Shown: one piece after another, positions 1-64,000 of the stretch | Layout of the letters: the number at the start of each line of letters is the position of its first letter | How positions within the stretch are numbered: the first letter of the stretch is position 1 | Assembly (NCBI GenBank): GCA_963727715.1 | Contig: CAVSGX010000004.1 | Span: forward strand, 8,455 to 72,454 | DNA: 64,000 nt | Reading direction: 5' to 3' | Source of the DNA: an uncultured bacterium | Lineage (GTDB): Bacteria > Patescibacteriota > Minisyncoccia > Phycocordibacterales > DATDWN01 | Translations under genes and position numbers: made by a program | Notes under the pieces: generated by a model | What the model saw: the letters and a program-made list of their open reading frames with translations, nothing else | Told to the model about the DNA's origin: nothing | The model's database searches: none

Positions 1-770
1 ATTGTTGGAGAATGTTGATGATGCTGTGGAGAAGAGACCGTTGAATCCGATGACTGTAGATGTGGAGTTGTAACCTGAATTAGAAGTGAATGGAAAGACT
101 TGACCTGACAGTGTTGAAGTGGAAATGGTTTGCACCAGTCCGTTTGATCCGAGGTAGTTAAATCCTTGTGAGAGATTGGAAAGGTAGAGATTGTTGGAGA
201 ATGTTGATGATGCTGTGGAGAAGAGACCGTTGAATCCGATGACTGTTGATGTGGAGTTGTAACCGGTGTTGACGGTGAATGGGAAAGCGAAAGATGATTT
301 GGAGTTGAGTATGGTTTGCAAATCATTTCCGTTCAGTGAGATTGTTCCGGCTAGGAGGTTAGTTGTGCTTGCTGTCAGGAAAGAAGAGTAAACAGTGGAT
401 GATGAGTAGTTAAAGTTCTGCAAGACTGTCCAGGTGTTGGTGTGATTTAGAGCAAGTCCCAAATCCGAAACTGAAGCTGAACCGTTGTATGATGTTCCTG
501 TCAAAGAAGTGTCGTGCGAGAGAGAGTAGAGACTTCCACCAAGTGAGACACCAGAGATGGTGGAGTTGGCTAGAGCGGAGTTAGGTAGATTCAAAGATGA
601 AGTGGCAATAGTCTGAACTAAACCATTTGAACCGAGGTAGCTAAAGCCTTGGGTAAGATTGGAGAGGTAGAGATTGTTGGAGAATGTTGATGATGCTGTG
701 GAGAAGAGACCGTTGAATCCGATGACGGTTGAGGTTGAGTTGTAACCGGTGTTGACGGTGAATGGGAATG
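1..770 (-). repeat. Intragenic nucleotide repeats of the surface protein, with copies starting at 1, 190 and 673
   Basis: attgttggagaatgttgatgatgctgtggagaagagaccgttgaatccgatgac recurs almost identically at 1, 190 and 673, with similar flanks (..gtggagttgtaacc..). Confidence 0.8.
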
Positions 771-2654
771 AAAAATTTTGATAGTCCGTGCCAAGTATGG
801 CCGGAATAACTGAACCGTTGGCATTTGTTTTGAGCAGAGAAGAAGTGATGTTGGTGATGGCTAGGTTTGTGGTGGTGGAATTATTCGCTGACAAATTTGT
901 GATGAAAGCATTTGTTGTTGTGGAATTGTTGACCGACAAATTCACGCTAAACAAATTTGTTGTGGTCGCGGTTGTGCCGGAAGCGGTTTGAAAATTAAGA
1001 TTTTGCACAGTTGTGGAACCTGTCACCAAAAGATCAGCCAGTGTAGTTGACCCAGTCACAGCAAAATTACCGCCGATTGTCTGACCGCTGGTAACAAGAG
1101 AACCAACAGTTAAAGATCCACTAACATTTGCATTGCCAACAACATCAAGCGCGTCTTGCGGTGTGGTTGTGCCAATACCGACATTGCCACCAAATGTTGC
1201 TCCACCACTAAATGTTCCAGAACTGGCGGAAAGGGTTACGACCGACAAGGAATTCGTGTCAATGCTTATCATGTCCTTTATCGAACCCCCGTTTATCGTC
1301 GGCGTATTGATTTGTGTACCAGTCAGCTGATCAATCCGTTGGGTGCCAGCAATTTCATTGTAGATATTGTTTACACTGCCACCACTGCCAGTGGATAATT
1401 GGGCGAACTGAGATGTGATTTTGTTTTCTAGTTCTTGCAGGCGTAAATTTAATTCATCACTTGATATGCCAACCACTGTTGGCTGTGAAATTTTTTCAAT
1501 AATGGTTGTGACTACTTGCTTTGATTGATTCGTTGATTTGGCAAAATTATTTTTCAAAACAATTGGTGTTTGAGATATTTGAGCAATAAACGGAGATTTG
1601 TTTGGTATGACAATGGTTGTAATCTTTGAATTAAATAATTCGGCCAGTGGATTATATATGCCAGAATAGAAAAGATTATTAAAATAATCATAAACATACA
1701 CTCCGGTCCGATCTACCGAGGTAAGAGCTTTGTGTTGTGTGGTTGGAGAAAATACATTGGCGGTCAATTCCTCGGTGCCATTAACCACATTTTTTGTTTC
1801 TGTATTGACAAATGACAATGTGCCGACAGAATTGGAAACAAAAGAAAAAGTTTTAAAATAGGCTAGACTCAACTGACTGCCGGAAAAAGATAAGCTGTTG
1901 TCAACTAAACTTCTTTCAGTTTTAGAAAAACCGATTATGTTATTGACAACATAGAGAGGAGGATTTTTAACAAAAATTTTAGCCCCATCGGTTAACGCTG
2001 AGCTAGAGTTTATAATAAAATCTCCGGCAAAAATAAGATTTTTTGATAATTTGTCAGAGTAAAAATTTGTCAGACCATTTAGACTTCTGTACAAAATAAA
2101 AGGCGAATCTGAAATATCCTTTGAAATTTCCGGATAATTTGCCAATAGATTACTTGATGCTTTTGAAACAACTCTGGCTACAGAGTTAGATATCTTGGAT
2201 GCATCGGAAGCAAGATTTGCAATTTGATTTTTTGTGGAAAAAGCCCCAATTATCAAAACCAAAAACAAAAAAGCGGTGATGATTTTGTTTGAAAGATTTA
2301 GATTGTAGGAGAATATTCTATTGTGAGATCTCTTGACATATTTTGGTAATCCAGATTTCCCGAATGAAGGTAAAACGGGTATGCTGGGTAATTTCTCAAT
2401 TATTTTCTTTTGGTAAGATACCGCTTTCCTGGGTTTTTTGGGAAGAATTTGCAATTCGGACAAGGATTCTGCGCCAAAATTTTTATAATTGATGATAGAT
2501 TCCTTGTTCACATACCATGTGTGACCAATCTTCTTAGCATCAATTTTATCTGACCTGCAAAGTTGCCCAATGTAGTCACTTGTGTACGAAGTGATTAGGG
2601 CTGCATCTTTTGCAGAAATGTATTTTTTATTTTCAAAAAATAATTCAGAACTCA
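1..2654 (-). CDS. Large repeat-rich envelope/surface protein, C-terminal part outside the window. It has an N-terminal MerR/excisionase-like HTH, one TM helix, then Ser/Thr/Asn/Gly-rich repeats.
   Basis: Hand-checked: triplets phased from position 1 show no minus-strand stop (tta/cta/tca) until tca at 2644-2646, giving 881 open codons. Translation starts ..ENKKYISAKDAALITSYTSDYIGQLCRSDKIDAKKIGHTWYV (HTH-like). It continues with IITAFLFLVLIIGAF (TM) and repeats such as FPFTVNTGYNSTSTVIGFNGLFSTASSTFSNNLYLSNL. The nearest ATG (2652-2654) is one frame off (see findings). The ORF is missing from the track because it runs off the window. Confidence 0.6.
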
Positions 2655-3173
2655 TCCACTAAATTATACAATTTTTTATCATCCGAGAATACAAAAAACT
2701 GTGGATAAATAAAGATATATCGGATAATCTCGGCAAAACGAGTTTATCAATTTTTTTATCAAATTTTATCTAAAATTTTTCCAAATTTTAACCTATTTTA
2801 CGAACCGACAAAAAGAGCCCTTTGGATCAACCTAAAATGATATTCTCGGATCTTCTCGGCATTCTAAATGACCCAAACCTTGTCAAGTTTTAGTCAAAAT
2901 TCTAATAGATTTATCAAATAAAGACATTTTTGTGGTCAAAAACCCTATAAACACTTGTTGATATTTGCCAATTGATATATAATTAATATGTAAAGGTTAT
3001 TTTGAGATGAAAAATGTCTGAATTATTTTTCAATTAACAAATAAAAAACTTTAAAAATGTTTTTAATCTAATTTTTACAGAGTTGTTAGATAAGAACATT
3101 TGTATTCTTTCTTATTATTTAATATCATGTATAATATAGTTTAGTAAGGTTTATAAATGTTAACAAATAGAAT

Positions 3174-3419
3174 ATGGCTAATTTATATATTACAATTAAA
3201 CAAGCTTCAAAAATTTTAGGTGTGTCAGCTATTACTCTTCGCAATTGGGATAAAAACGGTAAACTCAAGGCCCACCGCCACCCAATGAACAACTATAGGG
3301 TCTATAAGATTGAGGATCTAGAGAAGGTTATACAGGAAATTGAGACTAATGCCGGTTTGCGTAAAAGCACTAAACAACAAATCCATAAACTTATTGTCAA
3401 ACACCTGGAAGAAGAATGA
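3174..3419 (+). CDS. Small MerR/excisionase-type HTH DNA-binding protein
   Basis: 81 aa. ITIKQASKILGVSAITLRNWDKNGKLKAHRHP..YRVYKIEDL matches the helix-turn-helix pattern of MerR/Xis-like binders. It resembles the N-terminus of the divergent giant protein. Confidence 0.7.
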   Translation: MANLYITIKQASKILGVSAITLRNWDKNGKLKAHRHPMNNYRVYKIEDLEKVIQEIETNAGLRKSTKQQIHKLIVKHLEEE

Positions 3420-3445
3420 TGAATAACTGAGCCAACACATACAAA

Positions 3446-3470
3446 AAATACCGCCTAGGCGGTATTTTTT
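3446..3470. terminator. Bidirectional intrinsic terminator between the HTH gene and gatB
   Basis: aaaaaataccgcc tag gcggtatttttt: a perfect stem flanked by an A-run and a T-run. Confidence 0.7.
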
Positions 3471-3485
3471 GTTTTGTCATTTGTC

Positions 3486-4910
3486 TTACTTATTCAATAT
3501 TTCCAAGATGATCTTTTTCAAAATCTCCGGGTTAGCGCTACCTTTGCTTGCTTTCATCCCCTGCCCCACAAAAAACTGCAGAACCGATTCTTTACCGGAT
3601 TTATAATCGGCAACCACTTTTGGGTTTTCTAAAATTATTTCTTTTATTATTTTATTTAATTCTTCTGAATCATTTTTCTGAATTAAATTTTTCTCTTTGA
3701 CAATTTGTTCTGGCTTCCCACCAGATTCAAACATCATTTTCAAAATATCTTTGACCCCGCGAGAAGAAATATTTCCTTTCTTTTGCATTAAAATAAGTTG
3801 TTTAAAAGTAGTCGGAGTCACTTTACCGAAATCAAAATTACTTTCTCCAAAAGATTTTGAAAGACCCAATAAGTCGGATGTAATGTAGTTTGAAAAAGTT
3901 TGTAAAATATTTTTATCGGATATTCCTGTGGTTGCCTCTTCAAAAAACGTCGCTACTTTCGGGTTGTTGATGTAGACTTCCACATCTTCTTTTTTCAACC
4001 CTAAATCAGTCTCAAATCTTTTTCTTTTTTGCCATGGCAGTTCCGGCAATTCAGCTTTTAATTTTGCAATAGAAAATTCCGGTATTTCTGAAATGATTAA
4101 TTTTGGCAGATCCGGTTCCGGAAAATATCTGTAATCATGAGCAGATTCTTTTGATCGTTGGGAAAAAGTAATGCCTTTATTTTCATCAAAACCGCGAGTT
4201 TCTTGAACGACTTTTTCTCCCCTCTGAAGAAGAGATTTCTGTCTTTCAAATTCATATTCCACAGCCCGGCCTGCAGACCTAAAAGAGTTTATATTTTTAA
4301 CCTCTACTTTTGTGCCGAAAATATCAGAGTTTGAAATGGAAATATTTACTTCCACTCGCATTTCACCTTTTTCCATATTGGCGTCGGAAACTTGTAGGTA
4401 CTGTAGAAGCAATTGTAATTCTTGAGCAAACTTCATCACCTCTTCGGCTGAATGAATAACCGGTTCAGTTACCAGTTCTAGGAGTGGCACGCCGGCTCTG
4501 TTGTAGTCTACCAAACTGATATCCTTTGTATCGTGACTGGACCTGGCTGTATCTTCTTCAAGGTGGACGCGAGTCAACTTCACCCCGCATAGTCCCCCAC
4601 CGGAAACCAAAGGATATTTATACTGGCTGATTTGATAGCCTTTCGGTATATCCGGATAAAAATAATTCTTGCGATCAAACTCGGTAAAATCAGCCAAGTC
4701 GCTGCCGAGAGCTACGCCAACAAGCAAAACTTTTTTGACCGCCGATTTATTTATAACCGGCAAGGTGCCGGGATAACCCATACATATCGGACAAATATTT
4801 ATATTAGGTTCTTTCTCGTCCGGCACATTCAGACAACCACAAAACATCTTGGTTTTTGTCTTCAGTTCGGCGTGAATTTCCAGCCCAATAGTTATTTTGT
4901 AATCCTCCAT
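3486..4910 (-). CDS. gatB: Asp-tRNA(Asn)/Glu-tRNA(Gln) amidotransferase subunit B
   Basis: 474 aa. N-terminus YKITIGLEIHAELKTKTKMFCGC, then VDYNRAGVPLLELVTEP and a YqeY-like C-terminal tail, typical of GatB. Confidence 0.95.
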   Translation of the reverse strand: MEDYKITIGLEIHAELKTKTKMFCGCLNVPDEKEPNINICPICMGYPGTLPVINKSAVKKVLLVGVALGSDLADFTEFDRKNYFYPDIPKGYQISQYKYPLVSGGGLCGVKLTRVHLEEDTARSSHDTKDISLVDYNRAGVPLLELVTEPVIHSAEEVMKFAQELQLLLQYLQVSDANMEKGEMRVEVNISISNSDIFGTKVEVKNINSFRSAGRAVEYEFERQKSLLQRGEKVVQETRGFDENKGITFSQRSKESAHDYRYFPEPDLPKLIISEIPEFSIAKLKAELPELPWQKRKRFETDLGLKKEDVEVYINNPKVATFFEEATTGISDKNILQTFSNYITSDLLGLSKSFGESNFDFGKVTPTTFKQLILMQKKGNISSRGVKDILKMMFESGGKPEQIVKEKNLIQKNDSEELNKIIKEIILENPKVVADYKSGKESVLQFFVGQGMKASKGSANPEILKKIILEILNK

Positions 4911-4921
4911 ATGGAGTTATA

Positions 4922-5890
4922 TTACATTTTTTTCAAAATTTTTACCAGGTTTTCAGAAAGTTCTTTGACTGATTTATCGTCCAAAATAGAGACACCAAGA
5001 ACCGTCTTTTTTTGTTTTTCAAAAAGTTTCTGTCTAGCTTTAAGAGTCTTTTCGTCTATCAGATCTGTTTTGGTCAATAAAATGACCTCTGGTTTGTTCA
5101 AAAGCTCTTTATCATAAGCGTTTAATTCATCCTTTATCGTTTTATAAGCCGTTAAGGAGTCGTCAAATCCGCATGAAATGCAGTGTAGGAGCATCTTAGT
5201 GCGCGAAATATGTCTTAAAAACTTGTGGCCAAGCCCCTTTCCTTCCCCAGCACCTTCAATTAGACCCGGGATATCAGCAATAATATACCCATAAAGATTA
5301 CCGAGGTTTGGTGTGAGTGTGGTAAATTGATAACTGCCAACTTTGGCATTGGCATTTGTAATTGAATTGAGTAAACTGGACTTACCAGCATTTGGAAACC
5401 CTACTAAACCTATATCAACAATCATTTTTAACTCAATAAAGAATTGACCACTTTGACCATCTTTACCAAGGGTTCTTTCTTTAGGATTGATATTTTTTGA
5501 GCCCTTGAAATGAGCATTACCGTAACCACCATTGCCACCTTTCAAAAAGAATATTGGTTTTTCTGTCAACACCTCAATCTCGTCACCCATTTCGGTATTC
5601 TTTAAAACACTACCAAGCGGTAATTCCAGTATTAAATCATTCCCTGCCGCTCCATGCATACAATCACTTTTGCCGTTTTCACCATTTTCGGCCTTAAAAT
5701 CCTTTATGAAGCGATAGGCTGAGAGACGAGCAATATCTTGAACGCCCTTCAAATAAACATCACCGCCACGACCACCATCACCTCCACCCGGCCCGGCGTG
5801 ATCAATACCTTTGGTGTGCATCCAAGACACTACGCCGTCGCCACCGCGACCGGCAGATATATTAAGAGTTATCTCATCAATAAAAGCCAT
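4922..5890 (-). CDS. obg: GTPase Obg/CgtA
   Basis: FIDEITLNISAGRGGDGVVSW...GGGDGGRGGDVYL glycine-rich Obg fold, plus G-domain motifs GFPNAGKSSL and DIPGLIEGA. Confidence 0.95.
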   Translation of the reverse strand: MAFIDEITLNISAGRGGDGVVSWMHTKGIDHAGPGGGDGGRGGDVYLKGVQDIARLSAYRFIKDFKAENGENGKSDCMHGAAGNDLILELPLGSVLKNTEMGDEIEVLTEKPIFFLKGGNGGYGNAHFKGSKNINPKERTLGKDGQSGQFFIELKMIVDIGLVGFPNAGKSSLLNSITNANAKVGSYQFTTLTPNLGNLYGYIIADIPGLIEGAGEGKGLGHKFLRHISRTKMLLHCISCGFDDSLTAYKTIKDELNAYDKELLNKPEVILLTKTDLIDEKTLKARQKLFEKQKKTVLGVSILDDKSVKELSENLVKILKKM

Positions 5891-5916
5891 GGAAACACTC
5901 TAACAGAAAAACAGAC

Positions 5917-5941
5917 AAAAAGAAAACTCTTTTTAAGAGTT
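5917..5941 (-). terminator. Intrinsic terminator after the DsbB-like gene
   Basis: Stem aactctt/aagagtt (5925-5941), followed on the minus strand by a T-run (plus-strand aaaaagaaa, 5917-5924). Confidence 0.5.
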
Positions 5942-5966
5942 CATGGATTTTAAAAACGAAATAGAA

Positions 5967-6518
5967 TTAGTGACTGGTTTTTTTATCGTGTTTGTAATAA
6001 ATAAATTTCAGTGCAATTATATAAGCGAAAACAGTAAACGACATAAACGGTATGGTAATGTATGAATATTCCAAAACAAATACCTTGGCACAGGCGCTAC
6101 CTACCGCGGTGCAAGCGAAAAGCGAACCGCCAAAACCCCACTGGACAATTGATTGGTAGAGAGAAATAATCGCTCCGAGAATGGAGAGTGGTACAAGATA
6201 GTCAATTATCCCTTTATCTTTACGACGCATTGCCACAAAAAGTATGATGGCTTGAGGATACATAAAAATGCGTTGCCACCAGCAAAGATCACATGGCGGG
6301 AAGCCGATAATATTTGAATAAACTAAAGAGCCGACAACAGCAGATAACACAGCCCAAAAAAGAAGTTCCAAAATATATTTGTGAACGAAAGCCGAAAGAC
6401 GCACTCGTGTGCCGGCGTGAACAAGCATAGCGATCAAAACTCCGACAAAAATAATGTTTGAAAGTAAAGTTAAAAATCCGATAATCGGCGTGGCGTTTGT
6501 TTGGATAAATGTAATCAT
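5967..6518 (-). CDS. Disulfide bond formation protein B-like (DsbB/BdbC family) membrane protein
   Basis: 183 aa, multi-TM, with PPCDLCWWQRIFMYP (CxxC followed by the WQR motif). Confidence 0.8.
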   Translation of the reverse strand: MITFIQTNATPIIGFLTLLSNIIFVGVLIAMLVHAGTRVRLSAFVHKYILELLFWAVLSAVVGSLVYSNIIGFPPCDLCWWQRIFMYPQAIILFVAMRRKDKGIIDYLVPLSILGAIISLYQSIVQWGFGGSLFACTAVGSACAKVFVLEYSYITIPFMSFTVFAYIIALKFIYYKHDKKTSH

Positions 6519-6522
6519 ATTT

Positions 6523-6900
6523 TTATTGTGGCAATGGACACCCTGTTTTTTGAGTAAGATCGGAAAGTTGTTCTACACCTGGTGTTGTGCTGGTTGAGTT
6601 TGGAAATTGCCAAGTTGGGTATTCAACAATTCCTTTGTCCTTGCAAGCTTGGGTCTGACTCTGACCATCTGGAGTAGAACATTCTACGTAAGGAAGCAGG
6701 TGTACAGATGAACCAAACATAGCTTTCTGTTCCTGACAGTGTGGACACCAGAAAGCACCGTAAAAAACCGCCCCACTGTTTTTAATACAAGTGGCAAAGC
6801 TGTCATATTTCCCAACCGTCACCCTCGGCGGAGCAACAATAATATAGACAACACCAACCAAAACAACCAAACCAATTAAAATATAAAGAATTTTTTTCAT
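6523..6900 (-). CDS. Membrane-anchored thioredoxin-fold thiol-disulfide oxidoreductase
   Basis: N-terminal TM helix and FYGAFWCPHCQEQK (CPHC active site). Lies adjacent to the DsbB-like gene. Confidence 0.8.
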   Translation of the reverse strand: MKKILYILIGLVVLVGVVYIIVAPPRVTVGKYDSFATCIKNSGAVFYGAFWCPHCQEQKAMFGSSVHLLPYVECSTPDGQSQTQACKDKGIVEYPTWQFPNSTSTTPGVEQLSDLTQKTGCPLPQ

Positions 6901-6960
6901 ATAAATATATTATAATAACGTGCCATTTATAGTAGCACACCTAAAAATTATTTCCATTAT

Positions 6961-7599
6961 TTAAATGAGATTCCATTCTAAAATTAGACTGGTTTTTCTG
7001 CTGGACTCGGCTACCAAGTCTATTGAATCTACGGTGAACTTCTCCACACTAAGCATAAAAGATATTTTATCTATTATTTGGCCCATAGAGTTTTTCTTGT
7101 CCGGCAGAAAACCCAGAGTGATGTGGGGTTTGAAATCGGTTACATACGGATTGCCGTATTTTTTCAAACTTTCCACCTGCTTTTGATTAAGCTGAGAAAT
7201 TCTTTTTTCATAATCTGGATCAAGACGATCCCCTTTAAAAGGCTCTACGGCAGCCAAAATTTTCTTCTGCAACCTGTCCAAATCAGGATTGTTTTTTATT
7301 TCCACATATAAAAGCCCAAAAGAGAAAGATTTCATTTCGGAAATCTGACATTCAATTTTTGGCTGGCTAACTAAAATTTCGTCTAGAGCGATTTTGATTT
7401 TCTCCACATTGCCGGTCGGCACCGAAAGATCATAGAAATTAAGATGGGGTTTCAGATGGTCGGAGTAAGCCATGCCGGCCGACAGTTCACGAACTAGATA
7501 GTTGTTTATTTTCTTCAAATCAAAAAACAAAGCTGAATTTTCTTTAATCACAGCCGACACGCCAAGCCATTTGTAATTCGGGTCTATTTCATTTTTCAT
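6961..7599 (-). CDS. 2H-phosphoesterase / 2'-5' RNA ligase-like protein (tentative)
   Basis: Two H-x-[T/N]-x motifs (KPHLNFY and KPHITLGF) spaced as in LigT-like proteins. The first motif is degenerate. Confidence 0.4.
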   Translation of the reverse strand: MKNEIDPNYKWLGVSAVIKENSALFFDLKKINNYLVRELSAGMAYSDHLKPHLNFYDLSVPTGNVEKIKIALDEILVSQPKIECQISEMKSFSFGLLYVEIKNNPDLDRLQKKILAAVEPFKGDRLDPDYEKRISQLNQKQVESLKKYGNPYVTDFKPHITLGFLPDKKNSMGQIIDKISFMLSVEKFTVDSIDLVAESSRKTSLILEWNLI

Positions 7600-7605
7600 T
7601 TTGAA

Positions 7606-8277
7606 TCATTTTATGATTTCTATAATTTTATGACCTTTATGATAACCACCATTTTTGTCACCATCCAGTGTGTTGAAAATTTCAAACGGAGTCAAACCAA
7701 CAGACGGTTCTTCTTTTTTATTTTTATCGTCGTCGTGAAATAAAATTTCGTCAGACAATGGATATAATTTGTAGTCATATCTTGTTTTTTTAATTCTTAA
7801 TGTCTTTCCGTTATGAATCACAAAATAAATTGATCCGTTCTCTGTTCTGAAGACGTACAAAAATCTGTCCTTAACACCTATCAGCTTTTCAATGAATTTT
7901 TCGTATAACTTATGAGCATCTTCAAACATCTTGGCAGTTCCACTGAATTTATCCTCAATACGCTGTAAATCACTTTTAAAAACTTCAACCATTGACAACA
8001 ATTCCGATTCTTCCAAAAAATTTACTGCTTCAAATTTATTTCCTTCTTCAACTTCTTCCCAAAAATAATATGGCTCATCGGGCAGTTGGGAAGGCTCGTT
8101 AACATTATACTTTTCAAGAATTTTCCATCTGGAATCCCACCCCGGGCCAGGGCCTTTTTCCGGCGTGTGGTGCGAAAAAAACTGCCGTAAAGTATAGCCA
8201 CTAAAAACTTTGCGGTACTTTACACCATCAACAATTCTCTCCTCATTTCCTTGAATAAATTGTGGTTCTTTTTCCAT
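7606..8277 (-). CDS. Hypothetical protein
   Basis: The ORF track gives 7606..8382 from a TTG that overlaps secA. The ATG at 8277 (MEKEPQF..) sits just after the secA stop (8279-8281). No recognisable motifs. Confidence 0.5.
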   Translation of the reverse strand: MEKEPQFIQGNEERIVDGVKYRKVFSGYTLRQFFSHHTPEKGPGPGWDSRWKILEKYNVNEPSQLPDEPYYFWEEVEEGNKFEAVNFLEESELLSMVEVFKSDLQRIEDKFSGTAKMFEDAHKLYEKFIEKLIGVKDRFLYVFRTENGSIYFVIHNGKTLRIKKTRYDYKLYPLSDEILFHDDDKNKKEEPSVGLTPFEIFNTLDGDKNGGYHKGHKIIEIIK

Positions 8278-8278
8278 A

Positions 8279-10771
8279 TTATTCCCCATGGCAATGTTTG
8301 AACTTTTTACCGCTTCCGCACCAACACTTGTCATTCCTGCCAATTTTTTTACCATCCGGCGTGTTGCGACGAGTATCAACAACTTTGACCTCGCCCTGCC
8401 CCGCTAGAGTGCCGACCGGACCGCCGGCGTCTCGCGCTTCGGAAAGCTTGATTGGCTCCTCCAATCTAATCTGCTGTTGCCCGATTTGTGGAATGAGTTT
8501 GATAATTTCCAGCCCAATCGAAAACTCCATATCTTTGAAAAGTTTTAATCCTTCGCGTTTGTATTCCACCAACGGATCACGCTGGCCGTAAGCTCGCAGA
8601 TTAACCGAGGAGCGCATATAGTCCATCATCTCCAAGTGATCAATCCAGAACATATCAATGGTCGAGAGAATCAGTCGGCGGATATTTTGCAAGTATTCCG
8701 ATGATGCGCTTTCCAAAAGTTTTTCAACCGGCGCTCTTTCTTCATCGCTGACTGTCAGCAAAATTTCGGCCAGATAATTTTTGACTTCTTCATCTCCCCC
8801 GCGCAGAATGGCGTTGCGCCGAGCATACATTATTTTGCGCTGGAAATTCAAAACATCATCAAATTCCAAAATGTGTTTGCGGGCATCAAAGTTGAAACCT
8901 TCAATGCGTTCCTGGGCATTTTCCAAAGAGCGGGTAATCATTTTATTTTCAACTGGCTGATCATCACGAAGCCCCAGTTTGCTCAAAAGACCTTTAAAGT
9001 TTTCCCCGCCGAAAATTCGCATCAGATTGTCTTCTAGCGAAACGAAAAATTGCGTCTCGCCCGGATCGCCTTGGCGACCGCTACGGCCTCGCAGTTGGTT
9101 GTCTATGCGACGAGCATCGTGTCGTTCCGTGCCGAGCACAAAAAGCCCGCCAAGAGATTTGACCTTTTGATAATCCTGTTGGTTGCCCGGGTTGCCACCG
9201 AGTTTAACATCCACGCCTCGACCAGCCATGTTAGTGGCAATGGTTACTGCACTTGGTCTGCCAGCTTGAGCGATAATTTCTCCTTCTCGAGTGTGATTTT
9301 TGGCGTTCAAAATCTCATGGGGCACTCCTTCGGTCTTAAGATATTCGGAAAGTGTTTCGTTTTTTTCAATGGAAACCGTGCCGATCAGAACAGGCTGGCC
9401 GAGTTTGTGTCTTTCTTTGACTTCTTTGGCGATAGCCTTGAATTTACCAGCCTCTGTCTGAAAAATCAGATCATTTTTGTCTAATCGAATTGATTTTTGA
9501 TTTGTTGGAATAACTACCACTTCCAAACCGTAAACTTTGTAAAACTCCTCGCTGGATGTGACCGCTGTGCCGGTCATACCCGACAGTTTTTTGTAAAGTC
9601 TGAAATAATTTTGGAACGTTATTGAAGCGAAAGTTCGAGATTCCTTTTGGATTTTGACCCCTTCTTTGGCTTCAATGGCCTGATGCAGACCTTCCGACCA
9701 CCTTCGGCCGGGCTGAAGACGCCCGGTGAATTCATCCACGATAATCACTTCATTATCCTTGACCACGTATTCCTTGTCTTTGTGAAAAAGGGCTTCTGCC
9801 CGGACCGCCGTCTCCAAATGATGAACAAATTTGACTCCTTTTTCGGTGTAAATATTTTCTATCCCCAGAAGTTCCTCGGATCGGCTGATACCACTGTCGG
9901 TTAGAGAAATTGCTTTAAACTTCTCGTCCACTGTGTAATGCTCGTCTTTTTGGAGCTTGCTGGCGATTTGGGCAAAACGAATATAAAGCTCGTCGGAATC
10001 TCCAGCCGGCGCGGAAATAATAAGCGGAGTGCGGGCTTCATCAATCAAAATGGAATCAATTTCATCAACAATGGCATAATTAAACTCTCTTTGGCGCAAA
10101 CGAGCGACATCTTGTTCAATATTGTCTCGCAAATAATCAAAACCGAATTCATTATTGGTGCCGTAAGTGATATCGGCTTCATAGGCCTCGCGCCTAGTAG
10201 CTGGCCGCAAGAATTCGTTCACCACTTTGAAAGAACCAAGTTCATCGCGTTCTTTATCAAGCTCTCTGTGAGTCGGATCGTATAAAAATGATTCCTCATG
10301 GTTGATGACACCAACAGAAACACCAAGAAAATCATAAATTTGCCCCATCCACGTGGCATCTCTTTTAGACAAATAATCATTGACCGTGACAATGTGCACG
10401 CCGGCGCCGGATAAAGAATTAAGATAGGCCGGCAACGTGGCCACCAGCGTTTTTCCTTCACCAGTGCGCATCTCGGCTATGTTACCCTGATGCAAAACTA
10501 TGCCTCCCAAAAGCTGGACATCGAAATGTCTCTGTCCCAAAGTGCGCACAGAGGCCTCACGGACAACAGAAAAAGCTTCCGGCAAAATATCATCAAGAGA
10601 TTGGCCATCCTTAATTTTAGCCTTAAATTCTAGGGTTTTGGCCCGAAGAGCCTCGTCGGGTAGCGATTTAATCCCCGGCTCAAGCTGGTTGATTTTCTCC
10701 ACGACAGGCTTCAAATCTTTCAGCATTTTGCCCGATCTGTCACCCCCTAATTTATTCAAAAATGACAACAC
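8279..10771 (-). CDS. secA: Preprotein translocase ATPase SecA
   Basis: 830 aa. MRTGEGKTLVATLP Walker A, DEIDSILIDEARTPLIIS, and the C-terminal zinc motif CWCGSGKKFKHCHG. GTG start. Confidence 0.97.
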   Translation of the reverse strand: MLSFLNKLGGDRSGKMLKDLKPVVEKINQLEPGIKSLPDEALRAKTLEFKAKIKDGQSLDDILPEAFSVVREASVRTLGQRHFDVQLLGGIVLHQGNIAEMRTGEGKTLVATLPAYLNSLSGAGVHIVTVNDYLSKRDATWMGQIYDFLGVSVGVINHEESFLYDPTHRELDKERDELGSFKVVNEFLRPATRREAYEADITYGTNNEFGFDYLRDNIEQDVARLRQREFNYAIVDEIDSILIDEARTPLIISAPAGDSDELYIRFAQIASKLQKDEHYTVDEKFKAISLTDSGISRSEELLGIENIYTEKGVKFVHHLETAVRAEALFHKDKEYVVKDNEVIIVDEFTGRLQPGRRWSEGLHQAIEAKEGVKIQKESRTFASITFQNYFRLYKKLSGMTGTAVTSSEEFYKVYGLEVVVIPTNQKSIRLDKNDLIFQTEAGKFKAIAKEVKERHKLGQPVLIGTVSIEKNETLSEYLKTEGVPHEILNAKNHTREGEIIAQAGRPSAVTIATNMAGRGVDVKLGGNPGNQQDYQKVKSLGGLFVLGTERHDARRIDNQLRGRSGRQGDPGETQFFVSLEDNLMRIFGGENFKGLLSKLGLRDDQPVENKMITRSLENAQERIEGFNFDARKHILEFDDVLNFQRKIMYARRNAILRGGDEEVKNYLAEILLTVSDEERAPVEKLLESASSEYLQNIRRLILSTIDMFWIDHLEMMDYMRSSVNLRAYGQRDPLVEYKREGLKLFKDMEFSIGLEIIKLIPQIGQQQIRLEEPIKLSEARDAGGPVGTLAGQGEVKVVDTRRNTPDGKKIGRNDKCWCGSGKKFKHCHGE

Positions 10772-10824
10772 AACCGGTTAATGGTAACACAAAATTGATA
10801 CTTTCTCAAATTTTTAAATCACTA

Positions 10825-10855
10825 ACAAAAATCCGCACCGGATTATCGGAGCGGG
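10825..10855 (-). terminator. Terminator/attenuator-like hairpin about 55 nt upstream of secA
   Basis: Minus sense: ccgctccgataatccggtgcgg followed by attttt. Confidence 0.4.
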
Positions 10856-11113
10856 TTCTTGTAAGTAGGAAAGAAAAGAGCGATTATGCTCGTTTCTTCT
10901 TTGCAGCTTTTTTCTTCTTTGCCATAAAAGTGTATTTGAAACCAACCGGCTAGCCAATTGATTCCAGAAAAAAATTAATTTTTTTAAAGTTCGCAACGAA
11001 AATATTTTTTCGTTGTTCCGACCTGTCATAATTATAGTACAGAAAAAAATAAAAAAATATTTTTTTCAGACAAAAGTGTGGATAACTATTTTTCGAAAAA
11101 ATATTTGCAAAAC

Positions 11114-11321
11114 AAATTTTCAAAAAGTATTTTCTAGAGCACGAATATTTTTCTGCTGAAAAATTTCTCTCGCTCGCCACTCAAGAAAACAATCGTCCTC
11201 GATGACGGGACTTCCGGCGAACTCCTCGCTTCGCTCGTCAAACACCGCCTTCACCCTCTCCCATCTCGTCGTTGTTTTCTAAGTGGCTCCGCAGTCTCCA
11301 AAAAACACTTTTTGAAAATTT
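11114..11321. repeat. TIR-bounded intergenic element (family B, copy E4)
   Basis: aaattttcaaaaagt (11114-11128) is the reverse complement of actttttgaaaattt (11307-11321). The imperfect IR continues inward to ..ttttttggag. The core is GC-richer, with an A/T hairpin and a tcgcttcgctc motif, the same architecture as 61674-61843. Confidence 0.5.
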
Positions 11322-11351
11322 TTTTTGTGACATATTCTTGTCTCAGCGGGA

Positions 11352-11616
11352 TTGGAAAAACAAAAAAACACCGCGTGGTGTTTTTTGTCCCGCCGATGAG
11401 CGGCGGGCGGAGACGAACCTCCAACAAATGTCATTTTGTGAGTGTTATCCGCCTGCCACTCATCAGTAAGACAAATAAAGCATAGCAAATTGGCCAAAAT
11501 CAGGCAACCCACCAATTTACATAAACCACAAAGCCCGCCGTGAGGCGGGCTTTGTGTGACATTCGTTGAGAGGTTGTGCCTTATTGCCGAAGCAATCCTG
11601 CATTCCACTCACCCCC
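11352..11616 (-). ncRNA. Candidate structured ncRNA of unknown class
   Basis: Minus-strand promoter TTGCTT (11642-11647), 17-nt spacer, TATACT (11619-11624). The RNA would start GGGGGUGAGUGG. It contains AUUGC-UUCG-GCAAU, a perfect 13-bp hairpin (cacaaagcccgcc/ggcgggctttgtg) and a 16-bp stem (11395-11410 / 11449-11464). That stem pairs better in minus sense. A terminator lies at 11352-11382. Confidence 0.35.
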
Positions 11617-11699
11617 ACAGTATACTACAATTCGACAAATAAAGCAAATCAGAAAAAGTTGTTTGTTTTAGCCGTTTTTCAGCATAGGATATCCACAGA

Positions 11700-13901
11700 T
11701 TATTGATTCTCTATCTGCTGAATGTATTGTTCCCCTTGTGTTTTGAAATCAGGTTGTTGAGTTATTATTTGGTTTATGAGGTCAATAGCCTTCTGTTTCT
11801 GTCCTATCTGCAAATAAGCTGAGGCCAAAGACAATTTGTATTGCAAGTTGGTTGGATCACTTTGCAAACGAGTGGACAAAATGGAAATGACATCTTGATA
11901 ATCATGGACTGCGGCATAAGTTTCCAAAAATCTGTTGTCGGAAATAATGACTTTCGGATCAATTTTTGATTCCATTTCTTTCAAAACATCCGGCTTTTTA
12001 TCATAAATCGCGCCAACAGCATAAATTATCTTTCCATCGGGAGAATCGGGGGCCAAATCGTAACCAGTCTGGAAAGCTTGAAAACCAGAATCATAATCCC
12101 CGGCCCCGATATAAGCCTGACCAAGAGCAAAGTATATGGAAGGTTTGTTTGGTGATTCAGCAGCAGCTCGTTTCAGATAAATCAGGGCTGTACTATATTG
12201 TCCGAAATTTCCGTAAAACTCGCCGGCAAAAAGCAAATAACGAGCATCATGCGGAGTGTTGGCAATTTTAATTTTAATCTGCTCCGCCCCAAGATTGTAG
12301 AATTGCTGTTTCAAATCGCTCGGCACTTGCTGGGAAGATTCAACTTGAGCAGAAAAAGAGACCATCTGTTCCAGAGCTTCGCTTGTGCCAAAAGAATTGT
12401 AACTGAAAACTTTTTTAAAATTCTGCAAATTGTTTGAGAGATCAGTAAGAGATTTTGGCGGAGTGATAGCCGAGATAAGAGTGACATTAGCCAAAATAGC
12501 TGGAACATTTATAAAATAGATTCCAGCCACGACCAAAATGGTGATAAGCGGAGCAAAAATATAGTTTTCACTGTCTTTGGAAAAAGTTTTGCTGTAAAAC
12601 TGGCCGGATGGTTTTTCATCGGCTGTGCTTCTGGTATGGACATAACCCAAAATAGAAAAGAACAAAATGTAACTTATGAGGTTGTCAAAGACGAAGAGAT
12701 TATGAAATACATAAGCGGCAATCATCCCGGTCAGAAGACTTTTTTCCGTCACAGACATCTTGCTCCCCCTTCTCCATATATAATAGAGTAGAGCGACATA
12801 CATTGAGGCATAAGCCAGAAAACCGACAATGCCTCCGGCTATGAGCCAATCCAAAACTATGTCGTGAGTGCGGTCAAACCACTGCTCCTGATTCCACATC
12901 CGCGTATCGTAATATTTGTTAAAGACAAAATTGAAACTTTCCTGCCCCCAGCCGAAAATCGGTCGTTCAATGACGCCTTTGACGGCCATAGGCCAAACAT
13001 AATAACGGCCCTGACTTTGAAGTTCCCCCAGACCCATTGAGGCAAAACGCGACAGAACCGGACTTTTCTGGACGAAAGAAACATTGCGAAGACTGATAAA
13101 ACTGACAATCAAAATGACAATGCCGATAAGCACGCCGTAAGCGGTTTTGCGCAAAGTTTTATTTTCTTTTTCTTTCCAAGCAACAATGATGGAAGCCAAA
13201 ACGAGACCGCCGATAAGGCCAAGAATCGCTCCCCTGGTGGCTGTGAAATACAGAATCCACGCTTCAAACAAAACCACCAAACCATAAATCCATTTTTGCC
13301 ATTTTTTGGTATCTTCTCGGAAGAAAAAATAAAGTGACAGGAAAATATTGAAAACCAGATAAATGGCCAGATAGGAAGCATTGCCAAGTGTGGCATCAAG
13401 TCTGACACCGCCTTGGTTGATTGTCAGCAAACCCAGAAGTTGCAAAGTCCCGTAAATAGACATCAGGACACTGGCCCCGATAGAGATGTTGAAAAATTGA
13501 TACCACCTTTTGGCGCTTTGAAAAACTCCGGTAGCCACAATGTAATAAAGAACAAGATGAAAAATCAAAACAAAACCTTCCATTCTTTCGTAGTTGCTCC
13601 ACAAACTTTTGTAAACATTGGCGGAAAGCAGATCGGCCACAAGCATTGCTCCGGCAAAAATAAGGATTGATTTGGTGATCCAGGACATTTTCGGTCGATA
13701 TTCGGGCGATATGACGCACAACATGGCATAAAGCCCGAACAAAATTTCAACTAAGATGCGAAAAACAAAACCTTTGCCGGAAATAAATGGGAAAAACATA
13801 TTGACTGGAACAAAAAAAGCGATGAACGGAACAAGAAACAGGCCGATTGTTGTGGCCCACAAAAGTGCGTTTTTGGTTTTCATATGGAAAGAGTATAGCA
13901 A
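11700..13901 (-). CDS. O-antigen ligase/polymerase-like membrane protein with C-terminal TPR repeats
   Basis: 733 aa, more than 10 TM segments. FTATRGAILGLIGGLVL resembles Wzy_C/O-antigen ligase loops. The C-terminal 250 aa or so has a TPR-like A/Y/G pattern (ALGQAYIGAGDYDSG, LASAYLQIGQKQKA). Confidence 0.65.
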   Translation of the reverse strand: MLYSFHMKTKNALLWATTIGLFLVPFIAFFVPVNMFFPFISGKGFVFRILVEILFGLYAMLCVISPEYRPKMSWITKSILIFAGAMLVADLLSANVYKSLWSNYERMEGFVLIFHLVLYYIVATGVFQSAKRWYQFFNISIGASVLMSIYGTLQLLGLLTINQGGVRLDATLGNASYLAIYLVFNIFLSLYFFFREDTKKWQKWIYGLVVLFEAWILYFTATRGAILGLIGGLVLASIIVAWKEKENKTLRKTAYGVLIGIVILIVSFISLRNVSFVQKSPVLSRFASMGLGELQSQGRYYVWPMAVKGVIERPIFGWGQESFNFVFNKYYDTRMWNQEQWFDRTHDIVLDWLIAGGIVGFLAYASMYVALLYYIWRRGSKMSVTEKSLLTGMIAAYVFHNLFVFDNLISYILFFSILGYVHTRSTADEKPSGQFYSKTFSKDSENYIFAPLITILVVAGIYFINVPAILANVTLISAITPPKSLTDLSNNLQNFKKVFSYNSFGTSEALEQMVSFSAQVESSQQVPSDLKQQFYNLGAEQIKIKIANTPHDARYLLFAGEFYGNFGQYSTALIYLKRAAAESPNKPSIYFALGQAYIGAGDYDSGFQAFQTGYDLAPDSPDGKIIYAVGAIYDKKPDVLKEMESKIDPKVIISDNRFLETYAAVHDYQDVISILSTRLQSDPTNLQYKLSLASAYLQIGQKQKAIDLINQIITQQPDFKTQGEQYIQQIENQ

Positions 13902-13945
13902 ATAGATTTTCTAAGCGCTAGCAATAAGGCTTATAATAAAGTAAT

Positions 13946-15223
13946 ATGGAACCTATGAATAAATTGAAAGAGAAAGGAATCAGTTGGCTAAAGTGGTTGG
14001 AGAAATACACCAAAACCGATATGCTTTACCTGGCCAGAGGCGGTTTTTGGGGTCTAATAAGCCAAATAAGCCTCGTAATTATGACTTTTGGCCTAGCTAT
14101 AGCCTTTGCCCATCTAGTGCCAAAAGAGGTCTATGGTCAATATAAATACATTCTTTCCATCATCAGCTTACTTGGCACATTGACTTTGACCGGACTTGGC
14201 ACAGCCACATTGCAATCAATCAGCCGTGGCTATGAAGGGGCTCTTTCCTACGCTTTTTGGAAAAATATAAAATGGAGCGTATTATTTTTTCTCGGCGCCG
14301 GATTGATATCGGTTTACTATTTTATCCACGGCAATTTCACTTTGGCCGTCTCTATGCTCATTGCCGGATGTCTCTGGCCATTTTTTAACAGCACTAATTT
14401 TTATTCTTCCCTCCTGATAGCTAAAAAAGATTTTCGTCGGATAACTATTTATTTTGATATCATCGGCAACTTTGTTCCATATATTTGTTTATTCGTCACA
14501 ATGTTTTTGACCAAAAATCCTGTTTTCTTTGTGGCGGTTTATATTATCTCAAATACACTTATTGGTATCATATTATATAGACGTATCATTTCAATCTACA
14601 AACCGAACAACAAAGTTGACCCTGAGATGCTTACTTACAGCAAACATTTGAGTTTGATTGGAATATTGTCAGGTCTTTCCGATAATTTGGATCAGATACT
14701 GGTTTTCCATTATGTCGGCGCAGCCGAGCTGGCCGTCTACAATTTCGCCACGGCCATTCCGGACCAGATTAAAGGCCCGGTAAAAAATTTGGGTAATATG
14801 ATTTTCCCAAAATTCGCCGAGCGTGAAGACAAAGAGATAAAATCTGGGATGGGATTAAAAATGTTGATATTGCTGGCCGTTTGCCTCATTATGACTGTCG
14901 GGTATATTGCGTTGGCTCCGTATATATTCAAAATATTTTTCCCAAAATATCTTGATTCGGTTTTTTATTCGCAGATTTTCAGTCTTTCCTTGATTTCTTA
15001 CATAGCCATACCGGCGAACACATATCTAGTTGCCAAAAAAAAGATTCGAGAGCAATATATCACAAATGTCACAATGTCCATTTTTCAGATAATTATTCTT
15101 TTTGTGTCAGTGGTGGTTTGGGGGCTTATTGGTCTTGTAGTGGCCAGAGTGTTGGTCCGCACCCTTTCGGCCGTTATCAGCATTGTATTTTATAATGTTT
15201 CCATAAAAAGGGTTGGGACATAA
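13946..15223 (+). CDS. Wzx-like polysaccharide/oligosaccharide flippase (MOP superfamily)
   Basis: 425 aa, about 12 TM segments, located in a glycan cluster. Confidence 0.65.
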   Translation: MEPMNKLKEKGISWLKWLEKYTKTDMLYLARGGFWGLISQISLVIMTFGLAIAFAHLVPKEVYGQYKYILSIISLLGTLTLTGLGTATLQSISRGYEGALSYAFWKNIKWSVLFFLGAGLISVYYFIHGNFTLAVSMLIAGCLWPFFNSTNFYSSLLIAKKDFRRITIYFDIIGNFVPYICLFVTMFLTKNPVFFVAVYIISNTLIGIILYRRIISIYKPNNKVDPEMLTYSKHLSLIGILSGLSDNLDQILVFHYVGAAELAVYNFATAIPDQIKGPVKNLGNMIFPKFAEREDKEIKSGMGLKMLILLAVCLIMTVGYIALAPYIFKIFFPKYLDSVFYSQIFSLSLISYIAIPANTYLVAKKKIREQYITNVTMSIFQIIILFVSVVVWGLIGLVVARVLVRTLSAVISIVFYNVSIKRVGT

Positions 15224-15229
15224 AACATT

Positions 15230-15841
15230 ATGATTAAAGCTGTTTTATTCGATCTTGACGGAGTATTGGTTAATATGCCAGATGGGCACTATGAAGCTCT
15301 TAATAAAGCCCTGTCTCTTTTTGGCGCACGCATAGAAAGGGAGGAACATGACAATCATTTCAACGGATTGCCGACAAGAAAAAAGTTGGAGTTGTTGGAA
15401 AGGGAAAAAAGATTACCACCAGGATTGTCTGAATTTATAAATTCAATCAAACAAAAATATACCAAAGAAATTATACCGAAATATTGCACTCCTGATTATT
15501 CAAAAATCATCATGCTTGAACATTTGAAAAGCAGAGATTTGAAACTTGCTTGTTGTTCAAATTCAATAAAAGAAACACTAAATTTAATGCTCCAGTCCGC
15601 CAATATTTTTGACTTCTTCGATTTGATTATGGGCAACGATGAGGTTGTAAATCCAAAACCCCATCCGGAAATATATTTGAGAGCCTTTGAAGAATTGAGA
15701 GTTAAACCGCTCGAATGCATAATTGTGGAAGACGCTCCTCATGGCATCGCCGCGGCAAAGGCCTCCGGAGCCCGGGTCATAGAAGTCCGCGGAGTTGAAG
15801 ATGTGAACTTCTCTTTATTTGAGGGTATAATTTTTGATTAA
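15230..15841 (+). CDS. HAD-superfamily hydrolase/phosphatase
   Basis: AVLFDLDGVLV (DxDG motif I), CSNS (motif II) and VEDAPHG (motif IV). Confidence 0.85.
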   Translation: MIKAVLFDLDGVLVNMPDGHYEALNKALSLFGARIEREEHDNHFNGLPTRKKLELLEREKRLPPGLSEFINSIKQKYTKEIIPKYCTPDYSKIIMLEHLKSRDLKLACCSNSIKETLNLMLQSANIFDFFDLIMGNDEVVNPKPHPEIYLRAFEELRVKPLECIIVEDAPHGIAAAKASGARVIEVRGVEDVNFSLFEGIIFD

Positions 15842-16162
15842 ATGAAAATACAACGTTTGGAAAATTTCACTAAAGGATGGGTTGTCGGAGACTTTGACCC
15901 GTCAATCATCAAAACCAAAGATTTTGAGTTCATGGTTCGTTATTACAAAACTGGAGATACCGAGGCAAAACATGTCCATAAAATAGCTGAGGAAATTACT
16001 GTCATCGTTTCCGGAAAATTCAGAATGAATGATAAAATTGTCACGGCTGGAGATGCTGTTCATTTGATGCCTGGCGAAGCCACTGATTTTGAATGCATAG
16101 AAGACGGCTCAAACGCGGTTGTAAAAATCCCCTCGGTTCTAGGAGATAAATATATTGTTTAA
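15842..16162 (+). CDS. Small cupin-fold protein
   Basis: 106 aa. KHVHKIAEEITVIVSGKF..GDAVHLMPGE resembles cupin motifs. Confidence 0.45.
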   Translation: MKIQRLENFTKGWVVGDFDPSIIKTKDFEFMVRYYKTGDTEAKHVHKIAEEITVIVSGKFRMNDKIVTAGDAVHLMPGEATDFECIEDGSNAVVKIPSVLGDKYIV

Positions 16163-17002
16163 ATCTTTAACCAAATCGGGCCAATCTGTGCACACAGCAT
16201 CTGGTTTCAGATTGATTATTTCTTTTAATCGTTTGATTAAAATTTCCTTACTGCTGGCGTCTTGATGAGCTTCCCCCCCTAAAAGTCCAGGGGATGTGGC
16301 ATGAAGTTCTGGAGTAACCAGGGCGATTTTTATGTTATTTTTTCTTAACAAATCAAATGTCTGCTTTTCATAAAAAGTTTTTTCTCCTCCACCAAGCAGA
16401 GATTTATCCCATTCATCCAACCAAACCCAGTCGAACAAATTTTTATTTTTTATGGCTTCGTCCAAGGTTATGAGTGTTTTGCCCACCACTTGAGAATAAC
16501 GCTCAATATCGTAAACATGCGATACCGACGGAGCAAGATGAGTTTTTGGATTTTTTCTTTTCATGTAAGAGGCTGTTTTGACTGTAGCATCAAAAATAAT
16601 TAAACAGTCTAAATCAATTTTTTGAAGTTCGTGGGAAAGAAGATCCAAATATTCCGGGTTTTGCCAAAGATATTTCAAATGAAGAGCGGAAATTCGCGAC
16701 TCAAAAGACATTAATAAATTAAAAATTTTTGGTATTGTCATCAAGTGACAACCGGAAAAATCCATATTGAGAATTTCTTCGGCTGTTACTTCACTAATCA
16801 ATCTTTCATCTCTACCTTGAGTTATGCGTTTAAGATTTGAATCGTGAATAACAACCATTTGACGGTCTTTTGTAAATTGCAGATCAAATTCCAAGCCAAA
16901 TCCCCTACTAAGCTGATCGGTAAAGGCCTCTCTTGAACTTTCCGCGAAATAATGGTCGCGACCGCAGTCTATCCCACGATGGGTGATTATTTGCATATGC
17001 AA
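16139..17002 (-). CDS. Glycerophosphodiester phosphodiesterase family protein
   Basis: ITHRGI...GLEFDLQFTKDRQMVVIHD matches the GDPD catalytic His/Glu/Asp pattern. Confidence 0.7.
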   Translation of the reverse strand: MHMQIITHRGIDCGRDHYFAESSREAFTDQLSRGFGLEFDLQFTKDRQMVVIHDSNLKRITQGRDERLISEVTAEEILNMDFSGCHLMTIPKIFNLLMSFESRISALHLKYLWQNPEYLDLLSHELQKIDLDCLIIFDATVKTASYMKRKNPKTHLAPSVSHVYDIERYSQVVGKTLITLDEAIKNKNLFDWVWLDEWDKSLLGGGEKTFYEKQTFDLLRKNNIKIALVTPELHATSPGLLGGEAHQDASSKEILIKRLKEIINLKPDAVCTDWPDLVKDLNNIFIS

Positions 17003-17067
17003 ATAATATCACTTTAAAAATCACTTTAAAAATGCTAGGATTGCATATAACAAACTAATAAAAATCT

Positions 17068-17889
17068 ATGAAAAATAAAGGCAAAAAACAAGGAAATTTG
17101 TCAGCCAAAAAAATGACAAAAAGTGTTAAAGAAAAGGAAAAAACACTCAATATCGTCATCCCCATGGCCGGTAAGGGCTCGCGCTTTATAGAGGCCGGGT
17201 ATACTTTTCCTAAACCGCTTATATCCATAAAAAATAAAACTATGATTGAGGTGGTTATAAAAAACCTCAAACCAAAAATCAAACACCGTTTCATTTTCAT
17301 AGCCCAAAAAGAACACTGCGAAAAATACGATATATACAATGTCTTGAAAAAAACAACGGACAACAATTTTGAATTGATTCAAATAAATGGGGTGACCGAG
17401 GGCGCGGCATGCACAGTTTTATTGTCATCACAATACATAAACAACGACGACGATTTGCTTATCGCTAACTCAGATCAATATATAGACACAGACATAAACG
17501 ATTTTATAAAAAAATCCAGAAATCTGAAAATGGATGGAACGATTATGACCTTCGAAGCCAGCCATCCGAAGTGGAGTTACGCCAGAACGGATAATCTTGG
17601 TAGAATAATCGAGGTAGCCGAAAAAAAAGTCATTTCGCCCAATGCCACCGTGGGCATATATTATTTTTCAAAAGGTTCCAATTTCGTAAAAGCGGCATAG
17701 TCCATGATCCAAAAAAATATACGTCACAACAATGAATTCTATGTTTGTCCGGTATATAACGAGATGATTTTAATGGGGAAAAATTCTTATGTTTATAAAA
17801 TAGAACCGGAAGATATGCATGGGCTTGGCACACCGGAAGATCTTAACCTTTTTATGAAAAAACTGGACGAGGGAAAAGTTAAAATTTAA
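17068..17889 (+). pseudogene. Sugar-phosphate nucleotidyltransferase interrupted by a single in-frame TAG (17698-17700)
   Basis: NIVIPMAGKGSRF..FPKPL is the NTP-transferase signature. ORFs 17068..17700 and 17704..17889 are in the same frame (636 nt apart). Together they read ..NFVKAA*SMIQKNIRHNNEFYVCPVYNEMI..GLGTPEDL, as in full-length homologues. Confidence 0.6.
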
Positions 17890-17904
17890 CCATTAATCCT
17901 AAAC

Positions 17905-18729
17905 ATGACCAAACTATATTACAATTTCAAAAAAATGTGCATTTTGGTATTTAAATGGACAGGTTTGAGTGTATTGCTCCGCTATATTTCCGATGTTTAT
18001 GAGGTGAAATGCAACGCCCCCAAAGCAAACTTTGATGAACTAAAGAAAGGGTGGTCAATAATAGTCATAACCGATGGACACAATAAAGATTGTCTTGATA
18101 AATTAATACAGACGGCCGGTTTAGAATTGAAGGATTCTCCTTATGAGATAATAATAGTTGGCCCGCCGAATTTAGATATAAATTCATACAAAAATTATAA
18201 TGTTATACATTTCCCTTACAGAGAATTGTTGCTGTGGGGAGTGCCCGGTTTTATAAGCAGAAAAAAGAATGCCGGGGCAAAATTGGCCAAATATGACAAA
18301 TTGGCGGTAAGTCATGATTATGTATCTTTTTTGCCGGGTTGGAAAAAAGGATTTGATCAGTTTGGAGATTTTACAGTCGGCACAAATATTGTTTTGAATC
18401 AAAATGGAAAAAGGCATAGAGATTGGATAACATTTGACTACCCCGGTATCGGACAAGCGATGATACCATATGATAAATCCTGCAACAAATATCAATATCT
18501 CAACGGAACATATTTTGTGGTCAAAAGAAATTTTTTTCTGGAAAATCCGATTGATGAAAAACATAGATGGGGTGAAGGAGAAGATGTCTGGTGGTCAATG
18601 AAAATCAGAGAGAAGACAAATTTTTCAATGAATACACTTAGTTCCGTGATATATTCAAAACTGAAACCAAACCCTTCTGAACGTTGGCAAAGAAATTCAG
18701 AAAAATTAAAATTGGAATTGGAGAAATAA
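17905..18729 (+). CDS. Hypothetical protein, possibly a GT-A-like glycosyltransferase
   Basis: 274 aa in the glycan cluster. WGEGEDVWWS resembles the acidic motif of GT2-like enzymes. Weak call. Confidence 0.35.
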   Translation: MTKLYYNFKKMCILVFKWTGLSVLLRYISDVYEVKCNAPKANFDELKKGWSIIVITDGHNKDCLDKLIQTAGLELKDSPYEIIIVGPPNLDINSYKNYNVIHFPYRELLLWGVPGFISRKKNAGAKLAKYDKLAVSHDYVSFLPGWKKGFDQFGDFTVGTNIVLNQNGKRHRDWITFDYPGIGQAMIPYDKSCNKYQYLNGTYFVVKRNFFLENPIDEKHRWGEGEDVWWSMKIREKTNFSMNTLSSVIYSKLKPNPSERWQRNSEKLKLELEK

Positions 18730-18746
18730 TTGATAAAAATATTCAA

Positions 18747-19535
18747 ATGATTCATAAATTATTAAAAAGAATTAAAGGTATCAAGAGAACTCAAAAAATT
18801 TTTGGAAGACTTTTCAGATTTTCTTTGGCCGGGATGAATTATGGCAACGGCGATAACTTTACAGAAAGCGGAGAAATAAATACACTCAATTACATAAAAA
18901 ATAAAATCAAAAATGGAGAAAGGGCGGTAATTTTTGATGTGGGCGCAAATATAGGAAATTATTCATATCTCCTATCGGAAATGTTTGGCCCAGAATCAAT
19001 AGTCCATTCATTTGAACCATCAATAAAGACATTTGGGGTGTTCAAAGAAAATACAAAAAAGAAGGCGAATATTTTACCAAACAACTTTGGCATGAGTGAC
19101 TCAAAAAAAGAAGAGTTACTTTATACAAACGCTGAAGGCTCTGGAATAGCTTCCATGTACAAGAGAAACTTGGTTCACTTCGGAATAGTCTTGGATAAAA
19201 ATGAGAAAATAAAACTATCCACTGTGGATGATTATTGCGAAGAAAACAAAATCAAAAAAATAAACTTTCTTAAAATAGATGTGGAAAGGCATGAATTAAG
19301 TGTTCTTAAGGGTGCAGAAAAAATGATAGCTGGCGGAAAAATAGATTTCATACAGTTTGAATTTGGGGGTTGTAATATAGACTCCAGAACTTATTTTCAG
19401 GATTTTTTCTACAAATTAAAAGATAATTTCCGCATATACAGGATACTAAAAGATGGCCTCTTTGAAATACCTAGATACGACGAAACTTTGGAGATTTTCG
19501 TTACGACAAATTATTTAGCTGAAAAAATAAAATAA
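18747..19535 (+). CDS. FkbM-family methyltransferase
   Basis: VIFDVGANIGNYS..SFEPS..LKIDVERHELSVLKGA. Start moved to the ATG at 18747 to avoid overlap with the upstream gene. Confidence 0.8.
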   Translation: MIHKLLKRIKGIKRTQKIFGRLFRFSLAGMNYGNGDNFTESGEINTLNYIKNKIKNGERAVIFDVGANIGNYSYLLSEMFGPESIVHSFEPSIKTFGVFKENTKKKANILPNNFGMSDSKKEELLYTNAEGSGIASMYKRNLVHFGIVLDKNEKIKLSTVDDYCEENKIKKINFLKIDVERHELSVLKGAEKMIAGGKIDFIQFEFGGCNIDSRTYFQDFFYKLKDNFRIYRILKDGLFEIPRYDETLEIFVTTNYLAEKIK

Positions 19536-19538
19536 TCT

Positions 19539-20435
19539 ATGTCTCTAAAAAATGTAATAATCACTGAACTATCCGGTGGTTTAGGTAACCAGCTCTTTCA
19601 ATACTCTGCCGGAAAATCTTTGGCTAAAAAACTTGGCGTTCCTCTGATTTTAGATCTGGGAAATTACAAAGACAGTAAAAGGCCTTATGCTCTAGATATA
19701 TTTGATATCAATCCAAGAATCGCCACAATAGAAGAAATAGAACAAGCCAAAAGGGGAGAAATTTTCAGAAAAATAGCTCATAAAATTTCAGCGAGATTGG
19801 AAAATCCAGTTTCTTATATACTCTTATTGATAACCGGTTTTTATGTTTTTAAAGAGCCATATTCCCATTTTTATCCAGATTTTTTCAGATTGCCGAAAAA
19901 TTCTTTACTGCGCGGTAACTGGCAAAGTCAAAAATATTTTGAAAACATTATCGATGATTTACGTAATGAGCTTGTCTTTCGTTCCGATATAAAAGAAAAA
20001 TGTTTAGAAATGTTATCCCAAATATCTTCTATAAATTCCGTATCAATCCATGTAAGGCGAGAAGACTATTTGGACAAGCCCGAGAAATATCCTGTTTGCT
20101 CAATTGAATATTACAAAGAAGCAGTAAAAATTCTAGAGCAAAAAATATCTGAGCCGGTGTATTTTATTTTCTCCGATGACACAAAATGGTTTAAAGGAAA
20201 TATGGGTTTTATAAAAAATGCTATTTTCATATCTGATAAAACATACAGGGATTGCGATGAATTTTTTCTAATGAGCCTTTGCAAACACAATATTATTGCC
20301 AACTCATCATTTTCCTGGTGGGCGGCTAAACTCGGCAAAAACCGGGATAAACTGGTAATCGCACCTAAGATGTGGTTTGGTGGCCATATCAAAGACACTA
20401 TGGATATTGTACCGAGCTCGTGGATTAAAATATAA
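19539..20435 (+). CDS. Alpha-1,2-fucosyltransferase (GT11)
   Basis: GGLGNQLFQY N-terminal motif, HVRREDY, and SSFSWWAA near the C-terminus. Confidence 0.8.
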   Translation: MSLKNVIITELSGGLGNQLFQYSAGKSLAKKLGVPLILDLGNYKDSKRPYALDIFDINPRIATIEEIEQAKRGEIFRKIAHKISARLENPVSYILLLITGFYVFKEPYSHFYPDFFRLPKNSLLRGNWQSQKYFENIIDDLRNELVFRSDIKEKCLEMLSQISSINSVSIHVRREDYLDKPEKYPVCSIEYYKEAVKILEQKISEPVYFIFSDDTKWFKGNMGFIKNAIFISDKTYRDCDEFFLMSLCKHNIIANSSFSWWAAKLGKNRDKLVIAPKMWFGGHIKDTMDIVPSSWIKI

Positions 20436-20438
20436 ATC

Positions 20439-21455
20439 ATGAAATCACAGCCGAAAGTTACAGTTTTCATTTCCCTCTTTAACGCCGAGAAATATATCGG
20501 TATGACCATTGACAGTGTTTTGGTTCAAACTTTTTCTGATTTTCAGATTTTGATTGTGGATGACTGTTCAAAAGATAAAAGTGTGGAAGTGGTCAGGTCG
20601 TATAAAGACCCAAGAATCCGTCTAATCGTCAACGATAAAAACATCGGGTTATTGAAAAGCCGAAACATGGGGCTGGAAGAAGCAAAAACTGAATACGTAG
20701 CTATTATTGACTCGGACGACATTATGTACCCGACGCGTCTGGAAAAACAAGTTTCTTTTCTGGATTCACACCAAGATTTCTCCATGGTCGGGACGTGGAC
20801 AGAAATAATTGATTCCAATGGCAAAAAAACCGGTGTGGAGTGGAAAGACCCGATCCCGCCGGAAAAAATTCCCATGGTTCTATTATTTCATAATTGTTTC
20901 GCTCATTCGTCTGTTATGATAAGAATGAACGCGCTTCAAGGAGAAAGATACCAGACCGATGTGGTAGAAGACCGTGATTTGTGGATTCGACTGTCCAAAA
21001 AATCAAAAATCTGGAATATTCCAAAGATACTGACACAATATCGGGTTCACCAAACAAACAGAACGGTTGGTGTTATGGGAAAAGTGTCCTTCACAACCGA
21101 TAAAATTATCAGAAGAGAATTGAATTATTTGAATATAGATCCAACCGACGAGGAACTGGTGATACACAAAATAAGCTACGCATACAATAATGCCAATATA
21201 AAAGAATTTATAAAAAAGCGCCAAGACTGGCTTTTAAAACTGTTGGAAAAAAATACTCAAACCCATTACTTTCAGCAAAAAACATTTGAGGAAGTTTTGA
21301 AGGAAAGGTGGCTCATTAGTTGTAGCGCCAACGCGCAAGTTGGATTTTGGGTCTGGAAAACTTTTTGGAAATCTAGTTTGAGCAACAGGGCTTTATTTGC
21401 TCAACCAAAACAAGTGATAAAATTTTTTATTAAATGCTTGTTAAAGATTAGATGA
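20439..21455 (+). CDS. GT2 glycosyltransferase
   Basis: VTVFISLFNAEKYI..ILIVDDCSKD..IDSDD (DxD). Confidence 0.85.
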   Translation: MKSQPKVTVFISLFNAEKYIGMTIDSVLVQTFSDFQILIVDDCSKDKSVEVVRSYKDPRIRLIVNDKNIGLLKSRNMGLEEAKTEYVAIIDSDDIMYPTRLEKQVSFLDSHQDFSMVGTWTEIIDSNGKKTGVEWKDPIPPEKIPMVLLFHNCFAHSSVMIRMNALQGERYQTDVVEDRDLWIRLSKKSKIWNIPKILTQYRVHQTNRTVGVMGKVSFTTDKIIRRELNYLNIDPTDEELVIHKISYAYNNANIKEFIKKRQDWLLKLLEKNTQTHYFQQKTFEEVLKERWLISCSANAQVGFWVWKTFWKSSLSNRALFAQPKQVIKFFIKCLLKIR

Positions 21456-23169
21456 TTTTATAAATATAGATTCCTTTTGAAAAATACAGGATTTTATATG
21501 TTTTTGGTATGACCCAGTTTGGATTTTTGTTACTGTCCCAAACCAAATAATCCACTCTATAAGTTTTGATGATTTTGGCAAAATCAATTTTTTGCATTTG
21601 GACAGCGTCCGCCAAAACTTTGATGACTTGTTCTTGAGGAACCAAAGGACTATTATCCTGTGGCAATCCGAGAATTCTGCGAATCTTGTTTTTGCTTTGG
21701 TTGTGACCGTATTCGTCCGTGTAGTAACCGCCAAAAATCATTCTCTGATTTTGGACAATATGGGCCGGTGTAAAATTGTCAAAATAATGGTTGATAATAA
21801 ATCTCTCTTCTACTTCCCTGCCAGACATAAAAAACAATATTCCATAACCAGAATAATAAACATTTTGCGAAGTGTAGATGGGCAAAAAGAATCCGATATC
21901 ATCGTTGGTGTAAACCACCTCGTCCGGTTTGGCATTTTTAGATAGCCAATCAAATACCCCGGCATAATTTTGAGTGTAAATATCGTAAGAAGAATATGTC
22001 ATTTCAACTTTTATCATATTTGCCACACTGTATACAGACATAACACAAATCAAAAACATCATGATGTAAAAAAATATTTTCTTGAATTTCGACGACAATA
22101 TATTTTGCCATGAATAGATTACGTACGCACCGACAAAAACAAAGGTATACAAATTGCCCAAGAGATAATGGCTGGAAAATTCAAGATTCTTCCCTGTCAA
22201 TAAATGTTGATTGATAACTATGACCGCAGACAAAACAGCCGAGAAAAGAAAAATGGATAATTCACTGACAACAATTTTTTCCTTTTTGTAAGAATATAAA
22301 AACAGACAAATGATAATGACAGCCAAACCAACGCTCAAAAAACCGGACGGAAAGTGGGTGGCGATCATCCCAAGACGGCGGAGAGATTCATTGTAAACGG
22401 AAAGATTACTGCTTTGCCAGACAGAAACAAAATACGGTATGCCTATGACAAAAGCCCCCAAACATACGACAAGATATGTTTTATATGACATATCTTTTAC
22501 TTTCAGAACAAAAACCAGAACTAAAAAGACAGCAAACAAAACCACAAAAAATGTCCAGAAATACGGATAGAGATGAAATAAAAGACCAAACGAAAGAGCT
22601 GACAGAACAGCATACATTTTTTCTTTCTTTTTTATATAAAGCAGAAGAAATAGAAAAGTTAAGAGCCAGAAAACAAAATTGAAAGCCGGCGACGGCAGGC
22701 GCAAAAAAGTATTGGCTGAAAGAATAACATTGGCAAAAAACATACCCAAAATAGACCAGCTTTTTGAACCGGTTAAAACATATAAAATGACATACGATAG
22801 AACTGCAAGCAGAGCCGTCAAAATCCCCGTCCAAATAATAAACCCGACCGGCACGGAAAGACCGAGCCAGCCGATTGGTTTAGCCAAAATGTAATCAGGC
22901 AACCAAAATTGCATGGGGGAACCGTCTTTATGTTCGTAGATATACGGATTGGCTAAGTTTGGGTGACCGTCCAAAACATCACGGGCCCGAGCTTCATAAT
23001 ATATTTCGTCGTCAGTCACACCGTGATATATTCCCTGAAAATTCGGAGAATTTTTAGCGCCCATATATTGCGGAACGGAAGAAGCAACGCCTATCAAAAC
23101 GGCTAACAAAAGAATAACCCAATTATTCAACAAAAATTTAAATATTTTTTTCATCTTGTTTTTTGGCAA
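21448..23169 (-). CDS. Polytopic membrane protein, possibly a GT-C-type glycosyltransferase
   Basis: 573 aa, many TM helices followed by a soluble C-terminal domain. Located in the glycan cluster. Confidence 0.4.
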   Translation of the reverse strand: MPKNKMKKIFKFLLNNWVILLLAVLIGVASSVPQYMGAKNSPNFQGIYHGVTDDEIYYEARARDVLDGHPNLANPYIYEHKDGSPMQFWLPDYILAKPIGWLGLSVPVGFIIWTGILTALLAVLSYVILYVLTGSKSWSILGMFFANVILSANTFLRLPSPAFNFVFWLLTFLFLLLYIKKKEKMYAVLSALSFGLLFHLYPYFWTFFVVLFAVFLVLVFVLKVKDMSYKTYLVVCLGAFVIGIPYFVSVWQSSNLSVYNESLRRLGMIATHFPSGFLSVGLAVIIICLFLYSYKKEKIVVSELSIFLFSAVLSAVIVINQHLLTGKNLEFSSHYLLGNLYTFVFVGAYVIYSWQNILSSKFKKIFFYIMMFLICVMSVYSVANMIKVEMTYSSYDIYTQNYAGVFDWLSKNAKPDEVVYTNDDIGFFLPIYTSQNVYYSGYGILFFMSGREVEERFIINHYFDNFTPAHIVQNQRMIFGGYYTDEYGHNQSKNKIRRILGLPQDNSPLVPQEQVIKVLADAVQMQKIDFAKIIKTYRVDYLVWDSNKNPNWVIPKTYKILYFSKGIYIYKII

Positions 23170-24022
23170 TTAACAAAAAATTATCTTTTAGATTAATGGG
23201 AATGGACAACTTCGGATATTTTTTTGCAAAAAAATTGGCCAGATAATTCCACAGTGAAATTTTTTGCCATTTATGCAATGTTTTGAAAATGTAAGAGAAT
23301 GTGAATTTTTTGGAAACCGAACCGGTGTATAAAATTTCAAAACCGTTTTTGCCGAGGTACTCCGACAAATTTTGCGGACTGAAATAAAACAAGTGCTCCG
23401 GCGGGACGACTAGGTGCCACCGAGTTTTCATTATCTTTGAAAGCAAACTTTGGCCATTTGGCGTATTGATGACTAGCAGGCCACCGGATTTAAGAGTGAG
23501 ACGAGCCTCAAGCATTTCCCTAAATGGATTAGTCATATGTTCCAAAACATCAAACATAGTGACAACGTCAAAAAAATTCTCCGGTTTTTGGTTTGACAAA
23601 ATATCACCGACGGAAATATTCAAACCCTTTTTTCTGCCTATATTAGCGGCAAAAGCCGATATTTCCACACCAGAAACAGCAAAACCGCGCGATTTGGCAA
23701 TGGACATAAAAAAACCGGTGGCAGCGCCGATATCCAAAAGATTACCATTTTTTTTGCCAAATTTTTCGCATAAACCAAGATATTTCTCAAATGTAGGAAT
23801 CATCGGTTCTTTGTCCGAGTCATAATTAACGTAGCCGAAACCATCTTCGGCCCCGGAAAAATAATCCTCATTGTAAAGGGAAAATGAATTTGGAATCGGA
23901 TAGACAAAAATCAACTTGCAATGATCGCATCTGTATAAATCAAAATTATTCTTCCTCCCCCATTTTGAAGAAACAACACTCCCACAGAGAGGACATTTTA
24001 TTTTTTGAATCTTATTTTCCAT
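23138..24022 (-). CDS. Class I SAM-dependent methyltransferase with N-terminal zinc ribbon
   Basis: CPLCGS..CDHC, then LLDIGAATGFF (SAM motif I). Confidence 0.8.
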   Translation of the reverse strand: MENKIQKIKCPLCGSVVSSKWGRKNNFDLYRCDHCKLIFVYPIPNSFSLYNEDYFSGAEDGFGYVNYDSDKEPMIPTFEKYLGLCEKFGKKNGNLLDIGAATGFFMSIAKSRGFAVSGVEISAFAANIGRKKGLNISVGDILSNQKPENFFDVVTMFDVLEHMTNPFREMLEARLTLKSGGLLVINTPNGQSLLSKIMKTRWHLVVPPEHLFYFSPQNLSEYLGKNGFEILYTGSVSKKFTFSYIFKTLHKWQKISLWNYLANFFAKKYPKLSIPINLKDNFLLIAKKQDEKNI

Positions 24023-24702
24023 GGAGCTATTATACCTTCGCCAATAATATGATTTGATATTTTTGATTCGCCCCCGATTCGACTGCCGAAGATGATTGGT
24101 AATTCTTTGAATTTGGCTCCATTTTTCCGAAGCAGATTTTTAAATTCCATTTGAAAAGCGTATCCTGAAGAATCAATATCTTGCAAGTCAACCTTTTTCA
24201 GCACAGACATATCAATCATATAGAAACCGGCGGTTAAATCTCTGACTGGTATGCCGGTAATAATCCTGGCGTAAAGATTGCCAAAATACGACAGGGCTTT
24301 GCGCCAAGTTTCCCAGCCAATGGTATCACCGCCAGGGACATAGCGCGAACCGATGACAACCGAAAAACCTTTGTCAATCAATTTTTCCATTTCTTTCAAA
24401 TATTTCGGATGATGCGACATATCAGCATCCATCATGGCCACAATCTCCGGATCATATTTTTCAAAAATATGATTGAACGCGCCAATGTAAGCTTTACCAA
24501 GACCCTCTTTGCTTTTTCTAACCAAGAGGTGCACTTTGTTGTTTGTCAGTTTTAGATGTTTGACAATATCAGCTGTGCCGTCAGGTGAATTATCATCAAC
24601 TACCAGAATATGAGAGTGAGGGATACGCAAATTTATTTCATCAATGATTTTGACGATAGTGTCTTTTTCGTTATAAGTTGGAATGATGATAAGAAGCTTC
24701 AT
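23998..24702 (-). CDS. Polyprenol-phosphate mannosyl/glycosyltransferase (GT2, Dpm1-like)
   Basis: MKLLIIIPTYNEKDTI..VVDDNSPDGTA..DADMSHHP. Start taken at MKLL (24702). Confidence 0.8.
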   Translation of the reverse strand: MKLLIIIPTYNEKDTIVKIIDEINLRIPHSHILVVDDNSPDGTADIVKHLKLTNNKVHLLVRKSKEGLGKAYIGAFNHIFEKYDPEIVAMMDADMSHHPKYLKEMEKLIDKGFSVVIGSRYVPGGDTIGWETWRKALSYFGNLYARIITGIPVRDLTAGFYMIDMSVLKKVDLQDIDSSGYAFQMEFKNLLRKNGAKFKELPIIFGSRIGGESKISNHIIGEGIIAPWKIRFKK

Positions 24703-25823
24703 TTTGTTATGAATGAAATAATATTTTCTGCACGTTTCCCCCATGTATATTTTGATATCACATCCTCGTAAGCTTTCTGGCTTATTTTTTTTGCAACATC
24801 AGGATTTTCTTTCAAAAAAACAATCTTTTCGGCAAGAGCTTTCGGATCGTTCGGCGGAATAAGGATGGCATTTACTCCATCTGTAAGCACCTCTCGTATT
24901 GAAGGCAAATTTGTCGTTACAATCGGTTTGCCACTGGCCATATACTCAAAAATCTTCAGTGGTGACATAAAATAAGCATAATGTTCAATATTTGGAAACG
25001 GAGCGACCAAAACATCACAGAGCGACATATAGCTCGGGATTTCAGTGTGAGAAACTTTACCGACAAAAATAGCTCTGCCAGACAAACCCAAATGTTTAGT
25101 CATATTGGTATAATATTCTATATCGTCCTTCTCCCCACCAACAATCAATAGTTTAAAATTATTATTCAAGTATTTCAAAGCCAGTAAGCAATCAGATAAA
25201 CCTTTCTCTTTGCCCATTGTTTTCAGAGTGCCAATATACCCGAAAATAAAATCACTTTGTTCAATATTTTCAATTTTTTTAGCGGTAACATTTTTTCTAA
25301 AATTTTCCATATCAACTCCATCCGGAGCGATAAGTATTTTCTCTTTTTCAATTCCAAACTTTACCAATCTGTCTTTTATAAAAGAAGTCAAAACTATAAT
25401 TTTTGAAGAAAGATTGAAAAATATTTTCTGGGAGAATGACATTTTTTTCGGAAAAGAGTGTCTTTCCAAAACCACATTTGGGAAAAAAATTGCCGAGTAA
25501 GTGTCGCGAGAATACAAAATATCAAAATGATTCATCCAGACAAAAACTCTGGCCGACAGATAAAATGAGATGAACCTAAGCCAATATAAAACTATGCTTT
25601 GATTTCCCGGTATAATATCCAGACACCAAACTTTTTTGACAACAAAAGTTTTAGCCATGCCGTAGTGATCAAAAGGATCCACTCCCTGCAAAATTTTCCT
25701 TTTCGGCACAACCAAAATCACCTCTTCCCCTTTTTGAGCAAAGGCTTTGCACATACTCATAATCTGGATAGAATGCGCCCAATCGTCCGGAATATTAGCG
25801 TTGACTACATAAGCCAATTTCAT
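24699..25823 (-). CDS. GT4 glycosyltransferase
   Basis: C-terminal region has the GT4/GT-B family pattern (..SPLKIFEYMASGKPIV). Confidence 0.8.
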   Translation of the reverse strand: MKLAYVVNANIPDDWAHSIQIMSMCKAFAQKGEEVILVVPKRKILQGVDPFDHYGMAKTFVVKKVWCLDIIPGNQSIVLYWLRFISFYLSARVFVWMNHFDILYSRDTYSAIFFPNVVLERHSFPKKMSFSQKIFFNLSSKIIVLTSFIKDRLVKFGIEKEKILIAPDGVDMENFRKNVTAKKIENIEQSDFIFGYIGTLKTMGKEKGLSDCLLALKYLNNNFKLLIVGGEKDDIEYYTNMTKHLGLSGRAIFVGKVSHTEIPSYMSLCDVLVAPFPNIEHYAYFMSPLKIFEYMASGKPIVTTNLPSIREVLTDGVNAILIPPNDPKALAEKIVFLKENPDVAKKISQKAYEDVISKYTWGKRAENIISFITK

Positions 25824-26822
25824 TTATATGTGTTTTAGAAATTGCTGGGTATGGGCCATCGGATTTTTGTATTTTTCCAAGTCCGCCTCAACCATCATCT
25901 TAACCAGTTCCTTGAAAGATACTTTTGGTTTCCAGCCAAGTATTGTTTTTATTTTTGTCGGATCACCGAGAAGATAGTTGACATCAACAGGTCTGTAAAA
26001 TTGTTTATCAACTTTGACATAATTTTTGTAATCAAGACCGACGGTAGAAAACGCTTCTTGGCAAAATTCCCTGACGGAATGACTCTCTCCAGTTGCTACC
26101 ACATAATCATCCGGTTTGTTGTGTTGAAGCATCATCCACATGGCCTCGACATAATCCCCGGCAAAACCCCAGTCTCTTTTGGCATCCAAGTTGCCCAGGA
26201 AAATTTCTTTGTTATAACCCATTTTTATTCTGGCCACACCATCGGTAATTTTTTTGGTCACAAATTCTATCCCGCGTATTGGCGATTCGTGATTGAAAAG
26301 TATACCCGAGCAGGTGAACATGTTGTACCCATCCCTGTAATTTTTGTTGACCCAATGCCCATAAAGTTTGGCGACAGCATATGGACTAGCTGGCTCAAAA
26401 GGTGTTTTTTCACTTTGCGGATGCGGAGCATTGCCAAACATTTCCGAGGTTGATGCCTGATAGAATTTTATTTTTGGATTCACTATGCGTATTGAATCCA
26501 AAATTCTGGTAACACCGAGCCCGGATATTTCACCGGTTGTAATGGCTTGTTCAAAAGAGACCCCAACAAAACTTTGGGAGGCCAGATTGTATATTTCATC
26601 TGGTTCAGATTCTTTGATGGCATTTATAATGGATGTTTGATCCAGAAGATCGAACGGCAACAGTTTTATATCCTTTTTTACATCCAAATAATGCAAGCGC
26701 CAAAAATTCCTAGTGCTTGATCTTTTATACCCACCAAAGACTTCATACCCTTTGCTGACTAAAAACTTGGCCAAATACGGGCCATCTTGACCTGTGATGC
26801 CTGTGATAAGTGCTCTTTTCAT
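25824..26822 (-). CDS. gmd: GDP-mannose 4,6-dehydratase
   Basis: ALITGITGQDGPYLAKFL, then SEMFG and YAVAKLY (S/YxxxK catalytic pattern). Confidence 0.9.
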   Translation of the reverse strand: MKRALITGITGQDGPYLAKFLVSKGYEVFGGYKRSSTRNFWRLHYLDVKKDIKLLPFDLLDQTSIINAIKESEPDEIYNLASQSFVGVSFEQAITTGEISGLGVTRILDSIRIVNPKIKFYQASTSEMFGNAPHPQSEKTPFEPASPYAVAKLYGHWVNKNYRDGYNMFTCSGILFNHESPIRGIEFVTKKITDGVARIKMGYNKEIFLGNLDAKRDWGFAGDYVEAMWMMLQHNKPDDYVVATGESHSVREFCQEAFSTVGLDYKNYVKVDKQFYRPVDVNYLLGDPTKIKTILGWKPKVSFKELVKMMVEADLEKYKNPMAHTQQFLKHI

Positions 26823-26835
26823 AAAAAATAAATGA

Positions 26836-27975
26836 TTATTTCCTTTTAAAAATATTCTTTAAATTTTCCGCTATATATTTAATATCTTTGTCCAAAAGTT
26901 TTGAACTACTCGGTAAGGTCAAACCTTTTTTATGCAACATTTCGGCTACCGGAAATTTTTTACCTCTGGCAAATTCAGGATAAGCCTTTTGACTACTGAT
27001 GGTAGGAAAGAGAGGTCTTGTATCAATTCCTTTATCAGATAACAATTTTCTGATCTCATCTACACTACCATCAATTAATATATTGAAAAACCAGAAAGAT
27101 GGTACGGTACCAGAAGGAATAGGTTGAAAAGAAATCTCTGGAATACCTTTTAACAAACTTTTATACAAATGATCGTGCTCTTTTCTTTTTTTTATAAAAG
27201 CACCAATCCTTTCCAGCTGAGCAAGCCCTACTGCAGCCTGGATATTTGTCAGTCGATAATTATAACCTACAACTTCATTCAAATAGACTCCTGGTTGATT
27301 CATACCATGATGTTTTAACACCCTCATTTTTTCATACAATTTTTCGTCATTCATGAGACACATACCACCCTCTCCAGTCGTAATAATTTTATTTCCAAAA
27401 AAAGAAAAACAACTAACATCACCAAAACTTCCGACCATTTTGTTTTTGTATTTAGCACCATGAGCTTCTGCGGCATCCTCAATAAGAAATATTTTGTTTT
27501 TTTTACACCATTTTTCTATGTAGTCGTAATTGCAAGGCACACCATATATGTCGACAGATATAACGGCTTTGGTTTTTGAAGTTTTTAACTTATCAAGCTG
27601 ATTTTCATCAAGAGTCCAGTCATCTATTTTTGAGTCGATAAAAACAGGGGTGGCGCCAACATGCCTAACAACCGCTGCAGTGGAAACAAAAGTAAAAGTC
27701 GGAACTATCACTTCATCGCCTTTACCTACTCCTAAACCCAAGAGGGCCAGATGAAGGGCTGTAGTCCCATTACTGGTCGCCAGAGCATATTTTCTATTAC
27801 AAAAAGACGCAAAATCTTTTTTGAACTTATCTAAATACTTTCCGCTTGAAGAAACCCTCCCCTCGACCAAAACTGCATCTCTAAGATATTTCATTTCATT
27901 ACCACTCAAATCTGGCTCTGCAACTGGTATTTTTTTTATTTTTAAGCTCATGTGATTAGAATAGTATAGACCCAA
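26836..27975 (-). CDS. DegT/DnrJ/EryC1-family PLP aminotransferase (GDP-perosamine-synthase-like, given the adjacent gmd)
   Basis: Family pattern ..ALATSNGTTALHLAL.. and FSFFGNKIITTGEGG (PLP lysine). An alternative start is the ATG at 27951. Confidence 0.8.
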   Translation of the reverse strand: MGLYYSNHMSLKIKKIPVAEPDLSGNEMKYLRDAVLVEGRVSSSGKYLDKFKKDFASFCNRKYALATSNGTTALHLALLGLGVGKGDEVIVPTFTFVSTAAVVRHVGATPVFIDSKIDDWTLDENQLDKLKTSKTKAVISVDIYGVPCNYDYIEKWCKKNKIFLIEDAAEAHGAKYKNKMVGSFGDVSCFSFFGNKIITTGEGGMCLMNDEKLYEKMRVLKHHGMNQPGVYLNEVVGYNYRLTNIQAAVGLAQLERIGAFIKKRKEHDHLYKSLLKGIPEISFQPIPSGTVPSFWFFNILIDGSVDEIRKLLSDKGIDTRPLFPTISSQKAYPEFARGKKFPVAEMLHKKGLTLPSSSKLLDKDIKYIAENLKNIFKRK

Positions 27976-28017
27976 AAGGGTTTAAAATATACCCTTGACA
28001 TTTTACACAAAAAATTA

Positions 28018-28653
28018 TTATTTTTTAATTTCAAGTACGAGAGAAAGCCCACGAATTCCAAAAAATCTCTGAATCTTTGACACAGTGCTCGGAGTAATGT
28101 CCATAACCCTCATTATTTTCCCCAGACCAGGAAAACATCTAAAATCTTCACAGACTAGAATATTTTTAAACCCAGCATCGTAGGCAACCATACTCAGACT
28201 CTTTTTTGTAAACGGGTGTTTGTGTGTATAATCATCCCAAAATGCACGATTTAACATATAAGGACAGTTTGGTGTCAAAATTATTGCTTTGCCTTCAAAC
28301 TTCAAAATCCTATTAACCTCTTTAAAAAAAAGTAATGGATCGGAAAGATGTTCCACCACATGTTTAATATATATTCCTTCATATGCTTCATCTTTGAGGA
28401 TAGACATTGGCTTCCCCGGTTCAATTTTATCAACATTAAATCCCCTGCTCCTGGCAATAGCAATACTATCATCATCAATATCGACTCCAGATATTTGATT
28501 TGGGGCCAGAGCTATAAAATTACCGGTCGCACAACCAATATCTAGAATTTGACCTTTTGTGTCTTTAAACCAGCGATTAAAATATAGACGATCAAACCAT
28601 AATTCTTCTTGTGAATACTTAGGTCTGTATTCTTTATCTGAAAAGTAGCTCAT
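28018..28653 (-). CDS. Class I SAM-dependent methyltransferase
   Basis: ILDIGCATGNF motif I. Confidence 0.75.
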   Translation of the reverse strand: MSYFSDKEYRPKYSQEELWFDRLYFNRWFKDTKGQILDIGCATGNFIALAPNQISGVDIDDDSIAIARSRGFNVDKIEPGKPMSILKDEAYEGIYIKHVVEHLSDPLLFFKEVNRILKFEGKAIILTPNCPYMLNRAFWDDYTHKHPFTKKSLSMVAYDAGFKNILVCEDFRCFPGLGKIMRVMDITPSTVSKIQRFFGIRGLSLVLEIKK

Positions 28654-28655
28654 TT

Positions 28656-29939
28656 TTATTTTGTGACACTTAGTAATAAAGAAAACAACTCGACAGATGT
28701 TTTTTTTATATCAAACAAATCTTTTGCTTTTTTCGAGTTAAGTTCTCTGTAGTGTTTCTTTTGGTCTTCTGAAATTAAACTCATCTTGTATATAACATCG
28801 GCAAGCGCTTGTTTGTCTCCGGTCTTGACCAAAATACCATTGACATTATTTTCGACTGCCTCCTTTATACCACCGGTATCATAAGCAACCACCGGAAGGC
28901 CTACAGCCATAGCCTCTTTCATCGCCATACCCATACATTCACGTGGAGTTATCGATGGAAAACAAAAACAGTCGACAGCAGAATATAATTCAGCCAAATC
29001 TTGTTCTGAAAGAGCTTGAAAAATTTTTAGGTTTTCATCCGGAAAACCTATTTCTTCTGCCCTAGCTTTAAGTTCCAAAATATCCCCCATCCCACACAAT
29101 ACAACAGCCATAGAGTTTCGTACATTCACATCAAGTTTAAGTAAAGATTCAAATAACTGGTCGTGACCTTTTCTCATCTTAAGTGCTCCCACAGCCATAA
29201 TTAAATATTTATCTATCGGAAGATTAAATTTTATTCTTGCCTCTTTCTGATTTGAAAGCATCCTGCCATAAAAAACATCAAAACTTATTCCACTATATAC
29301 GACATGAATTTTTGAATGATCGTCTAAATATTTTTTAGGACCAATCGCACAGTGTTCGCTTGCCGGAACAACCATGTCAACTTGGTCTAAAATGTATTTC
29401 CATAGCTTTTCATATCTTGGCGCAATATTTATTCCATCGGCTTTTGCTTTAAATTGAATCTCTGCATAATTTTCAAAAACAATCGGTAATTTGTTATTTT
29501 TTGCTACCATGACCGCAACAAGAGTCTGCAAACTACCCGTTTCACTTACAATAATATTTGGTTTAATTTTTTTAATAGCATTATCAATAACAACCCCCCT
29601 TCCGGCACAATACAAAAAATATGTTAGATCAAAATTCGGAAATAATTTTACTTGTTTAGAAAATAGCCTTGCATATAAAACGGGACTGTTTAAAAAATTG
29701 CTCAGAATAAATAGTATTTTATCCATTCCATCCGGCTTTTTCTTGAAATCATATATACGACCAACACCAGAATCCAAATCATTTTCACCACCATGATAAT
29801 GGTGGGCATGCAAATATACTTCAGCATCAGCTTTTTTCCATTCTCGTGCATGTAATAAACACCTCTTCATAATTCCTCCGTACGGTGGAGGAATACATTC
29901 GCCATTGTCACCGGTAATTATAATTCTTAATTTATTCAT
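28656..29939 (-). CDS. GT4 glycosyltransferase
   Basis: GT-B C-terminal pattern (FCFPSITPRECMGMAMKEAMAVGLPVVAYDTGG). Confidence 0.8.
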   Translation of the reverse strand: MNKLRIIITGDNGECIPPPYGGIMKRCLLHAREWKKADAEVYLHAHHYHGGENDLDSGVGRIYDFKKKPDGMDKILFILSNFLNSPVLYARLFSKQVKLFPNFDLTYFLYCAGRGVVIDNAIKKIKPNIIVSETGSLQTLVAVMVAKNNKLPIVFENYAEIQFKAKADGINIAPRYEKLWKYILDQVDMVVPASEHCAIGPKKYLDDHSKIHVVYSGISFDVFYGRMLSNQKEARIKFNLPIDKYLIMAVGALKMRKGHDQLFESLLKLDVNVRNSMAVVLCGMGDILELKARAEEIGFPDENLKIFQALSEQDLAELYSAVDCFCFPSITPRECMGMAMKEAMAVGLPVVAYDTGGIKEAVENNVNGILVKTGDKQALADVIYKMSLISEDQKKHYRELNSKKAKDLFDIKKTSVELFSLLLSVTK

Positions 29940-29962
29940 ATGGATAATTCTACATTAAACAT

Positions 29963-31651
29963 CTATTTGTGCACATCCGGAGCGTGACTGCAGTCATACA
30001 CCTTGGCCGAGATGTAATGGTCGGTTTGGTTGTAGATTATTTTGCAGGAGTCCAGATATTTGCGGTAGACGCTGTTTGGATCAATGCGCGGAATATTTAT
30101 TTCCAAATAAATCTCTTTGTACTGATTAAGGGTAGCGATTTTTTCGTTTATGTCAAAAGCCGGATCGGTGTAAAGTCTTTTTCTGTATTTGCCTATCTGT
30201 TGTATTTCATATCCGCCATTGTCATTGTAAACCGTTACGTATTTTATGTCCGGGTCGTTTTTAATGAATCCCACGGCACCAGAAAGAAGTTTCGGCGCCG
30301 AGCCGTAAAGACCACCGAACAAATATTCCTCGGCGAAAAGTCCGTTGTAGACAAGCCCAAGAGGAATGAGTAAAAGCAAAGCCATGCGACGCAGATGTGG
30401 TTTCCAAATAGCCACGACAACCAAGACCAGAGAAAAAATCCAAGACAAACCCATAAACAAAAAAGAAATATAAAATCCAAGAGGTCCGGAACCACCGGAG
30501 AACGGGTAAAGAAAATTCCATTTGAAACTTAGAATGCGACCAATCCAGGCCGTCTTCGGATAAAGCGACGGCACACTGTGAGGCAATGTTGCCAAGAACA
30601 AAAACACCAAAGCAACAAAAGTTCCAAGAAGAAGATATTCCGTGTCTCTTTTTTCTCTTGATCTAAAACAAGAAACCAAAACAACAGCTGATAAGACACA
30701 TAGCGGAATTATTATAAACTGCATATATCTGTCCAAAGCGCCGAGAGAAAAATCAAAAAGAATCGTGTAAAAAATTATACCGAACAAAATGTAAAACAGA
30801 AACGGTCTGACTTTTTTGACAAGATGTTTGTCGAGAAGAAAAGGAACCAAAACCAAAAACGGAGAAGAATACAGGAGGGCTTTGAAAACTTGGATGCCTG
30901 TCTGCAACCAATTTCTGTGAATGTTGGCAAAATGCATCCAGTATTCAAAGGATGTTTTCAGATTGAAAAAAGAAAAGAAATATTGAGAAACAAATAAAAG
31001 TAGCCAGAGCAAAACAACACCGCCGAAAATAAAACCAGCGTATCGAGCCATATCTTTTTTAGTCAGAAAATTTTTCTTCTGCCAGAGGAAATCGGCCAGA
31101 AGCGCGCAGATAGCCAGAGCAAAACTGACTTTGACGAAAAAACCCATAATGCACGAGAGAGCGAGCACGGCGACCCAAACCATTTTTCTTTTGCCAAAAC
31201 TTTGCCAGATTTTGTCGTATGAAATGAGAGCAATCAGAAAAAAGAACGGCATTATTGCCCCGTCGGTGTCCACCATAAGAGAAGCCAGAATGGAAAAATA
31301 AGACAGAACAAAAATGACCGAGCCGACAGTCGCTGTTTTTTTATCAAACCTTTGCCTCAAAAAATAATACAGGAGGAGCAAATTCATCACACCGAAAAAT
31401 AACGGCACGAAACGAAAATGAACATCGAAGCCGACAATCTCGCCGGCCACGCGATATATAAACTCCGAAAGTGGCGGGTGAGGAATATCTGTCCCGAGAG
31501 CAGTGGCCGGGTTGGCTATTTGTGGCCACTTGTACTCATCCTGATGGAGAGGTGAAGAAACCCCAGGCAGACGCAGGGCCAAGAAAGCCAAAACCAAAAT
31601 CCCGACAACAACCCACTCGTTTTTTCTAAAAAATTGTTCTATTTTTCCCAT
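29963..31651 (-). CDS. GT-C family membrane glycosyltransferase (ArnT/PMT-like)
   Basis: 562 aa, about 12 TM segments, early-loop HQDEYKW motif, soluble C-terminus. Confidence 0.6.
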   Translation of the reverse strand: MGKIEQFFRKNEWVVVGILVLAFLALRLPGVSSPLHQDEYKWPQIANPATALGTDIPHPPLSEFIYRVAGEIVGFDVHFRFVPLFFGVMNLLLLYYFLRQRFDKKTATVGSVIFVLSYFSILASLMVDTDGAIMPFFFLIALISYDKIWQSFGKRKMVWVAVLALSCIMGFFVKVSFALAICALLADFLWQKKNFLTKKDMARYAGFIFGGVVLLWLLLFVSQYFFSFFNLKTSFEYWMHFANIHRNWLQTGIQVFKALLYSSPFLVLVPFLLDKHLVKKVRPFLFYILFGIIFYTILFDFSLGALDRYMQFIIIPLCVLSAVVLVSCFRSREKRDTEYLLLGTFVALVFLFLATLPHSVPSLYPKTAWIGRILSFKWNFLYPFSGGSGPLGFYISFLFMGLSWIFSLVLVVVAIWKPHLRRMALLLLIPLGLVYNGLFAEEYLFGGLYGSAPKLLSGAVGFIKNDPDIKYVTVYNDNGGYEIQQIGKYRKRLYTDPAFDINEKIATLNQYKEIYLEINIPRIDPNSVYRKYLDSCKIIYNQTDHYISAKVYDCSHAPDVHK

Positions 31652-31655
31652 ATTT

Positions 31656-32300
31656 CTATTTTTGTGCTACGAAAAGCATTTGGCCGGCGAAAGGTTTTAG
31701 TGGAGAGTGGATGTAAGCGCGGACAATGAAGGGCAGAAGAAAATCCGGGATGAGTGGAGAATTGGATCGCATAGAAAAAGGTAGAAAGCGTGGCATGGCG
31801 AGTAAGATATCGAAACTGTTTGAAATCAAAAAACTTTTAAGCGAAGCATCGCTCCAGATTTTCTTGTGAGTTGGATCGTCAAAATATTTTTTGGCCGACA
31901 GGCGGTAATTCGGTTGCATCAAAATAAGAATTCCTCTGGGTTTCAGTACACGCATTATCTCGGTGGTCGTCTTCTGGATCTCTTCGTCAGTGAAATGTTC
32001 CAAAAGATTGCTGGCAAAAACAACATCGGTCGACCGGCTTTTGATTAGAGATAGATTCCAAGCTGGAAATTTTATTTTTTTGACATCTTCTCCGGCAAAT
32101 TTGTCGATCTCCGTAGAAATATCAACCGCATATTTTTCTTCGGCCGAAGTATTGTTTATAAAATCGCAGTAGCCGGCGCCTAAGTCAACGACCACTTTTT
32201 TGTCACACAGAAAAGGTCGCAAAAATCGGACAATTTCTTTCCAGACGATCGTCCGTCTTTTGTCAAAAGTATATCGCGATGTGTAATATGGGTCTGTCAT
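31656..32300 (-). CDS. Class I SAM-dependent methyltransferase
   Basis: VVDLGAGYCDF motif I. Confidence 0.75.
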   Translation of the reverse strand: MTDPYYTSRYTFDKRRTIVWKEIVRFLRPFLCDKKVVVDLGAGYCDFINNTSAEEKYAVDISTEIDKFAGEDVKKIKFPAWNLSLIKSRSTDVVFASNLLEHFTDEEIQKTTTEIMRVLKPRGILILMQPNYRLSAKKYFDDPTHKKIWSDASLKSFLISNSFDILLAMPRFLPFSMRSNSPLIPDFLLPFIVRAYIHSPLKPFAGQMLFVAQK

Positions 32301-33010
32301 AGCGTTTTGAATCGATATTTAACAATCATCGGTAACATTTTAAAACCAAGTTTTGTGGCGCGCCAAATACTGCCGGTGTAGCCGGAGAGACCGACACGCG
32401 GTTTGTACATTATCGGAATTTCAATAACCATTTTTTCTTTCCTGACGAGCCAGATCATAAGTTCCGGAGAAAATTTCCCGTCGCCGTCGGAATATTTGAA
32501 ATATTTTTTTATGTCTTCCAGTGAAGCGCGGTTTAGAAGTTTGTATGTGCAACCGACATCGGTCAGAGTCGGACCGTTGTGCAAAACTTCCAAAACTTTT
32601 GCCACAGCCCAGTTGCCCAGACGCACCGGAAAAGGCATAAAAGCGCCGGACCAAATAGCTGCCCGAGAAGTGCGTGTGCCGAAAACCACCGGGAAATTAT
32701 CGCTGTACAAAAGAAACTTGGCAATATCAGCCGGCTCAAATGTCCCATCCGCCTCAACCATAACAGTCAAATCCCCTGTCGATTCCATAAGCCCGCGCAT
32801 CAAGGCATAACCATAGCCCTGCTTTTTTTCTACCACCAATCTAGCCTTTGTTTTGGCCACTTCTTCTTTAGTTTTACCCAAAGCATTATTATCCACCACG
32901 ATAATTTCATCAACAAAACCAGTGGCAAAAAAACCGTTTATAACAAATTTGATTGTTTTGTCCTCGTTGTACGTTGGTATGATAACCGTTACTTTTTTTG
33001 ATTTATACAT
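32297..33010 (-). CDS. GT2 glycosyltransferase (polyprenol-phosphate sugar transferase-like)
   Basis: VTVIIPTYNEDKTI..VVDNN..EADG. Confidence 0.8.
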   Translation of the reverse strand: MYKSKKVTVIIPTYNEDKTIKFVINGFFATGFVDEIIVVDNNALGKTKEEVAKTKARLVVEKKQGYGYALMRGLMESTGDLTVMVEADGTFEPADIAKFLLYSDNFPVVFGTRTSRAAIWSGAFMPFPVRLGNWAVAKVLEVLHNGPTLTDVGCTYKLLNRASLEDIKKYFKYSDGDGKFSPELMIWLVRKEKMVIEIPIMYKPRVGLSGYTGSIWRATKLGFKMLPMIVKYRFKTL

Positions 33011-34023
33011 AAAAACAAATTGTCCATTAAAGTCTTTAGACTTTGGGACAAGACTGCTTTCTCAGCCAGATTACCATACTCCAAATATTGATCTTGGTCA
33101 AAGGAGAGCAAATTTAGAGCTCCTTTCAAAATATCTTCCTTGTTGTTTGAAACACATGACGACGGTGGCAATATTTTTTTGAATGATTGATTAGTAATTA
33201 AAACCAAAAGGCCACAAGCCAAAGCTTCAATGACGGTCTTGTCAAAACTGCCGGTGTCAGTGAAATTTAAAAAAATTTGATATCCTTGATAAACTCGCGG
33301 AGTATTTTCAAAAGAAACTCCTGGGGAGAGAAATACTTGTGACCGAAGTTTTTTCTCCGAGACAAGACTTTTCAAATTCTCAAAATATCTCTTATCTTTT
33401 GGAAGGACATCACCAACTATGGAAAGTCTTGGTTGAAGACCTTTATCAACCAAGTTGGAAATGAGATTTATGCCGGTTTCAATGTTTTTTATTTTGGCTA
33501 TGCGACCAAGCATCAAAAAAGAACATGGTTTGGTTGTGACACCAGTTTTCTTGAACATATCGGTATCAATACCGGCTGGCATTATTTTAGTCTTCTTAAA
33601 ACGAGCGGTGTAAGAACTCTCGGATGTGGCAAAGACGGTGTCTGAAAACCAGACGGCGAGGCCAGTCAGAAAATTGCCGTAGCGGTGATTGCGCCAGAAG
33701 AAAATTTTCTTGCCGAGCGATTTCCAAATCAATCCGCCTAAAAGAATGTACTCCTGATTCATATGGACAAAGACCAAGTCATATTCCTTGTGGTATTTCC
33801 AAATATATGAAAAAAATCTGGCCAAATATTTCATTTTGGAAACGCCATCTTCTTTGCCCAGAGAATAAACGGAAATATTTTTCGGCAAATCATATTCTCC
33901 TTTGGACAAACAAATAACAACAATCTTGTCGCATCTTTTGGCCATCTCCAAAAGCCAACCGTGAAAAAAACCAAGAGTTTTGTCTTTTTTATCAACCGTC
34001 TGTGTGATGACAAGCAATTTCAT
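32989..34023 (-). CDS. GT4/GT1-type glycosyltransferase
   Basis: GT-B architecture with the C-terminal E-x7-E-like region (GSFDKTVIEALACGLLV). Confidence 0.7.
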   Translation of the reverse strand: MKLLVITQTVDKKDKTLGFFHGWLLEMAKRCDKIVVICLSKGEYDLPKNISVYSLGKEDGVSKMKYLARFFSYIWKYHKEYDLVFVHMNQEYILLGGLIWKSLGKKIFFWRNHRYGNFLTGLAVWFSDTVFATSESSYTARFKKTKIMPAGIDTDMFKKTGVTTKPCSFLMLGRIAKIKNIETGINLISNLVDKGLQPRLSIVGDVLPKDKRYFENLKSLVSEKKLRSQVFLSPGVSFENTPRVYQGYQIFLNFTDTGSFDKTVIEALACGLLVLITNQSFKKILPPSSCVSNNKEDILKGALNLLSFDQDQYLEYGNLAEKAVLSQSLKTLMDNLFLCINQKK

Positions 34024-34457
34024 AATTTGAATTCTGTTTCAATTTTAATGTTATTGTCTTCTTCGCGTATTTTGAAGACAAAATGTTTTGATAAGAAAAA
34101 AGTGCAACAAGCCGTGACTATACCGGCGGTTATTTGGCCGGCCAGAGCGTAGAATTTGAAATATTCAACGGAGACATACAAAACAAAAGTATTGATCAAA
34201 AGACCTAATAAAGAGGTTAGTAAATATTTTCCGATCTGATGATGAAATCTGTCCATCGAATGATCACGAAATGTCCAGAATTTTTGCAAAATCAGACTGA
34301 TCAAAAAAGCTACTGTGAAAGCTACAACCGAGGAGGTAATATAGTAAACGTGGTAGATATGATGCAACAAAAAAAATAAAGACAGGTTGACCGCCGCGCT
34401 GGTGCCACCGGAGATAATATATCTGATCAACAAATGTTTAGTTAAATATTTAATCAT
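34020..34457 (-). CDS. GtrA-family membrane protein
   Basis: 145 aa, 4 TM segments. IRYIISGGTSAAVNL is the GtrA N-terminal signature. Confidence 0.8.
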   Translation of the reverse strand: MIKYLTKHLLIRYIISGGTSAAVNLSLFFLLHHIYHVYYITSSVVAFTVAFLISLILQKFWTFRDHSMDRFHHQIGKYLLTSLLGLLINTFVLYVSVEYFKFYALAGQITAGIVTACCTFFLSKHFVFKIREEDNNIKIETEFKL

Positions 34458-35626
34458 TTTGAATTAATTCCCGGGTTGTCGTGAGTCGCTTCTTTCAAGA
34501 GAGCTGTGTACGATTCGACATATTCCTCTCTTGTGCCGATTCTGGATTCAATATCTTCCAAAAGGACCTGGGCCATCATATAACGCAAGGAGTTGTTACC
34601 AATCAATGTTTTTATACCTTCGGATATGCAAGCTATGTCGCCAACCGGACAGATGTAGGAATTTTTGAGATGAACTAAAATCTCGCCGGAAACACCAACA
34701 TCGGTAGACAAAACCGGCAAGTGAGCCAAGCCGGCTTCAATCAACGACATTCCGTATCCTTCGTATTCGGAAACGGACAAGAACATATTGGCTGATTTCA
34801 TTAGAGAAAAAATATCTTCCCGGAAACCCAGAAGAACGACTTTGTCAGAGAGTCCGAGTTTTTCAATTTTTTTCAAAAGTTTTTGGCGAAAAGGACCGTC
34901 GCCGGCGATAACAAGTCCGGCGTGAGGATAACTTTTGACCACATCAAAAAAAGCCGAGAGCGCGTCACTAAAACATTTTTCTTCGGTCAAACGACCGGCC
35001 GAGAGGATTATAAACTTGAATTGCGGAAACATTTTTTTCAGATCAGAATTTTCGTTTTTAGGATTTTGTGAAATGATAGATTCAACATCAATGCGTATGG
35101 GCAATATGCGGGCCGGATGTTTTAATTTTATCCCAGCTTCTTTTAAAGATTCGGCAATGCGCAAGGAAACAACCCTGACAAAATCAGCTCGAGGAATTAA
35201 AAATCTCGCTGTAAAAACCCTGAGACTTTGAAGAAAAGAATTTTTAAAATATGGGCTTAGAAAATCAGTATGTATTTGCAAATGGAGCGATAGGCGGAAA
35301 TATCTGGCCAGACGCCAACCGACAAACCCGCACTCAAAAGGATCTTGGCAGGTGATGACGGAATCCCCGCGGACAAATTTGTTTTCTTTTATTATTTTTT
35401 TGCCAAGTGAAATGGCATCAAAAATAAAAAACCAGCGCGAAGAAGAGTTGGTGGAATAAACAATTACATTTTCACTTATTGCGGTTTTCATCAGATTCTG
35501 TTTTTTTGTGGAAAAAACTATGATATGGAGAGAGTCCATCAATTTTCCATAATCCAAAGTACGCATAGCCACGGCGCTATTTTTTTCAAATAATTTTCTG
35601 TCTGTGCCTATGGATAAAACTTTCAT
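34454..35626 (-). CDS. GT4 glycosyltransferase
   Basis: SVSEYEGYGMSLIEAGLAHLPVLSTDVG (GT4 EX7E region). Confidence 0.8.
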   Translation of the reverse strand: MKVLSIGTDRKLFEKNSAVAMRTLDYGKLMDSLHIIVFSTKKQNLMKTAISENVIVYSTNSSSRWFFIFDAISLGKKIIKENKFVRGDSVITCQDPFECGFVGWRLARYFRLSLHLQIHTDFLSPYFKNSFLQSLRVFTARFLIPRADFVRVVSLRIAESLKEAGIKLKHPARILPIRIDVESIISQNPKNENSDLKKMFPQFKFIILSAGRLTEEKCFSDALSAFFDVVKSYPHAGLVIAGDGPFRQKLLKKIEKLGLSDKVVLLGFREDIFSLMKSANMFLSVSEYEGYGMSLIEAGLAHLPVLSTDVGVSGEILVHLKNSYICPVGDIACISEGIKTLIGNNSLRYMMAQVLLEDIESRIGTREEYVESYTALLKEATHDNPGINSK

Positions 35627-36645
35627 ATTTGCGAGTAAATATCTACGAATTGTTGGGCGATTTCATCCCAAGAATGACCGTGGGAACTCAAGAGAATATT
35701 TCTTTTATAATTTTGATATATTTCCGGCTCAAGTAAAATCTCCACATTACGGACCAAATCATCAACCGAAAAAGGATTGGTAAATACTACCATACCTTTC
35801 AGTTTTTCAAACATACCATTATCGGAAGTCAAAATGACTGGCAAATCAAAACGAATGGCATCACAAACCAAATTCGGGCTAACTTCCGAAAAAGAATTGA
35901 TAATAATGGCGTAAGATTTGGAAATTTTTTCCAAAAGAACTTCGTGGGAAACTTGATTTGTGTCCAAGATCAGATCTGGATGTTTCTGTTTGATTCTGCG
36001 GAAAGCTTCCGCCAATCTTTTTTTATTTTTTATAACAATGTCGCGAGACGGAGATAGAAATATTTTCTGCTCGATATTCTGGGCGACGGGCATTTCCGGC
36101 ATAGGAAAAAAATTCTCTATAATTTTTGTTTTGTTTAAATTCAAGTTGTACGACTCTTTCATAATATTTCTTTGCCATTCGGTACTGAAAATAACCATGT
36201 CAGCCGAGTGTAAAACAAACTTGGTGGTATTGAAAATAATCTTCTCTTTCAAAGAAAACTCGCGAGGAGTTTGATAGAAATGTGAAAGTAAAATTTCTTT
36301 TTTGGTTCTCTCAACAAAAGATTCCCATAAAAAATCTCCACCCACTCTTAAAACCATTTTTTTGCCAAGCAATTTGCTAAAAATGAGTGTCGGTAAACCA
36401 ACACTAAAAGAGTCCAGAGCAATGATATAGTCGGCAAAAAGAGCATCAAAAAATAGTTTGACAAAATAAAAAAAATGGCGAACTCCTGTGGGAAATTTTT
36501 TCAATTCACCATAAGTGACAACCGAGACATTATATTTTTGGATTAAAAATGAATTAAAAAGCTCCTTGGCATATCCCGCCGGACCGCCTATTTCCGGAGG
36601 GTAAATACCTGTTGCTATGACAATATTTTCCGGTATTTTGTTCAT
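35623..36645 (-). CDS. GT-B-type glycosyltransferase (GT4-like)
   Basis: N-terminal GIYPPEIGGPAGY and cluster context. Confidence 0.65.
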   Translation of the reverse strand: MNKIPENIVIATGIYPPEIGGPAGYAKELFNSFLIQKYNVSVVTYGELKKFPTGVRHFFYFVKLFFDALFADYIIALDSFSVGLPTLIFSKLLGKKMVLRVGGDFLWESFVERTKKEILLSHFYQTPREFSLKEKIIFNTTKFVLHSADMVIFSTEWQRNIMKESYNLNLNKTKIIENFFPMPEMPVAQNIEQKIFLSPSRDIVIKNKKRLAEAFRRIKQKHPDLILDTNQVSHEVLLEKISKSYAIIINSFSEVSPNLVCDAIRFDLPVILTSDNGMFEKLKGMVVFTNPFSVDDLVRNVEILLEPEIYQNYKRNILLSSHGHSWDEIAQQFVDIYSQI

Positions 36646-36654
36646 ATCCCATAA

Positions 36655-38508
36655 TCAATGCTGTTCAGGTTTATTTTTATCAATTGTGTCGTCCACATTA
36701 AGCACTTTACGCAAAACCTCTTCCGGCACTTCTTTCCCCGACGCTGGCGCGGCTGGGGTTTGGACGATTTCTTTTTTAATTCCGGGTTTTATTTCCGTTT
36801 TTATTTCCGGTTTATTCATAACTTGAGACAGAGCATTTTTCAAACTGGAAATATTTTCCACTGTCGGATTTTTTTTATTTTCACTTGAATTCAGAGTAGA
36901 TAATGAAGCTGTTTGCGCAGTTGGAGGATTCTTATTTGAATCTACTGGTTTTCTCTGCGAAAAAGATTTGTTGCGCAAATCTTCGGTGGCTTTTATAAAA
37001 GCCAACTTATTAGGATCAGGGGTTGCAATTGTTGGAGTATTGTTCTGGTTGTTATATTTCTCTTTCTCACTGAAAGGCTTGTTAAAAATCGGACGATTGT
37101 CGACGCTTCGCTGAGGAGATGCCGGCGCAGATAAGGGCATAGGCGAAAAGCTGGAACGTCCTGTTCCTATATTTCCGTCGCCTTGCCCACCACCAGCCAT
37201 TTTGTCTCTTTGGGCCGATGTCCCCTCTTCATGCCATTTTTTTATTTCTGCCTCGACTTCGCCCCGTGGTCGGGTAAACTGTTTCCACGAGCTTTCCATA
37301 ACTTCTTTTTTGAATGAGACATCCGGCCTAGTAATCGGTGGCATAGTGACAGCTGAAAACGGCGCTGAAGAAACTTCATCGATCATCAATTTCAAATAAA
37401 TTTGGTATTTGCCAAGATTGACCAAATCTTCGGCGGTGAAAGTTGGAGCGAATTCTTTTTCCAAAACTTCAGCATCAAAAGCGCCGACTCGAAATGTGAC
37501 CATGGTGCCAACGTTGCCGAAAACGGCGTCGCGCACTTCCTCTTCCATTTGCTCAATGTACTGATGTGTGATGTTTAAACCTAATTTGTACTTGCGGGCT
37601 TCGGACAAAATGTCGGCAAAAGATTTGTTGGCGAAAGATTGAAACTCGTCCACATACAAATAAAAATTCGGCAGTTTGGCTAATTGCTCTTTGTTTTTGT
37701 CCGCTCGAGACATGGCCGCCAAGTATATTTTTGTGATAAGCATTGAACCAATGAGGTTGGCATTGCCCTCACCAACAAGCCCTTTGGACAAGTTGATGAG
37801 CAATATCTTTTTCTCATCCATAAAATCGCGAATGTCAAAAGATGATTTCGGCTGGCCGATTAAATTTCGGACAAGCGGGTTTGATGTGAATTGTCCGACT
37901 TTGTTTTGAATAGCCGGTGTGGCTTCGGCTGCGTATTTGTCGGTGTATTTGGCAAATTCCTCCGTCCAAAAAGTTTTGACCGATGGATCTTTGATGTTCT
38001 CCACCACTTTTTTGCGATACTCTTTGTCAGCTAACATTCGATTAACACCAAGAAGTGTGGCACCCGGATATTCCAAGAGCGCCAAAAGAGTGTTGTTTAA
38101 AATGTAAGCCATGCGAGCTGACCAAGCATCCACCCAGATTTTCTCAAACGTGGACATGAGGCCGTTGACCACCAGATGTCTTTTGTCCACACCAATATCT
38201 TCCAAGACATTGAAAGAAACTGGATGTTCCAAATCAAATGGCGCGAAATAAAGCACATCTTTGATGCGATTTTCCGGGATGTAATCCAGCAGTTTTTCGG
38301 CCATTGAACCGTGCGGATCTATGACGGCGATACCGTTGCCATTTTGAATATCCTGGATGGCCATATTTTCCAAAAGATTGGACTTGCCAACGCCGGTTTT
38401 GCCGATAACATAAACATGACGCAAGCGATCGCTTTCTTTGATACCAAAACGGATTTTTTTGTTGCGAGCGTCCGTTTCGGCAAAATATGTGATGGGGTTT
38501 GGGTCCAT
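36655..38508 (-). CDS. VirD4/TraD/TraG-like (FtsK/HerA-superfamily) P-loop ATPase with a low-complexity C-terminus
   Basis: HVYVIGKTGVGKSN Walker A, LYVDEFQSF Walker B, and the LGLNITHQY pattern of type IV coupling-protein-like ATPases. Confidence 0.6.
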   Translation of the reverse strand: MDPNPITYFAETDARNKKIRFGIKESDRLRHVYVIGKTGVGKSNLLENMAIQDIQNGNGIAVIDPHGSMAEKLLDYIPENRIKDVLYFAPFDLEHPVSFNVLEDIGVDKRHLVVNGLMSTFEKIWVDAWSARMAYILNNTLLALLEYPGATLLGVNRMLADKEYRKKVVENIKDPSVKTFWTEEFAKYTDKYAAEATPAIQNKVGQFTSNPLVRNLIGQPKSSFDIRDFMDEKKILLINLSKGLVGEGNANLIGSMLITKIYLAAMSRADKNKEQLAKLPNFYLYVDEFQSFANKSFADILSEARKYKLGLNITHQYIEQMEEEVRDAVFGNVGTMVTFRVGAFDAEVLEKEFAPTFTAEDLVNLGKYQIYLKLMIDEVSSAPFSAVTMPPITRPDVSFKKEVMESSWKQFTRPRGEVEAEIKKWHEEGTSAQRDKMAGGGQGDGNIGTGRSSFSPMPLSAPASPQRSVDNRPIFNKPFSEKEKYNNQNNTPTIATPDPNKLAFIKATEDLRNKSFSQRKPVDSNKNPPTAQTASLSTLNSSENKKNPTVENISSLKNALSQVMNKPEIKTEIKPGIKKEIVQTPAAPASGKEVPEEVLRKVLNVDDTIDKNKPEQH

Positions 38509-38594
38509 AATCGTTTATTATTATATCACAGATGATTAAAATCCAAACCACTAAAAGCTCGCCTGATTTTGCTCCGCAAAATCAGAAAGTAAAG

Positions 38595-38660
38595 AAAAAT
38601 TCAAAATTCAAAAACAAAAGAAAAAACAAATCGACAAGAGACAAGCTACCTTTTTGGAAA
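38595..38660 (-). promoter_or_regulatory. Conserved 3' flank of a DGR variable repeat (copy A)
   Basis: aaaaattcaaaattcaaaaacaaaagaaaaaacaaatcgacaagagacaagctacctttttggaaa is identical to 40605-40670 and 43419-43484. Confidence 0.6.
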
Positions 38661-39650
38661 TCACAAGAACGAGCGGGAGAGGCGACCACCCAGAGGCGGA
38701 TGGGAACTGGACGGAGCATCGGCACGGACACCGAGCCGGGAACCGGCGGGGTTCCAATAGGCGCAGACGACACGAAAGGAAGATGGGGCGGTTTTGTCAG
38801 GGTTTGGCACTTTAGACCCGGGCAAAGCGGTCCAGTAGTATAGACCATCTTTCTCGTTTTTGGTGTCTATGTGCTTGCCTGTTTGTTCAAAGATTTTTCT
38901 TTGCAGGATGAGATAATCGGACAGAGTTAGAGATTGGTTCGGAGGCAAGGAGAGAAAGGTTTCAATCTTTTTGTTCAGAGTTTGTTTAAGCTCTGATTGT
39001 TGCCAGAGTTCTTGACTGTGGACTAGAACGATTCTTCTTTTTTTGTCTTCTATTACTCCTTCAAACCCGCCACCCGAGTTGAAATTGCTTCCGGTGTATG
39101 TTTCGTTGTATCCTTCCGACATTTTAGCGTTTAGGTCTGTCAGGTTTGGCAGAGTTTCCGGAATGAGCAGGATTGTGTCAAAACCGTGTTTTTCTATTTC
39201 TTCTCTGATTTGGTCAATGTTTCTTTCCCAGATGTTTTTCATCGTCTCGGAGAAGTCTTTCGGTCTGTCTATGGAGTGGGTTGTGTAAAAGGAAGTAAAG
39301 TATTCTATTTCTTTTTCAATATCTATGGTTATGGTTTCTTTCTTTTCTTCAGTGGTTGTTTTGCCGGTTTTTTCGTCTTTTGTCTCTTCGATATGTTTGT
39401 ATTCCACTTCTAGAGTTGTTGAGGATTTGCCTTCTATCTTTCTTTTGAGAGAACGGCATTGGGAGAGTGTTTCTTTGATTTTCAGGCTTAGTTCTTTCTG
39501 TTTCTCTGTATCTCCGCTCTCAATGGCTTTTAGGAGTTTATCTTTCATTTCTTCGGCCTGAGAGAGCAGGCCTTCCATTACGGTCAAGTCGGCCAGAGCT
39601 TGTTCTTTGGTTGGTGGAGAGTTTGGGATTTTGGGAGATTCGTGGGACAT
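38661..39650 (-). CDS. DGR target protein 1 (cytoplasmic, coiled-coil N-terminus, C-terminal variable CLec-like region)
   Basis: 329 aa. Identical to the 40671..41660 product except for the last 32 aa or so (VVCAYWNPAGSRLGVRADAPSSSHPPLGGRLSRSFL), which overlie the VR. Confidence 0.85.
   Translation of the reverse strand: MSHESPKIPNSPPTKEQALADLTVMEGLLSQAEEMKDKLLKAIESGDTEKQKELSLKIKETLSQCRSLKRKIEGKSSTTLEVEYKHIEETKDEKTGKTTTEEKKETITIDIEKEIEYFTSFYTTHSIDRPKDFSETMKNIWERNIDQIREEIEKHGFDTILLIPETLPNLTDLNAKMSEGYNETYTGSNFNSGGGFEGVIEDKKRRIVLVHSQELWQQSELKQTLNKKIETFLSLPPNQSLTLSDYLILQRKIFEQTGKHIDTKNEKDGLYYWTALPGSKVPNPDKTAPSSFRVVCAYWNPAGSRLGVRADAPSSSHPPLGGRLSRSFL
38664..38771 (-). repeat. DGR variable repeat VR-A
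   Basis: Aligns to the TR (43071-43177). By hand count it differs at 15 TR-adenine positions plus one non-A position (tgt>ggt). Confidence 0.85.
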
Positions 39651-39666
39651 AATGGATGGATGATAA

Positions 39667-40347
39667 TCAGTCTAATTTTATTAATTTCTTTGTCAGAACA
39701 GGAATTTCTTTTTGAAAAAAAGTTTTGACCGAATTCCAATCAGCGTCAAAAAAGATGACCGGCTCTGGATCGCTTTCGGCATCGTCAAAATAAACCATAC
39801 TTTTCAAGATATGGTGATAGTCGTGAGCCACAGACGGATACTGTCCCGGCAATCGTCTGATAATATTTTCCAGCGGTTCCACATTTTTGGCGCACCAGTA
39901 CAAATCAAAGAAATCTCTTTTTCTGCCTCTTTGCGAGCTGGCGATTATTTTCATCACGGCCACATCCGTTTTATTCAAAATTTTGACAAAACCGTATTCC
40001 AAAAATTTTTGTTTTGGAATAAAAAACGGATAAGCGATAAAACTGATTTTGGTGTCATACAATACGCCATATAAAGTGTTTGGTTCATCAATATCCGTGC
40101 TCCAATTTTCATTGCTTGCAAAACGAGATAACAGTTTCTTTGTTATAAAACTTTTTTCTGTGGTAAAAAAATCCAAATCAACAGATTTGCGATTGCCGGC
40201 CTGCAAAGCTAAGGCGGTGCCACCGGCCAGATACCAGCCTGATTCACTCAGCCATTCTTGGGTTGATAAAAAATCCAGAGCTGTTTTGGTTGATTTGGGT
40301 AAACATGAAAAGTTGATGATATTTAATTTTGAAGTGTCAGTGTCCAT
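39667..40347 (-). CDS. Nucleotidyltransferase AbiEii/AbiGii-like toxin family protein
   Basis: WYLAGGTALALQAGNRKSVDLDFFT is the family N-terminal signature. Confidence 0.65.
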   Translation of the reverse strand: MDTDTSKLNIINFSCLPKSTKTALDFLSTQEWLSESGWYLAGGTALALQAGNRKSVDLDFFTTEKSFITKKLLSRFASNENWSTDIDEPNTLYGVLYDTKISFIAYPFFIPKQKFLEYGFVKILNKTDVAVMKIIASSQRGRKRDFFDLYWCAKNVEPLENIIRRLPGQYPSVAHDYHHILKSMVYFDDAESDPEPVIFFDADWNSVKTFFQKEIPVLTKKLIKLD

Positions 40348-40547
40348 AATGCTTTTGTTCTTGGTCTCAAAGACCGTGATGCAGAAACAACTTTTCTCAA
40401 CAATGCCTTGTCATAAAAATTCCAAAGCCAGCGAACCTCATTATCCCTGCCAAAATCTAAAATTCTCTCAATTATATATTGAGCGTTTTTTTCAGTGTCA
40501 ATTCTGCTGACATCGGTGTCCCAAAACAAAGATTGTCTAAATGGCAT
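40323..40547 (-). CDS. Small partner protein of the AbiEii-like NTase (putative antitoxin-like)
   Basis: 74 aa. LFWDTDVSRIDTEKNAQYIIERILDFG pattern. Overlaps the NTase start by 25 nt, which suggests translational coupling. Confidence 0.5.
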   Translation of the reverse strand: MPFRQSLFWDTDVSRIDTEKNAQYIIERILDFGRDNEVRWLWNFYDKALLRKVVSASRSLRPRTKALWTLTLQN

Positions 40548-40670
40548 ACCTTCATTATATCAAATTTTGAGACAATATTCAACAAAAATCAAAATGCAAA
40601 AATAAAAAATTCAAAATTCAAAAACAAAAGAAAAAACAAATCGACAAGAGACAAGCTACCTTTTTGGAAA

Positions 40671-41660
40671 TCACAAGAACGAGCGGGAGAGGCGACCACC
40701 CAGAGGCGGATTGGAAATGGACGGATCATTGGCAACGACATTGAGCTGGGAACCGTCGGGGTACCAATGGGCGCAGACGACACGAAAGGAAGATGGGGCG
40801 GTTTTGTCAGGGTTTGGCACTTTAGACCCGGGCAAAGCGGTCCAGTAGTATAGACCATCTTTCTCGTTTTTGGTGTCTATGTGCTTGCCTGTTTGTTCAA
40901 AGATTTTTCTTTGCAGGATGAGATAATCGGACAGAGTTAGAGATTGGTTCGGAGGCAAGGAGAGAAAGGTTTCAATCTTTTTGTTCAGAGTTTGTTTAAG
41001 CTCTGATTGTTGCCAGAGTTCTTGACTGTGGACTAGAACGATTCTTCTTTTTTTGTCTTCTATTACTCCTTCAAACCCGCCACCCGAGTTGAAATTGCTT
41101 CCGGTGTATGTTTCGTTGTATCCTTCCGACATTTTAGCGTTTAGGTCTGTCAGGTTTGGCAGAGTTTCCGGAATGAGCAGGATTGTGTCAAAACCGTGTT
41201 TTTCTATTTCTTCTCTGATTTGGTCAATGTTTCTTTCCCAGATGTTTTTCATCGTCTCGGAGAAGTCTTTCGGTCTGTCTATGGAGTGGGTTGTGTAAAA
41301 GGAAGTAAAGTATTCTATTTCTTTTTCAATATCTATGGTTATGGTTTCTTTCTTTTCTTCAGTGGTTGTTTTGCCGGTTTTTTCGTCTTTTGTCTCTTCG
41401 ATATGTTTGTATTCCACTTCTAGAGTTGTTGAGGATTTGCCTTCTATCTTTCTTTTGAGAGAACGGCATTGGGAGAGTGTTTCTTTGATTTTCAGGCTTA
41501 GTTCTTTCTGTTTCTCTGTATCTCCGCTCTCAATGGCTTTTAGGAGTTTATCTTTCATTTCTTCGGCCTGAGAGAGCAGGCCTTCCATTACGGTCAAGTC
41601 GGCCAGAGCTTGTTCTTTGGTTGGTGGAGAGTTTGGGATTTTGGGAGATTCGTGGGACAT
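40671..41660 (-). CDS. DGR target protein 2 (paralog of target 1)
   Basis: 329 aa. C-terminus VVCAHWYPDGSQLNVVANDPSISNPPLGGRLSRSFL. Confidence 0.85.
   Translation of the reverse strand: MSHESPKIPNSPPTKEQALADLTVMEGLLSQAEEMKDKLLKAIESGDTEKQKELSLKIKETLSQCRSLKRKIEGKSSTTLEVEYKHIEETKDEKTGKTTTEEKKETITIDIEKEIEYFTSFYTTHSIDRPKDFSETMKNIWERNIDQIREEIEKHGFDTILLIPETLPNLTDLNAKMSEGYNETYTGSNFNSGGGFEGVIEDKKRRIVLVHSQELWQQSELKQTLNKKIETFLSLPPNQSLTLSDYLILQRKIFEQTGKHIDTKNEKDGLYYWTALPGSKVPNPDKTAPSSFRVVCAHWYPDGSQLNVVANDPSISNPPLGGRLSRSFL
40674..40781 (-). repeat. DGR variable repeat VR-B
   Basis: Differs from the TR at 9 adenine positions (hand count) plus the same tgt>ggt change. Confidence 0.85.
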
Positions 41661-41672
41661 GGAAGTATTCTA

Positions 41673-42700
41673 TCATGTTATAACAATATCATTCAATATT
41701 GAAGTCAGTTTGTTTTTTAATCCAAATGAATCGCAGTGTTTCAGTAAAGCAAAATAAGACTGAAAATTATTCTTGTTCATTCTTTCAAAAATTTTTTGCT
41801 TGGTTTTATCTCTCAATAAAAGACAATCTGGCAAAGTCAGAGATCCTAGAAAATCTACTCCCCATTTTAATTTTCTGATTGAGATTTTATCATCCGGGAT
41901 TTGCAGAAACAGTTTTGCCATAAATTTTTTAATTTCAACCAAACAAAACCCCAATCTTTTTTTATTTTTATTTACCAAAATAAAATCGTCGTTGTATCTT
42001 ATATAAAATCTGGCGTTTAATTTTTTCTTCACAAAATGGTCAAAATCGTTCAAATAAATGTTGGCGAAAATCTGGCTGGTGATGTTGCCGAGCGGGATGC
42101 TTTTGTCAGAGCCATGAAGCGAGCAAAAACTTTCTACTATTTTCCCCACTTCCAAAAAAATATTTTCATTTTTCACTTTTCTTTTGATAAATTTCAGCAG
42201 TAGGCGGTGGTTGACACTTTCAAAGTATTTTTTGACATCGCATTTTAAAATAAAAACATCCCCATTTTTTCTTTTCGCCAATCCATTGAAATATTGGAGA
42301 GTTTTGACGGCTTTATGCGTTCCTTTTCCGTCTCTGGATGAATAACGGCTTTATGCGTTCCTTTTCCGTCTCTGGATGAATATGAGTCGGCAATAAATGC
42401 CGGCTCAAATAGATTTTTCAAATAATCGGATATTATTTGATGAATAATTCTATCTTTAACTTCAGCTTTGTGAATATTTCTTTTCTTGTTGTCAGTAACA
42501 ATAAAATGCGAATACCCGCCATGGCGGTAAGTTTTGTTTTTCAGATCTCTGTGCAAATCAAAAATATTGTCTTCCAAATGTCTTTCAAAAATCATTACAT
42601 CCATCTTGGAGGACTTTCCCCGCCGAAATTTCCGCCAAGCTGAAAATATATTATCAAGACTGAATAATTCGTTATAATTTTTATGGAACAAGACGCTCAT
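41673..42700 (-). pseudogene. DGR reverse transcriptase, frame broken by a 38-bp tandem duplication
   Basis: Motifs SYSSRDGKGTHKAV, FILKCDVKKYFESVNH, IPLGNITSQIFANIYLN (DGR-type GxxxSQ) and YIRYNDDFILV (YxDD). Deleting one copy of 42307-42344 restores a 329-codon ORF. Confidence 0.85.
42307..42382. repeat. Perfect 38-bp tandem duplication inside the RT gene
   Basis: acggctttatgcgttccttttccgtctctggatgaata occurs twice in a row (42307-42344 and 42345-42382). Confidence 0.9.
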
Positions 42701-42718
42701 AAAATTGAAAAATTGGAA

Positions 42719-43057
42719 ATGCCTATTATGGCCAAACTCTTTATCATTTACGAACTGACGCACAAGCTTATTTTCAAATTGCCGAAATTTGAAAGATACA
42801 CTTTGGGTGAAAAAATTGAAAATATCATCTTGGAAACGATTGAAATAATTGTCATCGCCAATGGGACGAACAAATACGAAAAAGAAAAATATTTGCTCAA
42901 AGCCAATGCCAAAGTGGAAATGCTTAAGTTGCTTTTTCGCATCGTTTTGAACTGCCAAATCATTGATTTCAAAAAATATTTGGAGGCGGAAGGGTTGCTT
43001 CAAGAAATCGGCAAAATGGCGCAAGGTTGGATAAAATACACCAGAAACGCAAAATAG
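42719..43057 (+). CDS. avd: DGR accessory variability determinant (four-helix-bundle, 23S rRNA-IVS-protein family)
   Basis: MPIMAKLFIIYELTHKLIFKLPKFERYTLGEKIENIILETIEIIVIA...LLQEIGKMAQGWIKY matches the Avd/four-helix-bundle pattern. It is on the opposite strand to the RT, TR and targets. The start could be 42683, 42719 or 42728. Confidence 0.7.
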   Translation: MPIMAKLFIIYELTHKLIFKLPKFERYTLGEKIENIILETIEIIVIANGTNKYEKEKYLLKANAKVEMLKLLFRIVLNCQIIDFKKYLEAEGLLQEIGKMAQGWIKYTRNAK

Positions 43058-43070
43058 CTTTTGTATAAAG

Positions 43071-43177
43071 CAAGAACGGCGGGAGAGGCGACAACCCAGA
43101 TTCGGATTGGAATTGGACGGATCATTGGCATTGACATTGAGCTGGGAATTGTCGGGGTTCCAATTGGCGCAGACGAC
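43071..43177 (-). repeat. DGR template repeat (TR)
   Basis: Sense (minus) strand: gtcgtctgcgcc AAT tgg AAC ccc gAc AAT tcc cAg ctc AAT gtc AAT gcc AAT gAt ccg tcc AAT tcc AAT ccg AAT ctgggttgtcgcctctcccgc. It holds 21 adenines, mostly in AAT codons. All three VRs vary at these positions. Confidence 0.9.
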
Positions 43178-43409
43178 TGCGGTCGCCCCTCGATTAGCTT
43201 TGCGTCGTCATTTCCGTTTGGAAACAAGACTCTATTTATTAGGGGCTACTTCCCCCTGACGCAAAACTGCTGTTCTTGTGTTTTATTTCCACAAATCAAC
43301 GACTATTTGGTTTCTAAAATTCAGAAACCATCTTTCGCCGTCAATTAGCGCTTCGGCAAACCAACTCATCACTGATGGCTTACGAGCCGAAGCGGGCGAT
43401 TTTTGCTTC
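43178..43409 (-). other. Structured non-coding spacer between target 3 and the TR (candidate 5' part of the TR RNA)
   Basis: Nested stems: ttgcgtc..gacgcaa, gggg/cccc, tttcc/ggaaa, ggtttct/agaaacc and gcgcttcggc/gccgaagcg. A minus-strand TTGACG-17-AATTTT promoter-like signal is present. Confidence 0.4.
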
Positions 43410-43484
43410 GCAAAAATAAAAAATTCAAAATTCAAAAACAAAAGAAAAAACAAATCGACAAGAGACAAGCTACCTTTTTGGAAA

Positions 43485-45512
43485 TCACAAGAACGAGCGG
43501 GAGAGGCGACAACCCAGATTCGGATAGGAATAGGACGGATCATCGGCACCGACAACGAGCTGGGAATAGCCGGGGTCCCAATGGGCGCAGACGACGCGGA
43601 AACCGCCGGATGGATTTTTGACTGTTGAGCCGGGTAGCCATGTCCAACCGTCTTCATCCAAATGTTTGCCTGTTTGTTCAAAATATTGCTTTTGATACAA
43701 CAAATAATCTGTCAGAGACATTTTTTCACCTTGCGATATAAACTCCTCGGCTTTTTTATTCAGAGTTTTCTTCAGTTCCGAATGGTCTTTCAGATTTTGA
43801 GCGCTGTTTTTATGAATCAAAACGATTCTTCTTTTTTTGTCTTCTATTACTCCTTCAAACCCGCCACCCGAGTCGAAATTGCTTCCGGTGTATGTTTCGT
43901 TGTATCCTTCTGACATTTTTTTATGTATATCGGTTATGGTCAATCCTCCGGGCACAAGCAAAATCTCATCAAAACCATATTTTTCTACTTCTTGTTTTAT
44001 CTCGTCATAATTGTTCACCCATATATCCGCCATTTCTTCCGCAAATGATTCCGTCAATTCAATTTCGTGAGCTTTATAAAAAAGAAGAGAATCCTCAAGT
44101 TTTTTGTCAAAATTTATTTCTATTTTCTCTTTCTTTTCTTTGCCTTTCTCGTCCACGATTTTGTGTTCGGCAGAAACCACCGGTTCAAACGAACTGCCGG
44201 TCAATTCTCTTCTTTTACTTCTGAAAAATTTCTCCAAATCGGCTATTTCATTTTCAATCTTCTCTATCCCGTCCGCCGGACTTTCGGTTTTACCACCTTC
44301 AGGAATTGCCTCAGCAGACGCTTCTTTTTCTTCTTCGTTATTTTTCTTTTTTCTTTTCGTTCCTTTGCGTTTGGAATCTTTGGTTTCTATTTTGACTTCA
44401 ACCAATCGGATGATTTCTTCCAATTTTGTTCTGTCTTCGGCGCTTTCCAGTCTGTTGACATAATAATATTTCAGGGCTTTTTGAAAAGTTTCGCTGATGT
44501 CGCCATTGTAAAAACGCAAAACAAAATTTCTGACCCGCCTCGGCTCTTCGCGGTCGTCATAGGTGAAAACTTGTGGTTGATCTTCGGCGATTTGCCTGTT
44601 TTTCAAAAGTTCTTTGGCGGTTTTGTGAAATTCCTTGTATTTTTCCAAAATTTCGGCAATGCCTGGAATTTCCGAAAGTTGTTCCTGCGTCAAACCACCG
44701 GCGCCGGATAAAAACATATCATCAGGCAATTCGGCGGTTTTCTTTTCCAAACCGTTCTCTAAACCAAACAATGCACCAGTCGCTTGCTTAAAGGTCTCTT
44801 CCGGTAATTCATTTGGCATTTTTTTATAAACCCATCTGCGAAGCTGAGCTGGATCAAGTGGCTTTCTATCCAAATAACCGGCTCCCGGAGGATTCATAAA
44901 AGCGATGATTTTGGTTTTTTGTTTAGAAACTTTAACTGTTTCCGAAGCGTCTTCTGACAAAATGACATCGCTATCACGCTCCAGAGAATCCAAAACTTCA
45001 TGCAAACGAATCAAAATGTTCGGCGCCGATGAGTTGAATTCGTCCAAAACAATAATTTTGACTTTACCGTCTTCCTGTCGTAAACCGCTAGTTACTTTTC
45101 CGTCGGCGAAAATGTATTCCGGGTCTTCCGCATTATTTTTACGAGGATTTGGTATATATCGGCCCATCAAATCCTCCACATCCGTGGCACCGTTTAAGTT
45201 TATGTAATGAACTTCGTAGCCGAGCTCACTGGCCATTTTTCGCACCGTGGTGGTCTTACCAAAAGATGTTCCGCTTTCCACGGCAATAGGGTCGCCCATG
45301 GAAAACGACACGGCGATGTCACGTTGCAGTGGCAGAGCCACTTCGGTATCATTGGTGTAGTCCTTGTAATTTTCTCTTCTTGGCACAAATTGGCCATTTC
45401 TGTTTTTAGCTTTTTCCAGAGTAACACCCATATAAGAAACACTCCCGTCAGTTTCCATTATCGGCTCCAGTTTTGCTTCCGGATTGTTAAATTGTCCTTC
45501 TGGTGTTTTCAT
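43485..45512 (-). CDS. DGR target protein 3: AAA+ (MoxR/AAA_5-like) ATPase fused to the target C-terminal module
   Basis: 675 aa. GTSFGKTTTV Walker A, IIVLDEFNS Walker B. The C-terminal 230 aa or so is homologous to targets 1/2 (KMSEGYNETYTGSNF.SGGGFEGVIEDKKRRIVL). It ends VVCAHWDPGYSQLVVGADDPSYSYPNLGCRLSRSFL. Confidence 0.85.
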   Translation of the reverse strand: MKTPEGQFNNPEAKLEPIMETDGSVSYMGVTLEKAKNRNGQFVPRRENYKDYTNDTEVALPLQRDIAVSFSMGDPIAVESGTSFGKTTTVRKMASELGYEVHYINLNGATDVEDLMGRYIPNPRKNNAEDPEYIFADGKVTSGLRQEDGKVKIIVLDEFNSSAPNILIRLHEVLDSLERDSDVILSEDASETVKVSKQKTKIIAFMNPPGAGYLDRKPLDPAQLRRWVYKKMPNELPEETFKQATGALFGLENGLEKKTAELPDDMFLSGAGGLTQEQLSEIPGIAEILEKYKEFHKTAKELLKNRQIAEDQPQVFTYDDREEPRRVRNFVLRFYNGDISETFQKALKYYYVNRLESAEDRTKLEEIIRLVEVKIETKDSKRKGTKRKKKNNEEEKEASAEAIPEGGKTESPADGIEKIENEIADLEKFFRSKRRELTGSSFEPVVSAEHKIVDEKGKEKKEKIEINFDKKLEDSLLFYKAHEIELTESFAEEMADIWVNNYDEIKQEVEKYGFDEILLVPGGLTITDIHKKMSEGYNETYTGSNFDSGGGFEGVIEDKKRRIVLIHKNSAQNLKDHSELKKTLNKKAEEFISQGEKMSLTDYLLYQKQYFEQTGKHLDEDGWTWLPGSTVKNPSGGFRVVCAHWDPGYSQLVVGADDPSYSYPNLGCRLSRSFL
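43488..43595 (-). repeat. DGR variable repeat VR-C
   Basis: Differs from the TR at 11 positions, all TR adenines (hand count). Confidence 0.9.
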
Positions 45513-45515
45513 ATT

Positions 45516-45917
45516 TTATGAACGATAAACCGGCCCAACTTTGTCTATAATTTCAAAACTTCTTTCTTTCAATTTCGCCAAAACGCTTTCCGTAGCGACC
45601 AAAACCAAAACCTGACTTTGATAATCAGGTGAAAAAACTTTTGATTCATTTTTTTCTTTATCAAAAATCTCAACTTGACCTGTCGGATACTGCGCGACAA
45701 AATCATATAAGTCCTTCGGTAGATTTTCGTCCAAAACCAGATACATTTTTTGAAAACCAAAAAAATCAAAAACATTTTTTGATGTTTGAAATCCACTATC
45801 TTCAAAAAACTTGATAAAACCACCCATCTCGCTTTCATCCCGCGCCAAAACAAGTCCGACATCTTTTTGTCCTTTCAAGATATCCAGAAACTCATGCAGA
45901 CCTTCGTTTTTGTTCAT
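45516..45917 (-). CDS. Hypothetical protein between the vWA and AAA genes
   Basis: 133 aa, no recognisable motif. Tight spacing (stop at 45516, next start at 45512) suggests an operon. Confidence 0.5.
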   Translation of the reverse strand: MNKNEGLHEFLDILKGQKDVGLVLARDESEMGGFIKFFEDSGFQTSKNVFDFFGFQKMYLVLDENLPKDLYDFVAQYPTGQVEIFDKEKNESKVFSPDYQSQVLVLVATESVLAKLKERSFEIIDKVGPVYRS

Positions 45918-45956
45918 AGTTGTATTCTAACACTAACCGGAAAATTATCAAATTTT

Positions 45957-48242
45957 TCAACCAACAACTTCTTTCTCAAGTATTTCTGATATATCTTTTA
46001 TTATTTTGTCCACTTTTATATTATCGGATTTTAGCGGGTAATAAATAAGCTTTACACCGCCGGCTTTTTCGATTTTGCCTTTAATTTTTTGAAAATCATA
46101 TTTTGAGCCGGGATGTTTAGTGGATTCAGCTGGTCTGTCATCCGAAAAAACAATCATTATTTTGTTGTCTGTTTTTTGTTTTGCAAGTCTTGCCGAAGCG
46201 GTTTCCATAGCCCAACCAATGTCGGTTTCATTATGCTCATTTCCGCAATTTTTGCAACAACTATCTTCAACCTCTTTAAACATTCCTCCCATGTGTTCCC
46301 TGATTTTTTTTGACATTGGCTCTCCAAATTTTTGATACTCGTATATATCATCATTAAAACCGTTAATTTCAACGTTCAATCCTAGTTTGTTTAATGCTTC
46401 AGCCAGCACAACTTTTGCTTTGAAATCTTCTTCAATTTTTTTACGCATAGAACCAGATAAATCGTTTAGAATGGAAATTGAATATTCTTTTTCATCTGGT
46501 TTTTCTCTTTTTTGCCAAGCGTTGCTTTCTATTGGCGAAATGCGTCTGGCTTTTTCCTGAATCCTTGTTTTTATATCAATTCTTTTGCCTATTCTAAAGC
46601 CCTTTTTCCATCTTGTGGTTTGGGTGTCAACAAATATCTGTCTTAGTTTATTTTCCAATTCATCAATCAGCGACGAAACTTCTCGTCGGTGCTTTTCATA
46701 AATATTTTCGTCTTTATTGACTTCTCTTTTTAATCTTTCTTTGTATATTCTCAATCCTTCCAAATCAAGAGGTTCTTTTCTTAAAGTTCCGGTTCTGACC
46801 GGAGCGCCGCCTTGATTTTGATTGTTTATTTCAACCCCTGGCAAATTTTCCGGCGGTTCTGGATTTTTTCTTTCTGCTTTTTCCTCCGGATTTTCAGTCA
46901 ATTTGCCTTCCATTTCTTCGTTTAGTTTGTCTTCAAATTCCTTCAGCGCTTTTTCGGCTCTGTCGGCCAGCTCTTTTTTCACATCTTCCGGAAGCGAGTC
47001 GACATAATCCCTTATTTTTTGTTTTATTTCGTCGGAAAGGTCGTTCAGGTTTATTGTCCTCGCACCGATATCGTCTAGCGTCTGTGGTTGTTCATTGCCG
47101 GTGTTGTCTTCGTGTGGAGTCGGCTTGTTTGTGATTTTATCTTCTCCCTGCCCACCTGTTGACATTGGTTTGATTTTTTCTTTCTCTTTTTTTGCTTCAT
47201 CAATAGCTTTGTCAATAGCATTTTCCAACGTTTTCTTTTCTTCTTCGGTTAATTTGTCTTCCAAATCTTTTGGCAGTTTTGATTTTTTTTCATTTTTTTT
47301 ATCTTCACTTTCTCCTTCCTGATTTCCGTTATCTTTTTGTCCATCACCACCTTCCTTCCCATTTTCTCTTTCTTGCTCTTTTTTCATTTCTTCCATCATC
47401 TTTTTCATCACATCTTTCAACACTTCTTCCATTTTCTCATCCTCTTTATCTGCTTCAACCAGTTTTTTAAATTCTGGCCAAATTTCTTCCAGATTTATTT
47501 CATACGACACTTTGGCGTATTCTTTTATTTTTTCTTCACTTTCATCCGCTTCCTCTCGCGACGGATATCGCCACCAAGAATCCTGAGCTGATTTCAGTGT
47601 GGCTAAAACAACAGCTTTGACTTCTTCGGGCAAATCTTCCGAAATTTCAAAATTCTGTCCCTGTTTTTCACGAAACCATTGTCTAATATATTCATACCCC
47701 GCTTGCACAAAACGCGGTTGGAAACCCAGTTTTTCGGTAGCTTCTTTCTTTTCTTTTTCTCTTTTGGCAAAAAAATCATCCCAAGCAAATTTTATATTTT
47801 CATCGTATTTCGGATAACTCTCGGAAACAAAGTTGTCGTTTCTGGGATCTTCAATGAAATTCATCATAGCTGAAAAGCCCGGTTGTCGCCATGTTTCAAT
47901 CGGAATAAAATCTGTTCTGGAAACTCGTCTATGTCCTCCTTCGTGACAAATTAAATATCTCAATAATTCAATTGGCTCCGTCAGCAGAGTTTTCGGGTCA
48001 ACTCTGATGACATTTTTTTGAAAATCCCAATGCCAGCCAGCGCCTGGTTGGTTTAGTTCTATCGGCATCTCAAAATCTTTGCCAATAAAATAAGCCAGAG
48101 ATGACAAAATATTTTTCTTGCGCAGAATTTCTTTTTGTTCTTCTTCGTTAAATCGCTTCAAGATTTCCTCTTCTGGATTTTGCCGGAGAGAATCGTAGGT
48201 TTGTTCGTTTTGATTGAATTTTGGTCCTTCCATAATTTGCAA
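45957..48242 (-). CDS. vWA-domain protein with N-terminal HExxH metallopeptidase-like domain (DUF2201-like MoxR partner)
   Basis: 761 aa. LICHEGGHRR (HExxH), a long E/K-rich linker, and a C-terminal vWA with MIDAS LNDLSGSM and ..IMIVFSDD. Confidence 0.7.
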   Translation of the reverse strand: MQIMEGPKFNQNEQTYDSLRQNPEEEILKRFNEEEQKEILRKKNILSSLAYFIGKDFEMPIELNQPGAGWHWDFQKNVIRVDPKTLLTEPIELLRYLICHEGGHRRVSRTDFIPIETWRQPGFSAMMNFIEDPRNDNFVSESYPKYDENIKFAWDDFFAKREKEKKEATEKLGFQPRFVQAGYEYIRQWFREKQGQNFEISEDLPEEVKAVVLATLKSAQDSWWRYPSREEADESEEKIKEYAKVSYEINLEEIWPEFKKLVEADKEDEKMEEVLKDVMKKMMEEMKKEQERENGKEGGDGQKDNGNQEGESEDKKNEKKSKLPKDLEDKLTEEEKKTLENAIDKAIDEAKKEKEKIKPMSTGGQGEDKITNKPTPHEDNTGNEQPQTLDDIGARTINLNDLSDEIKQKIRDYVDSLPEDVKKELADRAEKALKEFEDKLNEEMEGKLTENPEEKAERKNPEPPENLPGVEINNQNQGGAPVRTGTLRKEPLDLEGLRIYKERLKREVNKDENIYEKHRREVSSLIDELENKLRQIFVDTQTTRWKKGFRIGKRIDIKTRIQEKARRISPIESNAWQKREKPDEKEYSISILNDLSGSMRKKIEEDFKAKVVLAEALNKLGLNVEINGFNDDIYEYQKFGEPMSKKIREHMGGMFKEVEDSCCKNCGNEHNETDIGWAMETASARLAKQKTDNKIMIVFSDDRPAESTKHPGSKYDFQKIKGKIEKAGGVKLIYYPLKSDNIKVDKIIKDISEILEKEVVG

Positions 48243-48263
48243 GATTATAGCAAATTTTTGGAA

Positions 48264-49526
48264 TTATTTCGCTTCAAGGGCCCCGGCGGTGTATTTATTG
48301 GACGCTGACCAAAGAAGCCACGAGGAAAGGCCCGAGTCGTTCACTGCTTTGATCTCAGCCGAAACTTCGGTCGGACCGTAATCCATAGTTAAACCGAAAT
48401 CTTGTAACCAAGGGCGCAACTTCTCGGCTGTGCTGGCAAAATCACTGGTGGAACTGGCTAGATTTTTTTCACGAGCAACGGCTGATTGCATAGCGTAAGA
48501 AACGATTTGATACGGATACTGTTCCGGATTTTTGAAACCGTCAAAGTTTTTAGAGTAATGGGATGGATAAACCATAGGCGAGACATAATCAAAATACGGC
48601 AAGGCATTGATTAAAACCTGCCCGATACCCATATCGTCATTGGCTGTCGTGGTTTCCCCGAAAAGATCGGCTGAAATTTTCAGAGCCGACGCTTTGGTCG
48701 GCTCCCCGACCTTCGATTTTGCAATCAAAGCGTCGGGGACGCCATCTTTTTGTGGCGTGCCGTCATTTTCGGCCAGACGGTCGCGCAAATAGCTGAAAAA
48801 ATTTTTCAAAATTTCAGTTTTCGGGGTGCTCGTGCTGAACGGATAGGAAATGTCTTGCATATTTCCATCGGATGGAAAACGAATATAATCAAAATTAACC
48901 TCATCAAAACCAATGGCTCGCGCTTGTCTGGCCAGCGAAACAATGTAATCCCAATACTCTGGCGCGCCCGGATCAATCCAAGAAATACCTTTGTTATCTT
49001 TCCAAACAGCCGTACCAGCTAAATTTTTGACAGCTAGGTCAGGACGAACTTTAACGAAGTAAGCGTCTTGAAAAACAGCAATGCGGGCAATGGCGTAGAT
49101 GCCGTTTTGGTGGAGCTCCGCCACAAAATTTTGCATATCCGGCACGCGATCATCCTCGGAACCGTAAGCTTTCAATTTTGGATCGCTGATCGGAAAAAAT
49201 ATTTTGCCGGAATAATCCTTGATATCAATAACCAAAGTATTGAGTTCAGTATCGTCAATCAACTTAACCAACGGCTCTCGCAAACTTTTGTCCGAAGCTG
49301 TCCAGCTAGTCATATAAATTCCCTTGACCGGATCCGGTGTCGGCACATATGACGGCAGAAAAATTTTAGCTGGCGCTTGGACAACTGAAGTGGAGGAAGT
49401 GGTGACGCCAATAGAATTAAAAACAAAATGTCGGCTAAAAATCTGCGGAAGATAAAAACAAAAAACAACCAAAAAAAGGACGACACAAAATATGATTACC
49501 TGCCTGTGTCGCGATAAAAAGTTCAT
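48264..49526 (-). CDS. Putative glycoside hydrolase-like TIM-barrel protein (DUF4015-like), membrane-anchored
   Basis: N-terminal TM helix. VKGIYMTSWTA..LNTLVIDIKDYSG..FDEVNFDYIRFP matches the pattern. Confidence 0.55.
   Translation of the reverse strand: MNFLSRHRQVIIFCVVLFLVVFCFYLPQIFSRHFVFNSIGVTTSSTSVVQAPAKIFLPSYVPTPDPVKGIYMTSWTASDKSLREPLVKLIDDTELNTLVIDIKDYSGKIFFPISDPKLKAYGSEDDRVPDMQNFVAELHQNGIYAIARIAVFQDAYFVKVRPDLAVKNLAGTAVWKDNKGISWIDPGAPEYWDYIVSLARQARAIGFDEVNFDYIRFPSDGNMQDISYPFSTSTPKTEILKNFFSYLRDRLAENDGTPQKDGVPDALIAKSKVGEPTKASALKISADLFGETTTANDDMGIGQVLINALPYFDYVSPMVYPSHYSKNFDGFKNPEQYPYQIVSYAMQSAVAREKNLASSTSDFASTAEKLRPWLQDFGLTMDYGPTEVSAEIKAVNDSGLSSWLLWSASNKYTAGALEAK
48685..48738 (+). repeat. 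Double-hairpin repeat, copy A (inside a CDS)
   Basis: gccgacgctttggtcggctccccgacc..gtcgggg. Its first 27 nt match 54826-54852 at 26 of 27 positions. Confidence 0.7.
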
Positions 49527-49543
49527 ATTATTTTCAAAAAATT

Positions 49544-49849
49544 TTAGAGTTGTTTGTCCTGGTTAGAAATTTCAGTGATCGTTTCAACTGTATCAGGTTT
49601 CGGTTCGGGTTTAGGTAAAATCTCCTCTCTCATCTCCGGTGCGCTTTCGCTCCAAATTGGAGTGATTTTTTCTCGGCGACGGCGAGGAATATTGTGACGG
49701 GGCAGAGAAAATTTAACCGAGAGTAAAATCAAACAGAGGCCGGAGATAACAGCCAAAAAAGTTCGGCCGGATGACGGCAAACCGAAAAAAGGAATGAGAA
49801 AAATAAATATCCCCAGAAAAAATGTTTTGTTGTTTTTTATCATATACAA
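49544..49849 (-). CDS. Small membrane protein, hypothetical
   Basis: 101 aa, two TM helices, then an RRRR stretch and a P/E-rich tail. Confidence 0.45.
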   Translation of the reverse strand: MYMIKNNKTFFLGIFIFLIPFFGLPSSGRTFLAVISGLCLILLSVKFSLPRHNIPRRRREKITPIWSESAPEMREEILPKPEPKPDTVETITEISNQDKQL

Positions 49850-49890
49850 ATCTTAATATAAAAATGTGAAAATGAAAAGCTGATAGATAT

Positions 49891-49923
49891 AAAAAGAAAG
49901 GCCCGGCGCTTGCGCACCAGGCC
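49891..49923 (-). terminator. Intrinsic terminator of the high-GC gene
   Basis: Minus sense: GGCCUGGUGC-GCAA-GCGCCGGGCC (10 bp with two G-U pairs), then UUUCUUUUU. Confidence 0.7.
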
Positions 49924-49971
49924 AGGATTCTTCGGGTCCCAACCGCCTCTCGTGAGAGAGGAAAGAACGAA

Positions 49972-50763
49972 CTAGACCGCGGCCGGCTCCTCAACTTCGG
50001 CGTCGTCGCCCGTCCAGCCGGCTCTCTCCAGGGCCGTTGCCATGATGGCAGTGCCATTGGGACCCGCTGGGTAACTCGCGTCTTCCTGGGCGACCGCCCC
50101 CGGCGAAGTGAATTTGCTGTCCGGGAATGGCTTCTTGTGACCGCCGCCACGTTGGTTGCTGGACGAATTCGGCAGGTGGTATTTGCCCTTGTTGTGAACG
50201 CTGTCCACCAGGCCCCACAGACTGTCGTCCGATTCCATCCGGTCGGCGTAAGCCAACTTGAGGAAACCGGCGATGTTCTTGAATTCATCTTCGCCGGCGC
50301 CGAGACCGAGAAGAGCGGCCAGAAGTCCCTGAACGGCGTAGAAGAAGTCTTCCGTGTCGCCGTGCGCCTTGGTCCATTCCGGCGCCTGCCAGGTCGGTTT
50401 CGCGAAGTCGTCCGAGAGTAGTCGATGGAGATAGATATCTCCGATTTCCTGGCGGTCGGTCAGCCTGATGAACTCCGGAATCGCCCCGACCCACAAACGG
50501 TTCGGGAACTTCGTGACGAATCTCACGGCAGCATCGACGCCCGCCGGGCACTCGATGGCCGCGAAGATCGTCTCAGTGCTCGTCATCACATCGGCCAACC
50601 TGACTGTGCCGGCGACGAGCCGGTCAAGGATAGAAACAGCCTCGACCGAGCGCCTCTCCCGATGTCGGAGGCTAGTAGCCTCCAAGGTCTCCTTGACAGC
50701 TTCATTTGGAGGCGGCATGACAGTGGCAGCCGCCTTAATCCTGCGGAGCAAATTCAATCCCAT
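49972..50763 (-). CDS. Hypothetical protein encoded in a high-GC segment
   Basis: 263 aa. Upstream SD ggaggagaagagg. One 60-nt line (50041-50100) hand-counts 40 G+C, against roughly 40 percent elsewhere. Several overlapping shadow ORFs are typical of high GC. Confidence 0.6.
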   Translation of the reverse strand: MGLNLLRRIKAAATVMPPPNEAVKETLEATSLRHRERRSVEAVSILDRLVAGTVRLADVMTSTETIFAAIECPAGVDAAVRFVTKFPNRLWVGAIPEFIRLTDRQEIGDIYLHRLLSDDFAKPTWQAPEWTKAHGDTEDFFYAVQGLLAALLGLGAGEDEFKNIAGFLKLAYADRMESDDSLWGLVDSVHNKGKYHLPNSSSNQRGGGHKKPFPDSKFTSPGAVAQEDASYPAGPNGTAIMATALERAGWTGDDAEVEEPAAV

Positions 50764-50943
50764 AAAAACCTCTTCTCCTCCATTTAGCCTAGGAGGTCGG
50801 CATTTTTCGAGGATCGTGCCTTTGGTTTAAACCTCCAGCATTCCGCAGATAAGTATACACCTTTTAATAATTTTGTCAAGCACATTTTTGGCCATATTTT
50901 AAGCCACTTTTTTAAGCATAAAAAATTACCTATTTATTTTTCC

Positions 50944-50977
50944 AAAAAAAATCCTGTGGCGTGTGGCCAGCAGGATT
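50944..50977 (-). terminator. Intrinsic terminator after the 175-aa gene
   Basis: Minus sense: aatcctgctggccacacgccacaggatt followed by ttttttt. Confidence 0.65.
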
Positions 50978-50985
50978 ATCAAGAA

Positions 50986-51513
50986 CTATTGCTTTTTATA
51001 CAACTTTTCCTTCACATGACTGTAGACTTCATCGCTCAATCGAAACTCTCCCATAAGATACGAGGCGATTTCCTTGGCGAATCTGACCATGGCCGGCCGC
51101 TCGAGATCCCAATCTGTGAAGGTGTGACAATTTGGATTTCTCTTACCGTCAGCGTCAAGAGTAACATCAACGAATGCTACATTTCTACAGAGAGAAAAAA
51201 TGAAATCGGTGCCGTAGAAATAATCCATCGGCGTACCGAAGGCAGTCAAAAGCCTGAGATGACGACGCAGTCTTTTTGGCAAATGCTGTTTGACTTCGAC
51301 AAACACTTGCCAGAAGAAAGCGTTGTTTTCTTTCAAAGCATTCTGATCGGCATTGCGAGCTAGGACTAAATTAATTGTCTCCACCATAGCGGTGGGGAAA
51401 TCAAAACGTTGGCTGTCTGGCCCATATGCCACCCAGCCGGTATCTACGGAAGAAAAACCCCCACAAAACCTTTCAAAATCATATCCGGTTCGAAATGACT
51501 GTCTCGTTTGCAC
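50986..51513 (-). CDS. Hypothetical protein (second gene of the compositionally atypical island)
   Basis: 175 aa, intermediate GC, no recognisable motif. Confidence 0.5.
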   Translation of the reverse strand: MQTRQSFRTGYDFERFCGGFSSVDTGWVAYGPDSQRFDFPTAMVETINLVLARNADQNALKENNAFFWQVFVEVKQHLPKRLRRHLRLLTAFGTPMDYFYGTDFIFSLCRNVAFVDVTLDADGKRNPNCHTFTDWDLERPAMVRFAKEIASYLMGEFRLSDEVYSHVKEKLYKKQ

Positions 51514-51558
51514 ATTTGGACTCCTCTGCTACTATATAAGCATAAAGCAAAAATAAAG

Positions 51559-52596
51559 TCAACTGATTTGCAAGTTTGGCAAAAGTTCCCTGTCTCGCTC
51601 CGTTTCTTCAATAATTTTTGCCATATCTGCCACTACTTCCAAGGGGTACTTGCCAACGGCCGTTTCTTCGGAGAGCATGACTGCTTCAGCGCCATCCAAA
51701 ACGGCATTGGCCACATCAGAAACTTCGGCCCGAGTCGGTCTTTCGTTTTCCACCATTGATTCCATCATTTGAGTGGCGATGATTGTCGGTTTACTGACCT
51801 CGTTGCATTTTCCGGTGATCATTTTTTGAACGAACGGCACTTTTTCAAAAGGAATCTCCACGGCCAAGTCTCCGCGAGCCACCATTATGGAGTCCGAAGC
51901 GGAAATAATTTCGTCTATGTTCTCCACAGCTTGTGGTGTTTCTATTTTGGCGATGATTTTAGCTTGGCACCCGCGCTCTTCTAGAATTTTCCGTAATCCT
52001 AAAATATCCGAAGCTCTGCGAACAAAAGATACGGCCACAAAATCAACTTTGTTTTTTATACCGAACTCCAAACTGGCCAAATCTTTTTCGGTCAGAGCAT
52101 TAACCGAAAGTTCCGAGCCAGGCAGGTTGAGCCCCTTTCTGCTTTTGACTTCCCCGCCGATTAAAACTTTGCAGACGACATCATTGTCTTTGATTCCCGA
52201 GACTTCCAATTTTATTCTGCCATCGTCAATATAAATAAAATCGCCCGGAGAAACTTCTTTCGGCAAGAATGGGTAATTGACCGAAACACGGTTTTGGTCG
52301 CCTTGGCACTGGTCCGTGGTCAGAGTAAACATTTTTCCTTCTTTCAAACAAACAGTGTCGGATCCGAAATTGCCGATGCGGATTTTTGGCCCGGGCAAAT
52401 CCTGAATGACCCCGGCGACAATGCCGGTGTTTTTTACAGCTGTTTGAATATTGTCAAAGCGTTTTTGTTGCTCATCTATATCGGCTTGAGAAAAGTTGAG
52501 ACGAAAAATATTAGCTCCAGCTTTGAGCAATTCTTCAAGCATCTCCACATCTCTGGTTGATGGACCAATGGTGACAATAATTTTAGTTTTTCTCAT
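51559..52596 (-). CDS. pyk: Pyruvate kinase lacking the C-terminal (allosteric) domain
   Basis: [19 protein letters not shown], the PGPKIRIG B-domain hinge, [10 protein letters not shown] and [12 protein letters not shown]. The protein ends about 25 aa after this motif. Start taken at the ATG at 52596. Confidence 0.85.
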
Positions 52597-52672
52597 TACA
52601 AATATAATACAGGAAAACGGGAAGAAAGAGAAATGGAAATAATCTGTTTTACACAAAACAAAAGCCAGTTGT

Positions 52673-53281
52673 TTAGAGCAACTGGCAAATTTTTGGGGTT
52701 CTTTGTTTTTGCGTCATTCGGTACGCATCGACAATAAAACCCAAAGAAATTATTTGTTGAACGAAAAGCCATGGGTAGTTTTCTATATACATCAGCCACC
52801 CACAAGCAACGTGCATAAGAACATACCAGAGATATCCGCCAGACCGCTCTTTGGCAAGCATGTATGTGCCTATAAGAAAACCTGACACAAGCCCAACCTC
52901 CAGCCATTGATTAACAGTTTTGAGCCCACCGAAATCATATAGACTGTAAGTGAACCCAAGTGCAATGCAAATGACAGCAAGGTGATCAAGCCAACGTGGT
53001 GGTTTTTTAGTTATGCCACGAATAGCAATCACTAAACCCAGCACCATTGCTGGAGCTCCACTTGTTTCTACTGAAGCGGCGATCCAGTTTCGCTCCTTCA
53101 CAAAAATAATCACCCATGGAGGTAAACCAATAAGATACACTGCCCATGAGGCGATTTTCCAATTCCGCTTTTTCCCTATATCACCCCGATTGTGGGCATG
53201 TTCCGAAAATGAGAAAAAAATCTTATTGAGAAGATAAAATATCCCCCCAAGGTACTGTAACAGCAAAACACCCCTAGCCAC
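52673..53281 (-). CDS. Integral membrane protein, hypothetical; the 5' end abuts the IS30 element
   Basis: 202 aa, about 6 TM segments. The assigned GTG start (53279-53281) sits exactly at the IS left end. Confidence 0.45.
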
Positions 53282-54296
53282 CTTTGAAGTAGGACAGTTA
53301 GAATTAATGCATTAGTCGAAAATTAATTTTAATTGTCATATGAAAAACAAATATCATCATTTGTCTTTTGAAGAGAGGTTTTGTATTGAAAAGATGTATT
53401 GCGCCGGTTCGGCCATTCGCAAAATTGCCGAATTTCTCGGTCGGAGTGTCAACACTGTGAGCAGAGAAATACAAAAACACAGTGTTAATGGGGTGTATGA
53501 AGCGGAAAAAGCCAAGCAGAAAGTTTCAATGAAAAGATGGCGAGCCAAACAGCAGTGTCTGAAAGTGGCGCTTGACCCGTTTCTCTGTCGATTCGTGGTG
53601 GAACGATTAACCAAGCCGTATCATTGGTCGCCGAAGCAGATTAGCGGGTATCTTGAATGTGAAATGGGTATCATCTGCTCGGCCAAAGCCATATACAAAT
53701 TTGCCGAGTCGAGAGGTCTAAACCACCTGCTTTTTTGGGGTTGGAACAATCACAAGGGTGGGAGAAAACGAAATCATTGGAAGCACATTCAGGATGGCAG
53801 GAAGTATATTGATGTCAGACCGGAGAGAAAAGGTCTAGGACACATTGAGCTCGATTTCATCGTTTCCAAAGACAGTTCGTGGGTACTTTTGGTTGCTGTG
53901 GATTGGCAAGCCAAAAGAACATGGGTCAGGAAACTGCCCAACAGAAAACGCGACACTATTCGTGCCGCGCTTTCCCGTCTGTTCCATGGTGTTGAATTGA
54001 AGAGCATCACCACAGACAACGATATTGCATTCACCTGTTGGAAAGAGTTGGAAACTCTCCTGCAAGTGCCAATCTATTTTACACATCCATACCATTCTTG
54101 GGAAAAAGGTCTGGTGGAAAACACCAACAGATGGATCAGATGTTTTGTGCCTAAACGAAGAGATATTGAGTCAGTCACTGAGGAAGAATTGCAAGAAATA
54201 CATTCCTTCCTAAACAACCGACCGAGAGAAGTGATTGGCTTCCGCGCGCCAATGAGTTATTATTCAAACATTAGTTCTGTCCTACTTGAGGGGTAA
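53281..54296 (+). mobile_element. IS30-family insertion sequence
   Basis: Transposase ORF plus imperfect terminal inverted repeats. Left: ..gaagtaggacagttagaattaatg (53286 onward). Right reverse complement: ..caagtaggacagaactaatg (ending about 54293). Confidence 0.75.
53340..54296 (+). CDS. IS30-family transposase
   Basis: 318 aa. N-terminal HTH (HLSFEERFCIEKMYCAGSAIRKIAEFLGRSVNTVSREI) and a DDE core (..ELDFIV..TTDNDIAF..PYHSWEKGLVENTN). Confidence 0.9.
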   Translation: MKNKYHHLSFEERFCIEKMYCAGSAIRKIAEFLGRSVNTVSREIQKHSVNGVYEAEKAKQKVSMKRWRAKQQCLKVALDPFLCRFVVERLTKPYHWSPKQISGYLECEMGIICSAKAIYKFAESRGLNHLLFWGWNNHKGGRKRNHWKHIQDGRKYIDVRPERKGLGHIELDFIVSKDSSWVLLVAVDWQAKRTWVRKLPNRKRDTIRAALSRLFHGVELKSITTDNDIAFTCWKELETLLQVPIYFTHPYHSWEKGLVENTNRWIRCFVPKRRDIESVTEEELQEIHSFLNNRPREVIGFRAPMSYYSNISSVLLEG

Positions 54297-54353
54297 TTGG
54301 AGGACACACCTCCATTAAATAAAATATCACAATAAAATAATAAAGTCAAATTG

Positions 54354-54427
54354 TGCGCGTGCCAGGACTCGAACCTGGGACCTCGTCATTATCAGTGACG
54401 TGCTCTAGCCACCTGAGCTACACGCGC
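54354..54427 (-). tRNA. tRNA-Ile (anticodon GAU), CCA not encoded
   Basis: Minus sense: GCGCGTG TAGCTCAGGTGGCTAGAGCA CGTCA CTGATAA TGACG AGGTC CCAGG TTCGAGT CCTGG CACGCGC A. All four arms pair. Confidence 0.9.
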
Positions 54428-54439
54428 GTATTTCAGAAA

Positions 54440-54468
54440 AATATAACAAAAAAAACGTTTTTAAGCAA
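54440..54468 (-). promoter_or_regulatory. Promoter of tRNA-Ile
   Basis: Minus sense: TTGCTT, 17 nt, TATATT, ending about 12 nt before the tRNA 5' end. Confidence 0.5.
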
Positions 54469-54470
54469 AC

Positions 54471-54498
54471 AAAAAAGGTCAGAGGGGACAAGCCCTCT
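54471..54498 (-). terminator. Intrinsic terminator after the small membrane-protein gene
   Basis: agaggg/ccctct stem (54481-54498), then a T-run on the minus strand. Confidence 0.55.
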
Positions 54499-54721
54499 AA
54501 CCCCGAGAATAAGGATGATTTTCCTTTTTCAAAATCTTGTATTCTAAAAAACCATAACCAAAAAGCAAAATGAGACAAACAATGAAAAAGATAAGCGACC
54601 GAAGTGGCTCCTTGGGATCGATGGGTTCCAATTTGTTTGGGAATCCTATACAAACCACAACACAAATCGCCACCGCTAGTAAAATCGGTATTCTGATTTT
54701 TTTTAGTGTACTAAGACTCAT
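54497..54721 (-). CDS. Small two-TM membrane protein between 16S and tRNA-Ile
   Basis: 74 aa from the ATG at 54721, preceded by GGAGG (54729-54733). MSLSTLKKIRIPILLAVAICVVVCIGF..LIFFIVCLILLFGYGF. Confidence 0.5.
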   Translation of the reverse strand: MSLSTLKKIRIPILLAVAICVVVCIGFPNKLEPIDPKEPLRSLIFFIVCLILLFGYGFLEYKILKKENHPYSRG

Positions 54722-54740
54722 AGGTGAACCTCCACATAGA

Positions 54741-54770
54741 ACTATATCATACTTTGTCCACAAAAGTCAA
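54741..54770 (-). promoter_or_regulatory. Promoter of the small membrane-protein gene
   Basis: Minus sense: TTGACT, 18 nt, TATAGT (with a TGn-like extension). Confidence 0.45.
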
Positions 54771-54787
54771 GTATAAATTTTTATACG

Positions 54788-54815
54788 AAAAAACCACTTT
54801 GTTTAGCGGTTTTTT
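54788..54815 (-). terminator. Probable terminator of the 16S transcription unit
   Basis: Minus sense: AACCGC-UAAACAAA-GUGGUU, then UUUU. Confidence 0.45.
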
Positions 54816-54825
54816 CGAGCTATAA

Positions 54826-54864
54826 GCCGACGCTTCGGTCGGCTCCCCGACCGCAACGTCGGGG
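54826..54864 (+). repeat. Double-hairpin repeat, copy B (3' of 16S)
   Basis: gccgac gcttcg gtcggc tccccgac cgcaac gtcgggg. Confidence 0.7.
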
Positions 54865-54867
54865 TTG

Positions 54868-54887
54868 TCCTTTATTTTGTTCCGTTC
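54868..54887 (-). promoter_or_regulatory. 3' strand of the 16S precursor processing stem
   Basis: tcctttattttgttccgttc is the perfect reverse complement of 58617-58636. Confidence 0.7.
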
Positions 54888-55380
54888 ACCCGAGTCTTTC
54901 CTCGGTGTCAAACTGTTTTAGGACGCACAGTCATCGTCCATTGTCTGCTCAATTGAGGCAGGCAATATCGACTCAATCGTTCGACACATTCTAGGAACGC
55001 GCCGGACTTCTCGATCAGAGACCGAGAGTTTTTCAAATTGAATTATTCCACGACCAGCTTCCGCTAGCCGTGCCTTGTTACGACTTAGTCTTTGTCATTG
55101 AGCTTACCTTGGTGCCGCAAAAACGACGCTTCGGGTATTCCCAACTCCCCTGACTTGACGGGCGGATTTCGATAACTTTCGTTTCAGGTTCCCTGAAGTT
55201 TTTAACTTCACCATATCGCTTCCCGTTATTCACGACTTTGGACGTAGCGAGCGGATTTCCCGCACTACGCGAGTTCGATAGTTTCTAGAACTAACGATTT
55301 TGTCCTTCATTTTGTTTTTCAACAAAACTACTACGACGCAGCTGACTTCCAGCACTAATTTTTGGAGTCAAGATTTTCAC

Positions 55381-55407
55381 TTGACAAACACATTTTTTTC
55401 TTATTAT
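55381..55407 (+). promoter_or_regulatory. Promoter-like signal in E1
   Basis: TTGACA (55381-55386) within the hairpin gtcaag..cttgac, followed by TATTAT 15 nt downstream. Confidence 0.35.
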
Positions 55408-55426
55408 TTCATAGGAGGTACTTCGT

Positions 55427-55534
55427 ATGCACATATTTGAGGTTTTTGTATGTGTTGTTTTGGCAATCATGTTTCTTCCTTTGCCAATTTTCTTTTTGCG
55501 TTTTATTGCTTGTATAATAACTGATGCTGATTAA
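55427..55534 (+). CDS. 35-aa hydrophobic peptide (type-I-toxin-like), candidate
   Basis: AGGAGG (55413-55418), 8 nt, then ATG. MHIFEVFVCVVLAIMFLPLPIFFLRFIACIITDAD, TAA stop. Too short for the ORF track. Confidence 0.4.
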   Translation: MHIFEVFVCVVLAIMFLPLPIFFLRFIACIITDAD

Positions 55535-55558
55535 ATCTAATCAGTTATTAGTCGACTT

Positions 55559-55590
55559 GAGTGATTTTGTCAAATCACTCTTTTCTTTTT
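55559..55590 (+). terminator. Intrinsic terminator of the E1 cassette
   Basis: gagtgattt-tgtc-aaatcactc (9-bp stem), then ttttcttttt. Confidence 0.55.
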
Positions 55591-56087
55591 CCAAAAATTA
55601 GTGCTGGATCTCCCAGGGTCATTTATATTTCTGTTCCAAACATCCGAATCGAGATTTTCGATAAGATTTATCGTGTGCTTCCTTCTGACTCACCGCAGAA
55701 GTCGCACATCTCTTTTTTTTGATTCGGCTGCTCTTTGCTACTAGGATCCTTCAGTCCAGTCATTGCTGATTGTGGACCTACCCGTTCGCTATTTTCACAC
55801 TCCTGTGAAAAGTTGGATTTGAACCAACTAGATATATAAACTGCCTGGCGCATTTTATTCTGAGTACAAGACTTGAGAACGTATTCACCGCGGTATGTCT
55901 GACCCGCGATTACTAGCAATTCCAACTTCATGGGGTCGAGTTTCAGCCCCCAATCTGAACTGGGGCGACTTTTCTAAGGATTGGCTCAGGGTTACCCCGT
56001 CGCAACCTGTTGTAGTCGCCATTGTATTATGTGTGTAGCCCAAGGTATCAAAGGGACATGCTGATCTGGCGTCATCCTCGCCTTCCT

Positions 56088-56197
56088 CCCAGCTCCAGTT
56101 GCGCAAGATGAACGAACTCGGTTAAGACCGAATACGGACATCGATGTTTGCACAGAGAGACATCTACTTATGATGTTCTTGTGCAACTGGAGCTGGG
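56088..56197 (-). other. Expanded helix-40 hairpin of 16S (about 110 nt)
   Basis: cccagctccagttgcgcaaga (56088-56108) pairs with tcttgtgcaactggagctggg (56177-56197). This replaces the short CCAGU-GAUA-AACUGG helix of E. coli. Confidence 0.65.
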
Positions 56198-56425
56198 CAG
56201 TCTCGCCTGATACTTATAACAGACAACGAGGGTTGCGTTCGTTACCCCACTTAAGGGAACAATTCAAATCACGAACTGACGACGACCATGCATCACCTGC
56301 CTAACTGTCCTTGTGGGACCGCAAACGTTTCTGCTTGCATTCAGTTAGGTTTCAAACCTTGGTAAGATTCTTCGTTTATCATCGAATTAAACCACATAAT
56401 CCACTGCTTGTGCAAGTCCCCGTCT

Positions 56426-56457
<32 letters not shown>

Positions 56458-56641
56458 ACCCAGGCGCTTGACTTAACGCGTTAGCTACGCCACGCAGAGG
56501 GTCGATACTCCGCATAGCTAGTCAAGATCGTTTAGGGCGTGGACTACTGGGGTCTTAATGTTACTTCAAAATTTTGGGAAATTTTGAGGCACAACATTTC
56601 TGTTGTACTCTGCATGTTGCCATGCAGTTCGGACTATATCT

Positions 56642-57403
56642 TTATCTGTATGTATTCCACTTAGCTTTTTTCTTTTCATATTCTGCTATTATGACAGATT
56701 CTGAAAAATTACTAAGAGAAACCATTTCAGATATCCAGCGTTCTTGAAATTGAGAGTTTTTATATAGAAGAATTGCTTTGGATAACATGCTCGATACTGG
56801 TATGTATGGCAGTATGATACGCAAGAATTTTTTTAATTCTTCTTGTGACCTAATCCATAACCGCCAGTATTGTTCTTGCTTCCCATCTTGCTTACGCCCG
56901 ACGGGGGCAACAATGGCACGAACATCCCAAACAACTTTAAGATAGCGAGCTAGCATTTCGACTGATTGTTTTGAAAAACCATCAGTACAAAACACACCTT
57001 TTCTGGCGCCGTAACCAATAAGCGAACCGTCATCACACCACCAAACGGCGAGTGATAACGCTGTCATTTGATTAAGCCACCTACGCTCTATAAGCAATTT
57101 ATTTTGTTTGTGAGTTAAATGATGAAGTTCTGTAAGAGATGAAGTTCGCCTACTGGCAAATCTCCATTTTTTGTTCTTACTGTATCCATCAGGTTCCTGC
57201 ACAAACACACTGCTATCTCCTGCTATCTCTTTGAGAGCTTGCGCTTTCCATAAGAGATAATCTTTCTGCATTTCCGAATGACGAATTTGTAAATTCGCAT
57301 TGAAATAATTTTTTTGGATTTTTAGCGAGCCGTCTCCAAGGATTGAACCGAAGATAATAGCTTTCGCTTCATCCGACAAAGGCACATATTTCGTATCATG
57401 CAT
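56642..57403 (-). CDS. LAGLIDADG homing endonuclease (double-motif)
   Basis: 253 aa. IIFGSILGDGSL and LAVWWCDDGSL motifs. Confidence 0.85.
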   Translation of the reverse strand: MHDTKYVPLSDEAKAIIFGSILGDGSLKIQKNYFNANLQIRHSEMQKDYLLWKAQALKEIAGDSSVFVQEPDGYSKNKKWRFASRRTSSLTELHHLTHKQNKLLIERRWLNQMTALSLAVWWCDDGSLIGYGARKGVFCTDGFSKQSVEMLARYLKVVWDVRAIVAPVGRKQDGKQEQYWRLWIRSQEELKKFLRIILPYIPVSSMLSKAILLYKNSQFQERWISEMVSLSNFSESVIIAEYEKKKAKWNTYR

Positions 57404-57509
57404 ATAATTTTAAGTTAATTGCACGACGACAGAATAGCACCAACTATCTTACTCAATTTCATAGTCTCTACGGGGTTTCTAGCACTAATTTTTGGAGTCA
57501 AGCTTTGAC

Positions 57510-57538
57510 TTGACAAGATTCATTTTATGATTTAACAT
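57510..57538 (+). promoter_or_regulatory. Promoter-like signal in E2
   Basis: TTGACA (57510-57515), 17 nt, TAACAT (57533-57538). The -35 box overlaps the hairpin gtcaag..cttgac. Confidence 0.4.
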
Positions 57539-57559
57539 CAATTCCAGGAGATTAACTCG

Positions 57560-57679
57560 ATGGAATTTATTATGATATTGATCTGTTTAGGAGTTTTTTG
57601 TTTGATCACAGATATGATGATAACTGTTGCTATTGATATCTGTGAATGGATCGATCATTACCTGCACCGGCTTTTATAG
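57560..57679 (+). CDS. 39-aa hydrophobic peptide (type-I-toxin-like), candidate
   Basis: AGGAG (57546-57550), 9 nt, then ATG. MEFIMILICLGVFCLITDMMITVAIDICEWIDHYLHRLL, TAG stop. Confidence 0.4.
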   Translation: MEFIMILICLGVFCLITDMMITVAIDICEWIDHYLHRLL

Positions 57680-57697
57680 CGGTGCAGTTTTCTTTTT
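57662..57697 (+). terminator. Intrinsic terminator of the E2 cassette
   Basis: ctgcaccg..cggtgcag stem overlapping the stop codon, then ttttcttttt. Confidence 0.55.
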
Positions 57698-58616
57698 CCA
57701 AAAATTAGTGCTAGAAACTTCCCTCGGGGTTGTCCATACGAAATCAGTAAATTTCATATTGTATGGAGTTTCCCCGATATAGCTAGATTACAATTCTATG
57801 TCACCATAGAAAAGAGACACCTTCGTCCTATATTTTATTAGCGGGACTGGATTATCTAATCCCATTCGCTACCCACGCTTTCGTGTTTCAGTGTCAGGAG
57901 TGGCCCAATGTGCTGCCTTCGCTTTCGGTGTTCCCCATGATATCAACGGATTTCACCCCTACTCCATGAGTTCCACACATCCCTGCCATCCTCTAGTCGT
58001 GCCGTTTCGCTCGCACTTCCGGGGTTAAGCCCCGGGTTTTAACAAGCGACTAACACAACCACCTACACACCCTTTACGCCCAATAATTCCGGATAACGCT
58101 CGGGGCACTCGTATTACCGCTGCTGCTGGCACGAGTTTAGCAACCCCTTATTCTTGAGGTACTATCAATAAACTTTCTCCCTCACAAAAGATGTTTACGA
58201 CCCAGAGGGTCTTCATCCATCACGCGGCGTCGCTCGATCAGGCTTTCGCCCATTGTCGAATATTCTCGGCTGCTGCCACCCGTAGGTGTATGGACCGTCT
58301 CTCAGTTCCATCGGTGGGGGCCAAGCTCTCACTCCCCCTACGCGTCATAGCCTTGGTAGGCCGTTACCCTACCAACTAGCTGATACGACGCAGACTTTTC
58401 CTTTAGCGATAAATCTTTCCTCCGAAGAGAATATCAAGTATTACCTAATCTTTCGACTAGCTATTCCTGACTAAAGGGTAAATCTCTGCGCATTATTACC
58501 TCGTTCGCCACTGTCCTTGCGGACCGTTTGACTTGCATGCCTTATCCACGCCGCCAGCGTTCATCCTGAGCTAGGATCAAACTCTTAATAAAGATTTATT
58601 AAGATCTATCTTTTAA

Positions 58617-58636
58617 GAACGGAACAAAATAAAGGA
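58617..58636 (-). promoter_or_regulatory. 5' strand of the 16S precursor processing stem
   Basis: gaacggaacaaaataaagga is complementary to 54868-54887. Confidence 0.7.
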
Positions 58637-58831
58637 AAATACTTTTGGTATCGCGATTATTTTATTTTTCTTTGATGAACACTGATTGTGTTTTTGGTTG
58701 ATTGTTATTGATGTTGTGAATTTTGCTGAATTCACTTTCCGGAATTATTTTAAAAGAATATTTTGCATCCGACTGTTTTTGACAAAACAGCCGAACTGTA
58801 AAACTTGCACGTTTTACATTCTCTAAATAAA

Positions 58832-58872
58832 GCCGACGTTTTCAGTCGGCTCCCCGACCTAATGCGTCGGGG
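58832..58872 (+). repeat. Double-hairpin repeat, copy C (5' of 16S)
   Basis: gccgac gttttca gtcggc tccccgac ctaatgc gtcgggg. Confidence 0.7.
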
Positions 58873-58971
58873 TTCATTTTGATTGTCAACGAACTATCCA
58901 GTAAAGAAAATGCCTTTTGAGGCACCTAGATAGTATAGCCACGCCAAAGAAAAAGTCAAGTCAATCAGCGG

Positions 58972-59307
58972 TCAATTTTGCAAAAAAGAAACCTGGGAGG
59001 ATGACCCAGGTTTTGTTTGCCTTTTCCCTTGTTCTTTCAGCAAAGGCTTAATCTTTTTAGGAACTTCTTTTATTTTATTTTTTGCTTTTCTTACATCTTT
59101 TATATCTCCTTTATTCTGCAAACAACCAGAATAAAAATAAAAGAGATTGTCTTCAATGAGCAACGTCTGAGAAATTATTCCATCAAAATTTCCTTTGGCC
59201 ATGGCCTTTTCAAGATCAGCGATCGACTGTTTCAAATTGTGATTGCTTTGACAAAAACAAAAAATAGAAAAGGCAAAAAACAGAACAATGAGTTTTGTTA
59301 GCTTCAT
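58972..59307 (-). CDS. Small secreted/lipoprotein-like hypothetical protein
   Basis: 111 aa. N-terminal signal-like MKLTKLIVLFFAFSIFCFC. Confidence 0.45.
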   Translation of the reverse strand: MKLTKLIVLFFAFSIFCFCQSNHNLKQSIADLEKAMAKGNFDGIISQTLLIEDNLFYFYSGCLQNKGDIKDVRKAKNKIKEVPKKIKPLLKEQGKRQTKPGSSSQVSFLQN

Positions 59308-59364
59308 CGTTCGATCTCCACCAATAATATTACACCAAAACAGATTTTTGTAAAGTTGAGAAAA

Positions 59365-60267
59365 TTACTTCTTTTGCAATTTTTCCAATGTCACTAGAAG
59401 TGGCGAGGCAATGAAAATTGACGAGTATGTGCCGGCGATGATGCCGATGATGAGGGTCAGAGCGAAATCGCGAGTGGTTTGTCCGCCGATGAGGTACAAC
59501 GCCAGAAGAGCCAGAAAAATTGTCAGAGATGTGTTGATGGAACGACCAAATGTTTCGGAAACGGATTTGCCGACAGTTTCGGTGAATGTCTCTTTGGTTT
59601 TTGTTGTTTGATTGACGCGCAGATGTTCGCGGACACGATCAAAAACGACGATGGTGTCGTGAACCGAATAACCGAGAATGGCCAGAAGTGCCGTGACAAA
59701 AAGCAAGTCAATTTCTCCACCGTGAAAATGGGTGTAAGCCACATAAAATCCAGCCGGCAAGAGCACGTCGTGAGCCAAGGCGACGATAGTGGCAAAACCG
59801 TATTTCCACGATGAGACCGGGTAGGAAACCTTGCGGAAAGCAAAAGTGATGAACAGAACGATACAGATGATGACCATCAAAATGGCGTACATGGCTTTGC
59901 TTTTCATTTCATTGCCGACAGACGGGCCTATTGTGTTGGAGAGTTGTTCTACAGCAGGATTGTTTTGATCAACAGTGAAAGCCGAAAGAACCGCGGTGTT
60001 TTCAGGTTGCGACAGCTCGCGCGATTTTAAAATAAAACTATCCGCGCCGGATGGTGTTAAAACATATTCACCGAGATTTAATTTATCCAAATTAGCTTTG
60101 ACGGGAGCCAGTTCTGGTCGTGCCGACTGATAGTTAACTTCAGTGATTGATCCTCCTTTGAAATCAATGCCAAGATTAAAACCGAAAGCGAAAAAAGAAC
60201 AAATCGCGGCCAGAACCAGAATAGCTGACAAAGTGAAAAATATTTTTCTGTGGTTTACGATAAACAT
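59365..60267 (-). CDS. secF: Protein translocase subunit SecF
   Basis: 300 aa. GIDFKGGS, six TM segments, and the HDTIVVFDRVRE motif. Confidence 0.92.
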   Translation of the reverse strand: MFIVNHRKIFFTLSAILVLAAICSFFAFGFNLGIDFKGGSITEVNYQSARPELAPVKANLDKLNLGEYVLTPSGADSFILKSRELSQPENTAVLSAFTVDQNNPAVEQLSNTIGPSVGNEMKSKAMYAILMVIICIVLFITFAFRKVSYPVSSWKYGFATIVALAHDVLLPAGFYVAYTHFHGGEIDLLFVTALLAILGYSVHDTIVVFDRVREHLRVNQTTKTKETFTETVGKSVSETFGRSINTSLTIFLALLALYLIGGQTTRDFALTLIIGIIAGTYSSIFIASPLLVTLEKLQKK

Positions 60268-60275
60268 AAAGGTTT

Positions 60276-61619
60276 TTAAAAATGAAGACCGTTGCTAAAA
60301 AGAAATTTCTTAAATCGACTTTGGGTTTTCGGCGCGATGGCGAAAAGGAATGTGCGCGAAACAGAAATAGCGGTGAACATTGAGACGAGCACACCAAGAC
60401 CGAGTGTCAGAGCGAAACCTTTGATGGCGCTTGTGCCGAGCCAGAAAAGAACGACAGCCGTGATGATTGAGGAAATGTTCGAGTCGCGGATGGAAAGCCA
60501 GGCTCGAGTGAATCCTTCGTGCAAAGCTTCGTAAATGGTTTTACCTCTTTTCAATTCTTCTTTCATTCTTTCAAAAATCAAAATGTTGGCGTCCACAGCC
60601 ATACCGATGGACAGAATAAACCCGGCGATGCCGGCCGCGGAAAGCGTCACCGGAATCAATTTGAAAACAGAGAGAGACAAAACAATGTACATTGAAAGTG
60701 AAATGGAAGCCAAAAGTCCCGGCAAGCGATACCAAAGGATTAGGAAAATAACGATGAGCAGAAAGCCGATAGCCCCGGCTTTAACACCTTGCGTCTTGGC
60801 ATCCTGGCCGAGCGACGCGCCGATGGTTTGGTTTGAAACCAGAGTGATCGGTACAGGCAGAGCGCCGTAATTTAGATTTTGCACCAGCGATTTGGCATCT
60901 GCGGCAGTAAATTTACCGGAAATGACCGCCTGTCCATTTGTAATGGCATCTTGAATGACCGGGGCGGAAATAATTTGACCATCCAGTACAATGGCTAAAA
61001 TTTCACCTTTGTGCTGCGTGGTGATTTTAGAAAATAGAGTGGTGCCTTGATCATTGAAATTTAGAGCGACAAGCGGTTGGCCGGCAATCTGCCCACTACC
61101 GGTAGTGGTAAACTGCAAAGAAGCGTTGCTCAAATATTGCCCAGTCAACCCGGTTGATTCATAGACTTGATCAAGTGTCGCTGTCTTGAGTTGATCGGCT
61201 GTAAAGTTTTTGGCCTCTGGCCGTTGTAACATAAATTCAAGTTGCGGAGTTTGGCCGATCATGGCGATGGCCTGATCGATTCTTGTCACGCCCGGCAAGT
61301 CCACGATCAAACGATAATCTTTTTGTCCGGAAACCAATCCAGCTTCTTCTGTTTGCACCACCGGCTCCGAGACGCCAAAAATGTTTACTCGTCTTTCAAT
61401 GACAGAGCGTAGAGAATCCATAGCTGCCGAAATATCTCCGCCAATAACTTTGGAAACATCGGCACGGTATGTCAGCTCGGTTCCACCGTTTAGGTCCAGA
61501 CCAAGCTTGAATGCATATTGCTGAAAATGTCCGCCGACTTTTTGCGATTGGTAAACAAAGTAGCCGAGAAAGACAAGGACAACTAGTAAAAGCAGTGACA
61601 GAAATCTATGTTTGGTCAT
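60276..61619 (-). CDS. secD: Protein translocase subunit SecD
   Basis: 447 aa. LGLDLNGG, periplasmic domain, then GIAGFILSIGMAVDANILIFERMKEE. Confidence 0.92.
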   Translation of the reverse strand: MTKHRFLSLLLLVVLVFLGYFVYQSQKVGGHFQQYAFKLGLDLNGGTELTYRADVSKVIGGDISAAMDSLRSVIERRVNIFGVSEPVVQTEEAGLVSGQKDYRLIVDLPGVTRIDQAIAMIGQTPQLEFMLQRPEAKNFTADQLKTATLDQVYESTGLTGQYLSNASLQFTTTGSGQIAGQPLVALNFNDQGTTLFSKITTQHKGEILAIVLDGQIISAPVIQDAITNGQAVISGKFTAADAKSLVQNLNYGALPVPITLVSNQTIGASLGQDAKTQGVKAGAIGFLLIVIFLILWYRLPGLLASISLSMYIVLSLSVFKLIPVTLSAAGIAGFILSIGMAVDANILIFERMKEELKRGKTIYEALHEGFTRAWLSIRDSNISSIITAVVLFWLGTSAIKGFALTLGLGVLVSMFTAISVSRTFLFAIAPKTQSRFKKFLFSNGLHF

Positions 61620-61673
61620 ATGGCGTATAGTATAGCGATTTCGGAAGAAAAGACAAGTGAAGATTTCGAGGGC

Positions 61674-61843
61674 ACAAATCCGACTGGCATAATAAATTTT
61701 TGGAGATGTAAACTTTTCCAGCGAAAAGTTTACTCGGTCCTCGGCTCGGATTTGTCAAGAGCCTTCGCTTTGCTCAGGTCATTGACAAAACCAGCTCCTC
61801 GCCTGCGTATGCTCCAAAAATTTATTATGCCAGTCGGATTTGT
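61674..61843. repeat. TIR-bounded intergenic element (family B, copy E3)
   Basis: Perfect 32-bp terminal inverted repeats: acaaatccgactggcataataaatttttggag (61674-61705) and its reverse complement (61812-61843). The core has the hairpin gtaaactttt..aaaagtttac and the motif ccttcgctttgctc. Confidence 0.6.
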
Positions 61844-61928
61844 TCAGTGATGATTTCCCACTTTGCTTTTCTTCCAAAATCTAGTGGGAATGGAAAAAAG
61901 AAAAGCGCCGGTTGCCCGGACACTTTAT

Positions 61929-62231
61929 TTACTGTTGATGATGCCTATTGTGAGACCATTCCCAAACCGCCATGGTGGCGGGCAAGACAGAGAGTGGACC
62001 CAAAAGAAATGAGAGCAGGAGTGATGTTATTTTATAATCCATCATCCAATACTCTCTACCTGTTGGGTAGTTTCCCGCTTTCCTGTCAGCAAAAAACATA
62101 ATACCCCAACTCAACAGAGCCAAAGAAAACAAAACAGAGAGCTTTGTAAAAACATACTTATGATTAATACCAAACACAAACATGTAATTCAAAAACCCTA
62201 AATAGAACCAAAGGATTGCCTTTGTGAGCAT
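61929..62231 (-). CDS. Small membrane protein, hypothetical
   Basis: 100 aa, three TM-like segments. Confidence 0.4.
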   Translation of the reverse strand: MLTKAILWFYLGFLNYMFVFGINHKYVFTKLSVLFSLALLSWGIMFFADRKAGNYPTGREYWMMDYKITSLLLSFLLGPLSVLPATMAVWEWSHNRHHQQ

Positions 62232-62272
62232 AGAGTCTCCGTTTTATAGGTTATCATTAAAACAAAATTTTG

Positions 62273-63622
62273 TCAAACTCCCCTTCTTGAAACAAGTTCA
62301 CGAATGGTTTTCAAAGCGATTTTGATATCCAACCAGAATGAGCGATTTTTGATGTAGAAAAGATCGTAGGAAAGTTTGGTTTTGGTTTGAATATAATCGG
62401 TGGCAAATTTCGGCGGAGTTTTTTGATAGAGTTGAGCCCAACCGGAAAGCCCCGGCTTGATCAAATGACGAACATTGTAGAAACTGATTTCTTTTTCGTA
62501 GAGTTCCACTAGCTTCGGCAATTCCGGACGCGGGCCGATAAGTGAAATGTCCCCGCGCAAAACGTTCCAGAGTTGGGGCAGTTCATCAATACGCGAGGCG
62601 CGCAGAAATTTCCCAACATGAGTGATTTTTTGCTCCCTGCCGACGCGTCCGTCTCCGGAGTCATCCACGGACATTGTGCGAAATTTTAAAATGCTCACGG
62701 TGTGGTTGTTCTGGCCGACTCGCTCTTGGCGAATGAAAATTTTCCCACCATCATCAAGTTTTATGAGGAACCAAACAAACAGATACAAAACAAGAGAGAT
62801 GACGCCAAGGAAAAAAGAAATAACAACATCCATAATTCTTTTCAAAAAATCGTAAGTAAACTTCGGCGAGACGGAAATATTTTCCAGAAACCAACTGTAT
62901 GTGACGAGTGAAAGTGGGATGCGGTCAAAAATATCTTCGTAGATGCGATGCGAATCAATAAAGCTCACTTTAGAAAAAATCAGATTATAAAGATGGGGCA
63001 AAAGCGGACCGACCCCGCGGTGAGAAAAATCCACCGCCACTATTTTTATGTTGTTCTCGTAAATCGGAGTGATGACTTCGTTTTGGATATCAATGCCGGA
63101 AATATCCGAAACATCCAAAGAAGAAATAAAATTTATGCCATAGCGACTGTTGCCGTTAACTTCTTCCAGAAGTTCTTTCATTTCCTCGCCAGAACCGATG
63201 AGAAGAGCCGGCTCGCGTGTTCTGACGCCCAGAAGTCCGACGCCGTACGTCCTCCACAAGACGCTCAAAACAAAAGAAATAATGAGGTAGATGAAAAGAA
63301 TTGTCTTCGGGGTGATGCCGAAAAACGGAATGATGTAGAAAAAGACAATGGCAAAAATACTGTTGACCACTTGAGCACTCCAAATGATACTCGGCAACTT
63401 GCCTTTCAGAATTAAAGTGTGTTTTTCATAAAGACCGGCGATAAAATAAATCAAAAACCAGATGACAAAAAGAAAAGAGAAAGGCACGAGGTGCGTTTGA
63501 AACCTTTGCCAAGACGGCACTTCGCCAAAACGAATATAAAGGGAAAGCCAAAGAGAAAAGGCAAAGAAAAAGATGTCGCCTAAAAATAGAATTATGGCTT
63601 CTTTTTTACCGAGGCTTTTCAT
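62273..63622 (-). CDS. Polyprenyl-phosphate glycosyl-1-phosphate transferase (bacterial sugar transferase, WbaP-like)
   Basis: 449 aa. N-terminal TM block and a C-terminal catalytic domain (KRIMDVV.., ILKFRTM, DELPQLWNVLRGDISLIGPRP). Confidence 0.88.
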   Translation of the reverse strand: MKSLGKKEAIILFLGDIFFFAFSLWLSLYIRFGEVPSWQRFQTHLVPFSFLFVIWFLIYFIAGLYEKHTLILKGKLPSIIWSAQVVNSIFAIVFFYIIPFFGITPKTILFIYLIISFVLSVLWRTYGVGLLGVRTREPALLIGSGEEMKELLEEVNGNSRYGINFISSLDVSDISGIDIQNEVITPIYENNIKIVAVDFSHRGVGPLLPHLYNLIFSKVSFIDSHRIYEDIFDRIPLSLVTYSWFLENISVSPKFTYDFLKRIMDVVISFFLGVISLVLYLFVWFLIKLDDGGKIFIRQERVGQNNHTVSILKFRTMSVDDSGDGRVGREQKITHVGKFLRASRIDELPQLWNVLRGDISLIGPRPELPKLVELYEKEISFYNVRHLIKPGLSGWAQLYQKTPPKFATDYIQTKTKLSYDLFYIKNRSFWLDIKIALKTIRELVSRRGV

Positions 63623-63658
63623 AGATTATTGACGTATTTTATGCTAAAATCCTGAAAT

Positions 63659-64000
63659 ATGCAAGGGAACGAACAAAAAATCAAGCCAAGAATAAAAGTG
63701 ATGTTCTGTATCACAAAAGGCAAACCGTTTGGCGGCGCTCAAAAATATGTATTCGATTTGGCGGTGAATCTGCCGAAAAATAATTTTGATGTTTCGGTCG
63801 TTCACGGTTTTGGCGATATTTTGGCTACAAAACTTTCGGAATATTCCGTGCCGACTTTTTATATCAAAGATATGGGCCGGGACATAAATTTTTTGAAAGA
63901 TATAAAATCTTTTTTTGATCTACTTTTGATTTTCAGAAAAAATAAACCGGATATCGTTCATCTGAACAGTTCAAAAATCGGTGGCATCGGAGCTTTGGCC
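63659..64000 (+). CDS. GT4-type glycosyltransferase, N-terminal fragment (runs off the window)
   Basis: ATG at 63659, then 114 open codons. KVMFCITKGKPFGGAQKYVFDLAVNL..DIVHLNSSKIGGIGALA. Confidence 0.6.
   Translation, partial: MQGNEQKIKPRIKVMFCITKGKPFGGAQKYVFDLAVNLPKNNFDVSVVHGFGDILATKLSEYSVPTFYIKDMGRDINFLKDIKSFFDLLLIFRKNKPDIVHLNSSKIGGIGALA

Follow-up and report, generated by a model that had tools for sequence, protein, structure and literature searches.

Why should three target genes of one DGR, the third of them encoding an otherwise different protein, be followed past their stop codons by the same A/T-rich sequence? The question is raised by a 64-kb stretch of Patescibacteria DNA, analysed at its full length and referred to here as the window. 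The earlier note on this DNA reported identical flanks of 66, 75 and 75 nt after the three stop codons, and a blastn-short search of the flank against the window bears this out: 40596-40670 and 43410-43484 are identical at 75/75 positions and 38595-38660 at 66/66. A 65-nt core of the flank has exactly three exact occurrences in the window (38596-38660, 40606-40670 and 43420-43484), when none is expected by chance and none of 100 shuffles gave a match. The other blastn-short matches in the window are low-complexity runs of at most 16 nt, with the single exception of a 24-nt match (87.5% identity) that overlaps the second flank copy in part. The letters printed in the note give the antisense strand, the genes being on the minus strand. 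Each flank opens at the first base past the target stop codon, and its sense strand reads TTTCCAAAAAGGTAGCTTGTCTCTTGTCGATTTG...TTTTTGC, in full TTTCCAAAAAGGTAGCTTGTCTCTTGTCGATTTGTTTTTTCTTTTGTTTTTGAATTTTGAATTTT(TTATTTTTGC); the 75 nt comprise 44 T, 12 A, 11 G and 8 C (25% GC). We hold with moderate confidence, from comparison of sequences, that the flank is a cis element tied to the VRs in one clade of Patescibacteria (CPR) DGRs and may act as a recipient-site signal that is free of a hairpin.

All three flank copies lie on the minus strand. Copy 3 (75 nt, 43410-43484), an exact copy, abuts the stop codon of target 3 and lies upstream of the 5' domain of the DGR RNA and the TR; copy 2 (75 nt, 40596-40670) is directly 3' of the target 2 stop and is followed by a sigma-70-like promoter (40582-40554); copy 1 (66 nt, 38595-38660) is directly 3' of the target 1 stop and ends where the unit of the target 1/target 2 duplication ends. 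Within copy 3 we distinguish a tandem heptamer core, GTAGCTTG-TCTCTTG (43459-43473, minus strand), which recurs at 40645-40659 and 38635-38649 and is the part of the flank best conserved between loci, and a structure-free T-rich tract (43410-43457, minus strand) with 33 T in 48 nt. The flanks of targets 2 and 3 end in TATTTTTG. Two AT-rich hairpins stand near the flank ends, one at 38564-38582 (minus strand) just past flank 1, GATTTTGC-GGA-GCAAAATC, and one at 43399-43417 (minus strand) at the end of flank 3, ATTTTTGC-GAA-GCAAAAAT; judged by eye, their outer two stem pairs use different bases with pairing kept, and neither hairpin has a counterpart after flank 2.

Read along the minus strand, the locus runs from the gene of a VWA protein through a 133-aa ORF, target 3 with VR-C, flank 3, an RNA domain and the TR to avd, which is on the opposite strand, and then through the RT gene, target 2, flank 2, a small ORF with an AbiEii-like gene, target 1 and flank 1 to a T4SS coupling-protein-like gene. 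Target 3 (43485-45512, minus strand) is a MoxR-like AAA_5 ATPase that carries its VR domain at the C-terminus, while target 2 (40671-41660, minus strand) and target 1 (38661-39650, minus strand) are proteins of 329 aa that are identical except in the VR. VR-C (43497-43595), VR-B (40683-40781), VR-A (38673-38771) and the template repeat (TR, 43079-43177) are likewise on the minus strand. The three VRs are genuine, because 35 of the 37 VR/TR mismatches sit at adenines of the TR; the remaining two are one T>G change, seen twice, at the edge of the IMH. The A-mutagenesis region is closed in all three VRs and in the TR by the GC-rich core GTCGCCTCTCCCGC, an IMH-like element found at 43497-43510 in VR-C, where TCGTTCTTGTGA follows up to the stop at 43485, at 40683-40696 in VR-B and at 38673-38686 in VR-A. 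TR and VRs share this core and the next 8 nt, apart from a single T deleted in the TR (IMH* is thus IMH minus one T), and then diverge totally. The flank is therefore specific to the VRs, and no flank element follows the TR. The T>G change, in CTGGGT[T/G]GTCGCC, is common to VR-A (38687) and VR-B (40697) and lies just 5' of the GC-rich IMH core, VR-C agreeing with the TR; it may mark the 3' limit of cDNA transfer.

The adenine-directed mismatches are accompanied by a DGR-type RT gene beside the TR and by an Avd. The RT gene (41673-42643, minus strand; RVT_1, E = 9.8e-15) is frameshifted by an exact 38-nt tandem duplication (42307-42382, two copies of ACGGCTTTATGCGTTCCTTTTCCGTCTCTGGATGAATA on the plus strand), with two ORFs as the result. 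With one 38-nt copy removed, the RT ORF is continuous, and along its full length it shares 63% identity with the intact RT of the related locus L001. Either this genome has an inactivated DGR or its assembly is in error; the three VRs nevertheless differ from each other. If the frameshift is real, the element is not under DGR-dependent selection here now, because the RT gene is broken. The avd ORF (124 aa, 42683-43057, plus strand) matches NCBIfam DivGenRetAVD with E = 5e-19 and 68.5 bits, which is below the curated cut-off of 80 bits; the syntenic avd ORFs of related loci match Pfam bAvd. It lies antisense between the TR and the RT gene, stops about 20 nt short of the TR 3' end, and has a promoter-like site of its own at 42651-42678; the antisense arrangement is also found in L001, L005, L006, L007, L008 and L013. 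Between flank 3 and the TR there is a conserved structured RNA domain of about 215 nt (43178-43395, minus strand), which matches nothing in Rfam and is presumably the 5' part of this clade's DGR RNA. Its stems include CTTCGGY...RCCGAAG and the long-range pair AGTTTTG.../...CAAAGCT; counterparts exist in L001 (about 1037-1250), L002, L005, L006, L007, L008 and L013, and 14 of the 24 predicted pairs show compensatory changes across seven loci.

The neighbouring genes merit brief mention. Target 3 belongs to an operon of VWA (45957-48242), small-protein (45516-45917) and MoxR genes that is conserved and widespread in Patescibacteria; some target 3 homologues are full-length and include the VR domain, and many are alike in the ATPase part alone. 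A cytoplasmic-type ATPase with a DGR-diversified C-terminus is unusual. Between two DGR targets lie a small ORF (MPFRQSLFWDTD...) and an AbiEii-like nucleotidyltransferase toxin gene (39667-40547, minus strand), for which a TTGAAT-17-TATAAT promoter is present at 40582-40554, and the syntenic L001 locus carries the same insertion (3757-4636). Directly downstream of target 1, the T4SS coupling-protein-like gene (36655-38508, minus strand; T4SS-DNA_transf and TrwB matches) hints at a mobile-element or DNA-uptake context in this Patescibacteria genome.

The earlier note took the flank to be conserved independently of gene duplication, on the ground that the coding DNA just 5' of VR-C is unrelated to that of VR-A and VR-B, and this conclusion is overstated. 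Targets 1 and 2 form a perfect duplication from the start codon to +66 (38595-39650 equals 40605-41660 except at 12 VR positions); their shared flank is part of a very recent duplication and nothing more. For target 3 the description of the coding DNA is roughly right, with 30-70% identity to targets 1 and 2 (30-nt windows) in the approximately 230 nt 5' of VR-C, but the C-terminal domain of this otherwise different protein is homologous to theirs. Identity is about 80% inside the VR, where the differences are those of A-mutagenesis, and 100% from the IMH to +75, copy 3 matching copy 2 over that whole interval, and it is random past that point. Moreover, a 99-nt island of target 3 (43821-43919), encoding KMSEGYNETYTGSNF.SGGGFEGVIEDKKRRIVL, is identical at 97/99 positions to targets 2 and 1 (41037-41135 and 39027-39125) within coding DNA that is otherwise 40-65% identical, and looks like a gene-conversion tract between paralogues, which confounds the comparison with target 3. 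Paralogues therefore appear to exchange sequence here, and flank identity alone is no proof of selection. The 100% identity of the three flanks is most simply attributed to duplication and gene conversion in addition to probable selection, and identity inside this genome is by itself weak evidence.

These observations also lend themselves to a neutral explanation, namely that the flank is a functionless passenger of a recent duplication of the VR cassette or of gene conversion seeded at VR and IMH. The identity of targets 1 and 2 from start codon to +66, with the target 1 copy ending exactly at the duplication boundary, and the converted island in target 3 are what such a passenger would leave, as is the identity over the whole ORF and flank of three L001 genes and of two L005 genes. 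We regard a passenger as unlikely, and what speaks against it comes from other genomes.

Comparison with the VR-proximal elements of related DGRs, a step proposed in the earlier note, was made with loci from independent genomes and metagenomes (L001/L003, L002, L004-L007, L008/L009, L010, L011/L012 and L013). Protein searches place the host of the locus in the Patescibacteria, the sources of homologues being named Magasanikbacteria, Zambryskibacteria and 'Patescibacteria group'. About ten related loci keep the core motif, although their targets have 36-69% amino-acid identity (54% for those of the syntenic loci L001 and L003) and their downstream genes differ. In most of them the element consists of two tandem heptamers, consensus GTARCTTG-TARYTTG, 0-13 nt past the stop codon of the VR gene; the usual sequel is a third, TTTGTAT-like unit, to which ATTTGT in the T-rich tract of copy 3 corresponds, and then a T-rich tract of 30-45 nt. 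The heptamers begin 12-23 nt past the GC-rich CCCGC core of the IMH in all loci, and the motif follows every VR gene in L001/L003, L002, L004 (three genes), L006 (two), L007, L008/L009 (two) and L013. The variants are GTAGCTTGTAGCTTG in L004a and L006a, GTAACTTGTAGCTTG in L001, L006b and L008, GTAGCTTGTAATTTG in L007, TTAACTTGTAATTTG in L002, GTAGTTTGTAAATTG in L013 and GTAGCTTGTCTCTTG in the window; degenerate variants with a 7-nt period occur in L005 (GTCCTTGGTCTTGG...) and in the distant L010/L011 subclade (CTTTGGTCTTTGTTATTTGATCCTTTG). Among the eight lineages with the canonical motif, the mean frequency of the top base is 0.89 over the 15-nt heptamer block and 0.62-0.66 on either side.

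What lies beyond the flanks varies from locus to locus and includes the TR RNA, a toxin pair, a T4CP-like gene, pyruvate kinase, GatB and convergent genes, the last represented by an apparent tRNA gene (by eye) downstream of L006b and a peptidase gene downstream of L011. The element therefore belongs to the VR gene upstream. Where one locus has heterologous targets (targets 3 and 2 of the window, L008 and L006), an island of conservation with 77-100% identity runs from the IMH to between +45 and +75, flanked by coding DNA that is 40-65% identical on one side and by random sequence beyond; in L008 (a MoxR-type and a 342-aa-type target) and in L006 (two diverged targets) the island ends at about +45. 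The flank copies of L004 and L006 carry substitutions and retain the motif, and we take such diverged, motif-bearing copies as the main argument that purifying selection, rather than hitch-hiking alone, is likely to have acted. A mere passenger would not account for a heptamer motif kept between lineages that show only 36-69% identity in their targets and no alignable intergenic DNA elsewhere, for the L004 and L006 copies in which both motif and T-tract survive substitution, or for the exceptional T content described below. It is thus the comparison across about ten related loci, and not the identity within one genome, that shows what appears to be selection on the element.

The motif is also restricted to VR genes. 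A scan of 124.5 kb on both strands, allowing up to two mismatches, gave 14 matches, all of them 3' of VR genes and on the sense strand, an exclusivity that is partly circular as the motif was derived from the same sequences. The T content of positions +16 to +50 averages 0.34 (sd 0.15) over 124 ORFs, the targets included; in the VR genes it is 0.49-0.74, and at least 0.54 outside the distant L010/L011 subclade, and VR genes supply 14 of the 16 highest values. Being multi-copy and identical, the flank might be thought a generic intergenic repeat of the REP or MITE kind, the outcome that the earlier note named as fatal to its proposal. We consider this the least credible of the explanations and highly improbable: the three copies in 64 kb all follow VR genes, as do the 14 of 14 motif matches in 124.5 kb, the flank has no inverted repeats, and a narrower form of the motif had 0 matches in viral contigs. 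Nor was a relative found among viral contigs by RT profile, and a phage origin was rejected after megablast gave no match in 50,697 phage records.

Two of the related loci have features of separate interest. In L011/L012 (8001-10600 of GCA_002306385.1, DBRV01000004.1) a MoxR-type target with a VR-like C-terminus is followed by a variant of the flank and by the first part of the DGR-RNA domain; there is no TR and no RT, and a convergent peptidase gene comes next. This looks like a decayed DGR in which the target tag persists, and since flank and part of the DGR-RNA domain are retained, we dropped the locus as a 'no-DGR' control. L004 (10001-16828 of ENA ERZ27313539 k141_837048) has three VR-type targets with the flank motif and no RT within 20 kb, and its VR-type genes may be remote targets; in the third copy, L004c, the motif reads GCAGCTTG and the VR is more degenerate.

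The earlier note likened the flank to the structures that adjoin the IMH in known DGRs. The likeness holds for position, a short distance 3' of the VR (4-34 bp in the known element), and for absence after the TR, whose sequel is unrelated; it does not hold for structure. When IMH plus flank of eight loci were folded as DNA, MFE values were 0 to -4.9 kcal/mol and z-scores -0.56 to +1.75, with no shared stem or inverted repeat. Set against 200 dinucleotide shuffles, four of the eight flanks form weaker folds than 198 or more of these, and the remaining four cannot be told from them; if anything, the flank is predicted to be depleted of structure. An inverted repeat with a GC-rich stem of 7-10 bp, as described by Guo et al. 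2011, was not found, nor was a 4-nt GRNA loop on the sense strand, there being no hairpin inside the flank; the AT-rich hairpins with GGA and GAA loops stand past the flank in targets 1 and 3, and target 2 has none. We have accordingly ruled out a hairpin or cruciform in the flank, on the folding of the eight loci.

The second suggestion in the earlier note was a shared terminator or UTR. A canonical terminator can be set aside: the terminator scan found no intrinsic terminator in or beside the three flanks, no stem precedes the T-tract, and canonical terminators with a GC hairpin stand past the flank in L010 and L005b. A 3'-UTR role is another matter. The flank could be an RNA element (a site for RNase processing, a determinant of stability or a non-canonical terminator) that travels with the VR cassette and takes no part in retrohoming. 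On the sense strand it comes directly past the stop codon, its sequence is U-rich and free of structure, AT-rich hairpins come just past the flanks of targets 1 and 3, and the GC hairpins past it in L010 and L005b imply that it is probably transcribed. In addition, the TR-proximal copies part the target ORF from the structured DGR-RNA domain, a place where a processing site is plausible. Against this, a T-tract without a preceding hairpin is no intrinsic terminator, the other genes of the same loci have no such tract, and a UTR function would explain neither the restriction to VR genes with unrelated N-terminal architectures (the 329-aa type and the MoxR fusion) nor the strict conservation of the tandem heptamers at a fixed short distance from the IMH. 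We judge a 3'-UTR element somewhat unlikely, and rank it ahead of the neutral passenger, which in turn stands ahead of a promoter, with a generic repeat last.

A promoter or regulatory region for what lies downstream (the TR and DGR RNA, the AbiEii pair or the T4CP-like gene) would suit the TTG motifs in a T-rich region, the TATTTTTG end of the flanks of targets 2 and 3, and the lack of any other promoter-like site between flank 3 and the DGR-RNA domain. The scan for sigma-70 type promoters (-35/-10, spacing of 16-18 nt) nevertheless placed none of its 12 promoter-like sites inside the flank; no copy has a pair of sigma-70-like hexamers, and the TTGAAT-17-TATAAT sequence is just outside copy 2. 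In L010/L011 a TGnTATAAT promoter likewise stands past the flank, and where the downstream gene is apparently convergent, as with the tRNA gene of L006b (by eye) and the peptidase gene of L011, there is nothing to drive. We therefore think a promoter improbable. A Bacteroidetes-type promoter (-7 element TAnnTTTG at the end of the target 2 and 3 flanks) was also considered and rejected, as the hosts are Patescibacteria and the element is absent from target 1 and the other loci. Rfam 15 gave no match in or near the flanks (36000-46000, E <= 1).

If the flank is the VR-linked cis element that we favour, what might it do? In phage BPP-1, retrohoming requires the IMH, a GC-rich hairpin lying 4-34 bp downstream strongly enhances it, and IMH plus hairpin are enough to target a foreign gene (PMC3240598; PMC12875486). 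Wu et al. found inverted repeats in only 34% of DGRs, and pointed out that where IMH equals IMH* recognition must reach downstream (PMC5758913). Here, IMH and IMH* differ by a 1-nt indel in the window and in L001 and are identical through CCCGCTGTTT in L002. The IMH alone is unlikely to discriminate VR from TR, because the two differ by one base only. We suggest that the element may mark the VR as the recipient of mutagenised cDNA, apart from the donor TR with its near-identical IMH*; we propose this because IMH and IMH* differ by at most one base and the element is the only conserved VR-specific feature. It would then have the same role as the GC-rich hairpin or cruciform of BPP-1, exerted not by a hairpin but by its sequence together with an AT-rich stretch that has no structure and opens easily. 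Its position, exclusivity and conservation suggest that retrohoming needs the element or is enhanced by it, and we give this part of the reading the same moderate confidence as the whole.

Two features could contribute, and both suggestions are speculative. The heptamers might offer sequence-specific docking for Avd-RT or a host factor, and an AT-rich, strand-asymmetric, unstructured stretch beside the GC-rich IMH might favour exposure of the sense strand. Candidate readers would be the Avd-RT ribonucleoprotein or host replication and repair machinery acting on the sense strand; recent work finds editing to be favoured with the sense strand as lagging-strand template, and the route of DGR cDNA into the VR is still an open question (PMC12875486). 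We put forward more tentatively the wider idea that Patescibacteria DGRs use a sequence-specific, structure-free signal, the tandem GTARCTTG pair with its T-tract, read by Avd-RT or by the replisome on the lagging-strand template. If true, this would add to the known DGR target-recognition elements a second class that works by a different mechanism, and it could explain part of the roughly two-thirds of DGRs without inverted repeats. Some observations count against our preferred reading. L005 and L010/L011 have degenerate heptamers only. There is also no complementarity to the DGR RNA that would hint at a guiding mechanism: pairing of the flank with the DGR RNA (either strand, from the flank end to the RT start, seven loci) was rejected, as its energies are indistinguishable from those of shuffled flanks, with z-scores of -1.4 to +0.6 and one of -2.6, and inconsistent pairing positions.

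The BPP-1-type hairpin is the only defined recipient-site determinant besides the IMH, and the flank is a concrete, testable candidate for the mark of the recipient site when the hairpin is missing, in a clade of cellular DGRs. Should it prove functional, CPR genomes could be searched with a simple sequence tag for DGR targets that are remote or orphaned, and the engineering of DGR targeting would gain a compact part. Models of integration would be constrained as well, an easily melted, T-rich sense strand being suited to the annealing of cDNA to an exposed single-stranded template. If it is merely a UTR element, it amounts to a modest annotation detail. A limited check of the DGR literature found no description of the VR-downstream heptamer/T-tract motif, of an antisense avd or of a structured RNA upstream of the TR; within that check, a putative cis element beside the VR that is defined by its sequence and lacks structure is undescribed for Patescibacteria DGRs.

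Among known systems, the CPR/Patescibacteria DGRs of clade 2 (Roux et al. 2021, PMC8144416) resemble the present locus in their Patescibacteria hosts, as judged from the names of homologue sources, and in being cellular and chromosomal with multiple targets, whose C-terminal VR domains sit on varied N-terminal modules, in line with the proposal of that paper; this likeness is one of host and architecture. Compared with IMH/IMH*, the GC-rich core GTCGCCTCTCCCGC is present, and the flank itself lies outside the TR-VR homology. With intrinsic terminators the flank shares a T-rich tract just past the stop codon, and unlike them it has no stem-loop ahead of the tract. The closest counterpart, by position and in supposed function, is the hairpin or cruciform that Guo et al. 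2011 (PMC3240598) describe for Bordetella phage BPP-1 and other phage DGRs. Both elements lie immediately downstream of VR and IMH (at 12-23 nt here and 4-34 bp there), are present at every VR, absent from the TR and common to the multiple targets of one DGR, and form the sole obvious difference between recipient and donor when the IMH is close to IMH*. The flank, with 25% GC, nevertheless has no inverted repeat, GC-rich stem or GRNA loop, and it is not a member of the BPP-1-type class because both of the structural features that define the class fail. In BPP-1 the stem sequence is free and structure is what matters (PMC3240598), whereas in the flank it is the primary sequence and the strand-asymmetric T-richness that are conserved.

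Follow-up and report, generated by a model that had tools for sequence, protein, structure and literature searches.

Here we report that a locus within the window, the whole 64,000-nucleotide stretch of DNA that was analysed, carries the genes of what is probably an ATP-driven machine of three soluble proteins, probably located in the cytoplasm and tied to its own diversity-generating retroelement (DGR). In the ORF list of the window, the three genes of the machine all lie on the minus strand with spacings of 39 nt and 3 nt, which agrees with the tight packing described in the initial annotation:

45957..48242, minus strand: vWA/zincin partner gene (ORF; 761 aa from a TTG start)
45516..45917, minus strand: gene of a small orphan protein (ORF; 133 aa)
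43485..45512, minus strand: AAA+ protein gene (ORF; 675 aa)

For the vWA gene, homologues suggest that the true start is not the called TTG but the ATG at 48233, which would give a protein of 758 aa. No hydrophobic segment was found in any of the three proteins (maximum 19-residue Kyte-Doolittle score below 0.9, compared with 2.71 for a neighbouring membrane-anchored DUF4015 protein), in line with the earlier observation that signal peptides are absent. In CPR bacteria, a protein without a signal peptide may still be exported non-classically.

The ATPase and its partner proteins

The following features were assigned to the ATPase module and to the vWA protein:

44358..45512, minus strand: AAA+ module, aa 1-385 of the 675-aa protein
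45249-45272, minus strand: Walker A of the AAA+ protein, GTSFGKTT (aa 81-88)
45033-45056, minus strand: Walker B of the AAA+ protein, IIVLDEFN (aa 153-160)
47433..48155, minus strand: minigluzincin-like domain, aa ~30-270 of the vWA protein, with HEGGH...E motifs
47931-47945, minus strand: HEGGH of the vWA protein (aa 100-104)
47841-47855, minus strand: IEDPR glutamate motif in the N-domain of the vWA protein
46686..47432, minus strand: charged linker of ~250 aa between the zincin-like and vWA domains (42% E+K+D)
45960..46685, minus strand: vWA domain, with MIDAS DLSGS, distal invariant D701 and PDB matches
46449-46463, minus strand: MIDAS motif DLSGS(M) of the vWA protein (aa 594-598)

Profile and structure-database searches assign the ATPase to the midasin/CbbQ-NorQ type of AAA_5 domain. 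The AAA_5 profile matches with E = 5.4e-12 (46 bits; cutoff 22), and midasin is both the best solved sequence match (2e-24) and the sole solved relative recovered by profile search. MoxR proper was ruled out, as the AAA_3 profile gives no match and profile searching recovered no solved relative besides midasin. Both Walker motifs named in the initial annotation are present, and its designation of a MoxR-type AAA+ ATPase thus holds for AAA+ but gives way to the midasin/CbbQ-NorQ type for the clade.

The vWA domain of the 761-aa partner is assigned on similar grounds to the CobT/midasin-type MIDAS domains. It matches the CobT_C vWA profile (E = 1.4e-6, 28.6 bits; cutoff 21), and a profile built from 44 orthologues and searched against the PDB recovers CobT (1.4e-17), the midasin MIDAS domain (2e-10) and NorD (2e-5); linker and vWA together align with the C-terminal region and MIDAS of midasin (profile 277-606 to chain 4372-4716). 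The DxSxS and HExxH motifs are each kept in 55 of 56 orthologues, and D594, S598 and D701 are invariant. The conserved HEGGH...E N-domain, whose top structural matches are minigluzincin-like, most resembles the minigluzincin peptidases (projannalysin, proabylysin, selecase), which are among the closest known systems, and is a putative peptidase. No Pfam family covers this N-domain in any of the 44 orthologues (44/44). The HEGGH and MIDAS DLSGSM motifs were correctly recognized beforehand, and of the families then proposed for profile searching AAA_5 and vWA are supported; DUF2201 was ruled out, given an N-domain without a Pfam family and a CobT/midasin-like vWA domain.

The 133-aa protein carries a conserved YDFxxQYPTGQ motif, and at almost every locus an orthologue separates the vWA gene from the AAA gene; searches against Pfam, NCBIfam, PADLOC, PHROG and the PDB gave no match.

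Rewriting of the ATPase C-terminus by the DGR

Comparison of the ATPase gene with the adjacent DGR shows that a TR just downstream serves as template for adenine-specific mutagenesis, by which the ~33 residues at the C-terminal end of the AAA+ protein are rewritten. The elements involved are:

43485..44192 (stop codon included), minus strand: putative C-terminal ligand-binding module, aa 441-675 of the AAA+ protein
43497..43595, minus strand: VR-C, coding for the final ~33 aa of the AAA+ protein
43079..43177, minus strand: TR serving all three VRs, ~300 nt past the AAA+ stop codon
42683..43057, plus strand: avd accessory gene between TR and RT (bAvd, 1.4e-17, 64.5 bits; cutoff 40)
41673..42640, minus strand: DGR reverse transcriptase (RVT_1, 9.8e-15)
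40671..41660, minus strand: stand-alone DGR target B, 329 aa (VR-B 40683-40781; 9/10 differences at TR adenines)
38661..39650, minus strand: stand-alone DGR target A, 329 aa (VR-A 38673-38771; 15/16 differences at TR adenines)

VR-C differs from the TR at 11 positions, all of them TR adenines; as the TR contains 21% A, this would occur by chance with a probability of ~0.21^11, roughly 4e-8. The TR holds nine AAY codons, eight of which are recoded in VR-C. The diversification claimed in the initial annotation is thereby borne out, as is the homology of the C-terminal region to the stand-alone targets, with VR-C at its end: aa 467-675 (the last 209 aa) are 56-57% identical to the two 329-aa proteins (E ~1e-78). 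Targets A and B differ from each other by 12 nucleotides, all at TR-adenine sites, and are otherwise identical. The last ~235 aa of the AAA+ protein were modelled as a divergent C-type-lectin/FGE fold, which answers the structural check proposed earlier.

No terminator-like site was found between the AAA stop codon and the TR, and a promoter-like site lies near avd (42651-42678). The inverted placement of avd is common to related loci. In the window, the RT reading frame is broken by a perfect 38-nt tandem duplication (42307-42382), and the RT was aligned in two frames to the intact 343-aa orthologue of a related locus (L001).

A VirD4/TraD-like coupling ATPase (36655-38508) adjoins the stand-alone targets. 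This neighbour, together with reviews that propose CPR host attachment and the predominance of surface or binding proteins among characterised cellular DGR targets, would suit a conventional extracellular adhesin, with the AAA-CLec protein or the 329-aa targets exported non-classically and attached to host cells or particles. Such a role is distinctly improbable, however, since signal peptides and hydrophobic segments are absent, the ATPase and its MIDAS partner need cytoplasmic ATP, and the coupling protein is not conserved in related loci.

Recurrence of the triad across genomes

The triad recurs across many Patescibacteria (as labelled in record titles), usually in a layout of TR, inverted avd and RT and sometimes without a DGR. 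The order vWA, small protein, AAA_5, with both partner genes immediately ahead of the AAA gene, was found in 50 of 51 evaluable genomes, which are species representatives mostly labelled Patescibacteria; the synteny and the AAA+/vWA profile matches on which the initial annotation depended were thus both found. The ATPase module is 45-73% identical across 60 species-representative loci, with a median pairwise identity of 68% among 27 loci and invariant Walker residues. Twenty-nine loci possess a TR downstream that corresponds to the AAA+ C-terminus, with 464 of 479 mismatches falling at TR adenines, and pairs of natural variants differ within the VR only (13/13 differences in P0003/P0004, 12/12 in P0010/P0016). 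At least six distinct VR-bearing C-modules, as well as some non-VR C-termini, occur on one conserved ATPase, which fits a swappable recognition head. The VR type of the window (…LGCRLSRSFL) is a minority type (3/60 loci) and is accompanied by extra stand-alone targets.

The divergence of the cassette components co-varies (rho 0.53-0.75), and the genomic location of the cassette varies, with neighbours elsewhere that include the housekeeping genes mreB, aspS and mraZ. Co-inheritance with the DGR and the changing sites would fit a triad that is an accessory module of the retroelement, serving cDNA synthesis, retrohoming or cassette mobility as passenger or helper rather than as beneficiary of diversification. 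We consider this barely credible: the VR lies within the ATPase gene, which makes the ATPase the target of diversification, the triad also occurs without any DGR, RT, Avd and TR suffice for known DGRs, and a nucleic-acid-binding domain was not detected.

About ten loci contain the triad without a DGR within ~10 kb, so its core function would not need hypermutation. These genomes, in which the DGR is lacking or the C-termini are non-VR, and the strong conservation of the ATPase core would also fit a classical MoxR-vWA assembly or maturation chaperone (inserting metals or remodelling complexes, like NorQD, CbbQO, CobST and, in ribosome assembly, midasin), in which the C-module is a mere client adaptor and its diversification secondary; the closest solved relatives, midasin, CobT and NorD, all belong to chaperone or remodelling systems. 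Yet a fixed client does not call for a hypervariable adaptor, the population variants are confined to the VR, the conserved HExxH domain is foreign to known chaperone partners, and no candidate client gene is conserved beside the triad in related loci, which together make a chaperone quite unlikely.

Known systems and proposed function

The AAA-CLec fusion is already published and not new. According to Paul et al. 2017, as cited by Doré et al. 2024, it is the commonest CPR DGR target architecture, and Wu et al. 2018 listed Midasin-domain matches in a CPR target class (category g1, UVR4 targets). The protein in the window belongs to this family by its 45-73% identity over the ATPase module, and shares with it the AAA_5/midasin-like ATPase followed by a C-terminal VR, the radiation, the DGR linkage and the lack of membrane signals. 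Doré et al. 2024 proposed the ATPase of these targets as a signal transducer and placed CPR RTs in a separate DGR clade. In the literature searched, a scope outside which Paul et al. 2017 falls, no description was found of the constant partnership with a vWA/zincin protein and a small protein, or of the inverted avd.

NorQ-NorD, CbbQ-CbbO, CobS-CobT and RavA-ViaA likewise consist of an AAA_5/MoxR-type ATPase and a partner that bears a MIDAS; the structure of NorQD shows the AAA+ pore occupied by a vWA finger and the partner linker remodelled by the ATPase (PMC13036017). In these pairs, however, the ATPase has no hypervariable domain, the vWA protein has no zincin-like domain and a small third subunit is missing, their client enzyme genes (NOR, Rubisco, CobN) are not linked here, and the NCBIfam models of CobS, CobT, NorQ and NorD do not match the locus proteins. 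Eukaryotic midasin (Rea1/Mdn1) is the best ATPase match and among the best vWA/MIDAS matches, including the pre-MIDAS region, and has a similar long charged linker joining the MIDAS domain, but is a single chain of ~4,700-4,900 residues (solved chains) with six fused AAA modules acting in ribosome maturation, whereas the locus has one AAA module per chain, MIDAS on a separate protein, and an added DGR and zincin.

Kaur et al. 2020 described conflict systems of the MoxR-vWA kind that employ FGS/CLec domains diversified by DGRs. The VMAP ternary systems (Kaur et al. 2020; Doré et al. 2024) share an operon of MoxR-clade AAA+ and vWA proteins, proposed DGR lectin-fold recognition and predicted cytoplasmic location. 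There, the variable domain is fused to the vWA protein rather than to the ATPase; here, a VMAP protein and TIR, trypsin or caspase effector/adaptor domains are lacking, the vWA protein carries a zincin-like domain, and the hosts are CPR rather than multicellular cyanobacteria or proteobacteria. STAND/NACHT NTPase-CLec targets of multicellular bacteria (Doré et al. 2024) also join an NTPase to a C-terminal DGR CLec and are proposed cytoplasmic antigen sensors, but belong to STAND rather than AAA+ clade 7 and hold N-terminal effector domains in the same chain, in place of a separate vWA/zincin protein.

Our tentative reading, held at somewhat less than even confidence, is an AAA+/MIDAS/peptidase machine in the cytoplasm whose recognition heads can be rewritten by the DGR and which acts as a DGR-programmed conflict sensor or targeted remodeller and not as a surface adhesin. 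By analogy with NorQ-NorD, CbbQ-CbbO, CobS-CobT and midasin, an ATPase hexamer would engage one vWA partner and pull on its linker, while six lectin-fold heads would form a hypervariable, multivalent recognition surface for a changing intracellular macromolecule, most likely an invader protein, for instance from a phage. ATP hydrolysis and the MIDAS adaptor would couple ligand capture to the zincin-like domain, so that the ligand may be cleaved or remodelled or a proteolytic response triggered; the complex, its stoichiometry and any peptidase activity of the triad are what we infer. Intracellular sensing or conflict is plausible and matches the suggestion of Doré et al. 2024 for CPR AAA-CLec targets. 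The median ATPase identity is unusually high for an arms-race protein and, like the frameshifted RT of the window and the DGR-less triads, speaks against a conflict role. Known defence-system profiles do not match the locus beyond a weak generic mad8 hit (2.5e-5), and no linked toxic effector (TIR, nuclease or caspase-like domain) was recognized, unlike in VMAP/STAND systems.

The same anatomy, the missing effector and defence profiles, the housekeeping neighbours of the cassette elsewhere and the suggested part of CPR DGRs in host interaction could also point to a non-immune regulatory sensor, whose variable lectin heads bind a changing set of macromolecules, of host or environmental origin, that enter the cytoplasm of the episymbiotic CPR cell and whose AAA+/vWA/zincin module sets a physiological switch, such as proteolytic control of a regulator. 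We regard this as unlikely, as ligand import is without evidence, linked output domains of the transcription-factor or signalling type are lacking, and hypervariation on the scale of nine AAY codons would be more usual in arms-race recognition. For the DGR-programmed machine that we tentatively favour, the near-constant pairing of the ATPase with a metal-site/protease-like partner offers a testable idea of function.

The triad and its retroelement

The AAA+ ATPase with the hypervariable C-terminus is encoded with two further proteins on the minus strand. ORF calls bore out all three genes of the initial annotation, separated by gaps of 39 nt and then 3 nt.

Genes of the triad
45957-48242, minus strand, vWA/zincin-like gene (761 aa from a TTG start)
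45516-45917, minus strand, small orphan gene (133 aa)
43485-45512, minus strand, AAA+ gene (675 aa)

The motifs quoted for these proteins were found in the ATPase (GTSFGKTT, aa 81-88; IIVLDEFN, aa 153-160) and in the vWA protein (HEGGH, aa 100-104; DLSGS, aa 594-598). The mechanical ORF call opens the vWA gene at TTG (48242); an ATG at 48233, which would give 758 aa, appears to be the likelier start because orthologues begin "ME…". Export signals are absent from the proteins, as the initial annotation had stated, and no hydrophobic stretch was found (maximum 19-residue hydropathy below 0.9, against 2.71 in the adjacent membrane-anchored DUF4015 protein). That the variable protein acts outside the cell, as an exported adhesin, is very unlikely.

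A 99-nt repeat is present in four copies, of which 43079-43177 is the template repeat (TR). The variable repeat at the end of the AAA+ gene (VR-C, 43497-43595) differs from the TR at 11 positions, all of them TR adenines in the minus-strand reading. The TR contains 21% A, which puts the chance of 11/11 near 4e-8, and eight of its nine AAY codons are recoded in VR-C. The variable repeats of the stand-alone 329-aa targets A and B show the same bias, with 15/16 (VR-A) and 9/10 (VR-B) differences at TR adenines. The AAA+ protein does end, as had been proposed, in a DGR-diversified repeat: the TR/VR differences are confined almost wholly to TR adenines, the VR ends a domain of C-type-lectin (CLec) fold, and an accessory gene (avd) and an interrupted reverse transcriptase (RT) gene lie beside the TR.

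Retroelement genes and neighbours of the stand-alone targets
42683-43057, plus strand, avd (bAvd 1.4e-17, above the curated cutoff), between TR and RT
41673-42640, minus strand, DGR RT gene (RVT_1 9.8e-15; 53-61% identical to an intact orthologue)
39667-40347, AbiEii-type nucleotidyltransferase toxin gene, between targets A and B
36655-38508, minus strand, VirD4/TraD-like type IV coupling ATPase (617 aa), adjoining the stand-alone targets

At 42307-42382 the RT gene contains a perfect 38-nt tandem duplication (two copies of TATTCATCCAGAGACGGAAAAGGAACGCATAAAGCCGT), which repeats the codons for YSSRDGKGTHKAV and throws the gene into two frames; the orthologue in the related locus L001 is intact (343 aa). 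The duplication reflects either an assembly artefact or an inactivation that is very recent, and with this caveat of an interrupted RT the locus qualifies as a DGR. Targets A and B (38595-41660) repeat at a spacing of 2010 nt; over the 990-nt gene and about 60 nt past the stop they differ at just 12 nucleotides, every one a TR-adenine site of the VR. The stand-alone targets are thus a recent duplication and, because the copies have since diverged solely at TR-adenine sites, the DGR was active recently. Immediately upstream of avd is a promoter-like site (TTATCA-16-TATAAT, 42651-42678). Downstream of the VRs, and in the interval from the AAA stop to the TR, neither a GC-rich hairpin nor a terminator turned up. 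The AbiEii gene has no evident AbiEi antitoxin gene nearby, and the coupling ATPase is not kept beside the cassette in other genomes.

Assignment of the three proteins

The AAA+ assignment was upheld by Pfam, in which the 675-aa protein matches AAA_5 (E 5.4e-12, 46 bits against a cutoff of 22). Residues G85, K86, T87, D157 and E158 are invariant in the family alignment, which also shows a strongly conserved insert-like stretch, PNPxK...EYIFADGKVTSGLRQE. The P-loop core with its Walker A and B motifs fits the profile of AAA+ clade 7, that is, the MoxR clade sensu Iyer 2004 and Kaur 2020 (dynein-midasin, MoxR, YifB, chelatase). MoxR proper (AAA_3) gave no match at E values up to 0.01, and only AAA_5 and a sub-threshold AAA_14 were matched. 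The description as "MoxR-type" is therefore correct for the broad clade but not for MoxR proper. Among solved structures, midasin's AAA modules come closest by sequence (2e-24), NorQ being far weaker (0.012), and midasin is the sole solved structure found by the family profile; the ATPase is accordingly placed, by sequence, in the midasin/CbbQ-NorQ branch of AAA_5 within the broad MoxR clade.

The vWA assignment of the 761-aa protein is likewise confirmed by profiles. The protein matches the CobT_C vWA family in Pfam (E 1.4e-6, above cutoff), and a profile of 44 orthologues matches, among solved structures, CobT (1.4e-17), midasin over its MIDAS domain and the region before it (2e-10), and NorD (2e-5). 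The vWA domain carries a complete MIDAS (DxSxS...T...D) and its gene adjoins that of the ATPase, as in partners of MoxR-class ATPases; DxSxS is retained in 55/56 orthologues and D701 is invariant. HExxH is retained in the same proportion (55/56). Across the 44 orthologues, an IEDPR motif keeps its E131 and R134 without exception, and H100, E101, H104 and D132 are almost invariant; in the alignment of database matches to the N-domain, the HEGGH-bearing N-terminal region, H100, E101, H104, D132 and R134 are invariant. The N-terminal residues (about 270) match a Pfam family in 0/44 orthologues, and the conserved motifs suggest that the N-domain is probably a minimal gluzincin. A linker of about 250 aa (42% E+K+D) separates it from the vWA domain. 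The label DUF2201 (PF09967, vWA-like, and PF13203, putative metallopeptidase) had to be abandoned, with no Pfam match in the window protein and none, at E values up to 1, in the 44 orthologue N-domains. The 133-aa protein gave no match in Pfam, NCBIfam, PADLOC or PHROGs, and a 45-sequence profile of it gave none in PDB.

Several known systems were compared with the triad. CobS-CobT cobaltochelatase was rejected: there was no NCBIfam match, the CobS/CobT-like PHROG matches were weak, and the related loci have no CobN-like gene in their flanks. An assembly chaperone of the classical MoxR-vWA kind, with a variable adaptor, is an improbable explanation. The VMAP system of Kaur et al. 2020 contains a VMAP-C/-M protein, most often one that begins with a peptidase, cyclase or adaptor domain, and this protein is absent from the window triad; no VMAP domain occurs in the three proteins (one orthologue gave an insignificant VMAP-M5 match, E 0.2), and the third gene is the unrelated 133-aa orphan. 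Among the defence systems of PADLOC-DB 2.0, the ATPase matched mad8 alone (2.5e-5, generic AAA_5 similarity), and nothing was matched by the vWA protein, the small protein or the stand-alone targets.

A phage origin was also rejected. The ATPase module had no tblastn match in 50,697 GenBank phage records, and in IMG/VR (2.9 million contigs) it was found in 3 loci, each with the same full cassette. The window is chromosomal (16S rRNA, secDF, pyruvate kinase).

Other features of the window
55812-58592, minus strand, 16S rRNA gene (split matches 55812-56668 and 57762-58592; insertion of about 1.1 kb)
56642-57403, within the 16S insertion, LAGLIDADG homing endonuclease ORF (5e-32)
53340-54296, IS30-like transposase (HTH_38 and rve), near the high-GC segment 49700-51600

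A 16S rRNA gene interrupted by a LAGLIDADG ORF is typical of CPR bacteria. The segment 49700-51600 has a GC content of about 0.50, against about 0.39 around it, contains two ORFs without Pfam match (49972-50763 and 50986-51513) and may be foreign DNA. Positions 1-940 contain several direct repeats of 96-178 nt (88-91% identical), which probably belong to a repetitive gene running off the window.

Conservation and natural variation

The 675-aa protein has 411 database relatives, and those with a named source are from Patescibacteria, including Magasanikbacteria and Zambryskibacteria. The first 385 residues or so are 55-73% identical among these relatives, and the C-termini fall into several unrelated-looking classes, all with a DGR-VR-like end. 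A survey of one genome per species yielded 60 loci, most of which carry diverse CPR labels as recorded (Paceibacteria, Zambryskibacteria, Doudnabacteria, Falkowbacteria, Gottesmanbacteria, Levyibacteriota, Peregrinibacteria/Peribacteria, Berkelbacteria, Dojkabacteria and others), with a few MAGs labelled otherwise. The genes are syntenic in other genomes: of the 51 loci whose upstream sequence is long enough, 50 encode orthologues of the vWA and small proteins directly upstream of the AAA gene, on the same strand, and in the sole exception the vWA gene is present and the small gene undetectable. In most loci with downstream sequence, the AAA gene is followed by the TR, then an inverted avd, then the RT. 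The inverted placement of avd is kept in essentially all related cassettes (L001-L066), and since avd lies antisense between TR and RT, any TR-to-RT transcript would cross it in antisense.

Downstream repeats matching the final 115 nt or so of the ATPase gene occur in 29 loci; of the 479 mismatches, 464 fall on template adenines. At least six VR classes occur on the one conserved ATPase. Two related loci carry tandem pairs of small and AAA genes behind a single vWA gene (L013, 9971-14724; L057, 9965-14359); in L013, the VRs of both AAA genes match one TR (13/14 and 15/15 mismatches at TR adenines). Two pairs of family members are identical except in the last 45 residues, with 13 differences between P0003 and P0004 (693 aa) and 12 between P0010 and P0016 (673 aa); both natural variant pairs differ in the VR alone. 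Divergence co-varies among the ATPase, the vWA protein, the small protein and the RT (rho 0.53-0.75), which is consistent with inheritance as one cassette, though shared phylogeny alone predicts the same.

About ten loci contain the triad without a DGR within about 10 kb (L014, L015, L016, L034, L063; L019, L024, L033, L055, L062). That the triad is a helper of the retroelement is barely credible. Several of the DGR-free triads keep VR-like C-termini, which may be fossil or targeted in trans; other DGR-free AAA proteins have an unrelated long helical-repeat C-terminus (L019, 1159 aa) or lack the C-module, the C-terminal lectin-fold region (L024, 453 aa). Pfam scans of the alternative C-modules in family members found no known domains. 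N-domain and vWA are found combined in 425 cluster representatives. The vWA/N-domain protein also has distant relatives in a DGR-free trio with a 152-aa protein and a 531-aa divergent P-loop protein (GVPGASKT; L068, 8001-12588) and in a rearranged cassette of inverted avd, RT and vWA (L067, 108-3878).

Proposed function and significance

A midasin-like AAA_5 module and a VR in one polypeptide of a CPR genome is the composition of the CPR AAA-CLec targets (Paul 2017; Wu 2018). On the comparisons made, the locus fits this published target family as well as the AAA_5/vWA pair. For one class of CPR targets, matches to P-loop NTPases and to a "Midasin domain" were described by Wu et al. 2018, and CPR targets are typically without recognisable domains according to Roux et al. 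Doré et al., citing Paul et al. 2017, suggest that the ATPase transduces signals sensed by the C-terminus. The MoxR-vWA-VMAP conflict systems of Kaur et al. 2020 carry the DGR-diversified domain on the vWA protein, and CPR organisms were omitted from the multicellularity statistics of that study. The searchable literature, to which Paul et al. 2017 does not belong, holds no mention of vWA/zincin or small-protein partners of CPR AAA-CLec targets. The AAA-CLec fusion was already known; what is added here is that it belongs, as one subunit, to a conserved AAA+/MIDAS/zincin-like module of three genes whose DGR layout is fixed.

A mechanism can be proposed from the intact ATPase motifs, the complete MIDAS site, the conserved HExxH...E, the hypermutated lectin-fold head, the tight operon linkage and the lack of export signals. 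By analogy with established MoxR-class biology, an ATPase hexamer would bind one vWA partner, and its six variable heads could capture a multivalent or changing ligand. Capture would in turn be coupled to the zincin-like domain by an ATP-driven pull on the long charged linker, so that the ligand is cleaved or remodelled, or a proteolytic response is activated. In NorQD, a finger of the vWA protein enters the pore and the ATPase remodels the linker of its partner (PMC13036017).

A changing intracellular ligand would most simply be an invader protein, and a role in conflict is for this reason our leading, if tentative, reading of the triad. Against it stand the absence of a linked toxic effector and of a match to any catalogued defence profile, the very conserved ATPase core and the existence of DGR-free triads. 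The triad might instead be a regulatory sensor without immune function, which we consider unlikely. In its strongest and more doubtful form, the conflict reading would make the triad the main beneficiary of CPR DGRs, an antibody-like intracellular recognition machine reprogrammable by a retroelement, in which an AAA+ ring bearing six hypervariable lectin heads captures invader proteins and a MIDAS adaptor with a built-in metallopeptidase either acts on them, by remodelling or cleavage, or sets off a proteolytic response.

In CPR bacteria, about 80% of reverse transcriptases are those of DGRs (PMC8632793), and the AAA-CLec architecture of this group has so far been noted only in passing. The target is almost always a subunit of the triad, all components are soluble and natural variants differ in the VR alone, which together yield a concrete biochemical hypothesis. 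With this partner set, the purpose of CPR DGRs becomes experimentally approachable with recombinant proteins, and CPR cultures are unnecessary. If the strongest form of the conflict reading is true, these bacteria, largely without CRISPR, would possess an anticipatory immunity, and the AAA/vWA pair would be a close free-standing prokaryotic counterpart of the AAA-MIDAS mechanism of midasin. Should the biochemical hypothesis hold, hypermutation across a large part of the bacterial tree would serve intracellular recognition and ATP-driven remodelling or proteolysis rather than surface adhesion.

What the first reader, a model, noticed from the sequence alone, without database searches (positions are those of the whole stretch)
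55348..55608. Cassette E1: complete mini-gene for a 35-aa hydrophobic peptide, antisense inside a 16S rRNA insertion
The cassette is bounded by an 18-bp inverted repeat (tccagcactaatttttgg / ccaaaaattagtgctgga). Reading the plus strand, that is antisense to the rRNA, it shows in order: a hairpin overlapping TTGACA, a TATTAT box, AGGAGG, an ATG 8 nt later, an ORF, and a 9-bp-stem terminator with a T-run. The ORF encodes MHIFEVFVCVVLAIMFLPLPIFFLRFIACIITDAD. A second cassette (E2) sits in the other 16S insertion. It has the same 22-nt 5' end and 25-nt 3' end but an unrelated ORF sequence, and it keeps every one of these signals. The peptides look like type I toxins (single TM, 30-40 aa). The abundantly transcribed pre-rRNA would be a perfectly complementary antisense RNA. 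Hypothesis: this is a selfish or addiction-type module, or a miniature mobile element, that uses rRNA-intron transcription as its antitoxin. I know of no description of such an arrangement.
Basis: partly seen in the sequence, partly recalled or inferred. Interest (0 to 1): 0.85.

Follow-up and report, generated by a model that had tools for sequence, protein, structure and literature searches.

The report
Antisense mini-gene cassettes in rRNA introns
The 261-bp stretch is one copy of an apparently undescribed family of small cassettes, bounded by inverted repeats, that sit in hairpin loops of the self-splicing introns of candidate-phyla-radiation (CPR) rRNA genes; each carries its own promoter, a small orphan gene or small RNA and a terminator on the strand opposite the rRNA, and the cargo differs even between almost identical introns.

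Summary
E1 (55348-55608) and E2 (57475-57718) lie antisense inside two insertions of a minus-strand 16S rRNA gene. They share perfect 19/22-bp terminal inverted repeats (TIRs), a hairpin over a TTGACA box, a Shine-Dalgarno (SD) motif plus ATG, a small hydrophobic ORF and a hairpin/T-run terminator.

Scans of public genomes and metagenomes gave 26 more non-redundant copies, plus one cut off by a contig end. All lie in CPR 16S or 23S rRNA insertions. All whose host orientation could be read are antisense to the rRNA, and all have the same architecture. The cargo is unrelated between copies:
- 14 of 23 curated ORFs are transmembrane peptides.
- 9 of 23 lack a transmembrane segment (8 are hydrophilic).
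- One cargo, seen in two copies, is a structured small RNA.

Introns with 95-100% identical flanks carry different cargo, homologous introns have an empty 5-nt hairpin loop at the same site, and one cargo occurs in two different host sites. E1 is therefore a mobile or exchangeable expression cassette, and its TIRs extend a host intron hairpin.

The type I toxin idea with pre-rRNA as antitoxin fits E1's geometry but cannot explain the family, and it remains untested. One puzzle is unexplained: the cassettes carry strong SD motifs although the host 16S lacks an anti-SD and host genes lack SD. I found no description in the literature.

The parts
55348..55366 (.). E1 left terminal inverted repeat. 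The family core is AGCACTAATTTTTGGA; the outer TCC is the host stem.
   Evidence: (I5): 19 nt, 100% complementary to 55590-55608. The same 16-nt core is present in all 28 cassettes.
55367..55386 (+). Conserved subterminal hairpin GTCAAG-n7-CTTGAC overlapping the -35 box TTGACA (55381-55386).
   Evidence: TTGACA is exact in 25 of 28 copies at a fixed distance from the repeat. Stem changes are compensated in L050, L138 and L149.
55402..55407 (+). -10-like box TATTAT, 15 nt after the -35 box. This spacing is sub-optimal; the family norm is 17 +/- 1 nt.
   Evidence: Not called by the scan. Family -10 boxes follow TAnnnT in 25 of 28 copies (E2's is TAACAT by the scan).
55413..55418 (+). AGGAGG Shine-Dalgarno-like motif, 8 nt before the ATG.
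   Evidence: An SD-type motif lies 4-12 nt before the start in 20 of 23 curated cassette ORFs.
55427..55534 (+). ORF for the 35-aa peptide MHIFEVFVCVVLAIMFLPLPIFFLRFIACIITDAD (one transmembrane segment, acidic C-terminus).
   Evidence: Kyte-Doolittle hydropathy. No Pfam or NCBIfam match. This exact sequence is not in the protein collection.
55517..55549 (+). Extra 10-bp hairpin AATAACTGAT...ATCAGTTATT spanning the stop codon.
   Evidence: present in both folds.
55559..55590 (+). Intrinsic terminator: 9-bp stem GAGTGATTT/AAATCACTC followed by TTTTCTTTTT.
   Evidence: All 28 cassettes have a stable hairpin plus T-run at this place, each with a different stem sequence.
55590..55608 (.). E1 right terminal inverted repeat.
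   Evidence: I5, D1.
55166..55860 (-). Host insertion 2 in the 16S gene at about E. coli position 1392. It is group II-like, has no large ORF, and has a D5-like hairpin at 55242-55270.
   Evidence: Exon junctions were read. Weak Rfam group-II-D1D4 hit; comparable hits in L115 and in the homologous L067. The literature describes group II-like insertions at this site (PMC11270868).
57475..57718 (+). E2 cassette: repeats 57475-57496 / 57697-57718, TTGACA-17-TAACAT at 57510-57538, AGGAG at 57546-57550, 39-aa ORF at 57560-57679, terminator at 57662-57697.
   Evidence: (I2). In 1.84 billion representative proteins the peptide matches only itself.
56554..57853 (-). Host intron 1, a group I intron at 16S position about 790. 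E2 lies in the terminal loop of the hairpin GGGAAGUUUCU...AGAAACCCC, probably P6. The LAGLIDADG gene lies at 57403->56642.
   Evidence: Homologous introns have an empty loop at this hairpin.
55030..58592 (-). Interrupted 16S rRNA gene. Exons: 58592-57854, 56553-55861 and 55165 to about 55030.

Best explanation
**What it is.** E1 is a member of a family of 200-370-bp cassettes that live in the terminal loops of peripheral hairpins of self-splicing introns in CPR (Parcubacteria-type) 16S and 23S rRNA genes.

**Anatomy (shown).**
- A 16-bp terminal inverted repeat, AGCACTAATTTTTGGA.
- A conserved hairpin overlapping a TTGACA -35 box.
- A -10 box about 17 nt further on.
- Usually GGAGG plus ATG and a 25-74-codon ORF; in some copies a structured small RNA instead.
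- A G+C-rich hairpin with a T-run abutting the right repeat.
- All of this is on the strand opposite the rRNA.

**Behaviour (shown).**
- The segment between the -35 box and the terminator is unrelated between copies, even in introns whose flanks are 95-100% identical.
- Homologous introns exist with an empty loop at the same site.
- One cargo is found in two different host sites.

The cassette, or its cargo, is therefore gained, lost and exchanged as a unit.

**Mechanism (inferred).**
- In the pre-rRNA the two repeats pair (19-22 bp) and simply lengthen the host hairpin. The ribozyme can then still fold whatever the cargo is.
- Exchange most likely occurs by recombination within the conserved ends. 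These are about 45 nt on the left and about 28 nt on the right.
- Only the antisense orientation survives, because the terminator would truncate the rRNA in the sense orientation.
- The cassette is an autonomous transcription unit that makes a small orphan product. For E1 this is a 35-aa single-pass membrane peptide.
- The unit fires head-on into the most heavily transcribed operon, and its RNA is perfectly complementary to abundant intron RNA. Its product should therefore appear mainly when rRNA synthesis drops. This resembles the logic of a type I toxin-antitoxin pair, without requiring that the cargo be a toxin.
For: **Family and architecture.**
- Scans led to 28 non-redundant cassettes.
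- Rfam places them in 16S and 23S genes, always on the opposite strand.
- All other matches to the scan patterns were single-arm or lacked the cassette interior, and none was in an rRNA context.

**Expression signals.**
- TTGACA is exact in 25 of 28 copies, and the -10 box follows TAnnnT in 25 of 28.
- All 28 have a hairpin plus T-run with unrelated stem sequences.
- Of 23 curated ORFs, 22 start with ATG, and 20 have an SD motif at 4-12 nt.
- The start codon lies 29-53 nt after the -35 box. Codon-position composition looks coding: G is 0.30/0.18/0.21 at positions 1/2/3.
- The longest ORF on the promoter strand exceeds that on the reverse strand in 24 of 28 copies. Means are 45 versus 30 aa, and 26 aa after shuffling.
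- One orphan cargo folds at pLDDT 77 without an alignment.

**Exchange and mobility.**
- E2 versus L161: flanks are 98.4% and 100% identical. E2 versus L109: 95% and 100%. L037 versus L151: 99-100% over the best-aligned 98-124 nt. There is no cargo similarity in any of these pairs.
- Similarity breaks just inside the conserved ends.
- The L151 and L155 cargos are 86% identical but sit in a 23S site and a 16S site respectively.
- Empty sites: the same hairpin has a 5-nt loop in L168/L169 and is a 24-nt hairpin in L175.

**Host stem.**
- The three base pairs outside the repeat are paired in 44 of 48 cells over 16 flank contexts. No shuffle out of 10,000 reached this.
- The sense RNA folds with the repeats as the closing helix, z = -8.3.

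**Orientation logic.**
- A second cassette family in the same loop is in the sense orientation and has an SD motif, but I recognised no -35 box or hairpin/T-run terminator in it by eye.
Against: - There are no expression data: promoter use, translation and orientation-dependent termination are all inferred from sequence.
- E1's own -10 box sits at a 15-nt spacing and was not called by the scan.
- The host 16S lacks a CCUCC anti-SD. Host genes lack SD motifs: 1 of 47 long ORFs in the window and 7 of about 79 in other cassette loci. Why the cassettes keep GGAGG is unexplained, and it weakens the claim of efficient translation in this host.
- There are only about four structurally unrelated host contexts: a group I loop, the group II-like intron, the 23S 5' site and L115. 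Constant orientation is therefore weak statistical evidence on its own.
- No recombinase or transposase has been linked to the cassettes, and there are no target-site duplications, so the exchange mechanism is a guess.
- Every cargo tested is an orphan, so purifying selection on the peptides could not be measured.
Confidence: 0.6

Rival explanations
1. E1 and E2 would be type I toxin-antitoxin or addiction modules. The hydrophobic peptide is a membrane toxin, and the abundant, perfectly complementary pre-rRNA intron transcript is the antisense antitoxin. The pair would stabilise the intron or cassette, or arrest growth when rRNA synthesis stops.
For: - E1 and E2 encode 35- and 39-aa peptides with a single transmembrane segment and a charged C-terminus.
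- 14 of 23 cargo peptides in the family have a transmembrane segment.
- Every copy is antisense to the rRNA, so a complementary RNA is guaranteed by geometry.
- Type I toxins are notoriously free of detectable homologs, so the absence of matches is not decisive.
Against: - Eight cargos are hydrophilic, including L059, L109, L115, L145, L147, L149 and L162. L151 and L155 carry a structured small RNA, and L067 has no ORF.
- There are no Pfam or NCBIfam toxin hits.
- The 5' UTRs are short with an exposed SD motif. Known type I toxin mRNAs typically have long, structured and translationally inert leaders (own knowledge).
- Orientation is explained by terminator polarity.
- Toxin and antitoxin would always be lost together, in an rRNA operon that is typically single-copy in CPR (own knowledge; not checked here).
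Confidence: 0.15
2. E1 would be a non-autonomous DNA transposon of the MITE or mobile-insertion-cassette type. A transposase encoded elsewhere would recognise the 16-bp terminal inverted repeats. The mini-genes would be passengers, and rRNA-intron loops would be the only places where insertions are tolerated.
For: - The terminal inverted repeats are perfect and strictly conserved, while the interior varies.
- Presence or absence at a defined site.
- The same cargo is seen at two sites.
- There are two copies in one genome.
- An isolated hairpin resembling the repeats lies in a locus without rRNA, L071.
Against: - There are no target-site duplications. The flanks are inverted complements, not direct repeats.
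- No autonomous element with these ends turned up among 167 loci fetched by pattern matches.
- The IS30-like gene next to the operon has no matching ends.
- Within host lineages the left end, up to the -35 box, is inherited with the flank while the cargo differs. This points to crossovers inside the element rather than replacement of the whole element.
- The interiors are not homologous, unlike those of MITE families.
Confidence: 0.2
3. The cassette would be a cis-acting device for the intron or the rRNA. Antisense transcription, or the long repeat helix, would make double-stranded RNA for RNase III. That would control intron excision, homing-endonuclease expression or pre-rRNA processing. The ORFs would be incidental.
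For: - Promoter, terminator and repeats are the conserved parts, and the cargo is free to vary.
- Some cargos are non-coding.
- E2 lies 72 nt upstream of the homing-endonuclease start.
- A 19-22-bp perfect helix is a plausible RNase III substrate (own knowledge).
Against: - SD plus ATG plus an open frame is kept at a fixed position in 20-23 of 28 copies, with coding-like codon composition.
- E1's host intron has no endonuclease gene.
- Homologous introns do without any cassette.
Confidence: 0.1
4. There would be no independent element. The stretch would be an expansion segment of an intron helix, and the promoter, SD, ORF and terminator would be chance matches in A+T-rich sequence.
For: - Within the window alone, promoter-like sites are no more frequent than in shuffles: 9 against 7.6.
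- The host loop is hypervariable in length in related introns, from 16 to 176 nt.
Against: - 28 copies with unrelated interiors all keep the same strand-specific order of signals.
- The T-run follows the hairpin on one strand only.
- The ORFs are longer than in shuffles and than on the reverse strand.
- The 16-nt ends are identical across different intron types and rRNA genes.
Confidence: 0.03

Closest known systems
Type I toxin-antitoxin repeat modules (hok/sok, ldr/rdl, ibs/sib, fst)
   Same: A short ORF for a single-pass hydrophobic peptide with its own promoter and terminator. A fully complementary RNA is made from the other strand. The modules occur as repeated short units.
   Different: - Here the complementary RNA is an rRNA intron, not a dedicated small RNA.
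- The cargo is not conserved between copies, and many cargos are hydrophilic or non-coding.
- There is no long inhibitory leader.
- There is no homology to any toxin family.
- Toxicity has not been tested.
MITEs and mobile insertion cassettes (for example Correia elements of Neisseria, Rickettsia palindromic elements, MIC231)
   Same: - Small elements without a transposase, bounded by terminal inverted repeats.
- They can sit inside transcribed or RNA genes.
- The repeats fold into a hairpin in the host transcript.
- Some carry promoters or passenger genes.
   Different: - No target-site duplication.
- The interiors are unrelated between copies.
- Each copy is a complete promoter-ORF-terminator unit.
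- All copies found are in rRNA-intron hairpin loops, in a single orientation.
- No autonomous partner element is known.
Phage 'morons'
   Same: A single small gene flanked by its own sigma-70-type promoter and intrinsic terminator, inserted as an independent transcription unit in a foreign setting. Its expression signals are atypical for the surroundings.
   Different: Morons lie between prophage genes, have no terminal inverted repeats and no fixed docking site. These cassettes lie inside ribozyme introns of rRNA genes.
Intron-borne ORFs in peripheral loops of group I and group II introns (homing-endonuclease genes, including antisense ones in nuclear L2066 introns, PMC9548176)
   Same: A foreign coding insert lodged in a terminal loop of a peripheral helix so that the ribozyme core still folds. 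Presence or absence varies between homologous introns.
   Different: The cargo is not an endonuclease. It is 25-74 aa or an RNA, has a bacterial promoter and terminator of its own, is bounded by a conserved inverted repeat, and is exchanged between otherwise identical introns.
Integron gene cassettes
   Same: A fixed platform with highly diverse, mostly orphan, short cargo genes that are swapped as units.
   Different: There is no integrase and no attC or attI sites. Each cassette has its own promoter, whereas integron cassettes usually have none. There is a single cassette per site, and the site is inside an intron.
Genes antisense to or inside rRNA genes (yeast TAR1; mitochondrial humanin and MOTS-c)
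   Same: A small protein encoded within an rRNA gene locus, in TAR1's case on the antisense strand.
   Different: Those overlap mature rRNA sequence and are fixed and conserved. These cassettes sit in introns and are mobile and hypervariable.

Membership tests
Type I toxin-antitoxin system | Small (under 60 aa) hydrophobic, membrane-active toxin ORF | tested here: met
   E1 (35 aa) and E2 (39 aa) each have one Kyte-Doolittle transmembrane segment. Across the family only 14 of 23 cargos do.
Type I toxin-antitoxin system | Antisense RNA complementary to the toxin mRNA, expressed from the same locus | tested here: inconclusive
   Complementarity to the pre-rRNA intron follows from the geometry. 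Expression, pairing and any effect cannot be tested with these tools.
Type I toxin-antitoxin system | Sequence membership in a known toxin family (Hok, Ldr, Fst, Ibs, TisB and others) | tested here: not met
   No Pfam or NCBIfam hit reaches its cutoff for the 20 peptides scanned in Pfam or the 10 scanned in NCBIfam.
Type I toxin-antitoxin system | Toxicity on overexpression, relieved by the antisense RNA | not testable with these tools
   Needs an experiment.
MITE / non-autonomous inverted-repeat transposon | Terminal inverted repeats, small size, no transposase gene | tested here: met
   A 16-bp core repeat in all 28 copies, total length 204-371 bp, and only a small ORF inside.
MITE / non-autonomous inverted-repeat transposon | Target-site duplication flanking the element | tested here: not met
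   The flanks are reverse complements of each other (44 of 48 paired cells), not direct repeats.
MITE / non-autonomous inverted-repeat transposon | Copies homologous along their whole length, derived from an autonomous element with the same ends | tested here: not met
   Only one pair of cargos is alignable (L151/L155). No larger element with these ends was found among the fetched loci. The search was not exhaustive.
Phage moron | A single gene with its own promoter and intrinsic terminator | tested here: met
   Consensus signals are conserved family-wide. Their function is not shown.
Phage moron | Located between genes of a prophage or phage genome | tested here: not met
   Every copy whose context could be read is inside an rRNA gene insertion. 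The 18 hits in viral contigs were single-arm matches, which I took to be chance without inspecting them.
Structural helix of a group I intron (peripheral extension only) | The sequence is explained by the intron's own conserved helices | tested here: not met
   Homologous introns carry a 16-24-nt hairpin at the site. The same repeat occurs in group I and group II-like hosts. No Rfam family covers the cassette as a whole; only weak intron-model hits overlap its ends.
Integron cassette | attC recombination site and an integrase-associated platform | not tested
   No integrase gene was seen in the gene lists of the loci, but none was searched for. The architecture (own promoter, repeats at both ends) does not fit.

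The most novel reading that the evidence does not exclude
rRNA introns of CPR bacteria would host a new class of exchangeable expression cassette. It would be a docking structure made of a 16-bp inverted repeat, a consensus promoter and a terminator. This structure presents an ever-changing repertoire of orphan micro-proteins (mostly membrane peptides) and small RNAs. The cassette is insulated from the ribozyme by the repeat helix. It would be gated inversely by rRNA transcription, through head-on interference and complementarity to the intron RNA. It is also equipped with host-independent signals: a perfect -35 box and a strong SD motif in hosts whose ribosomes have no anti-SD. Such a system would be a hypervariable conflict or adaptation locus, for example toxins, immunity functions or host-interaction peptides. 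It would ride on homing introns, which themselves spread across CPR lineages.
Probability: 0.35. Interest if true: 0.9.

Novelty: categorically new. Interest (0 to 1): 0.85.

Why it matters
CPR (Patescibacteria) bacteria have tiny genomes, yet they tolerate many introns in their single rRNA operon, and the reason is an open question. These cassettes show that the introns are not just selfish ribozymes with homing endonucleases. They also serve as platforms for a second layer of mobile genetic cargo.

- **A turnover signal.** The cassettes turn over faster than 1-5% sequence divergence of the host intron. This gives a directly testable case of rapid gene-cassette exchange, and possibly of de novo small-gene birth, in uncultivated bacteria.
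- **A built-in regulatory design.** The cassette is convergent with, and complementary to, the strongest transcription unit of the cell. This can be tested with existing groundwater metatranscriptomes.
- **Translation initiation.** The SD-bearing mini-genes in hosts without an anti-SD raise a sharp question about how translation starts in this clade.
- **Annotation.** The true family is probably much larger.

Tried and rejected
- **Rfam**. No RNA family covers the cassettes or the L151/L155 RNA cargo. Weak PhrS (L159) and group II D1-D4 hits that overlap cassette ends were judged chance or host-derived.
- **Pfam and NCBIfam** on 20 and 10 peptides. Nothing reached a cutoff.
- **Homology searches.** The E2 peptide against 1.84 billion representatives, and the L162 and L149 peptides against 5.8 billion proteins, matched only themselves. 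Cluster look-ups gave a single sequence each, apart from one longer start-site variant of the L059 peptide. A dN/dS test was therefore impossible.
- **E1 peptide.** It is too short for the search for homologous proteins.
- **Structure prediction.** P0130 gave pLDDT 46 and is useless. P0121 gave pLDDT 77 but no PDB match below E = 0.1. The afdb50 library was unavailable.
- **Viral contigs**. 18 single-arm hits, which I took to be chance without inspecting them.
- **Other pattern matches.** The six metagenome loci without a cassette and the single-arm hits I inspected, in CPR, Gracilibacteria and other MAGs, are chance matches that lack the cassette interior. The remaining single-arm genome hits have no second arm within range and were not read individually.
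- **IS30-like transposase at 53340-54296.** The repeat sequence has no match near it, even allowing 2 mismatches.
- **Target-site duplications.** None found.
- **Apparent E1/E2 peptide similarity** (IITDAD versus MITVAID). Too weak to call homology, and blastn found no cargo similarity.
- **Locating the source contig** through the E2 peptide failed.
- **Naming the host helix.** Rfam on an empty-site intron aligned only the 3' half, so calling the helix P6 rests on my own reading of the sequence.
- **L142.** I first took it for an independent nearby insertion site. It turned out to be the same site with a longer host stem.
Full report
**1. Setting.**

Rfam finds a bacterial 16S rRNA gene on the minus strand (58592 to about 55030), split into pieces, and a tRNA-Ile gene at 54354-54427. 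I read the junctions from the sequence.
- Exon 1 ends at U57854.
- A 1300-nt group I intron runs 57853->56554 and ends in G. It contains a 253-aa LAGLIDADG ORF at 57403->56642 (PF03161 in its homologs).
- Exon 2 runs 56553->55861.
- A 695-nt insertion runs 55860->55166. It interrupts TGTACTCA|CCGCCCGTC, about E. coli position 1392.

That site is where Tsurumaki et al. 2024 (PMC11270868) place the group II-like insertions of CPR 16S genes. The insertion gives a weak group-II-D1D4 hit. It also has a D5-like hairpin at 55242-55270 by my reading. The window therefore comes from a CPR/Patescibacteria genome.

**2.

Details are in the observation check. There are two caveats for E1.
- Its -10 box TATTAT lies only 15 nt from TTGACA, so the scan did not call it. 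E2's TTGACA-17-TAACAT was called.
- Within the window alone, promoter-like sites are not enriched.

**3. It is a family.**

It still gave 11 loci with both arms 200-345 bp apart. A JGI metagenome scan with GCACTAATTTTTGGADTCAA gave 30 loci, of which 24 are true and 6 are chance matches. After removing duplicates there are 28 cassettes, counting E1 and E2.

All 28 read in the same order.
- 16-nt repeat.
- GTCAAG-loop-CTTGACA, exact in 25 of 28.
- A 16-18-nt spacer.
- A -10 box of the form TAnnnT, in 25 of 28.
- A short leader.
- Cargo.
- A G+C-rich hairpin with a T-run, present in all 28. Every stem sequence is different, and folding energies range from -7 to -25 kcal/mol.
- 16-nt repeat.

Of 23 curated cargo ORFs, 22 start with ATG. 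Twenty have a GGAGG-type motif 4-12 nt upstream, and three look leaderless. The start lies 29-53 nt after the -35 box, and pooled codon-position composition is coding-like. ORFs on the promoter strand are longer than those on the other strand in 24 of 28 copies, and longer than in shuffles.

**4. Hosts and orientation.**

Rfam places the cassettes in 16S genes (L052, L059, L067, L109, L115, L138, L142, L154, L161, L165, L167) and in 23S genes (L037, L050, L097, L118, L145, L147, L149, L151, L162). The cassette promoter strand is opposite the rRNA in every determinable case. Every other match to the scan patterns that I read lay outside rRNA genes and lacked the cassette interior.

By flank sequence there are 16 contexts. 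These reduce to about four unrelated host structures.
- One loop of a family of related group I introns, present at several 16S and 23S sites. The shared flank is CC(G/C)NGGGAAGU...ACCCCGUA.
- The group II-like intron at 16S position 1392 (E1, L119, L138, L165, L167, L154, L076, L067, L142).
- A site in the 5' region of 23S (L037, L151).
- L115.

**5. It is an insertion in a hairpin loop.**

The three positions outside the repeat pair in 44 of 48 cells, using four different pair types. No shuffle out of 10,000 reached this. The E1 sense RNA folds with the repeats as a 19-bp closing helix, z = -8.3.

I used homologs of the window's LAGLIDADG protein as anchors. In this way I recovered the same group I intron with the site in other states.
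- In L168/L169 the sequence reads GGGAAGTTGCC-TCGTC-GGCAACCCCGTAGAGAC, a short hairpin with a 5-nt loop. The window has GTTTCT[cassette]AGAAAC at that place.
- L175 has a 24-nt hairpin.
- L176, L177 and L178 have 45-, 108- and 176-nt fillers.

From its position after the P4-P5 region I take this hairpin to be P6. That is an inference, because Rfam aligned only the 3' half.

**6. Cargo is exchanged.**

- E2 versus L161: flanks are 98.4% (249 nt) and 100% (250 nt) identical.
- E2 versus L109: 95% and 100%.
- L037 versus L151: 99-100% over the best-aligned 98-124 nt on each side.
- L076 versus L154: 94-95%.
- L139 versus L147: 93-94% (only the first 70 nt of the right flank align).

The regions between the -35 box and the terminator share no detectable similarity in any of these pairs (blastn, word size 7). 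Similarity stops about 20-45 nt inside the left end and resumes at the T-run. In the L154/L076/L067 lineage the left end, up to TTGACA, is identical while the rest differs. That suggests crossovers inside the conserved ends.

The only homologous cargos are L151 and L155 (86% over 153 nt). They lie in different host sites, 23S and 16S. Cargo G+C content does not follow flank G+C content (r = -0.02).

**7. What the cargo is.**

- 14 of 23 peptides have a transmembrane segment.
- Eight are hydrophilic.
- L151 and L155 carry a roughly 165-nt RNA with folding energies of -75 and -71 kcal/mol. It has at least five compensatory double substitutions and G-U pairs on the promoter strand, and no Rfam family covers it.
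- L067 has no ORF, and L037 is doubtful.

No peptide hits Pfam or NCBIfam. The three cargos searched have no relatives among billions of proteins, and all cluster look-ups gave a single sequence, apart from one longer start-site variant of the L059 peptide. Several identical peptides recur on 13-27 contigs, so they are stable within populations. One orphan, P0121, folds as beta-alpha-beta-beta at pLDDT 77 without an alignment. It has no significant PDB neighbour.

**8. How it most likely works.**

Shown:
- The architecture.
- The location in a hairpin loop.
- Presence or absence at a defined site.
- Cargo turnover.
- The constant antisense orientation.

Inferred:
- The repeat helix insulates the ribozyme fold from the cargo.
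- The sense orientation is excluded because the intrinsic terminator would cut the rRNA transcript. A second cassette family fits this view. It sits in the same loop (L170/L171, L173/L174), with the repeat GTGAATTTCAT(T/G)GAGG. It is sense-oriented and has an SD motif, but I recognised no -35 box or hairpin/T-run terminator in it by eye.
- Exchange occurs through the conserved ends.
- Expression is gated inversely by rRNA transcription, through convergent interference and complementary intron RNA.

It is possible for E1 and E2 but does not fit the family.

**9. An unexplained twist.**

The 16S 3' tail reads GGTCGTGGAATAATTCAATTTG. No CCUCC occurs between it and the tRNA gene. The same holds for the eight other cassette hosts whose 3' end I hold. 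The empty-site Doudnabacteria intron host has the canonical tail GGATCACCTCCTT.

Host genes lack SD motifs: 1 of 47 long ORFs in the window and 7 of about 79 in other cassette loci. In the window, 16 of 47 have a TATAAT-like box 5-13 nt before the ATG, which suggests leaderless mRNAs, and these rarely have a -35 box. Yet 20 of 23 cassette ORFs carry GGAGG. The cassette signals are thus foreign in style to their hosts, and I cannot explain this.

**10. Novelty.**

- The most comprehensive survey of CPR rRNA insertions does not mention inverted repeats, antisense genes, promoters or terminators (PMC11270868).
- The survey of tRNA introns in Patescibacteria does not mention them either (PMC13011429).
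- The repeat sequence occurs in no indexed paper.
- Topical searches found nothing.
- The element fails defining tests for a MITE (no target-site duplication, interiors not homologous).
- It also fails the tests for a moron (not in a phage), for membership of a known type I toxin family, and for a plain intron helix.

I therefore rate it as a new kind of element. The function is unknown, and the proposed mechanism is only partly shown.

Noticed in passing
L170/L171 about 1660-1930; L173/L174 about 1686-1938; L172 about 700-905: The same group I intron loop holds other cassette families in the rRNA-sense orientation. Their repeat is GTGAATTTCAT(T/G)GAGG / CCTC(A/C)ATGAAATTCAC, with the SD motif inside the inner end of the 5' arm. 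The cargo is again a small variable ORF: 60 aa with two transmembrane segments in L170, and 54 aa and basic in L173. I recognised no -35 box or hairpin/T-run terminator in them by eye. L172 has a third repeat type, GTAAGTTTCAAATAGGA.
   Followed up: partly
L151 (about 13287-13533, minus) and L155 (921-1165, plus): The cargo is a highly structured RNA of about 165 nt, with folding energies of -75 and -71 kcal/mol. It has at least five compensatory double changes and G-U pairs on the promoter strand. No Rfam family matches. It is probably a new small RNA carried by the cassette.
   Followed up: partly
window about 55025-55086 (minus); also L052, L115, L119, L154, L156, L158, L165, L167: The 16S 3' tail is GGAAUAAUUCAAUUUG, with no CCUCC anti-Shine-Dalgarno sequence. 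Host genes have no SD motif (1 of 47 long ORFs), and a third of them have a TATAAT-like box 5-13 nt before the ATG, which suggests leaderless mRNAs. In contrast the cassettes have strong SD motifs and perfect -35 boxes.
   Followed up: partly
window 54470-54770 (minus): A further small gene lies between the 16S gene and tRNA-Ile on the rRNA-sense strand. It has TTGACT-18-TATAGT, GGAGG, an ATG at 54721, a 74-aa ORF with two hydrophobic segments (stop at 54497), and a terminator at about 54470-54498. A terminator-like hairpin plus T-run at about 54786-54812 precedes it.
   Followed up: no
window 54865-54887 and 58617-58639: A 23-nt inverted repeat, 96% complementary, brackets the whole 16S gene. 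It is presumably the pre-16S processing stem cut by RNase III.
   Followed up: no
window 53340-54296 (plus): A 318-aa ORF that resembles an IS30-family transposase (judged from the sequence; not run against Pfam) lies directly next to tRNA-Ile. No 23S gene follows within the window, so the rRNA operon appears to be interrupted or split.
   Followed up: no
window 55242-55270 (minus): Insertion 2 contains a D5-like hairpin, GCGUAGUGCGG-GAAA-UCCGCUCGCUACGU. By my reading it has a CGC triad and a bulge on the 3' side, as in group IIC introns. Part of it mimics the start of the downstream exon (direct repeat D6).
   Followed up: no
window 38595-43919: Three paralogous gene copies on the minus strand share 99-300-nt blocks at 65-100% identity (38595/40605/43419 and 39027/41037/43821). 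This is a small multigene family with conserved ends.
   Followed up: no
L071 1150-1190: CCCAGCACTAATTTTTGG-aacaa-CTAAAAACTAGTGCTGGG is a hairpin made of repeat-like arms with nothing between them. It lies in an intergenic region of an Omnitrophota-labelled MAG contig that has no rRNA gene. It could be a solo or empty repeat pair, or it could be chance.
   Followed up: partly
L052 5148-5406; L147 and L154 terminators: The SD-led ORF of L052 has no stop codon before the right repeat and reads out of the cassette. L147 and L154 have unrelated ORFs but share nearly the same terminator stem (GCCAGC..GCTGGC). This suggests that cassettes are mosaics.
   Followed up: no
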